The notes: generated from the letters alone by a model not told the origin. DNA of 64,000 nt from Candidatus Colwellbacteria bacterium CG10_big_fil_rev_8_21_14_0_10_42_22 (GCA_002773725.1 PFAH01000005.1:17456-81455), one strand, 5' to 3'; counted from the stretch's first letter, positions 1-64,000 are shown. Translations and numbers: made by a program.

Positions 1-375
1 AGCCATCGCCAAAACCATTTTGCGTAAGTTTTCAACTTGTTTTTCGTGTCCGCGATATTTAACTCCTCCAATCTTGGTAACGCCCCCAACAAGAAAAGAT
101 ATGTCTTCACCGAATTCTTTACGTAATTCTTCCTCTGTGACGGGCGTATCTTCAACTACGTCATGCAAAAGACCAGCTGCAATTGTATTATCGTCCAAAC
201 CCCAATCATTCAGGGTTTTGCCCGTTGCGAGGGCATGGTTAAAAAATGGTTCACCACTTTTTCGCATTTGCCCCCTATGAGCTTTCTCTGCAAAAACATA
301 AGCTTCACCAACCACACCTTTCCTGTTTTTTAGAGAAACGCTTTCTTTTTGTTCCTTCTTTCTTCGGGATGCCAT
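1..375 (-). CDS. RelA/SpoT-family (p)ppGpp synthetase/hydrolase, N-terminal HD domain (5' part; gene runs off the window start)
   Basis: Reverse-strand translation from ATG at 375..373 gives MASRRKKEQ...GLLHDVVEDTPVTEEELRKEFGEDISFLVGGVTKI..., the HD-domain signature of RelA/SpoT; the ORF track missed it because it is truncated at the window edge. Confidence 0.7.
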   Translation of the reverse strand, partial: MASRRKKEQKESVSLKNRKGVVGEAYVFAEKAHRGQMRKSGEPFFNHALATGKTLNDWGLDDNTIAAGLLHDVVEDTPVTEEELRKEFGEDISFLVGGVTKIGGVKYRGHEKQVENLRKMVLAMA

Positions 376-433
376 TATTTAGACAGTATCAATCAAACCG
401 TCCCATATCACAAGATGTTTGGGGTCCTCCCTT

Positions 434-646
434 TTAGTTGGGTAAATTCAAGCTCTTAAATTCTTCAATGTTAAATTTTATTCCCCCCTCTCCCTCTTCT
501 AGGGGAGAAAAGCCCATGAACATATGGTTGCTTAAAAATACGATAGAAAAGATAGAGATTCCTATTATTAAAACAATTAATAAACCAGAAATAACTACAA
601 ACCATCTATCCATACTCAATTTCAGTTTTAAATTAGCTTTAGTCAT
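434..646 (-). CDS. small membrane protein (hypothetical)
   Basis: 70 aa ORF with one hydrophobic helix, directly downstream of the PilO-like gene on the same strand. Confidence 0.3.
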   Translation of the reverse strand: MTKANLKLKLSMDRWFVVISGLLIVLIIGISIFSIVFLSNHMFMGFSPLEEGEGGIKFNIEEFKSLNLPN

Positions 647-1184
647 AGAAGAATACCAAACTGCTAATAGTGGCTCTATATTCTTTACCCGATCCCGTTA
701 AATCAACACCACTAAGTTTAACCAAAAACTTATTACTATTTTCGATATCTTTAATGAAACTCAAAATGTTTTGAAAAGAACCATTATTAACAACCCTAAA
801 AGCACTTTGTCCAGGAGCATCTGGCCCAGAGGAGGTTTCTTCGCCGGTAAAAGAGAATTGAGTATTAACTCCATTACTTTTGCTGATGCTTTCTAAATAA
901 TCAGAGAAAGAAAAAAGTTCTTCCCGTTGAGGTAAGATATTTTGAAGAACTACATAGGCGCTTTTCGCCTCATCAGCCGTTTTTCTTAAATCAGCCAATC
1001 TAGATATGGACTCCGAACGTGATGCTATGCGACCTCGTTCCTGTCGTAGAGATTCGGCCCGATCTTCAACTTCCCCTCCTAGAGATACAAGCAAAGGCAC
1101 AATAAAGACAAAAAAACCTACTATTATTGAAAGGTTGATAATTGTTTTTGGGGTTAGATATTTAGAAAAATTAAACTCCGTCAC
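639..1184 (-). CDS. PilO/GspM-like bitopic membrane protein (second copy, separate from the main pilus cluster)
   Basis: Short N-terminus, single TM helix (IINLSIIVGFFVFIVPLLVSL), coiled-coil segment, then a C-terminal domain; this architecture matches PilN/PilO. Confidence 0.4.
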   Translation of the reverse strand: MTEFNFSKYLTPKTIINLSIIVGFFVFIVPLLVSLGGEVEDRAESLRQERGRIASRSESISRLADLRKTADEAKSAYVVLQNILPQREELFSFSDYLESISKSNGVNTQFSFTGEETSSGPDAPGQSAFRVVNNGSFQNILSFIKDIENSNKFLVKLSGVDLTGSGKEYRATISSLVFFYD

Positions 1185-1215
1185 TTTTTAATATGATATA
1201 TTAGATGTCATCTGC

Positions 1216-2088
1216 ATGCTACACCGGTCTATCAAAATAGAAGAACCTGAATATCCGACCATACTTAGAGAGATACAAGATCCACCCGAAACACTTTTTA
1301 TTAGAGGGGAACTCGCATCTTTAAGAAATAAATGTCTATCCATAGTCGGCACTCGCAAAGCTTCGAGAGAAGGCATGCATACCGCCGAAGAGTTTGCTTT
1401 TAGTTTAGCGCGTTTAGAGGTTACCATTATTAGCGGATTAGCGGCTGGGATTGATGCGGTCTCCCACAAAGGTGCTTTGAGGGCAGGTGGCAATACTGTG
1501 GCTGTTTTGGGGACTGGTATAGATAAAATTTATCCTGCTCAAAATCAAAATCTCGCCCAAGAAATTATTAAATCAAAAGGGGCCATTTTATCAGAGTATC
1601 CGCCCGGGGAACCCTCGTATAAAGGAAACTTTTTAAGAAGAAATCGTATTATCAGCGGTTTATCAAGCGCTACATTAGTTGTGGAAGCACCGGCAAGGTC
1701 AGGATCTTTAGCCACTGCTAGATTTGCGGCTGAACAGGGAAGAGAGGTTTTTGTAGTTCCTGGTCCACACAAAAATTTTAATTTTGCAGGATCACATGCC
1801 CTAATTCGAGATGGGGCGATTCTTACAACATCTCCAGTCGAACTAGCTCAAGATATGAATTGGCTTGATGTTGGCTCAAAAGAGGGTACAGAACCCCAAA
1901 CCCTCTACGAACTAAACCCTGAAGAAACAATTGTGTTTGAGACGATTCACAGAGAAGGGGCGTCCCTTAAAGTTGACAAGATAATAGAGTTAACTAAACT
2001 TGAGCCCCGTACAGTCAACGTTTGTCTTGCATCGTTGATTATTAAAGAACTGGTTCTGGAAGAAGGAACAGGTTATAAACTTAAATAG
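1216..2088 (+). CDS. dprA: DNA processing protein DprA (Smf)
   Basis: Rossmann-like DprA core with conserved LSIVGTRKAS...GLAAGIDAVSHKGAL...VAVLGTGID...RNRIISGLS motifs. Confidence 0.85.
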   Translation: MLHRSIKIEEPEYPTILREIQDPPETLFIRGELASLRNKCLSIVGTRKASREGMHTAEEFAFSLARLEVTIISGLAAGIDAVSHKGALRAGGNTVAVLGTGIDKIYPAQNQNLAQEIIKSKGAILSEYPPGEPSYKGNFLRRNRIISGLSSATLVVEAPARSGSLATARFAAEQGREVFVVPGPHKNFNFAGSHALIRDGAILTTSPVELAQDMNWLDVGSKEGTEPQTLYELNPEETIVFETIHREGASLKVDKIIELTKLEPRTVNVCLASLIIKELVLEEGTGYKLK

Positions 2089-2090
2089 AT

Positions 2091-4073
2091 ATGAAGCTCG
2101 TTATAGTTGAATCGCCCACTAAAGCCAAAACCATTGGTAAGTTTTTGGGTAAAGGGTATCAATTGGAATCTTCTTACGGTCATGTTAGGGATTTACCCAA
2201 GGGCAAACTGGGGGTTGATGAAGAGAAAAACTTCGAACCCGGCTATGTTATCCCAACCAAATCTAGGAAAAGGGTTAATCAACTTAAGAAAACTGCCACT
2301 GACGCCGAAGAGGTTATTCTTGCTACTGATGAAGACAGGGAAGGGGAAGCTATCGCTTGGCATTTGGTGTATGCATTGGGACTAGAAGACCAAGAAAATA
2401 TTAAGCGTATTGTTTTTCACGAGATTACCAAGTCGGCTATAGAGGGGGCCCTAGCTAAACCAAGAAAAATCAATACAAATTTGGTGGATGCCCAGCAAGC
2501 GAGAAGGATTATAGACCGATTAGTGGGGTATAAACTTTCTCCTTTTCTTTGGAAAAAGATTAGGGGTGGGTTATCTGCCGGTAGGGTCCAGTCGGTAGCG
2601 TTAAAGCTGATAGTCGATCGCGAGGAAGAGATAAGAAAATTCAAGCCACAAGAATATTGGACAATCAAGGCAAAGCTCGAAGCGAGCAAAGGAAGCTTTG
2701 AGGCAGAGCTCAATAAAATTGGTTCTAGGAAATTAGACAAACTAGATATTAAAAAAGCCAGAGACGCTCAATTAATAGCAAATGATATTCAAAGATCAGA
2801 AAGCGCTGTTCTTTCTGTAGTTAAAAAACCGACCACTCGTAAGCCCTTACCACCATTTATCACTAGCACTCTTCAGCAGGATGCATCGAGACGTCTTAGG
2901 TTCTCTGCTAAAAAGACGATGATGGTAGCTCAAAAACTTTATGAAAGAGGACTCATCACTTATATGAGAACCGATTCGGTTAATCTCTCAAGAGAAGCAA
3001 TCGCAGTTGCCAAAGATTGGTTGGCTAAAAACCTAGGAGCCCAATATAGCTCATCTTCGCCTAGGGTCTATAAATCAAGGTCAAAATTAGCTCAAGAGGC
3101 ACACGAAGCTATCAGGCCAACGAACCCTGCTTTGTCTCCAGAGGATACTAAAGGAACGGATGACGAGAAAAAACTCTACGATCTAATTTGGAGGCGCTTT
3201 ATGGCATCTCAAATGCCGGATGCAAAATTTGAGCAAACAACTATAGACGTTAGAGCCAAGGGCGTAAAAGAAACATACAACCTAAGAGCCAACGGTAACA
3301 TTATGAAGTTCGACGGCTTCTTAAGGGTTTGGTTAGGCAAAGGCGAGGACGTGGAGCTTCCTGATGTTGAAAAACAGGAGCAATTAAAAGTTTTGAAAAC
3401 TACACCCGATCAACATTTTACCGAACCTCCTGCTAGGTTTAACGAGGCCTCTTTAATTAAAACCCTCGAAGAATATGGTATTGGTCGACCTTCAACCTAT
3501 GCACCCATCATCTCCGTTATTCAAAACAGGGGATATGTGATTAAGGACAAAAATAGGCGATTCGAACCGGAGGAAATAGGAGAGTTGGTCAACAAAATTC
3601 TCGCCGAACATTTTCCCAATATCGTTGACATAGATTTTACTGCCCGAATGGAAGAAGAATTTGATGAGGTAGCCGAAGGGATAGAGAAATGGAGGGATGT
3701 TGTTAAAGAATTCTACGAACCATTTATAGAAAATCTGGACAAAAAATATACAGAAGTTAAAAAAGAAGAGATAGCAGAAGAACAGACAGATGTGGATTGC
3801 GATGATTGTGGCAAGAAAATGATTATCAAGTTTGGGCGATTTGGTAAGTTTATGGCATGTTCGGGATATCCAGAGTGTAAAAATACCAAGACCCTAAAAG
3901 AACCACCAGAAAAAATTGGACTTAATTGTCCCGAGTGTCACGAAGGAGATATTATCAAGCGATTCACTAAGAGAAGAAAGATATTTTACGGGTGTAGCCG
4001 ATATCCTAAATGTGATTATGCTAGCTGGGATGATCCGCGAGAGAAGAAGGAAGAAAAAGGAGATAAAAAATAG
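2091..4073 (+). CDS. topA: DNA topoisomerase I with C-terminal zinc-ribbon repeats
   Basis: TOPRIM N-terminus MKLVIVESPTKAKTIGKFLG...YGHVRDLP, topoisomerase IA core, and three C4 zinc ribbons (CDDCGKKM...CSGYPEC, CPECHEG...CSRYPKC). Confidence 0.95.
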   Translation: MKLVIVESPTKAKTIGKFLGKGYQLESSYGHVRDLPKGKLGVDEEKNFEPGYVIPTKSRKRVNQLKKTATDAEEVILATDEDREGEAIAWHLVYALGLEDQENIKRIVFHEITKSAIEGALAKPRKINTNLVDAQQARRIIDRLVGYKLSPFLWKKIRGGLSAGRVQSVALKLIVDREEEIRKFKPQEYWTIKAKLEASKGSFEAELNKIGSRKLDKLDIKKARDAQLIANDIQRSESAVLSVVKKPTTRKPLPPFITSTLQQDASRRLRFSAKKTMMVAQKLYERGLITYMRTDSVNLSREAIAVAKDWLAKNLGAQYSSSSPRVYKSRSKLAQEAHEAIRPTNPALSPEDTKGTDDEKKLYDLIWRRFMASQMPDAKFEQTTIDVRAKGVKETYNLRANGNIMKFDGFLRVWLGKGEDVELPDVEKQEQLKVLKTTPDQHFTEPPARFNEASLIKTLEEYGIGRPSTYAPIISVIQNRGYVIKDKNRRFEPEEIGELVNKILAEHFPNIVDIDFTARMEEEFDEVAEGIEKWRDVVKEFYEPFIENLDKKYTEVKKEEIAEEQTDVDCDDCGKKMIIKFGRFGKFMACSGYPECKNTKTLKEPPEKIGLNCPECHEGDIIKRFTKRRKIFYGCSRYPKCDYASWDDPREKKEEKGDKK

Positions 4074-4075
4074 AG

Positions 4076-4147
4076 TGGGTGATATAGGGATCGAACCTAT
4101 GGCCTCTGCCGTGTGAAGGCAGCGCTCTACCACTGAGCTAATCACCC
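4076..4147 (-). tRNA. tRNA-Val (anticodon CAC)
   Basis: Reverse complement folds as a cloverleaf: GGGTGAT acceptor, GCTCAGTGGTAGAGC D-arm, anticodon stem CTGCC/GGCAG with loop TTCACAC, T-arm AGG TTCGATC CCT. Confidence 0.8.
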
Positions 4148-4175
4148 CCGCCCACCGACAGGTAGGCCCTGGTGG

Positions 4176-4249
4176 TGGGTGATACAGGACTCGAACCTGT
4201 GACCTCTTCCGTGTCGAGGAAGCGCTCTAGCCAACTGAGCTAATCACCC
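4176..4249 (-). tRNA. tRNA-Val (anticodon GAC; unusual C at position 33)
   Basis: Cloverleaf on the reverse strand: GGGTGAT acceptor, anticodon stem CTTCC/GGAAG with loop TCGACAC, T-arm ACAGG TTCGAGT CCTGT. Confidence 0.7.
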
Positions 4250-4261
4250 ATGTTTTCGGGG

Positions 4262-4336
4262 TGGGCGCACCTGGATTCGAACCAGGGACCTCTATCTTAT
4301 CAGGATAGCGCTCTAACCAAGCTGAGCTATGCGCCC
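4262..4336 (-). tRNA. tRNA-Ile (anticodon GAU)
   Basis: Reverse complement GGGCGCATAGCTCAGCTTGGTTAGAGCGCTATCCTGATAAGATAGAGGTCCCTGGTTCGAATCCAGGTGCGCCCA is a canonical tRNA-Ile(GAT). Confidence 0.8.
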
Positions 4337-4487
4337 GAACGAGACATGAAATATAAATCCAATCTATGTTTCATGTCGAATGATGGGCGCAGCACTTGTT
4401 GCTATGCACCATCAAACACCTTTGTAGATTATAGCTTATATAAACAGTCGGATTGGAGCAAGAGTTTAGTTTATAATGTTTATAAAT

Positions 4488-4655
4488 ATGAAAATCCCAG
4501 ACATATTTTTTAAAAGAATATTTTGGATAGGTGGAATCATTTTAGTTTTAGTGGGGCTCTTAAGCTTTTATGTTCGTTTTCAAACCCTTAAATATGATTT
4601 AAGGCAGGGCGAGGGATATGAGGCAGAGATTATTAATGAGCAACCTGCTCCGTAG
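4488..4655 (+). CDS. small single-TM protein (55 aa, hypothetical)
   Basis: Unlisted short ORF MKIPDIFFKRIFWIGGIILVLVGLLSFYVRFQ... in the 350-bp spacer between the tRNA cluster and the DUF1761 gene; no other support. Confidence 0.2.
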   Translation: MKIPDIFFKRIFWIGGIILVLVGLLSFYVRFQTLKYDLRQGEGYEAEIINEQPAP

Positions 4656-4688
4656 TAGCATAATCGCTCTACGAGGTATAATAAAAAT

Positions 4689-5108
4689 ATGCCAAGAATA
4701 GATTTAATAGCAGTATTAATAGCAGGGGTTATCAGTATGGGATTTGGAATGCTTTGGTATGGACCTTTGTTTGGAAAGAGGTGGTCTCGTTTAATGGGTT
4801 TTAGCACTGATAAGCTCGAGGAAATGAAAAAACGAGGCATGTTTAAGATTTCTTTAATCGCTTTTATCACAGAACTAATAACCGCTTACGTTTTGGCATA
4901 TTTAATAGCCCTTACTGGCTCTTATGCCCTGCCCGTTTTGGTAAGTTTAATTTTTTGGCTTTGGATAGGACTATTGGTGCCAATTTTAGTCGGCGCTACT
5001 CTATGGGAAGGCAAGCCCATAGGACTTCTTATAATAAATATGAGCTATCACCTTTTAACACTTTCCATTATGGGTCTAGTTATTGTTTATTGGGCCACCT
5101 GGTCTTAA
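4689..5108 (+). CDS. DUF1761-like integral membrane protein
   Basis: 139 aa with 4 predicted TM helices and a WYGPLFGK-type motif. Confidence 0.45.
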   Translation: MPRIDLIAVLIAGVISMGFGMLWYGPLFGKRWSRLMGFSTDKLEEMKKRGMFKISLIAFITELITAYVLAYLIALTGSYALPVLVSLIFWLWIGLLVPILVGATLWEGKPIGLLIINMSYHLLTLSIMGLVIVYWATWS

Positions 5109-5121
5109 ATAAACCACACTT

Positions 5122-5844
5122 GTGTTTATGGATATAAACGTCATATACGAAGACGAAAATTTAATTGTAATTAATAAACCAGCCGGGCTTTTGGTGCATT
5201 CTGCCCCTGGTAGAGAAGAAGAGACCCTAGTTGACTGGCTAGGGATAAACTTTCCAGAAATTCAAGATGTCGGAGACATACCTGCCGATAAGCAGGTGAC
5301 CGTTCGACGTCCCGGCATAGTGCATCGGCTTGATAAAGATACATCGGGTATCATGCTCATCGCTCGCAACCAAGAATACTTCGAATACTTAAAAGGACTT
5401 TTTCGGGATAAAAAGATTACCAAAACATATAGAGCAATTATACGAGGCAAGTTAAAAGAAAAAGAGGGGACAATAGATGTCCCTATTAGTATCAAATCAG
5501 GTACTATTAAGCGCACCGCCCACAAGGGCAAGGACGCTAAAGAAGCAATCACCGACTACCGCGTATTAAAAGAGTTCGAAAACTTTAGTTACATTGAAGC
5601 TATGCCCAAAACAGGCCGAACTCACCAAATTAGAGTTCACCTTAACTCCATTGGACACCCGGTGGTAGGAGACAAGCTCTATGGGGGCAAAGAAAATGCC
5701 TCTCTAGCCAATAGACAGATGCTCCATGCCTATTCATTGGAGTTTTCGCTCAATGTTAGTAAAAGCACTAAACTGGTAGCCGATTTACCACTTGATTTTG
5801 AGGAGTTTTTACAAACTCTTGAAAAAGAGACGTCTCTCGCGTAA
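5122..5844 (+). CDS. RluA-family 23S rRNA/tRNA pseudouridine synthase
   Basis: Catalytic motif HRLDKDTSGIMLIAR with the conserved Asp, plus RluA-family core. Confidence 0.85.
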   Translation: MFMDINVIYEDENLIVINKPAGLLVHSAPGREEETLVDWLGINFPEIQDVGDIPADKQVTVRRPGIVHRLDKDTSGIMLIARNQEYFEYLKGLFRDKKITKTYRAIIRGKLKEKEGTIDVPISIKSGTIKRTAHKGKDAKEAITDYRVLKEFENFSYIEAMPKTGRTHQIRVHLNSIGHPVVGDKLYGGKENASLANRQMLHAYSLEFSLNVSKSTKLVADLPLDFEEFLQTLEKETSLA

Positions 5845-5856
5845 AGTTGTTACGCA

Positions 5857-6153
5857 ATGATTAATGCAGAAACACTAGAAAAGATACAACCGGGCGTTAG
5901 GGTCCGTGTTCACGACACAAATGGCCAATTTGAGGGTATCGTTTTGGCGCGCAAGCATGGCAAGGAGGCGGGCGCCACATTTACCGTTCGTGGCGAAGTT
6001 GCGAGTGTAAAGATGGAAAAGATTTATCCAATCTACACTCCGACTATTAAAAAAGTAGATATCCTCAAGAAACCCAAGAGAGTAAGGCGCTCTAAGCTGT
6101 ACTTCTTACGCAATCTTTCGGTTAAAAAGATTAAGCAAAAGCTTGGGGTCTAA
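5857..6153 (+). CDS. rplS: 50S ribosomal protein L19
   Basis: C-terminal KRVRRSKLYFLR signature of bL19 and appropriate size. Confidence 0.8.
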   Translation: MINAETLEKIQPGVRVRVHDTNGQFEGIVLARKHGKEAGATFTVRGEVASVKMEKIYPIYTPTIKKVDILKKPKRVRRSKLYFLRNLSVKKIKQKLGV

Positions 6154-6322
6154 TATAGAGATAGGGGGTTGTGGCATCTAAGATTCGCTAAGAAAGATGC
6201 TTAGGCATTTCTTGGTGAAATGTATCACACTGATGATGTCCCCAAACTAGAAAGGAAGTTTACTAAGGCACAGAAAATACTTAGAATAAATCAGTCCTAC
6301 GACATTGGGGACAAGTCATAAA

Positions 6323-6410
6323 GCCCAGGTGGTGGAATTGGCATACACACTAGGTTGAGGGCCTAGGCTGCTTCGGTGGCGTGCGGGTTCGAGTCCCGCC
6401 CTGGGCACCA
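6323..6410 (+). tRNA. tRNA-Leu (anticodon GAG), type II with long variable arm, CCA encoded
   Basis: GCCCAGG acceptor, 3-bp D-stem GTG/CAC with 11-nt loop, anticodon stem CTAGG/CCTAG with loop TTGAGGG, long variable arm, T-arm GCGGG TTCGAGT CCCGC, 3' CCTGGGC-A-CCA. Confidence 0.8.
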
Positions 6411-6456
6411 ATATCAAGACATGGTCTAAAATTAATTTGTATTATACGATTCAAAT

Positions 6457-7578
6457 ATGAGATTCAATCCATTTTCTAAATCCGAAGACACTCTTGATGA
6501 GGAGGATGGAGGAGCGGAAGAAGAGCTTTCTTCAGAGGAAAAATTAAAACAACTTGCCTATTCTATGGAAGCCCTTGGTGTGCAAGGTGAGCAGATCATA
6601 GATATTTCTCCAGAGGTTCGTGAGCAACTAGAGAAAGTACACGAATTTAGAGATCCTGAGACCAAAGGAAGAATAGAGTATTTGTTAGCTAATCCTAGAG
6701 GAGAAAAGGGTACTATTTTGGTCAATAGCGACTTTACCGCTGATTCTAAAAACAGACCCACTAAAGAATTCTTGGCCTATATGGCAGAGATATATCCAGA
6801 CTATAAGATAATGTTTCCAATTCCTCCTGGTTATGGAACAGACCCATTGGGAACTTTCGTAAAGAGTCAAAGAAAGAAAGAAAGAAGAAGTATTTTTGGC
6901 CCATTTGCTAGACCCGCCTTAAGAGCGCTCGAAAGCATAGAGCCAGGAGAAGATATAATAATTTTTGGAGCATCTATGGGTTCTCATTTAGCCGTTGAGC
7001 AGGCGCTCGCAGCTCAAGACGGAGAAATAGATTTAGAAATCAATCAAGTCGTGCTATTAGCACCACCAGCAGAAAAAAAGGGTAGAAGTATTTTGGGAGC
7101 GATACGTTTAGGCAAGGATTTTGCTAAAGACGAAATGCGATCAAGAGAATTGCAGGAAGAATATCAATATATCAAGGATATTATTCCAGACGACGATGTT
7201 AAGAAAAAAGAGGCCTGGGAGAGACACGGCTTGAGTGGGGTAGTACACATGGCTAGGTATTCAATGCAACTAGCAAATTCACAATTCAATGAAGGGTTGG
7301 TAGATCTTGTACTTGGAACAGATATAGATGTACGTGTATTAGCGGGAAGCGAAGATAGTGTGGCCGGCTCCAAGCACCTTGGCCCAGCTATAGAAAAGAT
7401 TAAGGCAGGTGGAAAATCTTTAAAAAGAAAGGTTATGATTGGCTGGCGTCATGGCACAACGGCCGATATTCCAAGAAGGGTTGTGAATGTAATCCAAGAA
7501 ATAGGTAGGGGAGGTCCAGAGCTATTAGATGCCAAAATGATTGCAAAAAGGATGCAACTAAAAGAGAACGAAGAATAA
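6457..7578 (+). CDS. hypothetical protein with alpha/beta-hydrolase-like nucleophile elbow
   Basis: Acidic N-terminus; GASMG (GxSxG) motif in a beta-strand context (IIIFGASMGSHLA); no family assigned. Confidence 0.35.
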   Translation: MRFNPFSKSEDTLDEEDGGAEEELSSEEKLKQLAYSMEALGVQGEQIIDISPEVREQLEKVHEFRDPETKGRIEYLLANPRGEKGTILVNSDFTADSKNRPTKEFLAYMAEIYPDYKIMFPIPPGYGTDPLGTFVKSQRKKERRSIFGPFARPALRALESIEPGEDIIIFGASMGSHLAVEQALAAQDGEIDLEINQVVLLAPPAEKKGRSILGAIRLGKDFAKDEMRSRELQEEYQYIKDIIPDDDVKKKEAWERHGLSGVVHMARYSMQLANSQFNEGLVDLVLGTDIDVRVLAGSEDSVAGSKHLGPAIEKIKAGGKSLKRKVMIGWRHGTTADIPRRVVNVIQEIGRGGPELLDAKMIAKRMQLKENEE

Positions 7579-7579
7579 T

Positions 7580-8602
7580 ATGACCACAAGAGAAGATTTA
7601 GAAAAAATAGAATTAGAGAACCCAGAGCATTGGAGGGAATTCTTCAAAGAAGTTTCAGCTATCCATTATGGACAACTCTGCCAAATGGTCGGTGAACACC
7701 TTTCGGGTTTTGGGGTTGAGGGGATAAAGATAAAACAAAAAGAGGGTTCGCCAAAATGGCTCTATGACGGACAAGGGCTCCCATCTCCTTCAGCTTGGGA
7801 GAACTGGGCAAGCACAGCCCTTGGTATATATGATGATCCACCCGGCAAAGAAAAAAAGGATAGAGAAGAGAAAAAAATCGCTGCAGCGGAAACATTTATA
7901 GGACTGGTTGAAATACTTTTAAGGCATGGCGAAAAGCTGTCTCCTGAACTACAAGAAGCGAGGGATGGATTGATGGAATATGGAGTTGAGATGCCTGAAC
8001 TAGCTGTATTTCTATCTCGCAAAGAAGCCGAGCAGGAAGAAAAAAAGGAAACACTGCCTCAGGCCAAGCCAGAGAGCGTAGACAAAGTAAGGGAACAAAT
8101 GAAGGGCGCAAGTGAACAAGAACAACGAAGAGATATGCTTGCCCTTTCAGTCGGTCTCATAGAAAAGCAAGGCATAGAAGAAACCATAGATGCTTTAATT
8201 GAGTTAGCTAGTGGTGCCGAGAGCGGTCCGATGCACGAACAATTAGAGAAAGTTCTTCTTAGTCGACCAGACCAAGAGGGCGTAGAAGACCTATCTCTTC
8301 AGCCGGCTGAAAGAATTAGATTATTAGCATATTTTATAATTGAAGGGTTAAGACATCCGGGTAGTGCGGAAAAAGAAAGAAGAGAGAGCGAGATTGAGTT
8401 AGAACGATTAGTTAAAGCTTTAATTAACGATTATAAGGAGGGGGGAGTAATAGCCAATCCGCTTATACACAGAATTATCGATGGAGTAGAGGGCCTTAAA
8501 GAAAACGATTTTAAAATATTTGTGACTGCACAATTAAAAGCGGCTGCTCGTACGATAGAAAAGTTGGCTAAAGAGAAGAGAAAACCCAAAAAGGAAGAAT
8601 AG
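7580..8602 (+). CDS. hypothetical acidic/charged protein
   Basis: 340 aa ORF with an overlapping start/stop to the previous gene (ATAATATG); highly charged, predicted helical. Confidence 0.3.
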   Translation: MTTREDLEKIELENPEHWREFFKEVSAIHYGQLCQMVGEHLSGFGVEGIKIKQKEGSPKWLYDGQGLPSPSAWENWASTALGIYDDPPGKEKKDREEKKIAAAETFIGLVEILLRHGEKLSPELQEARDGLMEYGVEMPELAVFLSRKEAEQEEKKETLPQAKPESVDKVREQMKGASEQEQRRDMLALSVGLIEKQGIEETIDALIELASGAESGPMHEQLEKVLLSRPDQEGVEDLSLQPAERIRLLAYFIIEGLRHPGSAEKERRESEIELERLVKALINDYKEGGVIANPLIHRIIDGVEGLKENDFKIFVTAQLKAAARTIEKLAKEKRKPKKEE

Positions 8603-8613
8603 ACAAATCAAAA

Positions 8614-8638
8614 GCCCGCCTTTCGGCGGGCTTTCTTT
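8614..8638. terminator. rho-independent terminator, probably bidirectional between convergent genes
   Basis: GC hairpin GCCCGCC-TTTC-GGCGGGC followed by TTTCTTT, with an A-tract upstream; it sits between the + gene ending at 8602 and the - gene ending at 8668. Confidence 0.55.
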
Positions 8639-8667
8639 AATTTACCTAATTACTTATCAGGACTCAG

Positions 8668-9135
8668 CTACAAGATCTCAACCTTGGCCTTCTTAAGGCC
8701 AAAGTGGACTGCTTCTGCGCGAGTAGAGAACCAAACGTCGATTCTGTCTTGGTGGCGATTATGCATGCGGTCTTCCACAACGAATACTCGATCACCGAAG
8801 ATTTCAGGAATGCGAATCTTGGTTCCGATTGGTAGCCAGTTAGCCGCCACAATTCCATCTCGGACAGTTGTACCGGAAGCAGTCACAAAAGGAGTGCTGT
8901 CGGTTTGTCTGACCTCGCTGGAGTAGGCGGTAATAGTGGCATCAACCACTCGTCTAGCGTCTGAATCAATGCTGGTCTTTGATGTGGCAACCGGACTCTC
9001 ATTAAGTAGGGCAGCGCCATTATCGGCGAGCACTCCTTCGACGGTTTCCGGTGCGGGAGCAGCATCGATGACAATACTTGAACTTAATGTTCCTAGAATA
9101 AGTAGAAGCGTAGCTGAGATTATGTATCTACTCAT
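8668..9135 (-). CDS. secreted 3D-domain protein (MltA/RlpA-like double-psi beta-barrel, probable peptidoglycan-binding or lytic)
   Basis: Signal peptide MSRYIISATLLLILGTLSSS, C-terminal 3D-domain pattern TASGTTVRDGIVAANWLPIGTKIRIPEIFGDRVFVVEDR. Confidence 0.55.
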   Translation of the reverse strand: MSRYIISATLLLILGTLSSSIVIDAAPAPETVEGVLADNGAALLNESPVATSKTSIDSDARRVVDATITAYSSEVRQTDSTPFVTASGTTVRDGIVAANWLPIGTKIRIPEIFGDRVFVVEDRMHNRHQDRIDVWFSTRAEAVHFGLKKAKVEIL

Positions 9136-9362
9136 TTTTTAGTGTCTGCCTTTCGGTAGACATATGCCCAGATATACTAGGCATTTAAAAACCCCCTTTC
9201 TGGGGATTCGATAGAATCCTATCATATCCAACGCCAAAAGTCAAATCCCCACACCTAATGACAATTTGCTATTAAAAACGGCTTATTTAAGCGCTAAAAC
9301 AGTACCTTATTGCCATTAGGTGCGTGAATTAACCTACCCTAAATTAGTGATAGAATAAACTC

Positions 9363-9911
9363 ATGGCAGAATACTACACACCCGCTATTGTCTTAAGAAA
9401 GGACGTTAAGAACGATAAAGATAGTTTATACATTCTCTACACTCGCAGTTTGGGTAAAATTAGTGCTATCGCAAAGAGCGCTAGGAAAATAACCTCTAAG
9501 CTTTCGGGACATTTATCGCCGGGAAGGATTGCTGACATAAGATTGATAGACAAAGGATCCTTTCAGCTACTAGACGCACTTTCAAAAAACGGTGGACGCT
9601 CTAATAAAGAAATTGCTAAATTTCTTTACTTTCTAGATAACATGACTCCATATAATCAAGCCGACCCTCATCTTTGGTATATAGCTAAAGAGGTTGTTGA
9701 ACGATTGGAGGTAGAGCCGATTGTTTATAGAGAGATTTTAGGCATTATGGGATTTGCCCCAATTGAGAAAAACGTCCTCCTTAAATGCAATCGATGCAAA
9801 AAGATAGGGACACAAACCCAGTATTTTATTATGTCCGATTTAGTTTTCCTATGCGCAAATTGCCTGAAGGATGTTAAGATTGAGGAAAATGACTTGGTTA
9901 AAATCGTTTAA
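9363..9911 (+). CDS. recO: DNA repair protein RecO (short form)
   Basis: N-terminal OB fold (YYTPAIVLRKDVKNDKDSLYILYTRSLGKISAIAKSARK) and C-terminal Cys4 zinc motif (CNRC...CANC). Confidence 0.55.
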   Translation: MAEYYTPAIVLRKDVKNDKDSLYILYTRSLGKISAIAKSARKITSKLSGHLSPGRIADIRLIDKGSFQLLDALSKNGGRSNKEIAKFLYFLDNMTPYNQADPHLWYIAKEVVERLEVEPIVYREILGIMGFAPIEKNVLLKCNRCKKIGTQTQYFIMSDLVFLCANCLKDVKIEENDLVKIV

Positions 9912-11640
9912 TTTAAAGACACTAAAAAGTTTAGGTAATATCAATCAAAAATTATTGATTATCTTAACCCTTGTTTTAATCATAGCCGGCGGGTTGTTTA
10001 TTTATTCAAGGTCTTCGAGTCGTGGTGTTGATATTGAGATAGTTATACCCGAAGAAGACATATATTACGGAGTTCCGTTTAGTGTAGAGGCGCGTTTCCA
10101 AAATAATTCCCCCTTCGACTTAGACAACGTAAGGATTGCCCTCAATTTACCCGAAGGATTAGTCCTTTTAGAAGACCCCAATAAAGTTAACGTACTTAGA
10201 GAACTGGACTTTGTGGGTCCAAACAATATTGCCGAAGAGACCTTCGTAGTGGTAGCTCTTCCATCAAAAGAGAAAGACGCGCATCTTATTGGAGTTAGCG
10301 CCACTTATTCTTCCGGATCTTTATCGGCTGAATTTACAGAAAGCGAAGATAAAAAAATAAGCCCGAAAGATAGAGACATCGAAGTTGAACTTAATCTTCC
10401 ATCCAATGTTTTTATTGGGCGTGATTTTGAAATAACTGCTAAATATAAAAACTTGCTTAAGGAAGAAAAAGAATTACCTGAAACTCTTTTACTTATAGAA
10501 TCTTCTCAAGATACTACCTTCATATCTTCTGACCCAAGTGAAAAGGGAAAAGGTAAATGGGCTATGAATCTAGGTGAAGAGAATGAAATATTAATCAAAG
10601 CAAGAGTAGAGAGCGGGGACCAGGATGTATTGATTATAAAGACAAAAGCAATACTGGATTTTAATGGAGAGCAATACGTGCTTTTTGAAAAGGACTTCGA
10701 AACCCTTCTTGCTCCATCGCCCTTAACATTTAGTGTTTCTCTTAGAGATCCAAAAGGTTTTGCCTTTCCAGGAGAACTTCTGACCTACGAAATCAATTAC
10801 CGCAACAACACAAATGCAGATTTAAAAGAAGTCGTTATCAAATCACAGCTTTTAGGAGATATGTTTAATTTCGACACTCTCAATACAGACGCTAGTTTTG
10901 ATACATTAAGCCGAACCATCAGTTGGACCCCTAGTCGATTTAGTCGCTTGAGCGATATTAAGAAGGGGGAGGGGGGCGTGCTCTCTTTTACTATCGGCGT
11001 AAAGGATAATTTTCCAACAGAAGGTCTTGGAGGCAAGAATTTTGTTTTAAAAACAAAATCTTCCATAGAATCACCAACTATTACCGGGGGAATATCGTCC
11101 GACAGAACAGCCAGTTCCGACGTGCTCGAAATCAAAGTGGCTGGTGAGATAGGGGTCAATGCCGAGGGATATTTTAGAGATGCACAATCGGGCATTCTTA
11201 ATAATGGCCCTTTCCCTCCGAGGGTTAATCAGGCAACAGAATATTCTATTCACTGGAATGTGGTTGGTGTTGGAAACGACCTTGAAAACGTTGTGGTTAA
11301 AAGCCGTTTATCTCCCGGCGTCACTTTTCAGGAATTGATTACAAAGGAAGAGGAGTCGGAGTTTAGTTATGACGAGGTTGAACGACAAGTTGTTTGGCAG
11401 ATTGACAAGGTACTTGCGTCTATCGGAGTTTTATCAGATAGTCCAAGTGTAATTTTCAAGATAGAGGCAACGCCCACTTTGTTAAATCTTGGTCAACATC
11501 TACCCCTCTTGGAAATGATTACCGCCTCTGCCAAAGATGTCTTCGCGGGCGTAGATTTAATTGACACAGACAAACCCCTAGATACAAAATTGCCTGACGA
11601 CACCACTGTTGGCGCTGAAACGGGTAAAGTAATTCAATAA
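9871..11640 (+). CDS. large membrane-anchored surface protein with repeated beta-rich domains
   Basis: N-terminal TM anchor (LLIILTLVLIIAGGLFIY) then ~550 aa of repeated low-complexity Ig/DUF11-like segments; start overlaps the recO end. Confidence 0.4.
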   Translation: MLRLRKMTWLKSFNLKTLKSLGNINQKLLIILTLVLIIAGGLFIYSRSSSRGVDIEIVIPEEDIYYGVPFSVEARFQNNSPFDLDNVRIALNLPEGLVLLEDPNKVNVLRELDFVGPNNIAEETFVVVALPSKEKDAHLIGVSATYSSGSLSAEFTESEDKKISPKDRDIEVELNLPSNVFIGRDFEITAKYKNLLKEEKELPETLLLIESSQDTTFISSDPSEKGKGKWAMNLGEENEILIKARVESGDQDVLIIKTKAILDFNGEQYVLFEKDFETLLAPSPLTFSVSLRDPKGFAFPGELLTYEINYRNNTNADLKEVVIKSQLLGDMFNFDTLNTDASFDTLSRTISWTPSRFSRLSDIKKGEGGVLSFTIGVKDNFPTEGLGGKNFVLKTKSSIESPTITGGISSDRTASSDVLEIKVAGEIGVNAEGYFRDAQSGILNNGPFPPRVNQATEYSIHWNVVGVGNDLENVVVKSRLSPGVTFQELITKEEESEFSYDEVERQVVWQIDKVLASIGVLSDSPSVIFKIEATPTLLNLGQHLPLLEMITASAKDVFAGVDLIDTDKPLDTKLPDDTTVGAETGKVIQ

Positions 11641-11641
11641 A

Positions 11642-13060
11642 ATGACTTCAATCAAAAAAACAGACACAGAGCTGATGGACAAAGTAGTTCGCCTTGCTCG
11701 CAACCGTGGATTTGTTTTTCCTGGTTCTGAAATTTATGGCGGACTTCAAAATTCTTGGGACTACGGGCCGATAGGGGTTGAGCTTAAGCGCAATATAAAA
11801 GAGTTGTGGTGGAAAATGTTTGTTTTGGAAAGACCAGATATGGTTGGGATAGATGCAAACATCATTATGAATACTCGTGTTTGGGAAGCGTCCGGTCATT
11901 TAGACAGTTTTAACGATACTTTAATTGAGTGCAAGAAGTGTCACACGAGGTTTCGTGACGACGATTTATTTGTCTACATGTTGTCAGAAAAGGGTAAGCC
12001 CAGGTCTACAAACACAGAGGAGCTGTTAAAGGAATTGGTAAGTTTCCCCTGTCCTGAATGCAACAACGTAGGTGAATTTACCAAACCCAAGTTTTTCCAC
12101 ACCATGTTTAGAACCAATTTGGGCTCGATTGAAACTCCCGAGAATACGGTTTATCTGCGCCCAGAGACAGCTCAAGCCATGTTCGTTGATTTTGCAGAAA
12201 TTGTAAGAGTTAGTCGAAAACGTCTACCTTTCGGCATAGCCCAAATTGGTAAAGCTTTTCGCAACGAAATCACAACCGGTAACTTCATCTTTCGCCTTCG
12301 TGAATTTGAGCAGATGGAAATAGAATATTTCATTGAGCCACCTAAAACCAAAAAAGATTGGGAAAAACACTTCGATCACTGGTTGAAAGAAATCAAAAAA
12401 TGGTTAGATGTAATAGGAGTTGATAAGAACCGAGTCAAAGAAGTAGAAATTCCCAAAAAAGAGAGGGCCCACTATAGCGAACGCACTGTGGATATAGAAT
12501 TTCAATATCCATTCGGTCAAAAAGAACTCTACGGGCTAGCTTATCGCACCGACTACGATATTTCTGCTCACCAGAAACATTCTGGCGAAAGCTTGAAGTA
12601 TAGAGATCCCAAAACTGGTAAAGAATTTGTGCCCCATGTTATAGAGCCGTCCCTGGGAGTAGAAAGGACAATTCTAGCCGTGCTTTTATCTGCTTATACA
12701 GAAGAAGAAGTTGTATCAGCCAAAGGGGAAAAAGAGACCAGGATTGTCTTGAAGCTACCATCCATTATCGCTCCATACAAAGTCGCGATTCTTCCTCTTT
12801 CTGATAAAGCAGAGCTTACTAAAATGGCGGAAAGCATCAGGAAAGAATTGATTGGAGATTTTTCAGTTGATTACGACACAACCCAAAGTATAGGCAAACG
12901 TTATCGCCGACAAGACGAAATTGGTACGCCTTACTGCGTAACAGTTGACTTTGATTCTCTAGATGATAAAAAGGTTACCATTCGAGACAGAGACACCATG
13001 AAGCAAGATAGAGTAGAAATAAAAAAAATTAGGGAATACCTAAACAAAAAACTTATATAA
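11642..13060 (+). CDS. glyQS: glycyl-tRNA synthetase (alpha2 dimeric type)
   Basis: Class II aaRS motifs and GlyRS N-terminus VRLARNRGFVFPGSEIYGGLQNSWDYGPIGVELKRNI, with a C-terminal anticodon-binding domain. Confidence 0.9.
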   Translation: MTSIKKTDTELMDKVVRLARNRGFVFPGSEIYGGLQNSWDYGPIGVELKRNIKELWWKMFVLERPDMVGIDANIIMNTRVWEASGHLDSFNDTLIECKKCHTRFRDDDLFVYMLSEKGKPRSTNTEELLKELVSFPCPECNNVGEFTKPKFFHTMFRTNLGSIETPENTVYLRPETAQAMFVDFAEIVRVSRKRLPFGIAQIGKAFRNEITTGNFIFRLREFEQMEIEYFIEPPKTKKDWEKHFDHWLKEIKKWLDVIGVDKNRVKEVEIPKKERAHYSERTVDIEFQYPFGQKELYGLAYRTDYDISAHQKHSGESLKYRDPKTGKEFVPHVIEPSLGVERTILAVLLSAYTEEEVVSAKGEKETRIVLKLPSIIAPYKVAILPLSDKAELTKMAESIRKELIGDFSVDYDTTQSIGKRYRRQDEIGTPYCVTVDFDSLDDKKVTIRDRDTMKQDRVEIKKIREYLNKKLI

Positions 13061-13065
13061 AATCA

Positions 13066-14340
13066 ATGATGGATTTTGAAAAAACCGTTTTAGATAACGG
13101 CCTAAGGGTGATTGTAGCTCCCCAAAAAGACAACCCGGCCGTAACCGTGCTAGTGCTTGTATCAACTGGTTCAAAATATGAAACCAAGGAAATAAACGGC
13201 ATATCTCATTTTTTGGAGCACATGTGTTTTAAGGGGACCAAAAAGAGGCCTGCTGCTATCGAGATATCATCGGAACTTGATAGTTTGGGAGCATCCTACA
13301 ATGCTTTTACCAGTCAAGAATGGACTGGTTATTATGCAAAAGTAGACAAGAATCATTTCGAAAAAGCCCTAGATGTTGTTTCTGATATTTATCTTAACCA
13401 GATATTTGATACGAAAGAGATAGACAAAGAGAGGGGAGTTATTATCGAAGAGCTCAATATGTACGAAGACCTGCCGATGAGAAGAGTGGCAGAGTATTTT
13501 ATGGAGTTACTCTACGGAGATCAACCAGCCGGCTGGGAAATAGGGGGCAAGAAAGAGGTTATTAGAAAGTTAGATCGAGACGACTTCATTAAATATAAAA
13601 AAGCGCACTATGTTGCCTCAGCTACAACCGTGGTAATAGCCGGTGCTATAGATAAAAAGTTAGCCCTAGAGAGGGTAAGGGATATTTTTGCAGGTATTGC
13701 GGAGGATAAAAAGAAAGACAAAATGCCGATAAAAGAATCGCAGACAGAACCCAAACTACTTTTTGTCAAAAAAGAGACAGACCAAACACATCTGATTTTA
13801 GGTGTTCGCGCTTATGACGCCCTAGATAAAAGACGACACGCTCTTAATGTTTTAGCCAACATCTTGGGTGGGGGAATGAGTTCGCGACTTTTTCAGATTA
13901 TAAGAGACGAGTTAGGTGCGGCGTATTATGTTAGAGCCGAGGCGGATAAATTCACAGATCACGGCTTTTTAGCGACCGTAGCCGGTGTTGACAACGCAAA
14001 AATGGAAGTTGTGGTAGAGGCCATTCTGGGACAATTTCGTGATCTCAAGAAAAACTTGGTCAATGATAAAGAGCTCCAAAAAGCCAAAGACAATATGGTG
14101 GGAAGATTAATGCTTGGTCTTGAGACATCAGACGCCTTAGCCGGCTATTATGGCGAGCAAGAGATTCTAACGGGAGAGCCGGTTAATCCAGATGAAGTAG
14201 CAAAGAAAATAAAAAACGTCAAAGCAGAAGATATTAGGGCAGTAGCTCAAGATATATTCCAAAATAACAAACTCAATCTAGCTATAATTGGCCCCAAAGC
14301 GAATCAGGAAAAATTGAAGTCAATCCTTAAAATAGATTAG
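13066..14340 (+). CDS. M16-family zinc peptidase (insulinase/pitrilysin-like)
   Basis: Inverted zinc motif HFLEHMCFKGT (HxxEH) and M16 fold signature. Confidence 0.8.
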   Translation: MMDFEKTVLDNGLRVIVAPQKDNPAVTVLVLVSTGSKYETKEINGISHFLEHMCFKGTKKRPAAIEISSELDSLGASYNAFTSQEWTGYYAKVDKNHFEKALDVVSDIYLNQIFDTKEIDKERGVIIEELNMYEDLPMRRVAEYFMELLYGDQPAGWEIGGKKEVIRKLDRDDFIKYKKAHYVASATTVVIAGAIDKKLALERVRDIFAGIAEDKKKDKMPIKESQTEPKLLFVKKETDQTHLILGVRAYDALDKRRHALNVLANILGGGMSSRLFQIIRDELGAAYYVRAEADKFTDHGFLATVAGVDNAKMEVVVEAILGQFRDLKKNLVNDKELQKAKDNMVGRLMLGLETSDALAGYYGEQEILTGEPVNPDEVAKKIKNVKAEDIRAVAQDIFQNNKLNLAIIGPKANQEKLKSILKID

Positions 14341-14350
14341 AATTAGGGTA

Positions 14351-15379
14351 ATGGCCCAACCAAACAGTATTGAAATTTCTTGGATAAGTCTTTGGCGGGT
14401 TTTGTTCATGTTGGGGCTCGGTATCGCTCTATATATGATGCGCGAAACAGTCGCCATTCTTCTTTTAGCATTAATCGTGTCCACGGTTCTCGATAGGCCG
14501 GTAGATTCTCTTGAGCGTCATAAGGTGCCGAGAATTCTAGGAACTATCTTGGTGTATCTAGCGTCCTTTGTATTACTAGCTTTTCTTTTCTATACAGTTA
14601 TTCCGATAGCCATCATAGAACTCGGCCACCTTTTCAATAACTTGGGAGGTTTTGTCAACGATTCTTTGGGAGTCGAGCTTTCAAATGGGTCAGCCATTTT
14701 TACCAATCCAGATATTCAAAGATTCACCGGATCTCTCTTATCAGGAGAGATATCCTTCATTGAAGTTTTGGGCAGATTAGTGGGCGGAGTGACTTTTGTG
14801 ATTGCTACCCTGGTTCTTTCTTTTTACCTCACCGTTAGTCGAGACGGGGTGAAAAAGTTCTTAGTAGCTATCTTTCCTGATTCTACGGAGGAAAAGGTGG
14901 TTACTTTGTATGAGCGCACGAAGAAAAGAATAGGCAAGTGGTTCCAGGCACAATTATTCTTAAGTTTGATAATAGGTCTTTTGGCGTTCACTGGGTTGTC
15001 TTTATTGGGCGTCAAATATGCTCTAGTTTTAGCGGTTATAGCAAGTGCTTTAGAACTTATTCCAATAGTGGGTCCTATATTCGCTGGCGCCCTAGCTGTT
15101 AGTATCGCCTTGTCCAGCTCTTTAACGCTTGGCTTTTATACACTTCTTTTGTTTTTAGGCATTCAACAACTTGAGAATAACGTTTTCGTGCCTTTAGTCA
15201 TGAGAAAAAGAATTGGTGTTCACCCAGTAATGATTTTAGTAGCTATCTTGGGTGGCGCTCAGATTGCGGGCATGGTGGGGGTGCTCTTGGCAGTACCCAC
15301 AGCTGTCTTTATTCAGGAGATGGCAGAGGAGTGGATGAGTGTTAAAACTAGCAAGCGAAAGGGGCGACTTGCGGTATAG
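14351..15379 (+). CDS. AI-2E family transporter (PerM/YhhT-like, UPF0118)
   Basis: 8 TM helices with the AI-2E-typical hydrophobic pattern and C-terminal region. Confidence 0.65.
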   Translation: MAQPNSIEISWISLWRVLFMLGLGIALYMMRETVAILLLALIVSTVLDRPVDSLERHKVPRILGTILVYLASFVLLAFLFYTVIPIAIIELGHLFNNLGGFVNDSLGVELSNGSAIFTNPDIQRFTGSLLSGEISFIEVLGRLVGGVTFVIATLVLSFYLTVSRDGVKKFLVAIFPDSTEEKVVTLYERTKKRIGKWFQAQLFLSLIIGLLAFTGLSLLGVKYALVLAVIASALELIPIVGPIFAGALAVSIALSSSLTLGFYTLLLFLGIQQLENNVFVPLVMRKRIGVHPVMILVAILGGAQIAGMVGVLLAVPTAVFIQEMAEEWMSVKTSKRKGRLAV

Positions 15380-15415
15380 AAACAGCTTCTCTAATATATC
15401 GAGGCGACACCCCCT

Positions 15416-16885
15416 ATGAGAAAGGAGTTTTATATCACAACCTCAATATTTTATACAAACGCTAAACCTCACATCGGGCATTTGCTTGAGATGGTGCAGG
15501 CAGACGTTCTTGCTCGTTGGAGGCGCATTCAAGGAGACGACGTGTTTTTCCTAAGTGGCACAGATGAACATGGCACAAAGATAGCAAGAACTGCTGAAAT
15601 AGCTGGAAAAGAGCCCCAACAATTTGTTGACGAAATAGCTCAACAGTTTAGAGAACTTAAGGATTCCTTTGATTTAAGCTGGGACGACTTTATTCGTACT
15701 ACGGATCAAGCAAGACATTGGCCAGGCGTAGAAAAGATTTGGCAAAAACTGGAGAAGAATGGTGATATATACGAAAAGAAATATAGAGGCCTCTATTGCG
15801 TAGGATGCGAAACCTTTCTTACCGAGAAAGACCTTGTAGACGGTGTTTGTTTGAACCATAAAGCTAAGCCAGAACTCATAGAAGAAAGCAATTTATTTTT
15901 TAGATTATCTAAATACGAAGATCAAATACTTAAACTAATCGAATCTAGAAAGCTAGATATTCAACCAGATACTCGTCGTAACGAGATGCTTTCTTTTGTT
16001 AGAAGGGGCCTCGAGGACGTTAGTTTTTCAAGATCTAAAGACCAGCTTAAATGGGGGGTGCCTGTGCCCGGAAATACAGACCAAACAATGTATGTTTGGT
16101 GCGACGCGCTTTCAAACTATATTACTGCCATTGGATATGGTAGAGATGAAAAAGAGTTCAAGAAATGGTGGCCAGCAGATATTCATATTGTGGGTAAAGA
16201 CATATTGCGCTTCCATGCAGTTATTTGGCCCGCCATGCTTTTGTCGGCTGGACTACCTCTGCCCAAAAGTATCTTTGTTCACGGATTTATAACTGCAGAA
16301 GGAGAAAAGTTATCAAAAAGTGTCGGAAATGTTATTGATCCAGTCGAGCTTCTTGAGAAATATAGTTCAGACGCAATTCGTTATTATCTTTTAAGCCAAA
16401 TACCTTCCGATGAGGACGGGGATTTTAACATAAAACGTTTTGAGGAAGGATATAATGCTGATTTAGCAAATGGTCTTGGTAATTTTGCTTCAAGAGTTAC
16501 AACGCTTGCCGAAGGACAAAAAGATTTTAAAGGACTTAAATTAAGTGAAGAAATTCAAGCAAAAATTATGGAGGTGGTTCAATCGGCAACTAAGGACGCA
16601 GAAAGATTCAAACTCCACGAGGTAGTAGCCAGTATTTGGTCTTTAATCAAGTTTGGGGATGGTTATATCAACGAACAGAAGCCCTGGGAGACAAAAGACC
16701 CGCAAGTAATATCCAATCTAGTTTATCTCCTAGATACGATAGCCGGGTTTACAGAACCAATTGTTCCAGAAGCATCAAAGAAGATTCAAGAGGCCATCAT
16801 AAAAGAAAACGGCGGAATAATAGGCGTAGAAAAGATCCAAAATCTTTTCCCCCGTTTACCGCAGGCAGATAAAGACGATGCCTAA
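15416..16885 (+). CDS. metG: methionyl-tRNA synthetase
   Basis: HIGH-type motif PHIGHLL, MetRS zinc knuckle, and KLSKS (KMSKS) motif. Confidence 0.9.
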   Translation: MRKEFYITTSIFYTNAKPHIGHLLEMVQADVLARWRRIQGDDVFFLSGTDEHGTKIARTAEIAGKEPQQFVDEIAQQFRELKDSFDLSWDDFIRTTDQARHWPGVEKIWQKLEKNGDIYEKKYRGLYCVGCETFLTEKDLVDGVCLNHKAKPELIEESNLFFRLSKYEDQILKLIESRKLDIQPDTRRNEMLSFVRRGLEDVSFSRSKDQLKWGVPVPGNTDQTMYVWCDALSNYITAIGYGRDEKEFKKWWPADIHIVGKDILRFHAVIWPAMLLSAGLPLPKSIFVHGFITAEGEKLSKSVGNVIDPVELLEKYSSDAIRYYLLSQIPSDEDGDFNIKRFEEGYNADLANGLGNFASRVTTLAEGQKDFKGLKLSEEIQAKIMEVVQSATKDAERFKLHEVVASIWSLIKFGDGYINEQKPWETKDPQVISNLVYLLDTIAGFTEPIVPEASKKIQEAIIKENGGIIGVEKIQNLFPRLPQADKDDA

Positions 16886-17714
16886 ATTAATAGATGCCCA
16901 CACCCACGCTCACTTCGTTGCTTATGGCGACGAATCCGAAGACGTAGTTCAAAGAGCTCTTGATGAAGATATTTGGCTAATTACAGTTGGTACGCAAAAA
17001 GACACATCTCGAAGAGCAGTGGAGCTTGCTGAACAATATAAAGAGGGGGTCTATGCATCCATCGCTCTTCACCCCATTCACACAGAGAAGTCATATCATG
17101 ATCCGCAAGAATTAGGCGCTGGCGGTGACACAAAAGGATTTACTAGTCGAGGAGAGGATTTTGACTACGAATATTATAAAAAACTAGGTCAAAGCAAAAA
17201 GGTGGTTTCAATAGGTGAGTGCGGATTAGATTATTTTCGTCTAGAGGAAAGCACCAAAGATAAACAACGTGACGCTTTTATTCAGCAAATCAGATTAGCA
17301 AACGAGTTGAACATTCCGCTCATGATTCATTGTAGGAATGCTTTTGGCGACTTAATCCAAATCCTCAAAGATCACAAGCATCTTTTAAAACAGGATTTTC
17401 CCGGGGTTAACCATTTCTTTACCAGCAACAAAGAAGACGCCAAAGAACTTATGGAGCTTGGGTTTTATTTTACATTCGGCGGAGTGATTACTTTTACTCA
17501 TGATTACGATGAAGTTATCAAATATATTGGTTTGGACAAGATAATGGTTGAGACAGACGCACCTTACGTTGCCCCCGTTCCTCATAGGGGTAAAAGAAAC
17601 GAGCCGGCATTCGTTAAATATACAGCAGAAAAATTGGCCGAAATTCTTGATAAGGACTTCGAAGAAGTTGCGCAAAAGACAGTCGAGAACACTCGCAAGG
17701 TTTTCTCCATTTAA
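16878..17714 (+). CDS. tatD: TatD-family metal-dependent hydrolase/DNase
   Basis: N-terminal LIDAHTHAHF and TIM-barrel metal ligands (ECGLDY, HCR, ETDAPY); overlaps the metG stop. Confidence 0.85.
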   Translation: MPKLIDAHTHAHFVAYGDESEDVVQRALDEDIWLITVGTQKDTSRRAVELAEQYKEGVYASIALHPIHTEKSYHDPQELGAGGDTKGFTSRGEDFDYEYYKKLGQSKKVVSIGECGLDYFRLEESTKDKQRDAFIQQIRLANELNIPLMIHCRNAFGDLIQILKDHKHLLKQDFPGVNHFFTSNKEDAKELMELGFYFTFGGVITFTHDYDEVIKYIGLDKIMVETDAPYVAPVPHRGKRNEPAFVKYTAEKLAEILDKDFEEVAQKTVENTRKVFSI

Positions 17715-17750
17715 CTAGAAACTAACCACTAACCACTATAAACTAGCAAT

Positions 17751-20252
17751 ATGTATCCTTTCTCCAATATAGAGAAAAAGTGGAAAGAGAAGTGGCTTAA
17801 AACAAGGATTTACGAGCCCGATTTAGATAAAGCTAAAAAGCCGTTCTATAACCTCATGATGTTCCCATATCCTTCGGCCGAAGGATTACATGTAGGAAAC
17901 GCCTATGCGTTCATTGGGAGCGACATTTACGGACGTTATAAGAGAATGCGGGGCTACGACGTCTTTGAACCAATTGGTCTAGACGGCTTTGGTATCCACA
18001 GCGAGAATTATGCCCTTAAAGTCAAAAAACATCCCGCAGATCAAGCAGAGAGTTCTAAGGAGAGATTTTATAAGCAACTTCAGGAAATAGGCAATGGATT
18101 TGCTTGGGAAGAGCGTCTTGAGACATACACTCCAGAGTATTATAAGTGGACGCAGTGGATCTTTATCCAAATGTGGAAGGCCGGTTTGGTTGAAAGAAGG
18201 AAGGCGAGCGTTAATTGGTGCCCGTCGTGCAAGACAGTTTTGGCGGACGAGCAGGTAGTTGGCGGGAGGTGCGAGAGGTGCGACAGCGAAGTGATTAAGA
18301 AAGATTTGGAGCAGTGGTTTTTTAAGATAACCAATTATGCAGAGAAACTACTTTCAAATCTTGAGAAGATTGACTGGTCAGACAACATCAAGATTGCTCA
18401 AAAAAATTGGATAGGCAAAAGCGAAGGAGCTAGGATTAATTTTCCAATCGTTGATTCGAAAGAGAATATAGAGGTTTTTACTACTCGCCCCGACACAATT
18501 TTTGGAGCCACCTATATGGTTTTGGCGCCAGAGCATCCACTTATAAGAAAACTGGAAGAAAAAATATCTAACAAGAAAGCTGTCCAGGATTATGTCTTAA
18601 AGACACAGAGTAAGACAGAAAATGAAAGAATAGCTGACACTAAATCTAAGACAGGCGTAGAGCTAGAGGGCGTAAAGGCAATTAATCCAGCTAACAAAAA
18701 AGAAATTCCAATTTGGATAGCCGACTATGTTTTGTCTTCATATGGAACGGGAGCAATTATGGCTGTTCCCGGACAGGACGAGAGAGATTGGGAGTTCGCT
18801 GAAAAATTTAAATTACCTATTGTTCGCACGGTCAAACCACCCAAAGATTTTAAGGGTGACGCCTATCTTGGGGACGGACCTGCCATTAATAGCGACTTTT
18901 TAGATGGACTCGAAATAGAAGAAGCTAAAAAGAAAACAATTCAATGGCTTTCAAAAAATGGTTTTGGCAGAACAGAGACCAACTATCACCTTCGTGATTG
19001 GCTAATCTCGCGTCAAAGATATTGGGGTCCACCGATACCTATGATTTATTGTCCCGCCTGCGCCAAGGCTTCGGCGGACAAGAACAACGCTGGATGGCAA
19101 CCAGCACCACTTAAAGATCTCCCCATTCTTTTGCCTAAATTAAAGGATTTTCGTCCCAAAGGTACGGGTGAAGCACCATTGGCCTCATCTCCTGCTTTCT
19201 ATAAAGTAAAATGCCCGAAATGTAAGGGTCCAGCTCGTCGCGAGACGGATGTTTCAGATACATTCCTTGATTCAGCGTGGTATTTCTACCGCTACATCAA
19301 TATGGATAAGAAGAAAGAGGCCTTTAACGAGCTTAGGGTTAAAAAGTGGCTTCCCGTTGATATGTATATTGGCGGAGCAGAGCACGCAGTTCTTCATCTT
19401 CTTTATTCCAGATTTTTAGCCATGGCATTTAAAGATATGGGCCTAATAGATTTTGAAGAGCCATTTACTGCTCTTCGTAGCCACGGCTTGATTATTAAAG
19501 AAGGTGCCAAGATGTCTAAGTCAAAAGGCAACGTAGTGATACCCGATAAATATATCAAGAGATTTGGATCAGACGTTTTGAGAATGTATCTGATGTTCAT
19601 TGGACCATTTCAGGATGGTGGTGATTGGCGGGATGGGGGTATCGCAGGTATAGAAAGATTTTTAACTCGCGTTTGGAATTACTTTGAAGCACGTGCAAAA
19701 TTTATTAAAAAATATCCATCCGCCACCAACGTCAGTGTAATAAAAGAAGTAGCTCCACTTTTCCACCAGACAATCAAAAAAGTGGGGGATGACATAGAAG
19801 ATCTCAAGTACAATACTGCCATTAGCCAGCTCATGATTTTGTTTAATGCTCTTGAAGAACCGGTCAGTGGCAAAAACAATGCTCGAGGAACATTGATTAA
19901 GGGATTCGTTGGTTTAAACAAAAATCAGCACGGAGAATTCCTTAAGCTTTTGACGCCCTTCGCCCCTTTTATCACGGAAGAACTTTGGGAGAAGCTTGGC
20001 AATCCATACTCAATCCATCAACAAAAATGGCCGGAATACATAGAGAAATATCTCACCGGAGATGAGATTAGCTTAATAATTCAAGTTAACGGAAAGTTAA
20101 GAGGAACCATTCAGGCGACTCGCGGAATTAGCGAAAAAGAAGCTATCGAAATTGCTAAGGGTGTAGATAGCGTGAAGGTTGTTTTAGGTAAGAAGAAAAT
20201 CAAAAAGACCGTCTTTGTTCCAGATAAACTTATTAATTTTGTCATAAATTAA
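17751..20252 (+). CDS. leuS: leucyl-tRNA synthetase
   Basis: HVGNAY (HIGH), CP1 editing insertion, LeuS zinc motif and KMSKSKGN. Confidence 0.95.
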   Translation: MYPFSNIEKKWKEKWLKTRIYEPDLDKAKKPFYNLMMFPYPSAEGLHVGNAYAFIGSDIYGRYKRMRGYDVFEPIGLDGFGIHSENYALKVKKHPADQAESSKERFYKQLQEIGNGFAWEERLETYTPEYYKWTQWIFIQMWKAGLVERRKASVNWCPSCKTVLADEQVVGGRCERCDSEVIKKDLEQWFFKITNYAEKLLSNLEKIDWSDNIKIAQKNWIGKSEGARINFPIVDSKENIEVFTTRPDTIFGATYMVLAPEHPLIRKLEEKISNKKAVQDYVLKTQSKTENERIADTKSKTGVELEGVKAINPANKKEIPIWIADYVLSSYGTGAIMAVPGQDERDWEFAEKFKLPIVRTVKPPKDFKGDAYLGDGPAINSDFLDGLEIEEAKKKTIQWLSKNGFGRTETNYHLRDWLISRQRYWGPPIPMIYCPACAKASADKNNAGWQPAPLKDLPILLPKLKDFRPKGTGEAPLASSPAFYKVKCPKCKGPARRETDVSDTFLDSAWYFYRYINMDKKKEAFNELRVKKWLPVDMYIGGAEHAVLHLLYSRFLAMAFKDMGLIDFEEPFTALRSHGLIIKEGAKMSKSKGNVVIPDKYIKRFGSDVLRMYLMFIGPFQDGGDWRDGGIAGIERFLTRVWNYFEARAKFIKKYPSATNVSVIKEVAPLFHQTIKKVGDDIEDLKYNTAISQLMILFNALEEPVSGKNNARGTLIKGFVGLNKNQHGEFLKLLTPFAPFITEELWEKLGNPYSIHQQKWPEYIEKYLTGDEISLIIQVNGKLRGTIQATRGISEKEAIEIAKGVDSVKVVLGKKKIKKTVFVPDKLINFVIN

Positions 20253-20264
20253 GAAATCTTAAAT

Positions 20265-21557
20265 ATGAGGAAGAAAATATTAAACCTATTTAATTTTCTT
20301 CTTAAACATCTCGCGAGAGCAACTATCAGGAGACGCAATCCGAGAATTATTGGTATTACAGGTAGCGTGGGTAAGACATCAACCAGAACGGCCATCTATA
20401 CAGTCCTTAAACAGGCCGGTCTCAATGTGCGAGCTGCGGGTGGTAATCTAAATAATGAAACGGGTTTTCCCCTAGCTATTTTAGGGAATTACAACAAACC
20501 AGGTGGAGTTTTGTTTCTTTCGAACGCAATTCTAAAAGGATTTTTTGCACTATTTTTACCAAACATTAAATATCCTAAGATATTAATCCTCGAATACTCG
20601 GCCGATAAACCCGGTGATTTGGACTATCTCATAGATATAGCAAGGCCCAATATCGCTGTTGTGACCGCGATAGGAACGGTGCCCGTGCACGTAGAGTTCT
20701 ATAAGGATGTCGAACAGGTGGTTCTAGAGAAATCTAAGCTTGTTGAGGCAGTATCCCCAGGCGGAACAATCGTTCTCAACCTAGATGATCCAGACGTAGT
20801 TCAAATGAAAGGGAGATCTGGAGTAAGAACTAAAACTTATGGTTTTGATGCCAACGCAGATGTTCAGTTGAGCAATTTTAAAAATTTAACAAAAGACAAT
20901 ATTCCATTAGGAGCCAGCTTTAATATCAGAATTAGTGGAGAATCAGTAGGAACTGTTATTGAAGGCGCCCTAGGAAAATCTCAGGCATATTCTTCGGGCG
21001 CCGCCATAGCCGTTGGAAGTATCGTTGGTCTGACTTTGGGCGAAATGAAGAGAGCGTTATCTAAATATAGGGGTGAAAAAGGAAGAGGGCGTATCATAGA
21101 GGGCATCAAGAATACCTACATAATAGACGACACATACAACGCTTCTCCAAAATCTACTCAAAATGCCCTAGAAACCCTAAAAGACATTAGCGCCAAACGC
21201 AAAGTAGCGGTCTTGGGAGATATGTTGGAGTTAGGAGAATATAGTCAAAAATCACATCAAAATCTCGCAGAACTTGTGGTTAGTGCCGTAGATATCCTCA
21301 TTACAATTGGGAAAGATTCGCGTCTTATTGGAGAACAGGCAAAAGAGAAGGGATTGTCTCCAGAAAATATATTTCATTTTGAAAGGTCTTTAGAGGCGAT
21401 AGATAAACTTAAAGAAATTTTACGAGAAGAGGACGTAATTTTAGTTAAGGGTTCACAGTCAATTCGTACTGAAAAACTAGTCAAGGCAATTATGAAAAAT
21501 CCACAAGAAGCTAAATCTTTATTAGTTCGCCAATACGGCAAGTGGTTGAAAAGCTAG
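20265..21557 (+). CDS. murF: Mur ligase family protein, most likely UDP-MurNAc-tripeptide--D-Ala-D-Ala ligase
   Basis: P-loop IGITGSVGKTSTR and Mur ligase central/C-terminal domains; assignment within the Mur family is inferred from length and motif order. Confidence 0.55.
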   Translation: MRKKILNLFNFLLKHLARATIRRRNPRIIGITGSVGKTSTRTAIYTVLKQAGLNVRAAGGNLNNETGFPLAILGNYNKPGGVLFLSNAILKGFFALFLPNIKYPKILILEYSADKPGDLDYLIDIARPNIAVVTAIGTVPVHVEFYKDVEQVVLEKSKLVEAVSPGGTIVLNLDDPDVVQMKGRSGVRTKTYGFDANADVQLSNFKNLTKDNIPLGASFNIRISGESVGTVIEGALGKSQAYSSGAAIAVGSIVGLTLGEMKRALSKYRGEKGRGRIIEGIKNTYIIDDTYNASPKSTQNALETLKDISAKRKVAVLGDMLELGEYSQKSHQNLAELVVSAVDILITIGKDSRLIGEQAKEKGLSPENIFHFERSLEAIDKLKEILREEDVILVKGSQSIRTEKLVKAIMKNPQEAKSLLVRQYGKWLKS

Positions 21558-22303
21558 ATTTTTTTAATCAGATTTTCAGCGAGGTGAAGATCCTCTAATG
21601 TATTGACGCCCACGCACTCTAATGGATCTATATTTATAGAATTAATCATCTCGCCATTTTCAATGGCTATATGAATTAAATCAGTAAGATAATATTCTTC
21701 GGCAGCATTATTTTTGTTCAGTTTTTTGAGATTCTCCCAGAGCCAGCTTGTATTGAAACAATATAGAGCTGGGTTAATCTCCATTATCTTAAGTTGCTCT
21801 TCGCTAGCATCCTTTTTTTCAATAATGGCGTCTATATCTCCATTTATATTTCTCACGATGCGTCCAAAACTATAAAATGATTTTCGCCAATCTTCATAAT
21901 TCTCAACTTTTCCGGTGGCAATTGTGATAGGGGAATCGTTTGATTCGTGAGATTCTTTTAATCGTTTAATCGTTTCTGGTTTTGTGAGAGGCACATCGCC
22001 ATTAAGAACAATTACATTATCCACACTTTTATCTACTGCCCCTTGGGTACAAATAACTGCATGTCCCGTGCCAAGCTGTTCTTTTTGTAAGACATATTCA
22101 TATTTATCACCTAGAACTTTTTTAACTTCTTCTGCTTGATAGCCAACAATTACAATAGGTCGTGAGTCAATCTTCGATTTTTCTACAGATTCAAGTAAAT
22201 GTAATATCACAGGTTTTCCCCTAAGCGGAGTTAACACCTTAACGATATCTGAGTTCATGCGAGTGCCCTTACCAGCAGCCATCACTACTATGCGTGTTTT
22301 CAT
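21554..22303 (-). CDS. GlmU-like sugar-phosphate nucleotidyltransferase, N-terminal domain only (no left-handed helix acetyltransferase domain)
   Basis: MKTRIVVMAAGKGTRMNS...LTPL (G-x-G-T-R-M NTP-transferase motif) in a 249 aa protein; stop overlaps the murF end. Confidence 0.7.
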   Translation of the reverse strand: MKTRIVVMAAGKGTRMNSDIVKVLTPLRGKPVILHLLESVEKSKIDSRPIVIVGYQAEEVKKVLGDKYEYVLQKEQLGTGHAVICTQGAVDKSVDNVIVLNGDVPLTKPETIKRLKESHESNDSPITIATGKVENYEDWRKSFYSFGRIVRNINGDIDAIIEKKDASEEQLKIMEINPALYCFNTSWLWENLKKLNKNNAAEEYYLTDLIHIAIENGEMINSINIDPLECVGVNTLEDLHLAENLIKKI

Positions 22304-22325
22304 GTAAAAGATATTTTAACACAAC

Positions 22326-22354
22326 TGGCGGAGGGGGAGGGATTCTTCCCTCTC
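22326..22354 (-). pseudogene. tRNA-Ser 3'-end fragment (T-arm remnant + CCCCTCC acceptor strand + G + CCA); inverted copy of the 3' end of tRNA-Ser(UGA) at 24057..24074
   Basis: Minus-strand reads GAGAGGGAAGAATCCCTCCCCCTCCGCCA; 18 nt (GAATCCCTCCCCCTCCGC) are identical to the tRNA-Ser(UGA) 3' end, but no 5' half is present. Confidence 0.45.
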
Positions 22355-22430
22355 GGCCCAACTCTCCGGATTGGTTGCCGGGAGCAATCCGCCGAAACTT
22401 TAGTGTAGGCGGAGAACCCTCGAGGCAGAG

Positions 22431-22636
22431 CGGAGGGGGCGGGACTCGAACCCACAAGTCCTTTACAGGACTACTTGTTTTCGAAACAAGCTCCTCATCC
22501 AGCCGGATCCCCTCCGCTCTGCTCCTAGGTTTTCCCGCCGCCGCTTCGCTGTGGCGGACTGCGATTTGTAGTTGAACCTACTGTTCAAACAAATCGGGAG
22601 CAAAACCAGCGCGTTCAACCGCTCTGCCACCCCTCC
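22431..22636 (-). tRNA. interrupted tRNA-Ser(CGA)-like gene: a Ser-type 5' half and a complete anticodon/variable/T/acceptor 3' half separated by ~125 nt
   Basis: 5' part GGAGGGG-TG-GCA-GAGCGGTTGAA-CGC-G-CTGGT; 3' part CTTGT-TTCGAAA-ACAAG + long variable arm + GTGGG-TTCGAGT-CCCGC + CCCCTCC + G73. The two acceptor strands pair perfectly; the intervening segment contains a partial duplicate GCAGAGCGGAGGGG that can pair with the 3' end. It is not a canonical contiguous tRNA. Confidence 0.45.
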
Positions 22637-22664
22637 GTTCTTTAATAAAAATGCTTTTTAATAC

Positions 22665-23099
22665 TTATTTTTGCAAGTTGTTAAATTCTCCTGCGAAATA
22701 GTCTCGAGCAATTCTAATAAAAAAAAGAGAGGGGTTAGCGTTCAGAACATCTTCAAGATTGTTGGCTATTTCGAAGCCCTGCCCTTCATATACTTCGAGC
22801 TTAGACTCATCTACGTTTTCGACCAAGAAACAATATAAATCATTATCCTCTCCGTCTACCTCCTTTGTTCGCTCATATTTCTTTACAAATATCAGGTCTT
22901 CCTTATTAAGATTTAAATTTGTTTCTTCGTTTATCTCCCGAAGAGCTCCTTTCGAAGGGGTTTCTCCCAATTCAATGGTGCCTCCAAACGTAGTGGCTTT
23001 TCCGGGGTTTGTTATGTTCGGCTTGTTGTCGCGACGTTGAAGAATGATGCGCTTGTTACGATTGGTTAATAATATCTCTGCACTTGGCCTATTTCTCAT
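22665..23099 (-). CDS. NUDIX hydrolase
   Basis: Nudix box GGTIELGETPSKGALREINEETNL; start moved to the internal MRNRP because the upstream extension would overlap tRNA-Ala. Confidence 0.75.
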   Translation of the reverse strand: MRNRPSAEILLTNRNKRIILQRRDNKPNITNPGKATTFGGTIELGETPSKGALREINEETNLNLNKEDLIFVKKYERTKEVDGEDNDLYCFLVENVDESKLEVYEGQGFEIANNLEDVLNANPSLFFIRIARDYFAGEFNNLQK

Positions 23100-23103
23100 G
23101 ATG

Positions 23104-23174
23104 TGGACCCGGGGGGAATCGAACCCCCAACTCATCCATGCCATGGATGTGTGTTACCGTTATACCACGGGCCC
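23104..23174 (-). tRNA. tRNA-Ala (anticodon GGC) with G3:U70 identity pair
   Basis: Acceptor GGGCCCG/CGGGTCC with G3-U70, anticodon stem CATCC/GGATG with loop ATGGCAT, T-arm GGGGG TTCGATT CCCCC; D-stem has one mismatch. Confidence 0.65.
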
Positions 23175-23187
23175 CCTTCAAACTTCA

Positions 23188-23862
23188 TTATTCTAAAGAC
23201 ATTCTAGCTATAATGTCTAGTTCTAATTGTATTTCTGTCCCACCCCCAATAATCACACATACTCCTTTATAGCCACCTTTATTTGTTTTCTTTCCTTTTG
23301 TTCTGGGGTCGGGCTTGGTCTTATAAAAATTCTTTTTAGGAATATTTATTATTTTAGACCAATATGCTATTAACTCTTCGAGGTCTTGATCGACCCTGTA
23401 GTTAATTCTCGCACGGAGGAGCGTATTATCAATGTTATAGCATCGATTTAATAATCTAAGATAAATTTTTACGATATCTGGGTCAGCGCTTCCTAAGGAC
23501 AGGCCACGATAAGAACTCCATTTAGATCCTTCTCCTAAATACAACATTGCGAGTGCGATCTTTGCGGTGTCTTCGTCTTTGATAAAGTTGGTAAAAGGCT
23601 TGTTCTTATTCTTTAGTGAATTTAAATACTCCTTTCGTTTATTTTTGTTTGAGGTGATCGCAGATTCGCGAGCCTTCAAAAGATTTTTAGATGATAGTTT
23701 TGCGATTCTTTCTTGCTGTTGAGGAGATAGGCTAATGTTCTTACACCAATAGGCAAGAGTACTTTTAGGAACTTGTGTTTTTAACATTTGTTGAATCTCA
23801 GAATAAGTTTTTCCTTGTCGTCTCAGCCTAGACGCTTCTTTTCTCAGGATTTCATATTGCAT
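23188..23862 (-). CDS. free-standing LAGLIDADG-family homing endonuclease with N-terminal resolvase-type HTH
   Basis: Single LAGLIDADG-like motif IALAMLYLGEGSKWS and N-terminal HTH (RQGKTYSEIQQML); 224 aa. Confidence 0.6.
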   Translation of the reverse strand: MQYEILRKEASRLRRQGKTYSEIQQMLKTQVPKSTLAYWCKNISLSPQQQERIAKLSSKNLLKARESAITSNKNKRKEYLNSLKNKNKPFTNFIKDEDTAKIALAMLYLGEGSKWSSYRGLSLGSADPDIVKIYLRLLNRCYNIDNTLLRARINYRVDQDLEELIAYWSKIINIPKKNFYKTKPDPRTKGKKTNKGGYKGVCVIIGGGTEIQLELDIIARMSLE

Positions 23863-23984
23863 TAATATATTGTACCATAGAACTTCTTGATGTGTAATAA
23901 GGACAGTTGTTTTTTATTTAGATAGAGTCAGAATTTGTGCCCGTTGAAAAAGAAGCTTGTGGAATATATGCTTTATGCATCTTG

Positions 23985-24073
23985 GGAGGGGTGGCTGAGT
24001 GGATGAAGGCACCAGTCTTGAAAACTGGCATGGGGTTTACGCTCCATCGAGGGTTCGAATCCCTCCCCCTCCG
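23985..24073 (+). tRNA. tRNA-Ser (anticodon UGA), type II
   Basis: GGAGGGG acceptor, GCT-GAGTGGATGAA-GGC D-arm, anticodon stem CCAGT/ACTGG with loop CTTGAAA, long variable arm, T-arm GAGGG TTCGAAT CCCTC, then CCCCTCC-G. Confidence 0.8.
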
Positions 24074-24164
24074 CAGTGACAACCTAGTATCGGAGCTGAC
24101 CCGAGAGTCCTGATGAATTGAAGGTTTTGCGTTATCCTTCTATTAGTAAAAGTTTATATCCCAT

Positions 24165-25799
24165 ATGCCAGATTTATCCAACAAAGAACATATGGATCGG
24201 CTCAAGAAGTTCTCGCAGAAGATTAGTCGAGAGTCTTCTATACCCAAGAAATTAGTTGTTGCTGGGCCTGGTGCCGGTAAGACAAAATCTTTTAAAGCAT
24301 TATTGGATGCGCAACCTGCGGATAGTGGGGTGTTGGTATTAACTTTTCTGGGGAATTTAAAGAGGGAGTTGGAGAGGGATCTTGGGCATGCATCGTCAGT
24401 GTTCACGTTCCACGGGTACTGCCATCACTTACTCAGGAAATATGCCGTACTTCGGAGAGGATTAAGTAATGACTTTTTCTACTGTCCAGATTCCCTAGAA
24501 ATAATTAGAGAGGACTGGAAAGTCTTGAATAATGGTGAACCCCCGGACTTTATTTCTCCTCTCCGTTCAAATTTGAAGAACGAACTAACAGAGTTCTACT
24601 TAGACCGTAGTGATTACTACGATGCAATTGGTTTCGACGACTCTATCTTCAGGATTTATCACTCCCTTGCAAGCGAGCCGGAGATTGACTTGTCATACGA
24701 CCTGATACTCATCGATGAATTCCAGGATTTCAATAAACTTGAATCTGATTTTGTCGAGCTGATAAGTAGCCTTGGCCCAATAGTAATTGCGGGGGATGAC
24801 GACCAAGGTTTATACGAAGATAGGTTAGCAAGCCCAAAACATATAAGTGATCTGTATTTGGCGGCAGAATACAAGAACTATGAACTCCCGTACTGCACAC
24901 GGTGTACAAAAGTTATTGTTGATAGTGCAAATAAATTTATGCAAGAGTGCGAAGCCAGAAATATTATTAAGAATAGGATTCCGAAAAAGTTTGAATACTG
25001 CCCCCCGATCAAAGAGATTGATAGCAAACAATATACCTTCATCGAGGTTGTAGAAACATCAGTACAAAGTGGGTCAGTGAATTACTTTGGTCGTTACATT
25101 GAAAGAGAGATCAGAAGTATTCTGCCGGACGATATTGCCAAGTCTCGTAGCGAGGGATTTCTGACTGCATTAATTATCGCCTCTAATCCGTTCCGGCGAG
25201 CTATTGAGGACCACTTTCGGAGTAACCCCGACATTGAGTTGCAAAGCTCCAAGAATGATTTTGAGCCAGTAGATAGAGATACCGCTATAAGGAAGCTCGC
25301 TGACTATCCGAAATCAAATCTATGGTGGCGATTCATTCTCTCGTACGATAAACCTGAGGGCTGGCAGGAGATAGTGAAAGGCAGTACCTCAAAAGATGCG
25401 CTTATTGGACTCGTTCCCGATGAATTCAGAAATTCTGTTTTAGAAGAAGTAAGGGGTCTACGATCACGAGATAGAGCAGATAAAACACCCCAGCCAATAG
25501 ATGAGACAAAGCCCTTAGTAAAAATAGTGACCTTTGAAGGATCAAAGGGGCTTTCTGCTTCGCATGTTTTCATAGCTGGAATGCAAGACGGTACGCTCCC
25601 CAGGAATCCTAAAGAGCCGAGTCATATTGACGCAAAGAAGTTCTACGTTGCACTTACGCGCACTAGGAAGCATTGCCATATTCTTTTCTCAAGAAACTTA
25701 GGAGGTTACAATAATGGCAAACCATCAATCTTTCTCGACTGGATAGATGACGGTAATAAACGAAGTTTGTACGCAGACAAAACATACTTTAATAATTAG
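24165..25799 (+). CDS. UvrD/Rep-like superfamily 1 DNA helicase (compact, 544 aa)
   Basis: Walker A VVAGPGAGKTKSF, motif II LILIDEFQDFN, C-terminal motif VI YVALTRTRKHCHIL; it is the first gene after tRNA-Ser(UGA). Confidence 0.7.
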   Translation: MPDLSNKEHMDRLKKFSQKISRESSIPKKLVVAGPGAGKTKSFKALLDAQPADSGVLVLTFLGNLKRELERDLGHASSVFTFHGYCHHLLRKYAVLRRGLSNDFFYCPDSLEIIREDWKVLNNGEPPDFISPLRSNLKNELTEFYLDRSDYYDAIGFDDSIFRIYHSLASEPEIDLSYDLILIDEFQDFNKLESDFVELISSLGPIVIAGDDDQGLYEDRLASPKHISDLYLAAEYKNYELPYCTRCTKVIVDSANKFMQECEARNIIKNRIPKKFEYCPPIKEIDSKQYTFIEVVETSVQSGSVNYFGRYIEREIRSILPDDIAKSRSEGFLTALIIASNPFRRAIEDHFRSNPDIELQSSKNDFEPVDRDTAIRKLADYPKSNLWWRFILSYDKPEGWQEIVKGSTSKDALIGLVPDEFRNSVLEEVRGLRSRDRADKTPQPIDETKPLVKIVTFEGSKGLSASHVFIAGMQDGTLPRNPKEPSHIDAKKFYVALTRTRKHCHILFSRNLGGYNNGKPSIFLDWIDDGNKRSLYADKTYFNN

Positions 25800-27124
25800 C
25801 TCATGTCTCCTAAAGAAATCTGCATGTTCTGGTAAACAAGCCTACTCCTCAAATTTGCCAGTAAATCTCGCTTCTCACTAACACTCCCTTCTCTGAGCAA
25901 ATACTTCGCATAGGTCTTGAGGTCTATGTCATCTGTGTTTGCTTCCTGCTCGCCATTACCCAAGACAGCGTTTTGGAATTTGTTGAATCTCTTTACCTCC
26001 TCCTGCAACTTCATCTTCATTCCTAACTCATTGATATTTAGTTCATCAACAATCTTTAGTAATTCTTTAATTAGCTCCCCCTCACGAATGTATTTGTTCT
26101 TGCAGTACCTGTCTCTCCCTCGCGTACACCCATAGTAGACATACTTAGCAGTAGTTCCATCTCGCAATTTCTTATATTTCTCTTCGGCCGTTATACCAGA
26201 ACCACATAATCCACAAACCATAAGCTTCGTGAAGGCAAACTCTTTGTTTTCTCGCGTAATCTGGTCGCGTTTCAGATGTGCCTGCACTTTCTCAAATAAT
26301 TCCTGGTTGATAAGGGGCTTGTGTTTCCCTTGATACCAGTTGCCACTCTCTCGCGGATACTCAAAGGTCCCATAGTAGAAAGAATTCTGAAGTGTTCTAT
26401 AGATGCCACTTAATGTGAGCGGCTTGTTTCCTCTCGTCTTAAAGTTCATCTCAAATCGGAGCCAGTGATCCACTTTCCTCCCACTCCACATCTCATACGC
26501 TACTTTCTCGAACATCTGCTTCACGATTGGTGAACGTACAGGATCAATGACTACGTGGCCCTTCTTATCCATGCGATTTTGATTGAGATATCCCAATGGA
26601 GCCACTGTCGGCCAGAGACCCATCTCGCATCGTGTTCGCAATCCTCGTTTAACGTTAATGCCTCTATGGTCATTCTCTAGCTTAGCTTGCGAGCCGAGAA
26701 TCATAAGAAGAAACTTCTCATTTGGGTTGTCTGTAAATCTTTGTCCGTACGTCCGTATTTCGAGAAGCAGCTTCTGGTCCATCAAATCCACAATCGCTCC
26801 AAGGTCCCCAGCGTTCCTGCTCAACCTATCTGGTGCCCACGTTAAAATACCGTTGAATTTCTCCTGGCGAATATCTTCAAGTAGCTCATTAAAGATGATG
26901 CGTTGCCCAGTCTCCTTTGCAGAATGGCTCTCACGCTTCATTTCTACTATCTCTAAGCCCTCTTTCTCTGCGAGTTGGAGCATCTCCTTAACCTGTGATT
27001 CTATCGACAAAGCCTGTCTTTCTTCAGACTCAGATGACTTGCGAGCATATAGGCAGTATTTAACTTTCTCTCGAATCTCTGTGGGGGTAGTCCCCGGACG
27101 TTCTGTTACGGCTGTGTCATCCAT
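25796..27124 (-). CDS. large serine recombinase (resolvase/invertase-type catalytic domain, recombinase domain, zinc ribbon, coiled coil)
   Basis: N-terminal YARKSSESEERQALSIESQ with the catalytic Ser, C-terminal CGLCGS...YYGCTRGRDRYC zinc ribbon, 442 aa. Confidence 0.85.
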   Translation of the reverse strand: MDDTAVTERPGTTPTEIREKVKYCLYARKSSESEERQALSIESQVKEMLQLAEKEGLEIVEMKRESHSAKETGQRIIFNELLEDIRQEKFNGILTWAPDRLSRNAGDLGAIVDLMDQKLLLEIRTYGQRFTDNPNEKFLLMILGSQAKLENDHRGINVKRGLRTRCEMGLWPTVAPLGYLNQNRMDKKGHVVIDPVRSPIVKQMFEKVAYEMWSGRKVDHWLRFEMNFKTRGNKPLTLSGIYRTLQNSFYYGTFEYPRESGNWYQGKHKPLINQELFEKVQAHLKRDQITRENKEFAFTKLMVCGLCGSGITAEEKYKKLRDGTTAKYVYYGCTRGRDRYCKNKYIREGELIKELLKIVDELNINELGMKMKLQEEVKRFNKFQNAVLGNGEQEANTDDIDLKTYAKYLLREGSVSEKRDLLANLRSRLVYQNMQISLGDMS

Positions 27125-27187
27125 ATATACATGAATGACACACCTTCACGGGGCGTCCAGAGAGCCTAGTTGGTAACTTGTAGGTAA

Positions 27188-28663
27188 TTAGATCTTGTCC
27201 ATTTTACCAACTGCCCACGCACTCGTTCTTGCTTCGATTGCCGCGGTGACTGCTATCACAAGCGCATCCACTAAATCATCGTGCCTTTCTGTTCCGAAGC
27301 CGATTAATTGTTCGATGAGTTTTTCGCACCCTTCCATAGGGAATAGAACACGTCCTGATTTAATCCACGCAGAAATCCCTATAAGCCGGGTGCGTTTGTC
27401 CTGTGTTCCTATTTTCACCCCTTTAGCTGGGAAACCGTCCTGTGCAAGTTGCTGTGGGAGGGAGCGTTGATATGCCACATCCTCTACAAGAGCTTCAACT
27501 GGTTTTCCGTCACCGAGCATCGTTGCGTAGTACTTCTCCTCATCGAGAGTTGTTGGAAAATCTATTCTCTTATTGATTGGGTGAGGATGAACATACACCA
27601 CTCGTTGTTTGTCGTGACCGAAGAGAGATACGCCAACTATAGCAGTATAGTCGGCTGTTTCGCGTTCGGAGATAGCAAGATCTATTCCCATCTTTGTCCA
27701 GCGGTATTGGTATCCCTCACGAGGGGGCATCGCATCGTAGTGTTGAATCCATTCCCGCTTAATGACTTGATCTCCAGGAGGGACGATCACCAAAAGAAAT
27801 TCTCTCTTCCAAGCCTCCATACTCCCAATTTTCTTGCGTTCAATCTCAAGCGATTCCTTGTCAGGATATTTGCCAAGCCAGAGGGACTTGCCGTTATCAT
27901 CAACTACTGGATGTGTTCTGAAGATTCCAGTGAGCCGACCATCTTGGATTTCTCTCTCTAGGCGTTTTAGAAGTGAATCTTCGTGGAGGAGGTTGCCAAT
28001 GACTATCATCTTTGTGTTTTGGTCTCCAGCGGGAAGAATATCGCCCTTAAACTTCTGGTATGTCTTATCACGCCCTTCCTGGGTGCGTGTCGACTCTAAA
28101 TCTTCTACATCATCAACAACGATGAGGTCAGGACGATACTGCTTATGTTTCACGCCACGAATACGCTGATCAATTGAAAGAAAGACTATCTTCGCGTCAT
28201 ACCAAGGGAGGTAGAGGGTGTAGTTACCCCATTCATCGCTTTCTTCTTTGAATGGTCCCATATCTCGCCTCAAGAGACTGTTATCTTCTAGCTCTCGTTT
28301 AAGGTTCATGAAGCTGTACTTTGACTGGTGCTGAGTGTCATTGATGACGACCACAAACTTCTTTTTTAGTCTTCCAATAATTGCCCATATAGGGAGAGAG
28401 AGTGAGCAGATGGTGGTCTTCCCGGATCCACGAAATGCTACTGTAACCAGAAAGGAAACCTTCTCATCTCCCGTTAGAGACAAGAGTTCTTTCTGGAAGT
28501 TCGCTGTGGAGTGAGTTACGTGATCTCGCAGATAGATGTGAAAGAACCAAAAGTGACTCTCTCTACCAAGAATTCTGCGGAACGCAGGCTTCTTTATGGC
28601 TCTATCAATTATTGCTTTGAGAACTCCTTCTTTATTCATCTTCTTCATCGTCTTTCGGCTCAT
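27188..28663 (-). CDS. phage terminase large subunit (ATPase + RNaseH-like nuclease)
   Basis: Walker A FRGSGKTT, Walker B LIVVDDVED, C-terminal nuclease acidic residues (GIDLAISE...DDLVDAL). Confidence 0.7.
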   Translation of the reverse strand: MSRKTMKKMNKEGVLKAIIDRAIKKPAFRRILGRESHFWFFHIYLRDHVTHSTANFQKELLSLTGDEKVSFLVTVAFRGSGKTTICSLSLPIWAIIGRLKKKFVVVINDTQHQSKYSFMNLKRELEDNSLLRRDMGPFKEESDEWGNYTLYLPWYDAKIVFLSIDQRIRGVKHKQYRPDLIVVDDVEDLESTRTQEGRDKTYQKFKGDILPAGDQNTKMIVIGNLLHEDSLLKRLEREIQDGRLTGIFRTHPVVDDNGKSLWLGKYPDKESLEIERKKIGSMEAWKREFLLVIVPPGDQVIKREWIQHYDAMPPREGYQYRWTKMGIDLAISERETADYTAIVGVSLFGHDKQRVVYVHPHPINKRIDFPTTLDEEKYYATMLGDGKPVEALVEDVAYQRSLPQQLAQDGFPAKGVKIGTQDKRTRLIGISAWIKSGRVLFPMEGCEKLIEQLIGFGTERHDDLVDALVIAVTAAIEARTSAWAVGKMDKI

Positions 28664-29057
28664 CCGGAACAGCTAAAAGAAGCGCCTGTTTTAAGAGTTT
28701 CGCATCCTCTTCGGATAGCTCAATTTCCTGCCCGACCTTGCCTGTGATGTGCAGTTTCGGTGAGTACGCAGGATGTCTATTCTGCAACCACAATCGGATG
28801 GCTGAAACGTTCTCGTTTTGGATTGCTGAAATGAGCTTGCTCTCAGCCAGATCGTTTAGCCGTTCGAGACCCTCTACTATCGCCCTATCTGTCGCCTGTG
28901 CAAACTTTGGGTCATCTTTCCTCCAACGATAAAAGGATGTCCTCCCAATACCACATTTAGAACACGCAACTTGGATAATTGGTGTTATCTTCAGCTGTTC
29001 GATCATTTTCTCCTTCTGTCGTTCCTGCTTCCTCTCTATTGTCTTATCTTTAGTCAT
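28632..29057 (-). CDS. HTH DNA-binding protein, terminase small-subunit-like
   Basis: 141 aa, HTH (CSKCGIGRTSFYRWRKDD), immediately upstream of and overlapping the terminase large subunit, acidic C-terminal tail. Confidence 0.4.
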   Translation of the reverse strand: MTKDKTIERKQERQKEKMIEQLKITPIIQVACSKCGIGRTSFYRWRKDDPKFAQATDRAIVEGLERLNDLAESKLISAIQNENVSAIRLWLQNRHPAYSPKLHITGKVGQEIELSEEDAKLLKQALLLAVPDEPKDDEEDE

Positions 29058-30393
29058 GATTAATTTTCTTAGCTTTTTTACCGGTAAGTCGCTCCCACCG
29101 GTTCTTTATTACCTCCGCATACGTTGGGACTAACTCCATCATGTTGCATCGGCGATTTAGTTTCTCGGCAACTATAATTGTTGAACCGCTACCTCCGAAT
29201 AAATCGATTACAAGGTCTCCACGCTTTGTTAGAACCTTCATGTATGGGAGAAGAACCTCCACCGGTTTGGTCCCAAAAATTATCGACTGTTGTGAACTTT
29301 TCTCGTCAGCTGCATTGAAGGATATGAAGTCTGTGGGTTGGACTTTCTTGCCCTTCCGATAGCTTTCCCAGGTGGGTTTACCAGATGTAGCAAACAATGC
29401 ATTCTCGTACTCGCTTTGCAAAAATTCATCTGATTCAGGCTCAATATTTAGTTCAACATTTCCTTTAGTCCCGACCAAAGCAATATCAGTTTTATTGAAG
29501 AACTTATATTTAGCTGCGAAGCCCTGTACACGATTCGGGAGGTGCCACGTTATCGTGTTTCTGTATCGCCAGTGTTTTTCGAGCTCTGTCCAAATGACTT
29601 TCAGGTTCTTAGGGTTCTCGAAGACCATTATTGAGAAGTCTTCTTTTTGAATCTGCGCTACATTAGCCATCCACTTTTCCGTGAAATCTGGCGGAAGAAC
29701 GTCTGTCTCAAGGTATTTACGGTCTCTCCTGAGACCGAATCCTTCTGTTGCCTTGCCATGCTTCTTCTTGCCTGTCAGATATGAAAGCAGGTACGGCGGG
29801 TCCACCATACATAAATCCGCTTTCTCTCCATTCATTAGCCTCAGGACATCTTTCTCTAGAGTGCTGTCTCCGCACATTAGGCGATGTTTGCCAAGCTGCC
29901 AGACATCACCCTTTTTCACTTCAATCTTTGTGATGTTCAACTTCTCCAATTCTTTCTGGATGTCGAATTCTTCTGGGCTGTCTTCAATACCGAAGACATC
30001 ATCTAACTCCTCACTTGTGAATCCAATCTCCGAGAGCACATCTTCGTCGAACTCTGCAAGGAGTTGGAAGTCCCACTCTCCTTGGTTGCGGTTAAGCCTC
30101 AGGTTTAGCTCGCGCTCCTTCTCAAGATCCTCTATGTGGAGATAGATGACGGGCACATTTTTTACCCCCATTTCCTCTAGGGCCTTCACTCTCATGTGTC
30201 CGCCGATTATCACTTGCTCCCTTCCCGGTGCGTTATTTACCAAGATCGGATCTACGACTCCGTATCTCTTTAGCGATGTTTTAAGTTGCTCCATATCCTC
30301 TTTTTTGTGTTTACGAGGATTGTATGGTGCTGGTTTAAGTTCCTTTATAGGAACTTGTACGATCTTAAGATCGTCTGGGTTTATTTTGCTCAT
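29050..30393 (-). CDS. ParB-like nuclease domain fused to N6-adenine/N4-cytosine DNA methyltransferase (phage-type orphan MTase)
   Basis: N-terminal ParB motif VIIGGHMRVKAL; MTase motif IV MVDPPYL and motif I DLFGGSGSTIIVAEKL (beta-class order). Confidence 0.8.
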   Translation of the reverse strand: MSKINPDDLKIVQVPIKELKPAPYNPRKHKKEDMEQLKTSLKRYGVVDPILVNNAPGREQVIIGGHMRVKALEEMGVKNVPVIYLHIEDLEKERELNLRLNRNQGEWDFQLLAEFDEDVLSEIGFTSEELDDVFGIEDSPEEFDIQKELEKLNITKIEVKKGDVWQLGKHRLMCGDSTLEKDVLRLMNGEKADLCMVDPPYLLSYLTGKKKHGKATEGFGLRRDRKYLETDVLPPDFTEKWMANVAQIQKEDFSIMVFENPKNLKVIWTELEKHWRYRNTITWHLPNRVQGFAAKYKFFNKTDIALVGTKGNVELNIEPESDEFLQSEYENALFATSGKPTWESYRKGKKVQPTDFISFNAADEKSSQQSIIFGTKPVEVLLPYMKVLTKRGDLVIDLFGGSGSTIIVAEKLNRRCNMMELVPTYAEVIKNRWERLTGKKAKKINHD

Positions 30394-30395
30394 GA

Positions 30396-30794
30396 TTATT
30401 TATTCTTTTGTTTTTTACTTTTTGATTTTTCCGGTTGGTGCCCGGCAAGACTGAGAAATAGTCGGACATCGCTGGCGTTTCCTTTACCGGAGGCAACTTT
30501 CTCGTACAAACCGCCCATAATGTCTGGCGTATGCTCTCGCATCCACTCCTGCAAGAATTGCCATACCAGTGGCCAGAATTCTTCGTGTTTCTTCCAGTCC
30601 GTTAGGGTGTCTTGGTTTACTTTTACTCCGATCTGATCAGCGAATTCCTTCTGCGTTTTTGGCTCGCGGAGCCATTGAGGGAGCGCACACCACCTAGCAA
30701 ATTCGACGAATTCTTGGACTCGTTTAACACCTGGGATAGCAGGAAAAGAATCGGAGTGAATCCGAGTTAGCTGTACGTTTTTGTTTTTACCCAT
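30396..30794 (-). CDS. phage-associated hypothetical protein (first gene of the minus-strand packaging operon)
   Basis: 132 aa, basic C-terminus, 3-nt gap to the ParB-MTase gene; no recognisable motif. Confidence 0.35.
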   Translation of the reverse strand: MGKNKNVQLTRIHSDSFPAIPGVKRVQEFVEFARWCALPQWLREPKTQKEFADQIGVKVNQDTLTDWKKHEEFWPLVWQFLQEWMREHTPDIMGGLYEKVASGKGNASDVRLFLSLAGHQPEKSKSKKQKNK

Positions 30795-30841
30795 CTTTTT
30801 TAAGTAATTGGTTTATTTCGACTTCAGTTCAAACAAAAACA

Positions 30842-30932
30842 CCGACTCTATATAGAGTCGGCATCTGGAAAAGAAAAAAGCTTCGAATCCAGACAATAAT
30901 CTATATAGATTTATATTGTCTTGATTCGAAGC
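30842..30932. promoter_or_regulatory. two palindromic elements in a divergent intergenic region: a 20-bp perfect palindrome (30842..30861) and a ~53-bp near-perfect palindrome (30880..30932)
   Basis: CCGACTCTAT|ATAGAGTCGG is perfect. GCTTCGAATCCAGACAATA...TATTGTCTTGATTCGAAGC has 19-bp arms with one mismatch around an AT-rich core. Both lie upstream of the minus-strand operon start (30794) and before the plus-strand defence operon. Confidence 0.4.
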
Positions 30933-31378
30933 CCTTCCTCACGTTTCCTTTGTGCACGATGGCTCGGAAGCGATTGCAGTCTTTCTTCGGATCTACTGAA
31001 CCTCACTTTTCTCTCTTCTGAATGGCTATGATAGGCCAGGGAGACGAGTGTGTTCTGCCTCAACGGTGTATTTGTAGAACTATCCATAATATACGCCTTA
31101 GTTAGACTATGTGTCAAATGTTGATAACCCGCTTCGCAGAACCCAACGATTAAGCTAGGGTGCCATAGACCAGGAGAAGACTCTTCTGGTAATATGAGTT
31201 TAACAACTGAATAGCCTAACCCTTCCGATTTGGTAGGTATGGCACTAAAGCCGTTGCAGGCATCAAGCTCCTCGTCGGGAGCACCTGCAACGGTCATACG
31301 GGGAAACTCGTGTGGGTGGCTTCGGCCATCGCCTGGCGGGGAGCTTTATGTTCCAGGCCAGGAGAAACCGTTGCAGGT

Positions 31379-32434
31379 ATGGCCATAATTATTTCTAAAA
31401 ACGGCAAGGATGCCAAAAGGGTAGATAAATCTTCTTTTGAGAAAGAGGACAATTTACAAGAGTACATCTACGATAATCCGGAGAGTATTCCGCTATATGA
31501 CATTAAGGAAGATATTCATCTTTTAATCCTCGCTCGCGAGTTTCCTACAAACAGTGGTCCTATTGATGCAATCGGAATAGATAAGGACGGCGATATTTAT
31601 ATTGTAGAAACAAAACTCTATAAGAATTCAGATAAACGTACAGTTGTAGCCCAAGCTCTCGATTATGGAGCAGCTCTTTGGAAGCATTCCAATGACTTCA
31701 ATGAATTCACGGCACGTTTAGATACGGAGGTACAGAGAACTTTTAAAGTCTCGCTGAATGAAAAACTCAGAGACTTCTTCGAGCTCTCAGATGATGAGCT
31801 GACCGAACTCTTAGATCGTGTAAAAGGGAACCTTGATGATGGTATATTACGATTCGTTATATTGATGGATAGCTTAGATGCACGTCTTAAAGACCTCATA
31901 GTTTATGTAAACCAGAATAGCCAATTTGATATCTATGCCGTGGAACTCGAGTATTACAAACACGAGGAGTACGAAATAATTATCCCTAGAATCTACGGAG
32001 CAGAAGTGAAGAAAGACATTAACGTTTTGTCTGGTAAACGTCACAGATGGGATGAGGGGTCATTGTTAGAGGATGCGAAGCAGAAGCTAACCAGCGAAGA
32101 ATTGAGAGCATTTGAGAAGATTTATCAATTTTCAAAAAACAATGCTGACAAGATAAACTTTGGCACTGGTGCATATGCTGCTTTCAGTCCTATATTTTCA
32201 AAATTTAGTAGGATGTCTCTTTTTACTCTTACCACAGACAAACGTTTAGCTTTTAACTTCGAATGGACAGCGAAGATAGATGAAAAAGTAGCAGAACTTT
32301 ACAAAGACAAACTGGAGTCTATTGGGTTCTCGTTTCCAGAAAACTTCAAAGAGATACGCCCAAGTGTACTGCCAGACGAGTGGTTATCCAAAACCGATGG
32401 GTTTCTGAAGATCTTATCGGAGATAATTAAATAG
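31379..32434 (+). CDS. PD-(D/E)XK nuclease-like protein (N-terminal restriction-endonuclease-like core plus helical C-terminal region)
   Basis: IDAIGIDKDGDIYIVETKLY (D...D...E-x-K) nuclease motif; start set at MAIIISK, preceded by an AGGAG-like Shine-Dalgarno; first gene of the operon containing type III mod/res. Confidence 0.4.
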   Translation: MAIIISKNGKDAKRVDKSSFEKEDNLQEYIYDNPESIPLYDIKEDIHLLILAREFPTNSGPIDAIGIDKDGDIYIVETKLYKNSDKRTVVAQALDYGAALWKHSNDFNEFTARLDTEVQRTFKVSLNEKLRDFFELSDDELTELLDRVKGNLDDGILRFVILMDSLDARLKDLIVYVNQNSQFDIYAVELEYYKHEEYEIIIPRIYGAEVKKDINVLSGKRHRWDEGSLLEDAKQKLTSEELRAFEKIYQFSKNNADKINFGTGAYAAFSPIFSKFSRMSLFTLTTDKRLAFNFEWTAKIDEKVAELYKDKLESIGFSFPENFKEIRPSVLPDEWLSKTDGFLKILSEIIK

Positions 32435-32488
32435 AATGACTCTAAAAAATTCCTTGCTTCAACCCCGCCAAGTGGGCATAATCTTGAT

Positions 32489-34711
32489 ATGAGTAGTAAT
32501 CTTTCAGATAACGAAAAAAGAAACATTCTCAAATACATTGAGGCTGGAAAACCACTTCCAGATAAATATAGATTCCTTCTTTTTGAAGATAAGAAAGAAG
32601 TCGAATTGGTGTGGAATGGTAAAACGTCTGAAGTTTCTAATATAGTACTGCCCTTTCAAACAATCGAGGTCGTAGATGAACCACGGGCAGAAGATGCGTC
32701 TGATACGAAAAAGCAAGTACAACCAACTCTTAGAGTAGAACAGGAGTCTCCATTTGATTTTGACGAGCGAGGTAGGCAAATTGCTGGCTGGACGAATAAG
32801 CTTATCTGGGGAGATAACAAGCTGATTCTTTCTAGCCTGAAAAACGGAGTTTTGCGAGAAGAGATTGAGAGAGAAGGCGGACTAAAACTTATTTATATCG
32901 ACCCTCCATTTGATGTCGGTGCAGATTTTTCAATGAAAGTGGAAATTGGCGATGAGGAGCTTACAAAAAAACCAAATGTTCTGGAAGAATTAGCGTATAG
33001 GGATACTTGGGGGAAGGGCGCAGATAGTTTTATCGCCATGATTTATGAACGACTAAGCTTGATGAAAGATTTACTTGCTGATGATGGGAGTATTTATGTG
33101 CACCTTGGAATACAGGTTAACCATTATGTAAGATTGATACTTGAAGAAATATTTGGCAAAGAGAACTTAGTTTCAGAAATTATTTGGGCATATGGTTCGC
33201 CATCTGGTGGAAGAGCTGCAGGAACAAAGTTAGTAAAGATACATGAGTACATACTTCATTTCGCAAAAAATTATAATAATAGAATCGAAAATAAAACCTA
33301 TCTTCCATATAAAGAAGAATATATTAAAGATTGGTTTAAATGGACAGATGCTGACGGAAGGGTGTACCGTAAGCGAATTCGTGGAAAGGACGCTGATGGA
33401 AAACCTGTCTATGAAAAACAATATTTAGACGAAAGTGCTGGAGAGCCAGCTTCAACAGTCTGGAGAGATATAAAACAAATTTACGCCGATCCTAGAGCCT
33501 ATAAATCAAATCAGGGCGATTATAGCGAGATATTAGGATATCCAACACAAAAACCAGAAAAACTTATTGAACGTATTATTAATGCTTCTTCCAATGAAGG
33601 CGATCTTGTCGCCGATTTTTTCTGCGGTTCGGGAACGACACTTGCTGTAGCGGAAAAACTTGGCAGAAAATGGATTGGTTCTGACCTCGGAAAATTCTCT
33701 ATTCATACAACTAGGAAACGAATGATTAATGTGCAGCGAGAATTAAAGAAATCTGGTACCGACTTTCGTGCTTTTGAAATACTTAATCTCGGGAAATATG
33801 AGCGTCAACATTATGTTGGTGTAAACATGAATTTACGTGAAGAAGAGAAACAAAAACAGCTTGCCAAGAAAGAGGCCGACTTTATAGAACTTATTATTAA
33901 GGCATACAAAGCCGAAGCTATTAATAACTTTAAGACATTTGTTGCTAAGAAATCTGGACGATTAGTAGCAGTTGGACCAGTCAATCTACCTGCATCACGA
34001 TTGTTCGTAGAGGAAGTCATTAAGGAATGTATTGATAAACAAATTACAAAAGTAGATATTCTTTCATTTGAATATGAAATGGGACTTTTCCCTAAGATTC
34101 AGGAGGAAGCGAAAGATAAGGGTATCGATCTGGCTCTTAAACATATCCCACGAGAAGTATTCGATAAACGAGCAATTGAGAAAAACCAAGTTCAATTCCA
34201 CGATGTTTCTTATATAGAAGTAAAACCACACATTAAACCCGCTGGGAAAAAGATGGACGGGAAAGTAGCGATAGAACTCACCGACTTCTCCGTTTATTAC
34301 AATCAGGACATCGTTGATAATGTGATTGCTAGCCTTAAGAAGGGATCAGATAAGGTTTTAGTTGAGCAAGGAAATATAATCAAGATAACAAAAGACAAAG
34401 ATGGCATTGTTGAGCAGGAGGTTTTAACGAAGAAATGGACAGATTGGATTGATTACTGGGCAGTGGACTTTGATTTTGAAAGCAAGAAAGAAATTGTTCG
34501 TATAAAAGACGAAAATGGAAAAATTGAAGAAGCTTGGACTGGTAGTTATATATTTGAGAATGAATGGCAGTCTTTCCGAACAAAGAAAGATCGCTCCATT
34601 GAATTAAAAAGTGTTGCGCATGAATGCGAAGCAGGTCGACGTAAAATTGCTATTAAGGTCGTTGATATCTTCGGCAACGATACGATGAAAGTAATTGAAG
34701 TTAATATTTGA
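32489..34711 (+). CDS. mod: type III restriction-modification methyltransferase (Mod), beta-class
   Basis: Motif [11 protein letters not shown] precedes motif [25 protein letters not shown]; 740 aa with a central target-recognition region. Confidence 0.85.
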
Positions 34712-35325
34712 TTTTTATGAAAATTTTGGTCAATTTTTACGCAAACGTAACAGAAGGATCTATTAATGACTTAATCCAGTTCATTACAGTTAAGCTTGCA
34801 CAACAAAACCCAGAAAAACCAATAGATGAGATTATAATTCAGATTTCTAGCTCTGGAGGATCTTCTGACCATGGATTACTTGCGTATAATTTTTTAAAAC
34901 AGATTAGCATTCCAAAGACCACCATAGGTATGGGGAACGTAGATAGCGCAGCCATTATGATCTTCTTAGCAGGAGATAAGCGTTTGGCTATGCCGAGTTG
35001 TAGGTTCGTTCTCCATGAGGCTATTGCAACGATAGGCGGTCAATTCACTGCGACTAAGCTTGGTGAGATGTCGAGGTTGATACAAAGGATTACGGACGAT
35101 TACGTAGAAGTGGTTATAAAAGTAGTTGAAGGCAAAAAAGAATATATCACCAAAGAGGTGAAGAAAGGTTCGGTCCTATCTTCTAACGAAGCTAAAAAAA
35201 TGAAACTTGTCTCCGATATTTTAGAGAAACCATATTTAAGCGAGATGAAAAATTTAGATATTCTATTGATTAATAATCCCAGACAACCGGTTCAACAAAA
35301 GCCAGAGAAAAAGTCAGAAATTTAA
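34708..35325 (+). CDS. ClpP-family (S14-like) serine protease homolog embedded between mod and res
   Basis: Alignable to ClpP: [18 protein letters not shown] ~ NPEKDIYLYINSPGG; [21 protein letters not shown]...RFVLHEA ~ ICMGQAASMGAFLLTAG...RVMIHQP, with Ser and His retained. The ATG overlaps the mod stop (ATGA) and the stop is 2 nt before the res ATG. Confidence 0.6.
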
Positions 35326-35327
35326 TT

Positions 35328-38000
35328 ATGGCATTACATAAAGATTTTCCTAAATCACCTCACGTAATACTAGATCCAGATACTCGTTGGTTTCCTGCAG
35401 ACGAAACTTTACGAGAGAAAGGATATGAAAAACTACTTCCACCCCTTGTTCATATACTTCGTAAGGAGGTAAAGGAATGGCGAGACAAAAACTATAAAGG
35501 GATAAGCGATACTAGTCGTGCTTTGTTACGTTGGTGGTTCCAGGCAGAGCATCCAGTAGAAACACCAGATGGCACAGTCAATTTTCAGTACTATTTTGCT
35601 CAACGAGAGGCAGTTGAAACTGTAATTTATCTATATGAAGTAGCAAAGGTAAAAGATAAATATGACTTGATTCGCTACGACAGTTCTGGAGCAGTTTCTT
35701 CAAGTATGTTTACTGAAGACTGGTTAAGAATGGTTATTAAGATGGCAACAGGGACTGGAAAAACAAAAGTAATGAGCTTACTAGTCGCGTGGAGCTATTT
35801 TCATAAGATGTATGAAGAAGGATCAAACTTAGCTAGGAATTTTCTTCTTATCACGCCAAACATTATTGTGCTCGATCGTATTAAAAGTGATTTCGAGGGA
35901 TTAAAGATATTCTGGGAAGATCCTATTTTACCAGATAATGGCTTTGAGGGGCAAAACTGGAAAGACGATTTTCAGATGACCATTCATATGCAGGATGAGA
36001 TAAATACTGTTCGTAAGACTGGAAATATTTTCTTAACGAATATTCACCGTGTCTATAACAGCAAGGACAATGCGCCTAGCTCCGATGACGATAATACAAT
36101 GGAGTATTTTTTGGGAGATAAGCCCGTGGCTAAAACGGGTGATTCAAAAGTAAACCTTGGTCAAATCGTACGAGATATTGATGAACTTATGGTTATTAAT
36201 GACGAAGCACATCATATTCATGACGAACGACTTGCTTGGTTTAAGTCTATTGAGGACATTAGTAATCGGATGAAAATGAAGGATAAGTTTTTATCCCTGC
36301 AGATTGATGTCACGGCAACTCCGAAACACACTAATGGATCGATTTTTGTACAGACAATCTCCGACTATCCTTTAGTTGAAGCAATCTACCAGGACGTTGT
36401 GAAACATCCCGTTCTTCCTGATTCTGCTAGTAGAGCCAAGCTACAAGAGCACAAAAGCTCAAAATTCACAGAGAGATATAAGGATTATATCCATCTAGGA
36501 TACCTTGAGTGGAAGAAGGTGTATGACGAGCACAAAAAGCTTGGCAAAAAAGCTGTTTTCTTTGTTATGACCGATGATACTAAAAACGGCGATGACGTAG
36601 CAGAATATCTTGAAACTACTTATCCAGAATTTAAAGATGCAATTCTTGTTATTCATACAAAAAACAATGGTGAAATTGCCGAGACTGTAACGGGCAAGAA
36701 AGAAGAAGAATTAAAAGAGCTTAGAAAAGCCTCAAATGAAATTGATAATTTGGAAAGCCCGCACAAAGCGATTGTCTCGGTTCTAATGCTTAAAGAAGGC
36801 TGGGATGTAAAAAATGTAACCACAATTGTAGGGCTTCGTCCGTACTCTTCCAAAAGCAATATTCTTCCAGAACAAACTCTTGGTCGAGGGCTTAGGCGAA
36901 TGTATAGAGATTCCGACGTAACTGAGTATGTAAGTGTTGTGGGGACTGACGCCTTCATGGACTTTGTGGAGTCTATCAAGAGTGATGGGGTTGAGCTTGA
37001 AAAGAAAAAGATGGGAGAAGGCTCTGAACCAAAAGCTCCTCTGATAGTTGAGATTGATAACGAAAATACTAAAAAAGATATTGAGAAGCTGGACATTCAG
37101 ATTCCAGTCCTTACCCCTCGCATATACAGAGAATACAAGAATATTTCTGACTTGGACGTAAGCAAGTTCCCTCACAAGAAAATCAAGATAAAAGAATTCA
37201 GCGAAAAGGAGAAAAGGGAAATTGTATTTCGTGACATTACTTCGGGAGAGATAACGCACGCAACAGAACTTGATAGCAACTTCATACCAAATTATCAAAG
37301 CGTTATTGGTTACTTCGCTCAAATCATCAGAAAGGAGCTCAGGTTAGTCGGAGGACACGACGTCTTATACGAAAAAGTAAAAGAATTTGTAATTAATCAT
37401 CTCTTTGATAAAAAGGTTGATTTAGAAGACCCGAACACCCTACGTAACTTATCTGAGCTCGAAGCAACAAAAACAATAATTGAAACTTTCAAGAAAGAGA
37501 TAAACGAGCTTACTGTTGTTGATAAAGGTGAGGCTGAAATTCGTGATTATATAAAGATTAGTAAATCTCGTCCGTTTGTTATTAAGGAGCAGGGATTCAT
37601 TGTCCCAAAGAAGAGTGTATTCAACAAAATTGTTGGAGATAGCCATTTCGAACTACAATTCGCCAACTTCCTTGAAGAGTGTGACGATATTATCTCGTAT
37701 GCAAAAAACTATTTCGCTGTTCACTTCAAGATCGATTACAAAGATGCAGATGGGAATATCAGAGACTACTATCCTGATTTCTTTGTAAAGGTATCAGAAA
37801 AAGAGATTTATATTATAGAGACTAAAGGACGTGAGGACTTAGACGATGTAGAGAAAATAAAAAGACTGTATCAGTGGTGTGATGATATAAATGCAGTACA
37901 GAATAAAGTTAAATTCACAGCTCTTTATGTGAAACAAGAAGCTTATGAGAAATATAAGCCATCAAGTTTTGCTGAGTTGGTGAAGAATTTCGTCAAATAA
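35328..38000 (+). CDS. res: type III restriction enzyme Res subunit (SF2 helicase-like ATPase + C-terminal PD-ExK nuclease)
   Basis: Walker A MATGTGKTKV, DEAH box MVINDEAHHI, helicase C motifs, C-terminal YYPDF...IYIIETKGRED nuclease motif. Confidence 0.85.
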   Translation: MALHKDFPKSPHVILDPDTRWFPADETLREKGYEKLLPPLVHILRKEVKEWRDKNYKGISDTSRALLRWWFQAEHPVETPDGTVNFQYYFAQREAVETVIYLYEVAKVKDKYDLIRYDSSGAVSSSMFTEDWLRMVIKMATGTGKTKVMSLLVAWSYFHKMYEEGSNLARNFLLITPNIIVLDRIKSDFEGLKIFWEDPILPDNGFEGQNWKDDFQMTIHMQDEINTVRKTGNIFLTNIHRVYNSKDNAPSSDDDNTMEYFLGDKPVAKTGDSKVNLGQIVRDIDELMVINDEAHHIHDERLAWFKSIEDISNRMKMKDKFLSLQIDVTATPKHTNGSIFVQTISDYPLVEAIYQDVVKHPVLPDSASRAKLQEHKSSKFTERYKDYIHLGYLEWKKVYDEHKKLGKKAVFFVMTDDTKNGDDVAEYLETTYPEFKDAILVIHTKNNGEIAETVTGKKEEELKELRKASNEIDNLESPHKAIVSVLMLKEGWDVKNVTTIVGLRPYSSKSNILPEQTLGRGLRRMYRDSDVTEYVSVVGTDAFMDFVESIKSDGVELEKKKMGEGSEPKAPLIVEIDNENTKKDIEKLDIQIPVLTPRIYREYKNISDLDVSKFPHKKIKIKEFSEKEKREIVFRDITSGEITHATELDSNFIPNYQSVIGYFAQIIRKELRLVGGHDVLYEKVKEFVINHLFDKKVDLEDPNTLRNLSELEATKTIIETFKKEINELTVVDKGEAEIRDYIKISKSRPFVIKEQGFIVPKKSVFNKIVGDSHFELQFANFLEECDDIISYAKNYFAVHFKIDYKDADGNIRDYYPDFFVKVSEKEIYIIETKGREDLDDVEKIKRLYQWCDDINAVQNKVKFTALYVKQEAYEKYKPSSFAELVKNFVK

Positions 38001-38015
38001 AACGATCGTTTAGCC

Positions 38016-40841
38016 ATGTTTAATTCTAAAAAGAAAAAAGAGGACAAGATTGACCAAGAGCCTTTTGAGGTTTTAGTAGATAAACCCTTAGAAGATGGAG
38101 AAAAAGATAGATTTGGGCATAGAGAGATATCCAATAGTCTTTTGAAAATAATAAAAAAGTCACCACGCCCCTTTAACATAGGCGTTTACGGACAATGGGG
38201 TGTGGGGAAGAGTACGATATGTAAGCTTGTGCAGAATGAATTAGAGCAAGATGATGATTATAAAGTTATTTATTTTGATACTTGGAAATATGAGCGAGAT
38301 TCGTTTCGTAGGCAATTCTTAATTACATTAGATGAAGAATTGGAACTTGAGCTTCATTATAAAGAGAGACTAAATCAATCCCTTTCTGTCCCCGTTAATT
38401 TGAAGTGGCGCGAGAAATTAAAACTGGTCTTTGGTGATTTATTGTTTAAGTCTTTATCAATTCTTGTAATAATTGTATTAACTCTACTCATTTTTCGGCA
38501 ATCTATACTGCCCTTAATTATGTCGTCTGATTATCTTGAGCTTTCAGAACGGATAGTTGATTTTGGCGTTATCGGTGCTTTAATATCTTTCATTCTAAAT
38601 TCAATTAAACAGTTTACTACTACAAAGACGGTGCATAGAACTGATTCCGCTGAAGGATTCGAGGACCACTTCACTAAAATTTTAGATAAAGTCAAAACAA
38701 AAAACCTAGTGGTGATAATAGACAACCTCGATCGTTTATCAAGTAAAAATGCCGTAGGTCTTTTGGGGGATATTAAAACTTTCTTATCGAATGAGAAGTA
38801 TGGCTTGGATAAACATAAGGTAAGAAACAAAACTTTATTTATTGTTCCTTGCGACAATAAAGCTATCAATGATCAGCTTGTTAAGCAGTATGGGAAACGC
38901 TTCGATTCAGAGGAATATCTAAGAAAATTTTTTAATCACTCGATACAGATACCCAAGTTTCTTGATATTGAGTTGGACGACTTTATTGTTGAGAAGTTGA
39001 ATGACACAAAGATCGAAGTATTTGAGAATAACCTAGAACTCGCTTTTGTCTTGAATTATGCATTTCGAAATAATCCTCGGGAGATTATTCAGTTTGTAAA
39101 CTCTTTGATATCACTTTATCTATTAGCAAGAGAGAGGGGTATATCTCGAGTTATCGAGAAGGATAGAATTGCTTTTCTTGCAAAGGTTTTGGTAGTTAGG
39201 GTCAAATGGCCCAAACTTTATAGCGTTATTGAAGACAGAATATTAAGAACTTCAGATAAATTGGATGAAATAAGTTCACAACTCGATGATAGTTCGGAGA
39301 GTAAGGAACTCACGACATTTCTGGAGTCAACGCCTCACATAAATGATAAGGAATATGAAGACATCTACTTCTCATTGAGGCAAAGTCCCGCACAAAAAGC
39401 GATTCCAGAGTGGGGAAGTTTTGTGATCTCCCTACAGGATGGTCGAAGCAAGGATGTTGAAAGAATATACCTCGATACTAAGCCAGAGAAATTAATAGAA
39501 TTGAGTAAACTCCTTGGTTATTACTGCAGACGTAATAAGAGAAACGAGAACTTACTATTTAATATATTCTTAACATTTCACCCAATAGTAAAAACTGAGG
39601 ATTTGAAGTACTTTCAAAACGTTTTTCTTTTGGCATTTCAAGAAATAAATATTCAAAAATTTGCTGATTCTATAGATAACCTCAAATATTCTTCTATATT
39701 TGCGGATGGCCTCAAGGATATATCTCCATCAAATAAAAAAGAATTCAGTAGACACTTGGTTTCTTTGATAGAGCGACTAACTGCCATAGATAATATAGAG
39801 CGAGAAAAGGTAAGTTCTATAAAAGAAGCTTTCGAGATAGCAAGCAGTGATAAAAATAAAGATAACTTTAGTTTTCTGTTGAGTAAATTATCTCAAGCAA
39901 AAAAACAGTTTTTTAAACAATTGAAGTATCAGGAATTATTTCCAGAGGTAGAAAAAGCCGAAAAATTTCGTAAGGATATATTAGACGATATTCTAGATAT
40001 CCTAACTTCTCTGGGTCCGATAAGTAGCATACATTATGCGGTTGGCCTCGATCTTTTTGGTAATCTATTGCAATGGGCTCCAATTACTGAAGATGATGAA
40101 ATAAGATTTAGCACTCTTGAGAGAAGTTTAGATTTTCTATCAAAATCTACACCACCAAGACCAGCAGACGACACACTGGGCCAGACACTAAGTACATTTA
40201 CTACGCGTATATCTACTTGGTATCAAGCCAATAAAACAACCGAAGAACGTGCTTTGTGTATAAAGATTTTTCAGAAAATTGATCTAGATATTAATCCGAA
40301 CAAAGAACCAAAATCCTCTATACGGGCATACATCTCAGACATTAATAATAAACCAAATGTAATTATTGATGTTTTAGGTAAAGATTTTTTAACCAAAGAC
40401 GGCATTGGTCGGGACGCTTTGATAAATAGAAGTGGAAATTCTTTAGACTTGCTCAATGAGTTGCCTATGAAAACAAGATTAACGAAGGGTGAAAAATCTA
40501 CTATTTTTAATAGTCTTCTAGGAAAAGAGGAAGAGGCACTTTCATTCCTTGAATATGTTAATTATAGTATCCCATCTGAAAACAATGGGAATCAGAACTT
40601 TTTAAAAAACATTGTCCTGAGAATGATAAATGCGAGTAGTTTTTCCGATACGGGGCTCTTGAGAAGATGGCTGGACGCTATTGGCAAATTGGGTGTTCAA
40701 TCGGACCAGGTTGATCCTTTTGTCCAAAAATTGAGACAGACACGTACTTTATCAGATGAACATAAACAAGTCGTTTTAGATTTTGTCAGTAAGAACTCTA
40801 GAGAGTTCGGCGACTTGGTAGTAAAAGAGTTTCAAGAATAA
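38016..40841 (+). CDS. KAP-family P-loop NTPase with inserted transmembrane helices
   Basis: NIGVYGQWGVGKST (Walker A) followed by the KAP hallmark YFDTWKYERD, two TM helices inserted in the NTPase domain, Walker B VVIIDNLDR; 941 aa. Confidence 0.8.
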   Translation: MFNSKKKKEDKIDQEPFEVLVDKPLEDGEKDRFGHREISNSLLKIIKKSPRPFNIGVYGQWGVGKSTICKLVQNELEQDDDYKVIYFDTWKYERDSFRRQFLITLDEELELELHYKERLNQSLSVPVNLKWREKLKLVFGDLLFKSLSILVIIVLTLLIFRQSILPLIMSSDYLELSERIVDFGVIGALISFILNSIKQFTTTKTVHRTDSAEGFEDHFTKILDKVKTKNLVVIIDNLDRLSSKNAVGLLGDIKTFLSNEKYGLDKHKVRNKTLFIVPCDNKAINDQLVKQYGKRFDSEEYLRKFFNHSIQIPKFLDIELDDFIVEKLNDTKIEVFENNLELAFVLNYAFRNNPREIIQFVNSLISLYLLARERGISRVIEKDRIAFLAKVLVVRVKWPKLYSVIEDRILRTSDKLDEISSQLDDSSESKELTTFLESTPHINDKEYEDIYFSLRQSPAQKAIPEWGSFVISLQDGRSKDVERIYLDTKPEKLIELSKLLGYYCRRNKRNENLLFNIFLTFHPIVKTEDLKYFQNVFLLAFQEINIQKFADSIDNLKYSSIFADGLKDISPSNKKEFSRHLVSLIERLTAIDNIEREKVSSIKEAFEIASSDKNKDNFSFLLSKLSQAKKQFFKQLKYQELFPEVEKAEKFRKDILDDILDILTSLGPISSIHYAVGLDLFGNLLQWAPITEDDEIRFSTLERSLDFLSKSTPPRPADDTLGQTLSTFTTRISTWYQANKTTEERALCIKIFQKIDLDINPNKEPKSSIRAYISDINNKPNVIIDVLGKDFLTKDGIGRDALINRSGNSLDLLNELPMKTRLTKGEKSTIFNSLLGKEEEALSFLEYVNYSIPSENNGNQNFLKNIVLRMINASSFSDTGLLRRWLDAIGKLGVQSDQVDPFVQKLRQTRTLSDEHKQVVLDFVSKNSREFGDLVVKEFQE

Positions 40842-40844
40842 TGT

Positions 40845-41951
40845 TTGATGAACTATCTAAAATCAAAGGGGTACTATTCTGACCTTTACGACCAAACGAC
40901 AGTAGAAAGATGTCGTTGGATAGAGAATTTCCACAAAGAATATAAAGCACCGAAGGCGGTAACTAAGGACGCATCCAAAGATGATTTAGAAAAGATTACC
41001 CGCATTACCCTCTATTACGACCTCCTCTTCACTACCGGTGAACGATATCTGAATAAAGAGAAAACAATCCAAGAATGGATTGAGCGAGACACAGCGAAAG
41101 ACGAACTATACAACTCCGCCGAGGCACCCGAGGGCATAAGATGTTTGACTTGTAGCAGTTCGATGACTGCAACATTTAAGGACCTACACAGCCCGGGGCT
41201 TGATGACGCTAAAGACAGGGTTTTTTTCATGTATGACTGTCCGAATAAATGTCTTCCGCGAAGGGCATTCTTTGATGACGGCGAGGAGTGGAAACCTAAA
41301 CCGCATCTTTGTCCTAAATGTGGAAGTGAATTGAAGTCTGATGACGAGCGCAAAGGAAACAAGATTATAACCACGGAGACTTGCGTATCGTGTAGCTATA
41401 AGAAGACAGACGAACTAGATCTGTCTCCCAAGAAAGAGAAAGTAGATAAGGATTTTGAAAAAGACAAAGCCCGTTTCTGCCTTACCGAAGAGAAAGGACA
41501 AGAATATATAAAGACTAAGGGGCAGCTCGAGGGAATGAAGCAGTTAGTAGATGAACTAAAAGAGCGAGATGAGAACAAGGACCTATATGATAAAGTTGCG
41601 AAACTCAAGAAGCTCACAATAGTTCAGTTGCAGAAAACCCTCGCCCCCGTTTTAGAAAAAAAAGGATACATAGACCTCTCTTTTGAGACACCCGAGATGG
41701 AACACGACGTTCGAGTAGCTTTTACCGTAAAAGACGGCAAGGACGGTAGAGAAGAGTACGACAGCCGTATGCAGCTCAAAAAGTCCATTGAGGGGGCTCT
41801 CAGGAGCACTAACTGGCATTTAATGAGCGATGGAGTCACTTATAGGCTAGGTATCCTTATGGGACGGTTAAGAGGCTACGAAAGAGAAGAAGACCTACTA
41901 AAGCTTGTTGAGCGACAGTCGACGGCATCAAAGGTGTCAATAAACCCTTAA
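40845..41951 (+). CDS. hypothetical protein with three C4 zinc-ribbon motifs; KAP NTPase partner
   Basis: CLTCSS...CPNKC, CPKCGSEL and CVSCS cysteine pairs; 4-nt gap after the KAP gene; no family assigned. Confidence 0.4.
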   Translation: MMNYLKSKGYYSDLYDQTTVERCRWIENFHKEYKAPKAVTKDASKDDLEKITRITLYYDLLFTTGERYLNKEKTIQEWIERDTAKDELYNSAEAPEGIRCLTCSSSMTATFKDLHSPGLDDAKDRVFFMYDCPNKCLPRRAFFDDGEEWKPKPHLCPKCGSELKSDDERKGNKIITTETCVSCSYKKTDELDLSPKKEKVDKDFEKDKARFCLTEEKGQEYIKTKGQLEGMKQLVDELKERDENKDLYDKVAKLKKLTIVQLQKTLAPVLEKKGYIDLSFETPEMEHDVRVAFTVKDGKDGREEYDSRMQLKKSIEGALRSTNWHLMSDGVTYRLGILMGRLRGYEREEDLLKLVERQSTASKVSINP

Positions 41952-42099
41952 AATGGAACATTCTCGAAAACCACGTTTTCATGTTCCGTTTGTTCCATTT
42001 GACCCCCGACCCACGAGCCTAAATTCGCTTCTGGAAACAGCCCCAAGAAACCCTTATACTGCCTCATAAGACTTGGTACCAGACCCGAGTCGCCCGCCA

Positions 42100-42173
42100 G
42101 GGCCCATGGTTCAATGGTAGAACACTGGTTTTGCATACCAGAGATCGGAGTTCGATTCTCCGTGGGTCCACCA
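42100..42173 (+). tRNA. tRNA-Ala (anticodon UGC), CCA encoded, G3:U70
   Basis: GGGCCCA acceptor (G3-U70), GTTC-AATGGTA-GAAC D-arm, anticodon stem CTGGT/ACCAG with loop TTTGCAT, T-arm CGGAG TTCGATT CTCCG, 3' TGGGTCC-A-CCA. Confidence 0.85.
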
Positions 42174-42270
42174 AGTAGTGAAAATTCCATTGATTTAATT
42201 CTTGGGCTTTCAGCCCTATGGAATTTCTACTACCTGGTCCACCACTCATTTAAGGTATAATAAACTGAAG

Positions 42271-42987
42271 ATGAGACTATCAATTGTAATACCAGCCCAC
42301 AACGAAGAACAATACATTGGTGAATGTCTAGACAACATATGCCAAAACACAATTGGCGACCCACGTCTGTTGGAGATAATAGTCGTTGACAACGCTTCCA
42401 CGGACAAGACGGTTGAAGTTGCTTCTAGGCGTCCAGGTGTTTCCGTAATTAGAGAAGACAAAAAGGGCGTTAACTATGCTCGTGAGAAAGGGAGGGTATT
42501 AGCTCGAGGGGACCTTGTGGCCTTCATAGATGCAGATACTATCATTAGCCCCACTTGGTTGGACGTAGTTTATGATTCTTTTACGAAAGATAAAGAAATG
42601 GTGTCGCTAAGCGGTCCGACTAACCTTAACAACACGTCTGCTATTGAAGACCTAGCGGTTGAAACCTATTGGTCTATGGCGGTTCCTGCATATAGGGCTA
42701 TTGGATATATGGCGGTAGGAGGAAATCTTATAGTTAAAAAAGAAGCGTTAGAAAAAATAGGTGGTTTTAATACAAACATCGCTTTTTATGGAGACGACGC
42801 AGATCTTGCCAGACGTTTAAGTAAGATCGGCAAAGTTGTTTTCGACAAAAAATTAGCAGTCCACACGTCAGATAGGAGATTGAGACAAGAGGGGGTTACA
42901 AAAACACTTACCAACTATATCGCCAACTATATATCGGTGGCAGTGCTGAAGAAGCCCATTACTAAGCGCTACAACGATATAAGGTAG
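42271..42987 (+). CDS. family 2 glycosyltransferase
   Basis: MRLSIVIPAHNEE...VVDNASTD...FIDAD (DxD) GT-A motifs; start set at MRLSIVIP rather than the upstream extension that overlaps tRNA-Ala. Confidence 0.75.
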   Translation: MRLSIVIPAHNEEQYIGECLDNICQNTIGDPRLLEIIVVDNASTDKTVEVASRRPGVSVIREDKKGVNYAREKGRVLARGDLVAFIDADTIISPTWLDVVYDSFTKDKEMVSLSGPTNLNNTSAIEDLAVETYWSMAVPAYRAIGYMAVGGNLIVKKEALEKIGGFNTNIAFYGDDADLARRLSKIGKVVFDKKLAVHTSDRRLRQEGVTKTLTNYIANYISVAVLKKPITKRYNDIR

Positions 42988-42993
42988 TGCAAG

Positions 42994-45540
42994 ATGCCTT
43001 TATTAAATAGAGAAGATCTTAAAATAGACCGCCCCTTTTGGGCTATAGAGCCGAGTGAAGTAACGGCTATTTTAGATACACCCAATAAGGGGTTAAGCGT
43101 AGAAGAGGCCGAAAGACGATTGAAGTGGGGCGAAAACAGAATTCAAAAAGCCAAACGAGCAGGCAAACTTAAAATCTTATTAAGCCAACTTTTGAGTCCT
43201 CTGATTATAATCTTGTTAACGGCATCACTGATTACCATTTTCCTGAAGGACTATAAAGATACAATCTTTATTCTAGTCGCGGTTTTGGTAAACACCCTCC
43301 TCGGATTTTATCAAGAGAACAAAGCCGAGTCGGCTTTAGCTAAATTAGAATCATACATCAGAGAAATCAGCCGAGTGATTAGGGGTGGGAGAGATATGGA
43401 AATATCCGCCGAAGAAATCGTGCCCGGCGACATTTTAAAGCTCACTCCCGGCACACGCATATCAGCAGACGCCAGAATTATTAGGGCCAACAGCATTTCA
43501 ACAGACGAAGCTATTTTGACGGGCGAATCCTTGTCCGTTGAGAAGTCTGCCAGAATAGTCGAAACAGAAACAGAACTAGCTGATAGAACTTCTATGGTTT
43601 ATGGAGGGACTCTTGTTGTGGGTGGATCGGGTTTAGCGGTTGTAACAGCAACTGGGGCACAAACAGAGCTTGGTAAAATCGCTGAGTTAGTGAGAGATGA
43701 ACCTCACGAAAAAACACCTCTTCAAAAAGCAATTAATAAATTTTCCATTAACCTAAGCATTATCTTGGGCATTTTCATAGTTCTACTTTTTACATTTGGC
43801 ATTTATGCGGGTATAGACGTTCTAGATATGTTTTTAACATCAGTAGCAGTGGCGGTCTCCGTTGTACCCGAAGGGTTGCCAATTGCCCTGACTGTTATAT
43901 TGGCAGTTGGTGTAGAACGGTTAGCTAAGAAAAGGGGTGTTGTTAGAAAGCTTCTTGCCGCCGAAACTTTGGGTAGCACGACTATCATCTTAACGGATAA
44001 AACGGGCACCCTAACAGAAGCCAAGATGGACTTAGTGGATATTATCAGCGATAAACCTGAGAAAATTGTTTTAGAACTAGCAATCTTGAATACGGATGTA
44101 ATTATTGGTAATCCAATCGGCGCTCCTAAAAACTGGCAGTTAAGTGGACATCCAATACATGTGGCTATTATTAAATCCGCCATTGAAAAGGGCTTGATGC
44201 CAGCAGATGTTTTCAAGCGCAACGAAATTTTAGAAACCACACCCTTTAACTCAAAAGACAAGTTTGCAGCTGTTCATGCAAAGCTGGACAACAGAAGTCG
44301 CTGGGTATATTTAGGAGCTCCCGACTATCTACTTGAGCAATCTAATGCCCCTACTTCATTCAAAGAAGAAATGTCAAACAATATAAACGAACTTGCTTTT
44401 TCTGGACACAGAATTTTAGGCGTTTCGGTTGATAACAATTTTACCGCCCTCTTGGTCTTTAAAGACCCCGTTCGTCCATCTGTGAAAGAAGCCATATCGG
44501 AAGTTAAGGATTATGGTGTTCGCACTGTAATCGTGACAGGCGACCACTTGGGCACTGCTATCTCTGTTGCTAATGAACTTGGGCTAAATGTAAGAGAAGG
44601 CGAGGCAATTGTGGGAAAGGAATTGAAGCTTATGACAGATGAAGAGCTTGAATTAGCTAAAGATAAAATTAAGGTCTATGCCAGAGTGACCCCCTCTGAC
44701 AAATTAAGGATTACAGAGATGTATAAAAAAATGGGCGAGGTGGTGGCCGTGACTGGAGACGGTATTAACGACGCACCCGCCCTAAAGGGCGCCAATATAG
44801 GAATAGCCGTTGGCTCTGGGAGTGATGTGGCCAAAGGAGCATCGGATCTTATTCTCTTAGATGACAACTTTGAAACCATTGTAGAGGCGGTAAAAGAGGG
44901 GAGACGCATATTAGAAAATATTAAAAAGGTAATTGTTTATCTATTATCCGGTATTTTAGATGAATTAATTCTAATTGGTGGAGCTCTTTTGGTGGGGGTG
45001 GCTCTTCCTCTTAACGCTCTTCAAATTTTATGGGTTAATTTTTTTGCAGATAGTTTCCCGGCTGTTGCCCTAGCTTTTGAGAAAGGCAGTGGCGGATCGA
45101 AAAGAAAATCAACCCTTATTAGAGGCAAGCTTTTAGATGATGAAATGAAGTTTTTAATTTGGGTTATTGGTGTCGCCACCAGCGTGATGCTTTTATTTAT
45201 CTACTTTTATCTCCTAGCCCAAGGATACAATCCTCAAATGGCTAGAACCTTTATTTTCGCCAGCTTCTCCGTCTATACTCTTTTTCTAATTTTTTCAATT
45301 AAATCATTGAGCGACAGTATCTTTACATATAATCCGTTTTCGAACATGTATTTAGTTTTAGGAACTTCGATTGGGTTTCTATTAACAGCTTTGGCGATCT
45401 ATGTGCCCTTACTACAAGACGTATTAGACACTGTTTCTTTGCCCGTTAATTGGCTTTTGGGTGTATTGGCGGTGGGCGTGGTAAATATTGTGGCTATAGA
45501 GTTTGGCAAGTTTCTATTCCGCATTCGGGATAGAGTTTGA
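42994..45540 (+). CDS. P-type cation-transporting ATPase (type II, Ca2+/Mg2+-like)
   Basis: Phosphorylation motif DKTGTLT, hinge GDGINDAPAL, TGES actuator motif, 10 TM helices. Confidence 0.9.
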   Translation: MPLLNREDLKIDRPFWAIEPSEVTAILDTPNKGLSVEEAERRLKWGENRIQKAKRAGKLKILLSQLLSPLIIILLTASLITIFLKDYKDTIFILVAVLVNTLLGFYQENKAESALAKLESYIREISRVIRGGRDMEISAEEIVPGDILKLTPGTRISADARIIRANSISTDEAILTGESLSVEKSARIVETETELADRTSMVYGGTLVVGGSGLAVVTATGAQTELGKIAELVRDEPHEKTPLQKAINKFSINLSIILGIFIVLLFTFGIYAGIDVLDMFLTSVAVAVSVVPEGLPIALTVILAVGVERLAKKRGVVRKLLAAETLGSTTIILTDKTGTLTEAKMDLVDIISDKPEKIVLELAILNTDVIIGNPIGAPKNWQLSGHPIHVAIIKSAIEKGLMPADVFKRNEILETTPFNSKDKFAAVHAKLDNRSRWVYLGAPDYLLEQSNAPTSFKEEMSNNINELAFSGHRILGVSVDNNFTALLVFKDPVRPSVKEAISEVKDYGVRTVIVTGDHLGTAISVANELGLNVREGEAIVGKELKLMTDEELELAKDKIKVYARVTPSDKLRITEMYKKMGEVVAVTGDGINDAPALKGANIGIAVGSGSDVAKGASDLILLDDNFETIVEAVKEGRRILENIKKVIVYLLSGILDELILIGGALLVGVALPLNALQILWVNFFADSFPAVALAFEKGSGGSKRKSTLIRGKLLDDEMKFLIWVIGVATSVMLLFIYFYLLAQGYNPQMARTFIFASFSVYTLFLIFSIKSLSDSIFTYNPFSNMYLVLGTSIGFLLTALAIYVPLLQDVLDTVSLPVNWLLGVLAVGVVNIVAIEFGKFLFRIRDRV

Positions 45541-45557
45541 TATAATCTAAGAGATTT

Positions 45558-47855
45558 ATGAAATCTAAAAAAGGATTTACTTTAATGGAGCTTTTGATCT
45601 ACGTTTCCATGCTAGCTATAGTTGGGGGACTTCTGACGAGCATCCTTTACAACTCTATCAAAGTGACGAGTCGTGAAAACGCAAGCGCTGAGGTCTCACA
45701 GCAGTTAAGCTTGACCCTTAGCACTATTCAAAAGCTGGTTGGTGATTCGAGTTTAATAGAGGCAGCGTATGAAACACCAGGAGACCTTGATCCGACTAAT
45801 GATACAGCCGAACAGCGCCAAGCGGCATGTAGTGATTTTTGCACCTTAATGTTGCGGTTTGAGGACGATACGGTTGACCCTACGTGGATTGTTTCAGATG
45901 GAAACGAAATACGTCTTGTGAGAGGAGACGATAGCGAGACAGATGGTTCAGTAGACGGCGAAACTACTACCCAAATAACAACAGATAAAGTAATCGTAGA
46001 TTACCTTAGGTTTGCAAGATATGAGTTTGCGGGAGGTCATACGTCAGCCAAAGTAGATATATCCCTAACATACAATACAGATAACGAGAACTTTAATGTG
46101 ACAAGGACACTTACTTCTGCTATTGGCAGAGTGACAGCCGCAACGTTCGACGACAACTTATTACCAAACACACCCGACTCTTTTGATATAGGAGCGTCTA
46201 ATTATGAATGGCAAGATGGTCTTTTTGCTGGGAATATGTACGTGGGGGGCAATCTAAGCGTCGGCACAACGACGGCCGTTTATCCAATTCATATCGTTGC
46301 CTCATCAACGAATATAGTCGTCGATGCCGATGGAGAAGTGGGTATTGGCACAATTACTCCTGCATATACTCTAGATTTAATTACAGATACTGGTTCTAAA
46401 TCAAACGAGCCAGTTATTAACCTTTCTAGACACACAGACGAAGCCACGGACAACGGCGTCATTTCTTTTACAAAAACAAGAGGAACCAACAGCTCTCCAA
46501 GCGCTTTGGCAGCCGAAGACGAAATAGGGGTTATCGCTGTCCGAGGATGGACTTCTGACCAATATAGATTGAGCGCAGCCATTAAATTTGTAGCTGATGC
46601 CGAATGGGGTACTGCAAGTGATAGCACAGATATGCCACAGCGAACGGAATTTTATACAACACCCGACGGCTCAGCTACTCAGGCCTTGAGAATGATTCTT
46701 TTGAGCAATGGCAATGTTGGTATTGGAACATCAACTCCTGCGGGGGCTCTACACATAGATACTCGTGGGGTAGATACGGCCGATGAAGAGGGTATTCGTG
46801 TAGATACGGGTATTAACGAGAGTCAATATGTAGGTAGTGCAAACAACAATTTGGTGCATCATCTTTGGTCAGATGCTGATGGTGACGGGGTTTATAGTAT
46901 ACGCGCCAGTGATGGAGATACTAACGTGCGACTTTATGCACAAGATGATGGGACATCATACTTTGGCGTCAGCGGAGGAGCAGTAGCGATTGGCAAAACC
47001 AGCACGGATAACGGTGTAACTGCGGGCCTCGAGTTCAACGCTACGGGATTGAGTTATATCACTACTGATGCCGCACTTCCCTTAAACATTAATAGATTAA
47101 CAAACGATGGTTGGTTCATCAATTTCAAAAGAGATGGAAGTAATGTCGGAAACATTACAGTTTCGGGTGGCACAGTTACTCTTACGGCATTTACGGGATC
47201 TCATTATGCGACTATTCATGGTTTAGGTATCGAACGTGGATTGTTAGTAGATATGGACGGGGGAAATAAATACCTATATAACAATCCAGGTCTCGAGATA
47301 GCTTATGGGGTTTCTCTGTCTAACACAGAGAATAGTAATAAGATATTAGGTGTCTATCTTTCTGAAGATAAAGAGATGGAGGCGGACGACCCCCATAACG
47401 ACAATCTTCATCTAATAGCGGCCGTTGGGAATATGGATCTTTGGGTGGCTGATGATGGGGAAGATATAGGAATTGGGGATTTGCTTGTATCTTCCGACCT
47501 AATCGCCGGTCATGCCATGAAAGACCCCCGTGCAGACGGGGAGTCATATATTGTTGCTCGGGCAGGAGAAAACATTAACTGGTCTAATGTAACAGAATCC
47601 GTGAATGGCATTAAGCACAAGAAAATCAGCGTTCTTATCGACCCTTTCGTTAGAAATAATACTGATGTTCAAATAGAAGCACTGGTTAATAAAATAGAAG
47701 AGTTGACGGGACAGGATATAGATTTGGATGAATTAATGAGAGAGCAGGAGAAAGATGAAAAGACCTCTTCAACCCAAGCCATTTTAGGAGCTGGATTACT
47801 TGGCGGACTTTTAGGAGGAGCCGTTATCCTGCTTTTGCTAGAACGAAAACACTAA
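45558..47855 (+). CDS. giant type IV pilin-like protein (765 aa) with prepilin leader and C-terminal TM anchor
   Basis: Class III signal MKSKKG|FTLMELLIYVSMLAIVGG; long Gly/Thr/Asp-rich beta-rich body; C-terminal hydrophobic ILGAGLLGGLLGGAVILLLL. Confidence 0.6.
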   Translation: MKSKKGFTLMELLIYVSMLAIVGGLLTSILYNSIKVTSRENASAEVSQQLSLTLSTIQKLVGDSSLIEAAYETPGDLDPTNDTAEQRQAACSDFCTLMLRFEDDTVDPTWIVSDGNEIRLVRGDDSETDGSVDGETTTQITTDKVIVDYLRFARYEFAGGHTSAKVDISLTYNTDNENFNVTRTLTSAIGRVTAATFDDNLLPNTPDSFDIGASNYEWQDGLFAGNMYVGGNLSVGTTTAVYPIHIVASSTNIVVDADGEVGIGTITPAYTLDLITDTGSKSNEPVINLSRHTDEATDNGVISFTKTRGTNSSPSALAAEDEIGVIAVRGWTSDQYRLSAAIKFVADAEWGTASDSTDMPQRTEFYTTPDGSATQALRMILLSNGNVGIGTSTPAGALHIDTRGVDTADEEGIRVDTGINESQYVGSANNNLVHHLWSDADGDGVYSIRASDGDTNVRLYAQDDGTSYFGVSGGAVAIGKTSTDNGVTAGLEFNATGLSYITTDAALPLNINRLTNDGWFINFKRDGSNVGNITVSGGTVTLTAFTGSHYATIHGLGIERGLLVDMDGGNKYLYNNPGLEIAYGVSLSNTENSNKILGVYLSEDKEMEADDPHNDNLHLIAAVGNMDLWVADDGEDIGIGDLLVSSDLIAGHAMKDPRADGESYIVARAGENINWSNVTESVNGIKHKKISVLIDPFVRNNTDVQIEALVNKIEELTGQDIDLDELMREQEKDEKTSSTQAILGAGLLGGLLGGAVILLLLERKH

Positions 47856-48492
47856 TATCTCTCATGCCCGCCCTTCTTAGCGTCTTTAGTGCTTCATTAA
47901 TTGTTGCTCCAGTCGTATAGACATCATCTACTAATAATATCGATCCCTTAAGATCGAGTTTTCTATTCACCCTAAAGCAATTTGCAACGTTTTGTTCGCG
48001 CCCCTTGTTATTTTTTATCTCCGTCTGTCGTCGTGTGTTCTTAGGCCTAGAGAGCAGTTCTCCGGAAATAGGCAATTTTAGTTTTTTACTCAAAACTTTT
48101 GCTATCAATAAAGATTGATTAAAACCCCTTTTCCTAAGACGATTCTTGTGAAGGGGGATGGGAATCAGGATTGTTTGTTTTTGCAATTCATCACTAAAAA
48201 TATCTAAATAAACCTCTATAATCCTCTCTATCGTCGGCATCGCATTTTGATGTCCTCCGTATTTTAAGTGATGAATTAATTTTTGGAGAGGCCTAGATGT
48301 ATATGAGCCGACTGCATAAAATCTGTTGCCACCTGGCAGATGAAAGGCGTTTTTGAATATGAAAATGTCACCAAAACATTTCTCACAGAGCAGATTTTCT
48401 CTAGACAAAGAGTTTTCCAGATAAACCCCACATTCCAGACAGACAGACGGGAAAAGAATATCTAATAATTGTTCCCAAACTTTCACGGGCAT
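47824..48492 (-). CDS. comFC: competence protein ComFC (phosphoribosyltransferase-type)
   Basis: N-terminal zinc finger CLECG...CEKC and PRTase motif ILLVDDVYTTGATINEA. Confidence 0.8.
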   Translation of the reverse strand: MPVKVWEQLLDILFPSVCLECGVYLENSLSRENLLCEKCFGDIFIFKNAFHLPGGNRFYAVGSYTSRPLQKLIHHLKYGGHQNAMPTIERIIEVYLDIFSDELQKQTILIPIPLHKNRLRKRGFNQSLLIAKVLSKKLKLPISGELLSRPKNTRRQTEIKNNKGREQNVANCFRVNRKLDLKGSILLVDDVYTTGATINEALKTLRRAGMRDISVFVLAKAG

Positions 48493-48541
48493 AAATGCTC
48501 CTTATGCTACAATTCTACTAATAGAGTATAACTCGAAAAGA

Positions 48542-49621
48542 ATGTTTAACCTGTCCAAATTTATACCCGTTTCATCCCAAAACATATTGGGCATTGATAT
48601 AGGAACCGCCTCTATTAAGGCGGTTGAATTAACTAAGTCAAAGAAAGGTATTCGCCTTGTGAACTACGGCATTCTAGAAGCCAGTGGACATCTAGAGCGC
48701 ATCAACGATGCTCTCCAAACCAGTAATTTAGAGTTGATGGATAGCGAGACCGCCAGCACTCTAATTGCTCTTTTGAAAGGGATGAAGACCCAGACCAAGG
48801 ACGTAGCCCTATCTTTGCCCGCCTTCTCTGCTTTTACTTCTCTTTTAGAATTACCCGATATGAGCCCCGAAGAGACGACTCAAGCTATGAACTATCAAGC
48901 AAAAGCATTGGTGCCGATGCCCCTAGATCAAGTCACTATAGATTGGTTAAAAATTGGAAAATTCAAAAATCCCCATGGAAATTTTGTCCAAAAAGTTGTC
49001 CTTATAGCCGTGCCCACTAAGCAAATTCGCAAATACCAGCATATATGTCAGCAGGCAGGATTAAATCTTAAGGCGTTGGAGTTGGAAACGGTTTCAATGT
49101 CTAGGGCTCTTACAGAGGGAGACAGTTCCCTCACTTTAATTGTGGACATTGGAGCTCGCTCCAGCGCTTTTGCTATCGCCAAAAATGGATTCTTAATTCA
49201 TTCAGCTCAGGCAGATTTTGCCGGCACCTCTCTTACGCACGCCCTAGCCAAAGGTTTGGGCATCAACGTATCGAGAGCAGAAGATTTAAAAAGACAAAAA
49301 GGATTAATGGGCACAGGGGGTGAATATGAAGTATCCACTTTAATGCTTCCGTATCTGGATGTTATAATTAGTGAAGCCAAACGGGTGATTGAGACCCACG
49401 AAAGAACAGCCCAGGAGAAAGTTGGGCGTGTCGTGCTTTCGGGTGGTTCAGCCAACCTGTTGGGGATTGAAAAATACGTTAGCGAAAAACTAAAAATACC
49501 CGCGGTCAAAGCAGATCCGTTTGGCACTAAAGTAGGTTACCCCGAGATAGCGACGCCCGTTTTAAAAATTGTAGCCCCGTCTTTATCTGTGGCTATCGGA
49601 TTAGGGACAAGAATTATTTAA
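48542..49621 (+). CDS. pilM: type IV pilus assembly protein PilM (actin-like ATPase fold)
   Basis: ILGIDIGTASIKAVEL N-terminal actin/Hsp70-like motif; PilM length and order. Confidence 0.85.
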   Translation: MFNLSKFIPVSSQNILGIDIGTASIKAVELTKSKKGIRLVNYGILEASGHLERINDALQTSNLELMDSETASTLIALLKGMKTQTKDVALSLPAFSAFTSLLELPDMSPEETTQAMNYQAKALVPMPLDQVTIDWLKIGKFKNPHGNFVQKVVLIAVPTKQIRKYQHICQQAGLNLKALELETVSMSRALTEGDSSLTLIVDIGARSSAFAIAKNGFLIHSAQADFAGTSLTHALAKGLGINVSRAEDLKRQKGLMGTGGEYEVSTLMLPYLDVIISEAKRVIETHERTAQEKVGRVVLSGGSANLLGIEKYVSEKLKIPAVKADPFGTKVGYPEIATPVLKIVAPSLSVAIGLGTRII

Positions 49622-49636
49622 CATAAAGAATATATA

Positions 49637-50203
49637 ATGCCCTCACAAATTCCACAGCTCACCCAAAACATTCAAGATCAGTTTTCTAATGCTAGAAGCT
49701 CTGTCGGGTGGCCGAAACAGCTTTTTACATTTGCCTTAGTCATCTTGGTGTCCATTCTTTTTATCTATGCAGGATTAGCTTTTGGGTATAAGGCGTTTTT
49801 GAACAATGAAATAGAAAAGGCGGATAGCGCTCTTCAGGAATTAAGCTCTAGAGTTACAGAAGAAGAGAAAGAAAGCTTAGCTGTTTTGAATTCTCAACTG
49901 ACCAATATTCGCACCCTCCTTCGTGAACATACATTTACATCACAGGGGTTTGCCCTATTGGAATCATTGACTCATCCCAACATTTCTTACACGGAGATGG
50001 ATCTGGTTATGGAAGATGGCAAGATATCTCTCGGGGGCATAGCCAATTCATACGATGACTTAGTGGCCCAGCTTACAATTTTAGAAGAATCACAATACGT
50101 TATCAGCTACAACCTAGAGGACTCTCAATGGAACAACGGTGTTATTCAATTTAACTTAGATATGTTTGTAACGGATAAGGTCTTTGAATTAATCAATACC
50201 TAA
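49637..50203 (+). CDS. pilN: type IV pilus assembly protein PilN-like
   Basis: Bitopic protein (TM LFTFALVILVSILFIYAGLAF) with coiled coil, directly after pilM. Confidence 0.55.
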   Translation: MPSQIPQLTQNIQDQFSNARSSVGWPKQLFTFALVILVSILFIYAGLAFGYKAFLNNEIEKADSALQELSSRVTEEEKESLAVLNSQLTNIRTLLREHTFTSQGFALLESLTHPNISYTEMDLVMEDGKISLGGIANSYDDLVAQLTILEESQYVISYNLEDSQWNNGVIQFNLDMFVTDKVFELINT

Positions 50204-50207
50204 GAAA

Positions 50208-50771
50208 ATGAAACCGGCAGCCCAAAGATTATTAGGAATCCTAACCAGCTTTTTACTTTTTGTAGCAACTCTAGTGATCTACTCATCCCTACTATTACCC
50301 GAGTATCAAGACATTCAAGAACTGCGTGGCACCCTTAAGTCCACCAAAGCCGTTTTTAATCAAGAAGAAGTGGCAGTGGCTGGTGTTGAAGGACTCCTAG
50401 AGCGTTACGACAGCATATCAGAGATAAGAAAAACGGTTGATTTAAGATTGCCTGGAGAAGAAAATCAAGCGTCAGCTATCAACCAAATTAGGGGAGCGGT
50501 TATATCCAGCGATATGCTTTTGAATTCATTGTCCGTAAGACCTTTGGCCATAGAAGTTAGTGAAAGTCCTTCGCCCGGCGTGGTAAGGCCTATTGGCTCA
50601 ATGAGAGTTTTGGTTGATATAACTGGTGATTATCAATCTTTGAAAACCTTCCTAGAGTCCATCGAAACCAACGTTAGATTTATGGAGGTTCATTCTCTCC
50701 GACTGCAAGAGGGAAGCACCAGCGGACCTTACAACTACCAACTTGAAATAGATACATTCTATCAATTTTAA
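50208..50771 (+). CDS. pilO: type IV pilus assembly protein PilO-like
   Basis: Bitopic protein (TM LLGILTSFLLFVATLVIY), coiled coil and C-terminal domain, in the pilM-N-O order. Confidence 0.5.
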   Translation: MKPAAQRLLGILTSFLLFVATLVIYSSLLLPEYQDIQELRGTLKSTKAVFNQEEVAVAGVEGLLERYDSISEIRKTVDLRLPGEENQASAINQIRGAVISSDMLLNSLSVRPLAIEVSESPSPGVVRPIGSMRVLVDITGDYQSLKTFLESIETNVRFMEVHSLRLQEGSTSGPYNYQLEIDTFYQF

Positions 50772-50773
50772 AA

Positions 50774-51064
50774 ATGGCATTTTCATTCAACGACAATTCA
50801 AACAACAAAAACTTAATGGGTACCATTGGCGTGGTGATTATTATCTTACTTTTGGCCTTGGGCGCATACCTCCTCTTTTTTGCCGAAGAGCCATTTGTGG
50901 AAGTTCTTGCGCCATCTGAACTAGAGTCAGTTAGCGAACTATCTGAAATTGAGTTAGATGAGGGTCCACTTAAAGACAACCCAGTTTACCAAGTACTAAC
51001 AAACACAATTGAAGACATAGATCCAGGAGAACCGGGCAGAGATAATCCGTTCTCTCCGTTTTAA
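50774..51064 (+). CDS. small membrane-anchored protein (PilP-like position)
   Basis: 96 aa with a single TM helix and an acidic C-terminus; position only. Confidence 0.3.
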   Translation: MAFSFNDNSNNKNLMGTIGVVIIILLLALGAYLLFFAEEPFVEVLAPSELESVSELSEIELDEGPLKDNPVYQVLTNTIEDIDPGEPGRDNPFSPF

Positions 51065-51075
51065 ACAATACAGTT

Positions 51076-52815
51076 ATGGATGGCAACACCCTACTGAACG
51101 GCTTAACAGCAAAGGGTCTCTTAACACCCCAGAACAGCCAAAAACTTTTGGGCGAATCCTCTCAACTCGGCAAATCTGTTGAGGATTTGATTATAGACAG
51201 GCGTCTTGTTGATGATGTTGAGCTTGCCAAGGTTAAGAGCGAAATTATTGGCATTCCCTATACTAGTGTTGATGTGAAGACAATTACCCAAGACGTTTTA
51301 TCTCTAGTTCCAGAAAACACTGCTAAAACCTATGGAGTAGCGCCATTGAAACTTGATGGCAGAATGTTGGTCGTTGGTATGACGAGCCCACAAGACGCTA
51401 AAGCTCAAGAGGCGCTTCGTTTTGTCGCCAAGCAGAACCAAGTAAGCTTAGGAGTATATTTGATTTCCCACACAGATCTTGAGGCGGTTCTTAGAAGGTA
51501 TACCCCATACGAATCTGAAGTAGAACAGGCGGTTGCGTCTTTGCAACAAGATTCTAATAAAGCCATTGCCGCAGCTAAGGTGAAGCGTTCTTCAATTGAT
51601 GAAGGGGAGGAAATTGAACAAGAGGCGCCTATTATCAAAATTGTTGCCTCTACTCTCAAGTCCGCTGTTGAGCAGGGAGCATCTGATATTCACATCGAAC
51701 CACTAAAAGATAAATTACGCATCCGTTTTCGATTGGACGGTGATTTAAAAGAGGTTTCCAGTTTTCCGCTTAATATTCATGATGCGGTTGTATCTAGAGT
51801 CAAAGTTTTAACCGGTCTAAAGATAGATGAAGCTAGAGTGCCTCAAGATGGTAGATTTAGAGATACTATTTTTAATAAGGACATCGATTTTAGAGTAGCC
51901 ACCTTTCCAACCCCTCTCGGTGAAAAAGTTGCCATTAGAGTACTTGACCCAACCGTTGGCCTTAAAAATATTGAGAATCTTGGCTTAGTTGGCAAAAATG
52001 CAAAGATGGTTGAAAAGGCAATTGTTAGCCCCTACGGTATGGTTTTAGTAACCGGACCAACTGGTTCTGGAAAGACCACCACCCTCTATTCCATTTTACA
52101 GATGTTAAACAAAGAGGATGTAAATATTCTAAGTTTAGAAGATCCAGTAGAGTATTTTGTAAGTGGTGTTAACCAATCGCAAGTAAAGCCAGAAATTGGC
52201 TATACGTTTGCTTCGGGTTTAAGACAAATTCTAAGACAGGACCCGGACGTAATTATGGTGGGTGAAATACGCGATAACGAAACGGCGGAGCTAGCAATCC
52301 ACGCTGCTCTTACTGGTCATGTGGTACTCTCGACTTTACACGCCAACAACGCAGTCGGTGTTATCCCGCGTCTTATTGATATGGGAGTAGAGCCCTTCTT
52401 GGTGCCGGCAGCCCTCAACATCATGGTTTCCCAAAGGTTGGTTAGAAGAATTAATCCTAAATGTAGAGAAATGGTCGAGGCGCCACCCGAAGTACAAGAG
52501 ATTATCAAAAAAGAGCTTGAGAAACTCCCCGAAGTTATTAAACCATCTGTGGCAAAGTTTCAGCCACCCTACAAGATATACAGACCCAAAAAAGATTGTA
52601 CCGAGAAAGCGTTTAGTGGACGCATTGCTCTTTTTGAAGTTTTTGAAATGACGCGTGAATTAGAGGCGATTGTTAATGCCGACCCAACGGAAGGCAAAAT
52701 TTACGATGAAGCTAAGCGCCAAGGTATTGTATCTTTACGCCAAGACGGAATCATTAAAGCTCTCGAAGGCCTTATTAGCATGGAAGATGTTTTAAGAGAG
52801 ACGAGAGAGTCGTGA
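51076..52815 (+). CDS. pilB: type IV pilus extension ATPase PilB (GspE family)
   Basis: Walker A LVTGPTGSGKTTTL, Asp box, His box, tetracysteine-replaced region, N-terminal GSPII domain. Confidence 0.9.
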   Translation: MDGNTLLNGLTAKGLLTPQNSQKLLGESSQLGKSVEDLIIDRRLVDDVELAKVKSEIIGIPYTSVDVKTITQDVLSLVPENTAKTYGVAPLKLDGRMLVVGMTSPQDAKAQEALRFVAKQNQVSLGVYLISHTDLEAVLRRYTPYESEVEQAVASLQQDSNKAIAAAKVKRSSIDEGEEIEQEAPIIKIVASTLKSAVEQGASDIHIEPLKDKLRIRFRLDGDLKEVSSFPLNIHDAVVSRVKVLTGLKIDEARVPQDGRFRDTIFNKDIDFRVATFPTPLGEKVAIRVLDPTVGLKNIENLGLVGKNAKMVEKAIVSPYGMVLVTGPTGSGKTTTLYSILQMLNKEDVNILSLEDPVEYFVSGVNQSQVKPEIGYTFASGLRQILRQDPDVIMVGEIRDNETAELAIHAALTGHVVLSTLHANNAVGVIPRLIDMGVEPFLVPAALNIMVSQRLVRRINPKCREMVEAPPEVQEIIKKELEKLPEVIKPSVAKFQPPYKIYRPKKDCTEKAFSGRIALFEVFEMTRELEAIVNADPTEGKIYDEAKRQGIVSLRQDGIIKALEGLISMEDVLRETRES

Positions 52816-52832
52816 TATAATAACTTTGTAAA

Positions 52833-53903
52833 ATGGATTACAAGCAAAAACTCAACGAACTTCTTTTAAATACTGCTAAGCAAGGCGCATCTGACCTACA
52901 TATCGCGGTTGGCAGAAAACCAATGTTACGTATCGATGGTAGATTGGTAGATATTGCCAGCGAACCTATTTTGACTCCGGAGATGACTCAAGGTCTGACG
53001 CTTGCAATGCTGACAGACAAGCAGAAAGAGAAGCTTCTCCAACAGGGCGATTTGGACTTTTCATACAATTTTGAAGATAAAGCCAGGTTCAGGATTAATT
53101 CTTTCTTCCAAAAAGGATTTATGGCGTCAGCTCTACGCCTCATTCCGGCTGAAGTTAAAAACATTGACGACCTTGGACTTCCAAGCATCTTACACGAATT
53201 CACCAAACTCAATCAGGGCTTTTTCCTATGTGTAGGTCCTGCTGGACATGGTAAGTCAACCACTCTAGCGGCCATGCTAGACGAGATTAACCACTCCCGC
53301 ATGGATCACATCATCACTATTGAAGATCCAATTGAATACCTCTTTGTTCAAGATAGGGCTGTTTTTTCTCAAAGAGAAGTTGGGGCCGACACACCTAGTT
53401 TTCACCAAGGACTCAAATCTATTTTACGTCAGGACCCAGACGTTATCATGATTGGTGAAATGAGAGATGCAGAATCAATTTCCACTGCCATGACGGCTGC
53501 TGAGACGGGACATCTTGTTTTTTCCACGCTTCACACCAATTCCGCTTCCCAAACTATAGACAGAATTATTGATTCTTTCCCCGCTAATCAACAGGGGCAA
53601 ATCACTTCCCAACTATCTGCCACCTTAGTCGGCATCTTATCTCAACGTCTAGTGCCTAAAATCGATGGCGGAAGAGTACCAGCGGTTGAGGTAATGTTTG
53701 TAAACTCCGCAGTCAGGAATTTGATTCGTGAAAAAAAGGCATATCAGATAGATTTGGTAATTGAGACCAGCCTTCAGCAGGGAATGATGACCCTAAATAG
53801 ATCTTTGGCTCAGTTGGTTAAGGAAAAACAGGTCTCCCTTGAAGAAGCAGAACTCTATTCTCTTAATCCTTCAGAGCTAAGGATTCTCCTAGAGAAGATG
53901 TAA
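52833..53903 (+). CDS. pilT: twitching motility retraction ATPase PilT
   Basis: Walker A CVGPAGHGKSTTLAAML, PilT-length (356 aa), AIRNLIRE motif. Confidence 0.9.
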   Translation: MDYKQKLNELLLNTAKQGASDLHIAVGRKPMLRIDGRLVDIASEPILTPEMTQGLTLAMLTDKQKEKLLQQGDLDFSYNFEDKARFRINSFFQKGFMASALRLIPAEVKNIDDLGLPSILHEFTKLNQGFFLCVGPAGHGKSTTLAAMLDEINHSRMDHIITIEDPIEYLFVQDRAVFSQREVGADTPSFHQGLKSILRQDPDVIMIGEMRDAESISTAMTAAETGHLVFSTLHTNSASQTIDRIIDSFPANQQGQITSQLSATLVGILSQRLVPKIDGGRVPAVEVMFVNSAVRNLIREKKAYQIDLVIETSLQQGMMTLNRSLAQLVKEKQVSLEEAELYSLNPSELRILLEKM

Positions 53904-54044
53904 ATGAGCATCGAAATTAATAATTTTGCTATACGAATTCATTCCGCCCCCTATATCTATGGGTCTCTTTGGGAAGTTTGGTCGAGGGGTTTAGGGGGTT
54001 GGGATGCTCAATGTTATAGTTAAATCAACGACTTAAATAGCAAA

Positions 54045-55256
54045 ATGGCAAAGTTCAAGTACAAAGCTAGAAGCAAAACGGGTGAACTGCAAGTCGGATT
54101 CGTTGAGGGACCCGATCGTGAGACCGCCACTAATGTGCTTTTAACACATGGGCTTTTTGTGCTAAGTATCGAAGATGCTAGTCAAAAACAGTGGTATGAC
54201 AGAATCTTAGGTTTTTTCAACCGGGTTAAGCCCAAGGACATAATGATTTTCAGTCGTCAGTTTGCCACTCTTTTATCGGCCAAAGTACCCCTTAACAGCG
54301 CCCTTAGAACAGTTCATGGGCAAACGCAAAACTCTGCTCTAAGAGAGGTCTTGATAGAAATTTCAAACGATGTGGATGCTGGCCTTTCATTGTCTCAAGC
54401 CATGGAGAAACACTCGGACGTTTTTTCTCTTTTCTACGTCAATATGATTCGTTCGGCCGAGGTGACTGGAAAAGTAGAGGAGGCAACTGCCTATCTAGCT
54501 GATTATGTTGAAAAGCAGTCCGCTCTAGTTTCGAAAGTAAAAGGAGCCCTAATGTACCCCATTATCATGGTTGTCTTATTCATTGTTGTCGGAGGTGTCA
54601 TCACAACCGTTGTCTTGCCTCAAGTTGGTCCCATCTTTGAAGAGGCGGGCGTTGAGATACCATTCTTTACACAACTTCTTATGAATGCTGGAGAGTTTTT
54701 GGGTAACTGGTGGTGGATGGTGGTTTTTGGCATCGGTTTCATCGTATTTGTTCTCATTGATTATTTCAGAACTTCCGAAGGTAAGGTTGTGATAGATGAG
54801 GCAATTTTGAGAATGCCGGGCGTATCAACTCTTATCAAACAGCTTCAGGTAGCGCGTTTTTCCGAATCATTAGCCGTTCTTTTAAGGGGAGCTATCCCCA
54901 TTGCCCAAGCGGTAGAGATTACTGGGCAGACCATAGGTAGTGCCGCCTATGCTGATGTACTCAACGAATCGGCAGAAGATATTAGAAGAGGGGAGCTCTT
55001 ATCTCAATCACTTAATAAACATCCCGATTTTTTTCCACCCTTCGTTGGTCAGATGATAACTATCGGCGAAAAGACCGGACGTTTGGAAGAACTTTTACAA
55101 AGGATTGCCAGTTTCTATGAGAGAGAAGTGGACACCATGGTTGGCAACTTAGTCGAGCTCATTCAGCCAATTCTGATGATTGTCATCGGTCTTTTGGTTG
55201 GAGGGCTTTTCGCGTCTATACTTGTTCCTATCTATAACTTAGTCCAAACGTTTTAA
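54045..55256 (+). CDS. pilC: type IV pilus inner-membrane platform protein PilC (GspF family)
   Basis: Two T2SS-F repeats, 3 TM helices, 403 aa. Confidence 0.85.
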   Translation: MAKFKYKARSKTGELQVGFVEGPDRETATNVLLTHGLFVLSIEDASQKQWYDRILGFFNRVKPKDIMIFSRQFATLLSAKVPLNSALRTVHGQTQNSALREVLIEISNDVDAGLSLSQAMEKHSDVFSLFYVNMIRSAEVTGKVEEATAYLADYVEKQSALVSKVKGALMYPIIMVVLFIVVGGVITTVVLPQVGPIFEEAGVEIPFFTQLLMNAGEFLGNWWWMVVFGIGFIVFVLIDYFRTSEGKVVIDEAILRMPGVSTLIKQLQVARFSESLAVLLRGAIPIAQAVEITGQTIGSAAYADVLNESAEDIRRGELLSQSLNKHPDFFPPFVGQMITIGEKTGRLEELLQRIASFYEREVDTMVGNLVELIQPILMIVIGLLVGGLFASILVPIYNLVQTF

Positions 55257-55275
55257 TTTGATATAATAAAAAACA

Positions 55276-55716
55276 ATGAAGTCCAATAGGGGATTTACCT
55301 TAATTGAAATGCTCATCGTAATCGCAATCATTGCGATTCTTTCCGGTATTGTTTTGGTTGGAGTGACAGGTTTTCAGGCAAGCGCTAGAGACACCCAAGC
55401 CGTAGCTGATTTAAGATTCACCCAAAATTTAATCGAACTCTATTACACTAGAAATGGCTCATATCCAAGCGCCACCACTTGGTCCGGTTTAATAGGCGGG
55501 CTTACTGGGATACCCGGCGTTAATAAATTGCCTACAACAAGTAACTTTCGTTATACATCTTGTAGTTTTGATCAGGGATATTTATTGGCAGTTACGTTAG
55601 AGGGGGGTAATTCAGCTTCTAAGAACGATTATGCCGATGGTGAAGATCCCAGTATTTGTGAAGATTGGAGCACTAATGGGTGTGATGACGAAACGGTGTT
55701 TTGCTTAGAGCCCTAA
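55276..55716 (+). CDS. type IV major pilin
   Basis: MKSNRG|FTLIEMLIVIAIIAILSGIVL prepilin leader and methylation motif; C-terminal Cys pair (CEDWSTNGC). Confidence 0.8.
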   Translation: MKSNRGFTLIEMLIVIAIIAILSGIVLVGVTGFQASARDTQAVADLRFTQNLIELYYTRNGSYPSATTWSGLIGGLTGIPGVNKLPTTSNFRYTSCSFDQGYLLAVTLEGGNSASKNDYADGEDPSICEDWSTNGCDDETVFCLEP

Positions 55717-56570
55717 TTGTGAGCGTATTTAGTGCTATAGCTGTATTTTTCTTTGGAACTGCTATTGGCAGTTTTTTGAATGTGCTCGCCTCTAGATATT
55801 CTGAAAAAACGGGATTTAAGAAAGCTTTTAAGGGTAGGTCAAAATGTGACCAATGTAAAAAAACGCTCCGTTGGTACGAACTTGTGCCCATCTTGAGCTA
55901 TTTATTTTTGTTGGGTAAATGTCGGTCGTGTAAGAAGCCCATCCCTTGGCAATACACACTTGTAGAATTACTAGCCGGATTTTTAGCACTCGGTGTTTTT
56001 ATTAAGCTTGGAGCGGCGCCCTTGGCTCTTATATGGACCACTGTCTTATGGGCGCTTCTTTTGATGTCGGTTATTGATATACGTCTCAAGATTATTCCCG
56101 ACACACTTGTGGTTCTTATATTGATATTAAGTGTGGGCAAGCTTATATACCAAGATATCGCCAACCTGAATACATATATTCAAACTCAAAAAGGAGTAGA
56201 TCTACTGGGTCATTATTCCATACTAGCTACCAGCCAAAATGCACTTATTAATTATGTCATTGCCATATTGGTTGGCATTGCTCTTTTTGGCGGAATCTAT
56301 TATTTCAGTCGGGGCAAAGCTATGGGTCTTGGAGATGTTAAGTTAGTTGGAGCTTTGGGTTTTTTGATTGCTTGGCCAGACATTATAGTGGCGCTAATTA
56401 TGCCCTTCTTGATAGGGAGCGCCGTAGGGGTGCCGTTGATACTTTCTAAGAAACTTAAGTTCAAATCAAGCATTCCCTTTGGTCCATATATAGCCATAGG
56501 GGTTATTTTAACCTTCTTTTTCGGCTACAATATAGTTAATGCTTACTTCGAAGTTTTTAACTTCATCTAG
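55701..56570 (+). CDS. pilD: prepilin peptidase PilD (A24 family)
   Basis: N-terminal zinc-binding CDQC...CRSC and catalytic Asp motifs (DIRLKIIPD, GLGDVKL). Confidence 0.85.
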   Translation: MLRALIVSVFSAIAVFFFGTAIGSFLNVLASRYSEKTGFKKAFKGRSKCDQCKKTLRWYELVPILSYLFLLGKCRSCKKPIPWQYTLVELLAGFLALGVFIKLGAAPLALIWTTVLWALLLMSVIDIRLKIIPDTLVVLILILSVGKLIYQDIANLNTYIQTQKGVDLLGHYSILATSQNALINYVIAILVGIALFGGIYYFSRGKAMGLGDVKLVGALGFLIAWPDIIVALIMPFLIGSAVGVPLILSKKLKFKSSIPFGPYIAIGVILTFFFGYNIVNAYFEVFNFI

Positions 56571-57192
56571 AAAAAAATCTCGTCATCAAGGAGGATTTAC
56601 GCTCATAGAAGTAGCGGTAGTTATAGGCGTTGTCGCAATCTTATCATCTGCTCTTTTAGCATATAGTCGGCAGAACAACCGACAAATCCAGCTTATAAGT
56701 TCAGCTATTCGACTAGAGAATATAATATCCAGAGCTCAATTTTTGAGTTTACAATCTTACTTTGGAAGCGAATCCGTTTGTGCCCAAGGTGTCCGCATAG
56801 ATGGCCCTAATCAAGAAGTATTTATATATGAAGTCGGCGAAAGACAGGGGATAGACGGATGTTTAAATGGCACGGATAGAGAGATTGTAAAAAACAGATT
56901 ACTTTTTGAGAAATATACATATGTCAAAAACAACGATAACAGATTGGAGGGTGGCACCAATACACTATCCTTCAAAAGCGGAGAAATTGAGTTAAAGCCA
57001 TCAGATGACGTAGTAGATATTGTTTTTGTTCCGCCCCTTCCAGTTGTTGTAATTAATGGAGATGTATCTAGTGCTCCTGTTGAGGTGGGGGTTTCAGCAA
57101 CGTTTCAAGACGGCGATGGAGAAACCGAATGGGATATCCCGCTCACAATTAATAAAGAGGGTAAAATAGATGTCAATCTTAGAGGGAAATAA
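56539..57192 (+). CDS. minor pilin (prepilin-type N-terminal cleavage/methylation domain)
   Basis: GG|FTLIEVAVVIGVVAILSS leader; overlaps the pilD end. Confidence 0.6.
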   Translation: MLTSKFLTSSRKKSRHQGGFTLIEVAVVIGVVAILSSALLAYSRQNNRQIQLISSAIRLENIISRAQFLSLQSYFGSESVCAQGVRIDGPNQEVFIYEVGERQGIDGCLNGTDREIVKNRLLFEKYTYVKNNDNRLEGGTNTLSFKSGEIELKPSDDVVDIVFVPPLPVVVINGDVSSAPVEVGVSATFQDGDGETEWDIPLTINKEGKIDVNLRGK

Positions 57193-57712
57193 ATCAGGGC
57201 AGTTAATGGTGGAAGCGATGGTAGCTATCAGCTTGCTTTCTATTGGCATGCTGGGTACATTCGGCGTTTTATCTCAATCACTGGGCATCAGTCGCATAGC
57301 AGCCGATCAATATGTAGCAGCCAATCTGGCATCCGAAGGCATCGAGATAGTCAAAAACGAAATTGATGCCGAATATACAACTAGTGGGACTTTTGCGACT
57401 AACATATTTTCAAAAAATAATAAATTTTGCCCCGTTGATTACAAATCAGGTATTCAGAGTGGATGTAGAAACGCAGAGCCCACTAATCTAAAAAGTAATA
57501 ACATAGATCAGTTTCGTGTAAAGCAAGATGGATATGGTGTATACGGTTCAACGGGTGATCCAACGAGTTTTGTAAGATATGTCCATATAGAATGGATAGA
57601 GCCACACATAATAGAGGTTAAATCAACCGTTAAATGGATTGGTCGTGGCGGATTGGATTTTGATATAGAGGTTGCAGATAAGTTTTATAACTGGAGATCT
57701 CTCCCAGAATAG
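57170..57712 (+). CDS. minor pilin, PilV-like
   Basis: N-terminal GQLMVEAMVAISLLSIGMLG pseudopilin motif. Confidence 0.5.
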   Translation: MSILEGNKSGQLMVEAMVAISLLSIGMLGTFGVLSQSLGISRIAADQYVAANLASEGIEIVKNEIDAEYTTSGTFATNIFSKNNKFCPVDYKSGIQSGCRNAEPTNLKSNNIDQFRVKQDGYGVYGSTGDPTSFVRYVHIEWIEPHIIEVKSTVKWIGRGGLDFDIEVADKFYNWRSLPE

Positions 57713-57717
57713 AAGTT

Positions 57718-58233
57718 ATGTTAAAAGAAGGAGAAAATAAGAGATTTATCCCCACACCCAAGCGTAGGCGTGATGGATTCACAATTATGGAACTTTTGGT
57801 TGCTATGACTGTTTTCTTGGTGGTGGTTAGTATAGCTAGCGGTGTTTTTATGCAGGCACTTAGAACTCAAAGGAACATCACTAATCTTAGCGAATCCTTA
57901 AACAACATTAGTTTAGCGCTTGAAAGAATGTCTAGAGAGATGAGGTTTGCTTTTGGGTTTCCCCAGACGATTGATAGTAATCAGATAACATTCATCAACG
58001 CATCTGGTAGAACCGTCACCTACAAATTAAATGGTAAAGTTATTGAAAGACATCTCCTAGGCGAAGGGGCAGAAGCTATTACAGCCGAAGATGTCTATGT
58101 TTCAAACCTAAGATTTATCAGAAATGGTGGGACTAAGTCCCCAAGAATCACAATTGTCGCAGAGGTCACTGCCAATGATTCGCCCATTCAACTGCAAACT
58201 ACAATTAGCTCAAGAATATTAACGGACCAATGA
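57718..58233 (+). CDS. minor pilin (prepilin-type)
   Basis: RRDG|FTIMELLVAMTVFLVVVSIASGVF leader. Confidence 0.6.
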   Translation: MLKEGENKRFIPTPKRRRDGFTIMELLVAMTVFLVVVSIASGVFMQALRTQRNITNLSESLNNISLALERMSREMRFAFGFPQTIDSNQITFINASGRTVTYKLNGKVIERHLLGEGAEAITAEDVYVSNLRFIRNGGTKSPRITIVAEVTANDSPIQLQTTISSRILTDQ

Positions 58234-58655
58234 GGAAAGAATTAAAAAATAAAGGTCAAGTAATGATTTTAAGCGTGCTTTTAATATCCAGCGCGATTTT
58301 GGCCGCCAGCTCTTTAGCAGGACTTCTAGTTCTTTTTCAGCTTAAACGAACAGCTGGTGCCGAAGATTCTGCTAGGGCTGTTTTTGCAGCTGACGCAGGT
58401 ATAGAGAACGCACTTTATAAACGTTTTGTAGACGGCTGTACGGAGGGAGATTTATTGAAGGATAAATTTGATTTTAGTAATGGCCAGTCAGCTAATTATC
58501 AAGTCAAAATGGACTCATGCGACTACACTGTCTCTGTCGGCAGTTCTAAAAATACTGCCCGCGCTTTTGAAATTAGCTTCGAAGGACTTTGTAGTTTTGG
58601 AGGACAAATGCAAAATGAAGAGGCATGTGCACCTGAACCACCGCCGGCACCGTAA
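58230..58655 (+). CDS. PilX-like minor pilin / pilus assembly protein
   Basis: N-terminal hydrophobic anchor GQVMILSVLLISSAILAASSLAGLLV; overlaps the preceding gene by 4 nt. Confidence 0.45.
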   Translation: MRKELKNKGQVMILSVLLISSAILAASSLAGLLVLFQLKRTAGAEDSARAVFAADAGIENALYKRFVDGCTEGDLLKDKFDFSNGQSANYQVKMDSCDYTVSVGSSKNTARAFEISFEGLCSFGGQMQNEEACAPEPPPAP

Positions 58656-58663
58656 TTCTCGCA

Positions 58664-60703
58664 TTGAAAATGGATAAAAGTGAAATTAAATCAAGGATTG
58701 AAAAACTTAAAAAAGAGATTAATCGATACCGATACGCCTATCACGTAGAGGATAGGTCGTTAATACCTGACTCTGCCCTCGACACTCTTAAGAAAGAACT
58801 CTTTGATTTAGAGCAATCTTATCCCGATCTTGTAACGTCGGATTCCCCAACCCAGAGGATGGGGGGTGAACCCACCAAAGGTTTCAAGCGCGTTCGTCAC
58901 GAACGTAGAATGACTTCTTTCAACGATGCCTTTTCTCGAGAAGATGTTAAGAGTTGGCTTGAAAGGGCAAAAAATCATCTCAAAAGAGATATTAAATCTA
59001 AATTCTATATAGAGCCCAAGATAGACGGGTTTGCCATAGAACTTGTCTATGAATCAGGAATATTGGTTCAGGCCTCTACGCGCGGAGATGGCATTGTCGG
59101 TGAAGATGTTACAGAAAACATCAAAACAGTCGAAGCTATTCCGCTTTCCCTACACGATTGCGCAAGCATCAAGGTGCCCGAAAAGATAGTAGTGCGAGGA
59201 GAGGTTTTCATCACTCTTCAGGAGTTCGAAAATATCAATAGAGAGCAAAAAAAGCAGGGAGTTAAAGAATACGCTAATCCACGCAACATCGCTGCCGGCA
59301 CCATTCGTCAATTAGATCCTAAAGTAGCCGCCTCTAGAAAATTAGATTCTTTTGCCTATGCGCTCGTGACGGATTTGGGTCAAAAAAGCCACGCAGATGA
59401 ACATGCTCTACTTCACAAGCTTGGGTTCAAAACAGGTAACATTAATCACAGATTAGCGAATTCGCTAGAGGATATCTTTAAATATCGGGACGAGTGGGAG
59501 AAGAAAAAAGACAAACTTACATATCAAATAGACGGGATTGTAGTGGTTATTAACGACATTTCCCTATACGAGGAGCTTGGGGTTGTGGGCAAGGCACCTA
59601 GGGGTGCTATTGCATACAAGTTTTCGCCCGAAGAGGCCACCACTAAAGTTAGGGACATAAAGATTCAAGTGGGTCGGACGGGCGCCCTAACGCCTGTTGC
59701 GTTTCTAGAGTCGGTTGAGGTCGGAGGAGTTACTATCCAGCACGCCACTCTTCATAACTTTGACCAAATTGAACGCCTTGATGTGAGAATTGGAGACACG
59801 GTTATCGTCAGTCGAGCGGGAGATGTGATTCCGCAAGTGACTAAGGTATTAGAAAATCTAAGGACGGGTAAAGAAAAAAAATTCAGTATTCCTGAAGCGT
59901 GTCCCATAGATGGCTCAAAGATTATTAAAGACGGAGTAATTCACAGGTGTTCTAATGTTGAATGCGGAGCGCGCCTTCGTGAGGGTATTAGCCATTTTGT
60001 TTCTAGGTCAGCTTTTGATATCAGGGGTTTGGGTCAAAAGATAGTAGAAAAGTTTATTGAAGAAGGGTTTTTATCGGATGTGGCTGATATCTTTCATCTA
60101 GAACACGAAGAAATTGCTGTTTTGCCTGGGTTTGGCGAGAAATCAGCTCATAATATCATTCGCGAAATAGAAGAGAGCAGGAGAGTTGAACTACCTCGAT
60201 TTATATACAGTTTAGGAATCTTTCATATCGGTGAGGAGACGTCCATATCTTTAGCCAACAAACTATCTCAAGAAGAGATGGTAGTTGAAAAGCCCTCCGA
60301 CCTTATTGAAACGCTTGGCAGATTTTCTTTGGAAGAATTGATGACCATACCTGATATTGGTCCTAGGGTGGGGGAAAGTATTTATGCTTGGTTCAGGAAT
60401 AATAAAAACCAAAAACTTCTTAAAGAACTCGACGAGGTGGGCATAGAGATAGAGCATATTCAAACACCCATATCAAATAAACTAAGGGACAAAACTTTTG
60501 TTATCACTGGCACCCTAGATTCAATATCGAGAGATGAGGCGAAGGCAAAATTGCGTCAACTCGGTGGGCATCCAAGCGAATCGGTTAGTAGCAAGACGGA
60601 TTATGTTGTTGCGGGTGATAACCCAGGATCTAAGGTAAACAAAGCTAGAAAGCTAGGAATAGATATTCTTACAGAAAAGGAATTTATGGATATGCTATCA
60701 TAA
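58664..60703 (+). CDS. ligA: NAD-dependent DNA ligase
   Basis: Adenylation motif EPKIDGFAIELVYE (KxDG), OB fold, zinc finger CPIDGS...C, HhH repeats and C-terminal BRCT. Confidence 0.9.
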   Translation: MKMDKSEIKSRIEKLKKEINRYRYAYHVEDRSLIPDSALDTLKKELFDLEQSYPDLVTSDSPTQRMGGEPTKGFKRVRHERRMTSFNDAFSREDVKSWLERAKNHLKRDIKSKFYIEPKIDGFAIELVYESGILVQASTRGDGIVGEDVTENIKTVEAIPLSLHDCASIKVPEKIVVRGEVFITLQEFENINREQKKQGVKEYANPRNIAAGTIRQLDPKVAASRKLDSFAYALVTDLGQKSHADEHALLHKLGFKTGNINHRLANSLEDIFKYRDEWEKKKDKLTYQIDGIVVVINDISLYEELGVVGKAPRGAIAYKFSPEEATTKVRDIKIQVGRTGALTPVAFLESVEVGGVTIQHATLHNFDQIERLDVRIGDTVIVSRAGDVIPQVTKVLENLRTGKEKKFSIPEACPIDGSKIIKDGVIHRCSNVECGARLREGISHFVSRSAFDIRGLGQKIVEKFIEEGFLSDVADIFHLEHEEIAVLPGFGEKSAHNIIREIEESRRVELPRFIYSLGIFHIGEETSISLANKLSQEEMVVEKPSDLIETLGRFSLEELMTIPDIGPRVGESIYAWFRNNKNQKLLKELDEVGIEIEHIQTPISNKLRDKTFVITGTLDSISRDEAKAKLRQLGGHPSESVSSKTDYVVAGDNPGSKVNKARKLGIDILTEKEFMDMLS

Positions 60704-60711
60704 AAATCACC

Positions 60712-60987
60712 ATGAACTTCGATATCAAAAAATACGCACACCTTGCTCGGATTAAGCTTTCTAATAAAGAGGAAAAAAAGTTTCAAAAGGACCTAGAGAA
60801 GATTCTAGATCACGTTGCTGAACTGGAAAAAGTTGATGTTGGGGGCGTAAAACCCGTTACAGGTGGAACAAACCTCGAAAATATTTTTCGTGAAGATATA
60901 GTAAAAAACGATAATTTATTAAACCCATCATTTCCCGAAGAAGAAAAAGGTTATCTGAAAGTACCAAAAGTTTTTAACAATGATTAA
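60712..60987 (+). CDS. gatC: Asp-tRNA(Asn)/Glu-tRNA(Gln) amidotransferase subunit C
   Basis: 91 aa, GatC pattern IKKYAHLARIKLSNKEEKKFQKDLEKILDHV...; overlaps the gatA start. Confidence 0.8.
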   Translation: MNFDIKKYAHLARIKLSNKEEKKFQKDLEKILDHVAELEKVDVGGVKPVTGGTNLENIFREDIVKNDNLLNPSFPEEEKGYLKVPKVFNND

Positions 60988-62407
60988 TTTGGAAGACCTA
61001 ACAATCAAATCCCTTAGTCAAAAACTCAACAAAAAGGAGGTGTCGGTCATTGAAGTTGTTAAAGAATATCTAAAAGCTATTAAGACACGCGATAAAAAAA
61101 TTGGTGCTTATTTGAGCGTAGACGAAGAAGGTGCTCTAGAGAGCGCAAGGCAGATTGATGCAAGCAAAGAGAAATTAGGTGTTCTAGCAGGAATCCCGAT
61201 AGCCGTGAAAGATGCAATTTTGGTTAATGGGCAACCCGCCACAGCTGGTTCTAAAATACTTGAGAAATATGTTGCCCCATATGAGGGTGGGGCAGTAGAA
61301 CGACTTCGAAATGAGGGTGTAATTTTTCTGGGTAAAACAAACATGGATGAATTTGCTATGGGTAGTTCTACGGAAAACTCCGGTTTTAAATTAACCAAAA
61401 ATCCCCACGACCTAAAAAGAGTACCAGGTGGTTCGTCTGGAGGAAGCGCCGCTGCCGTAGCTGGTAATTTAGCCCTAGCATCTTTAGGGAGTGATACGGG
61501 TGGCTCTATTCGTCAACCAGCAGCTCTTTGCGGAATAGCGGGGCTTAAGACAACCTATGGAGCTGTATCCCGCTATGGATTGATTGCTATGGCATCATCT
61601 CTTGATCAGATTGGACCATTTGCCAAGACGGTTGAGGATGTAGGACTTCTCTTCCAAGCTATGGCTGGATACGACGAATGGGATTCAACCAGTAATCCAT
61701 CTGCAAGCTATGGGGACGAATTAACTAAACCGGACTGGAAAAAGATTAAGGGTCTCACGATTGGTATCCCAGAGGAATATTTTGGCGAGGGAATAGATAA
61801 AGAGGTGTCCGCCTCTATGGATGAGGTGATTAATTTTTATAAATCAGAAGGGTTCAAGATCAAGTCCGTCAGTATGCCAAACACTAAATATGGTTTATCT
61901 GTTTATTATATTGTGATGCCAGCAGAAGCTAGTACCAACTTAGCGCGTTTTGACGGCATTCGTTATGGGACAAGAAATAAGGCAAAGAACTTATTAGATT
62001 TATACCTAGAAAATAAAGGCAAGGGTTTTGGGGCAGAAGTGAAGCGTAGGATTACGTTAGGAACTTTTGTTTTGTCCGCCGGCTACTATGATGCTTATTA
62101 TCTTAAGGCGCAAAGAGTAAGGACGCTCGTTAACCAAGATTTTGAAAAAGCATTTGAAAAGGTTGACGTGCTTTTGACACCCACCAGTCCTACAGTTGCT
62201 TTTAAGATAGGGGAGCGTACCCAAAACCCATTAGAGATGTATATGTCAGACATTTTAACTATCCCCGCTAACCTAGCCGGCGTGCCGGGCTTAAATGTTC
62301 CCGTTAAGGACAGGGAAGGAAGGTTGCCTGTAGGATTTCAATTGATGGGTAGGCATTGGCAAGAAGCTGACATTTTAGGTTTGGGGATGTATTATGAGAG
62401 AAAATAA
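60980..62407 (+). CDS. gatA: Asp-tRNA(Asn)/Glu-tRNA(Gln) amidotransferase subunit A
   Basis: Amidase signature GGSSGGSAAAVA and the Ser-cisSer-Lys triad context. Confidence 0.9.
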   Translation: MINLEDLTIKSLSQKLNKKEVSVIEVVKEYLKAIKTRDKKIGAYLSVDEEGALESARQIDASKEKLGVLAGIPIAVKDAILVNGQPATAGSKILEKYVAPYEGGAVERLRNEGVIFLGKTNMDEFAMGSSTENSGFKLTKNPHDLKRVPGGSSGGSAAAVAGNLALASLGSDTGGSIRQPAALCGIAGLKTTYGAVSRYGLIAMASSLDQIGPFAKTVEDVGLLFQAMAGYDEWDSTSNPSASYGDELTKPDWKKIKGLTIGIPEEYFGEGIDKEVSASMDEVINFYKSEGFKIKSVSMPNTKYGLSVYYIVMPAEASTNLARFDGIRYGTRNKAKNLLDLYLENKGKGFGAEVKRRITLGTFVLSAGYYDAYYLKAQRVRTLVNQDFEKAFEKVDVLLTPTSPTVAFKIGERTQNPLEMYMSDILTIPANLAGVPGLNVPVKDREGRLPVGFQLMGRHWQEADILGLGMYYERK

Positions 62408-62420
62408 ATAAATTAAAACC

Positions 62421-63176
62421 ATGGAAATATTAGGATTTCTGCCAATTACCATCGCGGTCTTGGTGCTTATCTTGCGCCAAATCAATGAATATGAAAGAGG
62501 CGTCATGTTCACAATGGGAAAGTTTTCGGGTATCAAAAACCCGGGCTGGAGATTAGTTGTCCCGGTTTTTCAAAAAATGATGAAAGTGGATATGAGGATT
62601 AAGGCCGTTGACGTACCCGATCAAAAGGCCATTACGCGAGACAATATATCCGTCGGCGTTAATGCTGTTATCTATTATAGAGTAGCGGATGCCGAGAAAG
62701 CGATTCTTAAAGTTGAAGATTTTTTTCACGCCGTATCACAACTTGCTCAAACTACGATGAGAAATGTAGTTGGGGAGGCGGAGTTGGACGAACTACTTGG
62801 TGAAAGAGATAAGATATCAGATAAAATCAGAAACATCGTAGATGTAGCGAGCGATGCTTGGGGGATTAAGGTTGATAACGTTGAATTAAAAGACGTAGTT
62901 CTTCCAGAAGACATGGAGCGTACTATCGCCAAACAAGCTGAAGCAGAACGTGAAAGACGAGCCGTCATTATTAAGTCCGAAGGAGAGGTGGCCGCTGCAG
63001 GCAATATGGCAAAAGCTGCAGGGACGCTTAGTGCCGCTCCGGGAGCCCTTCACCTTCGCACTCTTCAGTCAATTAATGATTTAAGCTCAGACCAATCCAA
63101 CACAGTTATTTTTGCCTTACCAATAGAAGCACTAAGAGCTCTTGAGGGTTTTGGAGTTAAGCTTAACAAAGGATAG
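62421..63176 (+). CDS. SPFH/band-7 (stomatin/prohibitin-like) membrane protein
   Basis: N-terminal TM anchor then band-7 core (RLVVPVFQKMMKVDMRIKAVDVPDQKAITRDNISVGVNAVIYYRV). Confidence 0.8.
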   Translation: MEILGFLPITIAVLVLILRQINEYERGVMFTMGKFSGIKNPGWRLVVPVFQKMMKVDMRIKAVDVPDQKAITRDNISVGVNAVIYYRVADAEKAILKVEDFFHAVSQLAQTTMRNVVGEAELDELLGERDKISDKIRNIVDVASDAWGIKVDNVELKDVVLPEDMERTIAKQAEAERERRAVIIKSEGEVAAAGNMAKAAGTLSAAPGALHLRTLQSINDLSSDQSNTVIFALPIEALRALEGFGVKLNKG

Positions 63177-63179
63177 GGT

Positions 63180-63929
63180 CTATTTCTTTATTCCCACTAC
63201 CGTTGCAAACCTACCTTCTGGTTCACCTGTTCTTTTTGAGCGGTAATGAGAAAAGTATTCAGGCGAAGAGTATGTATCTATACCACTATTAAGGATATTT
63301 TCCTTGGGAACACCGGCATCCATTAGCACTCTTTGATTATAAGAAAAGAGATCAATGGCCACTCTTTCGTTAGGCAATTTTTCTACATGTTTGCTCCAGT
63401 CAGATATATCTTTTTGAGCAATTTCTTCTGAACTAAATATATAAGAATCTTTTTGGATGGATGGGCCTATGTATACCACCACATTTCTTGGATTAGATCC
63501 AAAGTTTGTTTGCATAGTTTTAATCACCTTACTCGCCAATTTCATTTCTGTGTTTTTCCAACTCAAATGCACCAAAGCCAACACCCGGTTTTTAGAATCG
63601 TAGTATATAAGTGGCTGGCAATCACCGGTTAAAAGAAACAGATAGAGCCCCTTCTCGTTTGTAATTAAGGCATCAACTTCAGGAGAACCAACACCCTTTA
63701 ATATATCCATCCTATCTTTTGAATCGACTAGCTTGACCCCATCTTTATGTATCAAGCTCATACCGACACAATCCGCAGGGGAAACACCTATTCTTTTAAA
63801 AAAATCACGTCGTGCTTTTAAAACCCCTTCTTGCTCTCCCCAGTTATATGAAAGATTACCATCTTCTTTATCAGAGACGACATAAAAAAGATCTTTGAAC
63901 GATGTGGGAACGGGAGTTTTTGGTTTCAT
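63180..63929 (-). CDS. pgeF: YfiH/PgeF-family protein (DUF152; peptidoglycan editing factor / purine nucleoside phosphorylase-like)
   Basis: Conserved His-Cys-His context: CVGMSLIHKDGV, TGDCQPL, VHLSWKN, YIGPSI. Confidence 0.65.
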   Translation of the reverse strand: MKPKTPVPTSFKDLFYVVSDKEDGNLSYNWGEQEGVLKARRDFFKRIGVSPADCVGMSLIHKDGVKLVDSKDRMDILKGVGSPEVDALITNEKGLYLFLLTGDCQPLIYYDSKNRVLALVHLSWKNTEMKLASKVIKTMQTNFGSNPRNVVVYIGPSIQKDSYIFSSEEIAQKDISDWSKHVEKLPNERVAIDLFSYNQRVLMDAGVPKENILNSGIDTYSSPEYFSHYRSKRTGEPEGRFATVVGIKK

Positions 63930-64000
63930 TTGCGCGAGCGACTCGTCTACGTTAAAACTTCGACGGAGCAGGCCGGACCATATCGAGTCCGACTCGCATA

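Follow-up and report, generated by a model that had tools for sequence, protein, structure and literature searches.

A divergent ClpP-like peptidase gene at the mod-res junction of a type III restriction-modification operon, with relatives in type I, II and III operons of CPR bacteria

In the 64,000-nucleotide stretch of DNA analysed here (the window; Candidatus Colwellbacteria bacterium CG10_big_fil_rev_8_21_14_0_10_42_22, PFAH01000005.1:17456-81455), the mod gene of a type III restriction-modification (R-M) system, which encodes an N6/N4 DNA methyltransferase of 740 amino acids (32489..34711, + strand), is followed on the same strand by a 609-bp gene for a ClpP-like serine peptidase of 202 amino acids (34717..35325), here called ClpPl, and then by res (35328..38000), which encodes an 890-amino-acid SF2 helicase with a C-terminal PD-(D/E)XK-type endonuclease. 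A preliminary description of this DNA had placed an open reading frame between mod and res at 34708..35325, and it is present in the sequence, with 205 amino acids if read from the TTG at 34708. The ATGA overlap with the mod stop that was described at 34708..34711 reads TTGA, and the first ATG lies at 34717, 5 nt past the mod stop (TGA, 34709..34711). A genuine ATGA overlap with mod is seen in the homologous loci L044, L036, L011 and L037. Since homologues all open with MK(I/L)L, ATG 34717 is likely the true start. At the other end, the spacing was correctly described: the ClpPl stop (TAA, 35323..35325) is followed 2 nt later by the res ATG at 35328. No terminator-like sites were found on the + strand between mod, ClpPl and res, the scan giving no more sites than shuffled sequence. 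Given the spacings of 5 nt to mod and 2 nt to res, the three genes are almost certainly co-transcribed and translationally linked.

Both flanking genes are assigned from profile matches and plasmid orthologues. Mod matches the Pfam N6_N4_Mtase profile (E 1.2e-45) and the PADLOC MTase_III model (E 8.6e-103), and its sequence matches in the PDB include EcoP15I Mod. Res matches Pfam ResIII (E 2.2e-17), PADLOC REase_III (E 1.4e-17) and, under the curated cut-off, the NCBIfam BPTD_3080-family restriction endonuclease (E 2.5e-84); at its C-terminus (residues 761-846), Tn7_TnsA-like_N scores just above its cut-off (27.2 bits, cut-off 26.5) and RE_endonuc just below (22.1 bits, cut-off 23.4). The order of mod and res, and the resemblance of Mod to EcoP15I Mod, are those of canonical type III systems such as EcoP15I, but these consist of two adjacent genes only, whereas here ClpPl separates them. 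The orthologues on Rhizobiales plasmids (Aminobacter pANY103c and S. medicae pSMED02), with a Mod 61% identical and a Res 64-66% identical over the full length, have mod and res overlapping by 1 nt and ClpPl absent. Because these orthologues are plain two-gene operons, ClpPl is, on this comparison, a gene inserted where mod meets res in a type III R-M operon that is canonical in other respects.

The interval 34717..35325 holds a real gene, and its product is a divergent ClpP-fold serine peptidase. All four ClpP-like peptide strings quoted in the preliminary description are found in the translation, and the profile match to S14/ClpP is strong (Pfam CLP_protease, PF00574: 76 bits, cut-off 20.2, E 4.5e-21, with residues 10-174 aligned to positions 21-181 of the 182 in the profile), a sequence similarity that is far above chance. 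Structure prediction gave a confident ClpP fold (AF2, pLDDT 89, pTM 0.84), and the best 50 Foldseek matches of the model in the PDB were all ClpP (TM 0.72-0.81, rmsd about 2 A). With housekeeping ClpP (MEROPS S14; E. coli, S. aureus), ClpPl shares the fold, the catalytic Ser and His, the GG oxyanion motif, conserved Arg residues and the handle-region helix. It differs in having Gly for the triad Asp, no axial gate and an extra conserved C-terminal tail (PYL..L.IL.INNP...), and in being rare, lying in R-M operons and having no ClpX/ClpA neighbour. Identity to housekeeping ClpP is 20-26%, and the cut-offs of the NCBIfam housekeeping ClpP equivalogs (TIGR00493 and PRK models) are not reached (best score 74.9 bits, cut-off 228; TIGR00493, a ClpP equivalog, 51.7 bits, cut-off 308.6). 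The roughly 20 N-terminal profile positions that correspond to the axial loops and gate are missing; the match begins at profile position 21, and in the AF2 model the first beta-strand is the immediate beginning of the protein. The motifs GGSSDH and NVDSAA are invariant within the family. Whichever role applies, ClpPl defines a new ClpP subfamily without triad Asp and without gate.

The catalytic Ser and His, described earlier as present, both align with those of ClpP, as Ser77 (codon 34945..34947, +) and His100 (35014..35016, +), but the alignment with the ClpP triad breaks down at the Asp, which is replaced by Gly151 (35167..35169, +). Ser77 and His100 are invariant in 96/96 full-length relatives spanning 37-78% identity, as are Arg89 and Arg96, and the oxyanion positions Gly47-Gly48 are Gly in 89 of these relatives and W in 7 mistranslated code-25 entries. 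At the position of the triad Asp the relatives have Gly (85), Ser (6) or W (5, which is Gly under code 25), and none has an acidic residue. This pattern of sequence conservation suggests that the active site is under selection. Loss of the triad Asp weakens or inactivates canonical ClpPs, an example being ClpP1 of Listeria, which has Asn at this position, keeps its N-terminal region and works as a ClpP1/P2 heterocomplex with ClpX. L. monocytogenes ClpP1, with its likewise incomplete triad, is among the best structural matches to ClpPl (4ryf, 4jcr).

ClpPl is a small, sporadic accessory family. Only 9 loci were found among 185,579 species genomes, and about 7 clusters, formed at 50% identity, stand clearly above the general continuum of ClpP in score; because it is so rare, the family is not a housekeeping one. 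The hosts were CPR/Patescibacteria in every case where the source named the organism, and conservation across distant CPR lineages is 50-78% identity. Our searches found no relatives in IMG/VR viral contigs, only a noise-level match among PADLOC-DB v2 models (E 0.0031, 14 bits) and, in the literature, no paper on the family. Across the loci examined, ClpPl has neither a conserved AAA+ unfoldase gene next to it nor a second ClpP paralogue accompanying it.

R-M genes lie around or beside ClpPl in 20 of the 32 informative loci. The mod-ClpPl-res order of the window is not a one-off, recurring in about 10 independent type III loci (the window, L003, L005, L011, L036, L032, L037, L038, L039 and L044), and ClpPl also accompanies a second type III-like family (L009, L012), two decayed type III operons (L013 among them, which is counted in the 20), type I systems with the order hsdS-ClpP-like-hsdR (L008, L026, L030, L043) and type II systems (L025, L041 and probably L017) with CfrBI-like and MutH-like nucleases. 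It sits between the S/M and R genes in the window and about 15 further type I/III loci. The ClpPl ATG overlaps or abuts the stop of the upstream gene, and in the window and 11 other loci the next gene begins 1-7 nt after its stop or overlaps it; that gene is R in most loci and another inserted gene in L043. Remnants of R-M genes are also found beside it: 17 amino acids of the Mod C-terminus upstream in L041, and 25 amino acids of the Res N-terminus downstream in L013/L002. Elsewhere the neighbours are defence-like genes other than R-M, namely an OLD/AriA/GajA-like ATPase in L007 and a MazG-like gene with an SLFN/DUF2075 helicase in L045, and ten loci have no recognisable R-M or defence neighbour. 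In L042 the gene directly upstream is a lexA with the orientation of ClpPl, in L013 the lexA neighbour is divergent, and in L018 dnaK adjoins ClpPl. Stand-alone copies are found next to dnaK, ychF or lexA. In the ClpPl tree, R-M contexts alternate with non-R-M ones, and one clade (L042, L007, L021, L024, L006, L040, L023) is never within an R-M operon. Unrelated cargo commonly collects at the M/S-R junction, where the same loci also carry Fic, Bro-N, DUF3800, a small TM/coiled-coil protein and other, unannotated ORFs (86-424 amino acids), so position alone is no proof of a functional tie to R. The proposal of a three-component type III variant, made in the preliminary description, holds in that the gene triplet recurs, but it is too narrow. 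Because ClpPl is also found with a second type III-like family, with type I and type II systems, in other defence contexts and alone, it is a portable accessory rather than a type III subunit. The mechanisms suggested in that description, in which the protease would regulate or activate Res or Mod or act as an abortive-infection switch, are putative.

The control of restriction enzymes by proteolysis is classic but narrowly documented, and to our knowledge no R-M system encodes a protease of its own. In restriction alleviation (EcoKI, EcoAI; P. aeruginosa), a Clp-type or other cytoplasmic protease removes the R subunit and so prevents self-restriction: in E. coli, HsdR of type IA and IB systems is broken down by ClpXP when the system is first established and following damage (PMC12707154), and in P. 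aeruginosa HsdR and HsdMS are degraded by Lon-like proteases (bioRxiv 10.1101/2024.10.21.619520). These are housekeeping proteases of the host that act in trans with AAA+ unfoldases, are not encoded in R-M operons and are shown for type I only; the link that we propose between ClpPl and turnover of R is drawn by analogy with them. The reading that we favour, at a probability of roughly 40%, is that ClpPl, encoded in the operon itself, keeps the restriction subunit in check by proteolysis, akin to restriction alleviation by ClpXP or Lon. ClpPl would be produced together with the restriction subunit, would probably form a ClpP-like ring, and would cleave by means of a Ser77-His100 dyad and the conserved Gly-Gly of the oxyanion site, lacking both the canonical Asp and the N-terminal axial gate. 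It may limit the restriction activity of its own operon through turnover of R, or of those R molecules that are engaged on host DNA without modification, and so protect the chromosome when a mobile R-M island arrives in a new host that is unmethylated, or when DNA has been damaged or is hypomethylated.

In favour of such control of restriction are the ClpP fold with its conserved active site, the R-M contexts of 20/32 loci, the tight junctions, the insertion into a canonical operon, the rarity and scattered distribution of the family, the serine recombinases near ClpPl-bearing R-M genes and the Mod and Res fragments that travel with ClpPl; the lexA and dnaK neighbours could provide a link to DNA damage and stress. 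Against it, the type II nucleases share no fold with Res or HsdR, which makes a common substrate recognition hard to picture, 10 loci are without an R-M or defence neighbour, the M/S-R junction is a cargo hotspot, and none of the 96 relatives has the triad Asp. Moreover, because no AAA+ neighbour is conserved and ClpPl lacks the part that serves canonical ClpP in gating and in contacts with ClpX/ClpA, it may cut only peptides or unfolded chains. A more specific form of the proposal, put forward still more tentatively, is that mobile R-M systems of CPR bacteria bring along a ClpP-type protease of their own, dedicated and ATPase-independent, by which the restriction subunit is removed; it would be a self-contained restriction-alleviation (anti-autoimmunity) module encoded in the operon. 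If so, type I, II and III systems could establish in new hosts without host ClpXP or Lon.

The main rival, on balance doubtful, is that ClpPl is an independent defence effector embedded in the operon, an abortive-infection-type second-line protease for which the R-M operon is a carrier or keeps it latent. Release when a phage disables restriction would then lead to ungated proteolysis of host or phage proteins. The N-terminal gate of canonical ClpP restrains uncontrolled proteolysis, and ClpPl is without one. The slot between specificity or modification and restriction genes is also known for embedded effectors: prrC (EcoprrI/prr locus) lies between hsdS and hsdR, as does DarTG2 in a type I system of E. 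coli (EPEC; PMC12255303), and Fic, Bro-N and DUF3800 occupy it in ClpPl-bearing loci. PrrC is an anticodon nuclease and DarTG2 a toxin-antitoxin pair, so neither is a protease, and ClpPl is found in type III and type II operons as well. Clp-like protease domains are listed among the effector domains of other conflict systems (PMC7159879), and in L007 and L045 ClpPl lies beside defence-like genes that are not R-M. A toxic effector, however, is poorly matched by the stand-alone copies near dnaK, ychF and lexA, which have no sensor or antidote; an identity of 50-78% across distant CPR lineages is unusually high for a defence effector, and the PADLOC match is only at noise.

An unlikely explanation is that ClpPl is a general-purpose protease, e.g. 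a stress or SOS peptidase, without any R-M-specific role, hitchhiking with R-M genes through co-mobility only. The 10 loci without a defence neighbour, the seven-locus clade that is never in an R-M operon and the lexA and dnaK neighbours in some loci are what one would expect of it, but 20/32 loci are R-M, with four unrelated architectures and junctions of 0-7 nt, and a family so rare among species genomes is retained exactly at the coupled mod/res junction. The same synteny and coupling could also reflect a maturation or activation protease, among the suggestions of the preliminary description, which would process Res, HsdR or Mod and so delay restriction relative to methylation. We regard this as improbable: the orthologous Res proteins, 64-66% identical, work in two-gene operons without the protease, and since they have the same length, no extra pro-segment is evident in the CPR Res; in addition, the type II partners are unrelated proteins. 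Least probable is that ClpPl is a ClpP-fold scaffold without catalytic activity or a head-maturation protease left over from a prophage. The missing triad Asp, a weak NCBIfam match to a ClpP-related head maturation protease (E 2.1e-11) and a terminase-like gene elsewhere in the island could point that way, but Ser, His, Arg89 and Arg96 are invariant in 96/96 relatives and the Gly-Gly positions are Gly in 89. The head-protease score (44.1 bits, NF045542 cut-off 120) is exceeded by those to cellular ClpP, there is neither a capsid nor a portal gene next to ClpPl, no relatives turned up in IMG/VR viral contigs, and cellular ClpP-like folds match at least as closely as viral ones. Phage ClpP-like prohead proteases do share the ClpP fold and are often N-terminally truncated too, but ClpPl falls under the family cut-off and has neither a structural-gene neighbourhood nor viral-contig relatives.

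The presence of ClpPl relatives inside type I, II and III operons of many ultra-small CPR bacteria points to a protease accessory to DNA restriction that has so far gone undescribed, a conserved protease gene built into R-M operons of several types. Should ClpPl prove to act on R or M, control of autoimmunity would belong to the R-M module and move with it, and the operon would offer a tractable system for the timing of restriction after horizontal transfer; if it is a PrrC-like effector instead, an ungated ClpP-fold protease would join the abortive-infection repertoire. CPR bacteria are mostly without CRISPR and depend on R-M, and either way ClpPl is a pointer to lineage-specific defence biology in these bacteria. 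In the window, the operon belongs to an island between tRNA-Ser(tga) and tRNA-Ala(tgc) (24075..42099), with housekeeping genes on both flanks and a GC content that drops to 0.34-0.38 between 32 and 40 kb, the flanks being at about 0.41-0.43. Pfam matches identify in it a large serine recombinase (25796..27124, - strand), a PDC-S11/NucS-like gene (31310..32434), a KAP NTPase (38016..40841), the terminase-like gene and a ParB-methylase; orf368 (40845..41951) is a further island gene. Serine recombinases also adjoin the ClpPl-bearing R-M genes of L005 and L044.

The three genes of the operon lie on the + strand and appear in the six-frame ORF list as mod (32489..34711, 740 aa, stop TGA at 34709..34711), the ClpP-like gene (34708..35325, 205 aa from TTG, stop TAA at 35323..35325) and res (35328..38000, 890 aa, ATG at 35328). 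Mod and Res form a type III pair of the usual kind. Mod, which resembles EcoP15I Mod, matches Pfam N6_N4_Mtase (E 1.2e-45) and PADLOC MTase_III (E 8.6e-103), while Res combines a Pfam ResIII helicase with a C-terminal TnsA/RE endonuclease domain and partially matches the NCBIfam BPTD_3080 restriction endonuclease family. As the preliminary description held, an ORF fills the space between mod and res and, on inspection of the sequence, its stop precedes the res ATG by 2 nt. The ATGA overlap with mod that was placed at 34708..34711 is not there; the bases read TTGA. The first ATG of the ORF is at 34717, 5 nt past the mod stop, and is probably the true start, since every homologue begins MK(I/L)L. 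A real ATGA overlap with mod is present in four homologous loci (L044, L036, L011 and L037). No + strand terminator-like sites were placed between the three genes, and the promoter/terminator scan of the operon gave no signal above shuffled controls; a simple terminator scan adds little here, as the sites found were no more numerous than in shuffled sequence.

The product of the middle gene, here called ClpPl, matches Pfam CLP_protease (E 4.5e-21; 76 bits against a cut-off of 20.2). An AlphaFold2 model built with 25 relatives in the alignment is confident (pLDDT 89, pTM 0.84), and its best 50 PDB structure matches are all ClpP (TM 0.72-0.81), Listeria ClpP1 among them. Both the profile and the predicted structure thus uphold the family assignment originally made from sequence alone. 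Among 96 full-length relatives, Ser77, His100, Arg89 and Arg96 are invariant, as are Asp51 and Asp76, with His52 nearly so; the oxyanion positions Gly47-Gly48 are Gly in 89 of the 96 entries, the remaining seven being mistranslated code-25 entries; and the motifs GGSSDH and NVDSAA are specific to the family. The catalytic Ser and His pointed out earlier are therefore both aligned and invariant. The triad nevertheless lacks its third member: where ClpP has the Asp, the relatives have Gly, Ser or mistranslated Gly, and an acidic residue in 0/96. Asp51 and Asp76 are candidate alternative third catalytic residues. The canonical N-terminal axial loops are missing, since the protein begins at the first core beta-strand, and a conserved C-terminal tail has been added. 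Every cut-off of the NCBIfam ClpP equivalogs is missed by far, and a PADLOC search with ClpPl gave no meaningful match. By Pfam and by fold ClpPl is a ClpP, but it falls short of functional housekeeping ClpP on three defining features, having no triad Asp, no N-terminal gate and no equivalog-level score. We therefore class it as a separate ClpP-fold subfamily rather than as ClpP proper.

A search of 5.8 billion proteins returned about 100 relatives at 37-100% identity, and all those with a source-named organism belong to CPR/Patescibacteria (Wildermuthbacteria, Colwellbacteria, Parcubacteria, WWE3, Peregrinibacteria, Minisyncoccia); titles of MAGs in the genome collection extend the list to Saccharibacteria and Peribacteria. 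In an exhaustive profile search, about 7 clusters at 50% identity score well above a general ClpP-like continuum. A wider ClpP-like set from the representative search (P0106-P0120) likewise lacks the triad Asp and begins at the first beta-strand; several members bear N-terminal signal-peptide-like or lipoprotein-like leaders, and the set suggests a broader uncharacterised group of Ser/His ClpP-fold proteins. Seven entries (P0062, P0066, P0076, P0079, P0083, P0084 and P0085) show Trp at otherwise invariant Gly positions (e.g. SSSWWSSDH), because UGA, which encodes Gly in code 25, was read otherwise; they are recoded Gracilibacteria/Absconditabacteria-type lineages mistranslated with code 4. Indeed, the Gly residues return when one such locus (L045, 3632..4252) is retranslated with code 25.

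Loci were drawn from a genome collection (9), metagenomes (25) and exact look-up, leaving 32 informative loci after duplicates were collapsed; retrieval rested on two conserved peptide patterns, and many contigs are short. Neighbouring genes were identified with BLAST searches against the window proteins and with Pfam and PADLOC, on ORFs called by our own script under table 11, so that code-25 lineages are under-annotated. The synteny that the preliminary description had proposed to look for recurs: in ten loci, the window included, ClpPl lies between mod and res of the window's type III family, in some with extra cargo. Two further loci pair it with a different N6_N4 methylase and ResIII helicase, and four carry it in type I operons of the form hsdM-(Bro/Fic)-hsdS-ClpPl-(orf)-hsdR. 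Three are type II or probably so (methylase/CfrBI-like nuclease/ClpPl in L025, methylase/MutH-like/ClpPl in L041, Dam-like methylase/ClpPl in L017), and one is a decayed type III operon (L013). Two have other defence-like genes, namely an OLD/AriA-like ATPase (L007) or a MazG-like protein with a SLFN/DUF2075 helicase (L045), and ten have no recognisable defence neighbour, ClpPl adjoining dnaK, ychF or lexA in some of them. Some loci retain remnants of R-M genes: a 25-aa Res N-terminal remnant directly follows ClpPl in L013/L002, and a 17-aa Mod C-terminal remnant directly precedes it in L041. In the window and 11 other loci the junctions are tight: ClpPl starts on or right beside the preceding stop, and the following gene, usually that of the restriction subunit (R; Res or HsdR), begins 1-7 nt past the ClpPl stop or overlaps it. 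In one type I locus (L008, Peregrinibacteria) the downstream hsdR is broken into two ORFs (7809..8639 and 8636..10795) that overlap in different frames, a frameshift or pseudogene; its orthologue in L043 is whole, at 1035 aa.

The window's Res and Mod share 64-66% and 61% full-length identity, respectively, with proteins of Aminobacter pANY103c (36175..40979) and Sinorhizobium medicae pSMED02. On both plasmids mod and res overlap by 1 nt and a ClpP-like gene is absent from the locus. The window pair is therefore orthologous to an ordinary two-gene system, one that has crossed between phyla, as the identity to alphaproteobacterial plasmids implies. In the CPR loci recovered, the protease has been added to this pair, as other cargo has in sister loci. 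The window operon sits in an apparent mobile island (~24075..42099) bounded by tRNA-Ser(tga) and tRNA-Ala(tgc), with housekeeping genes flanking both sides. On the - strand the island carries a large serine recombinase (25796..27124), a terminase-large-subunit-like gene (27188..28663) and a ParB-N6/N4 methylase fusion (29050..30393); it also holds a UvrD-like helicase and HTH proteins, and its GC falls to 0.34-0.38 in the R-M/KAP part (32-40 kb). Large serine recombinases adjoin ClpPl-bearing R-M genes in L005 and L044 as well.

In sum, the ClpP-fold gene is conserved, lies close to its neighbours in the same orientation and encodes a strongly constrained Ser/His/oxyanion site; it is repeatedly placed between modification/specificity genes and the restriction gene. 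We favour, with a probability of roughly 0.4, a role as a protease made together with R that would limit restriction. ClpPl could then be an operon-encoded counterpart to restriction alleviation by ClpXP or Lon, for which there is precedent (PMC12707154; 10.1101/2024.10.21.619520). This reading is favoured because the association spans R-M types yet centres on the R junction, because ClpPl travels with mobile R-M islands that need to establish in unmethylated hosts, because lexA and dnaK lie beside ClpPl in some stand-alone loci, and because its stand-alone copies and high conservation favour a controller over a toxin. Against it count the type II nucleases, which are unrelated to Res and HsdR, the missing triad Asp and the fact that no unfoldase partner of ClpPl was seen. 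Embedded genes of many kinds are, moreover, known to collect at this operon slot (PMC12255303). The main competing explanation, distinctly less probable, is that ClpPl is an independent embedded effector similar to PrrC or DarTG. A general peptidase that hitchhikes with these operons is unlikely, a maturation protease is improbable, and a dead scaffold or prophage remnant is very improbable.

Two identities were rejected. A CPR housekeeping ClpP is at odds with the rarity of the gene (only 9 loci among 185,579 species genomes), its sub-threshold equivalog scores and its mobile contexts. A neighbour-joining tree mixes R-M with non-R-M contexts; it has a clade of type I loci, a group in which type III predominates, and another clade that is never in R-M. 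Canonical clpP/clpX occur neither in the window nor in any fetched locus, a sample too small to infer their absence from the hosts, and the Kantor 2013 WWE3 genome paper is silent on Clp. A prophage head-maturation protease was rejected on a score far under the cut-off of the NCBIfam model, the lack of nearby structural genes, zero relatives in IMG/VR and viral ClpP-like folds no closer than cellular ones. A search of the plasmid collection gave a single weak match, an ordinary ClpP. Genes embedded in R-M operons and proteolytic control of R by host proteases are already known. Full-text literature searches found no account of a ClpP-type protease encoded by an R-M operon, an absence that is not proof; in a 2025 review of R-M biology the only Clp mentions are host ClpXP and phage ClpXP homologues.

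The extreme C-terminus of ClpPl (window 35290..35322) follows clade and context. It reads ...[KNR][KNS][SA]E[IV]-COOH in the type III-associated group, to which a few copies no longer in R-M also belong, and ...Q(S/T/A)xQT in most of the type I-associated clade, and it varies in the never-R-M clade; the ending may serve for docking or may simply reflect phylogeny. A small protein of 98-121 aa, with one predicted TM helix, a coiled-coil and no Pfam family, is encoded immediately upstream of ClpPl in L003 (7652..8017), L038 (1946..2242) and L039 (4644..4997); as it occurs in just these three type III loci, it was rejected as an obligate partner. Res is followed after 15 nt by a KAP-family P-loop NTPase (38016..40841, +, 941 aa; partial QatA/PDC-S20/PifA-like matches) and, 3 nt further, by a 368-aa ORF with no family match (40845..41951, +). 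The two probably make up a defence module of their own, transcribed together with res; neither adjoins ClpPl in any other locus, and the NTPase was rejected as an unfoldase partner on that ground. Directly upstream of mod lies an ORF (31310..32434, +) with PADLOC PDC-S11/PDC-S18 matches and a weak NucS_C/Cas4-like nuclease signature; in L036 a NucS_C-like gene follows res. The gap just upstream of this ORF is occupied by a match to the Rfam LOOT RNA motif (RF03000, 31213..31330, +), at 83 bits against a gathering score of 46 (E 3.3e-14).
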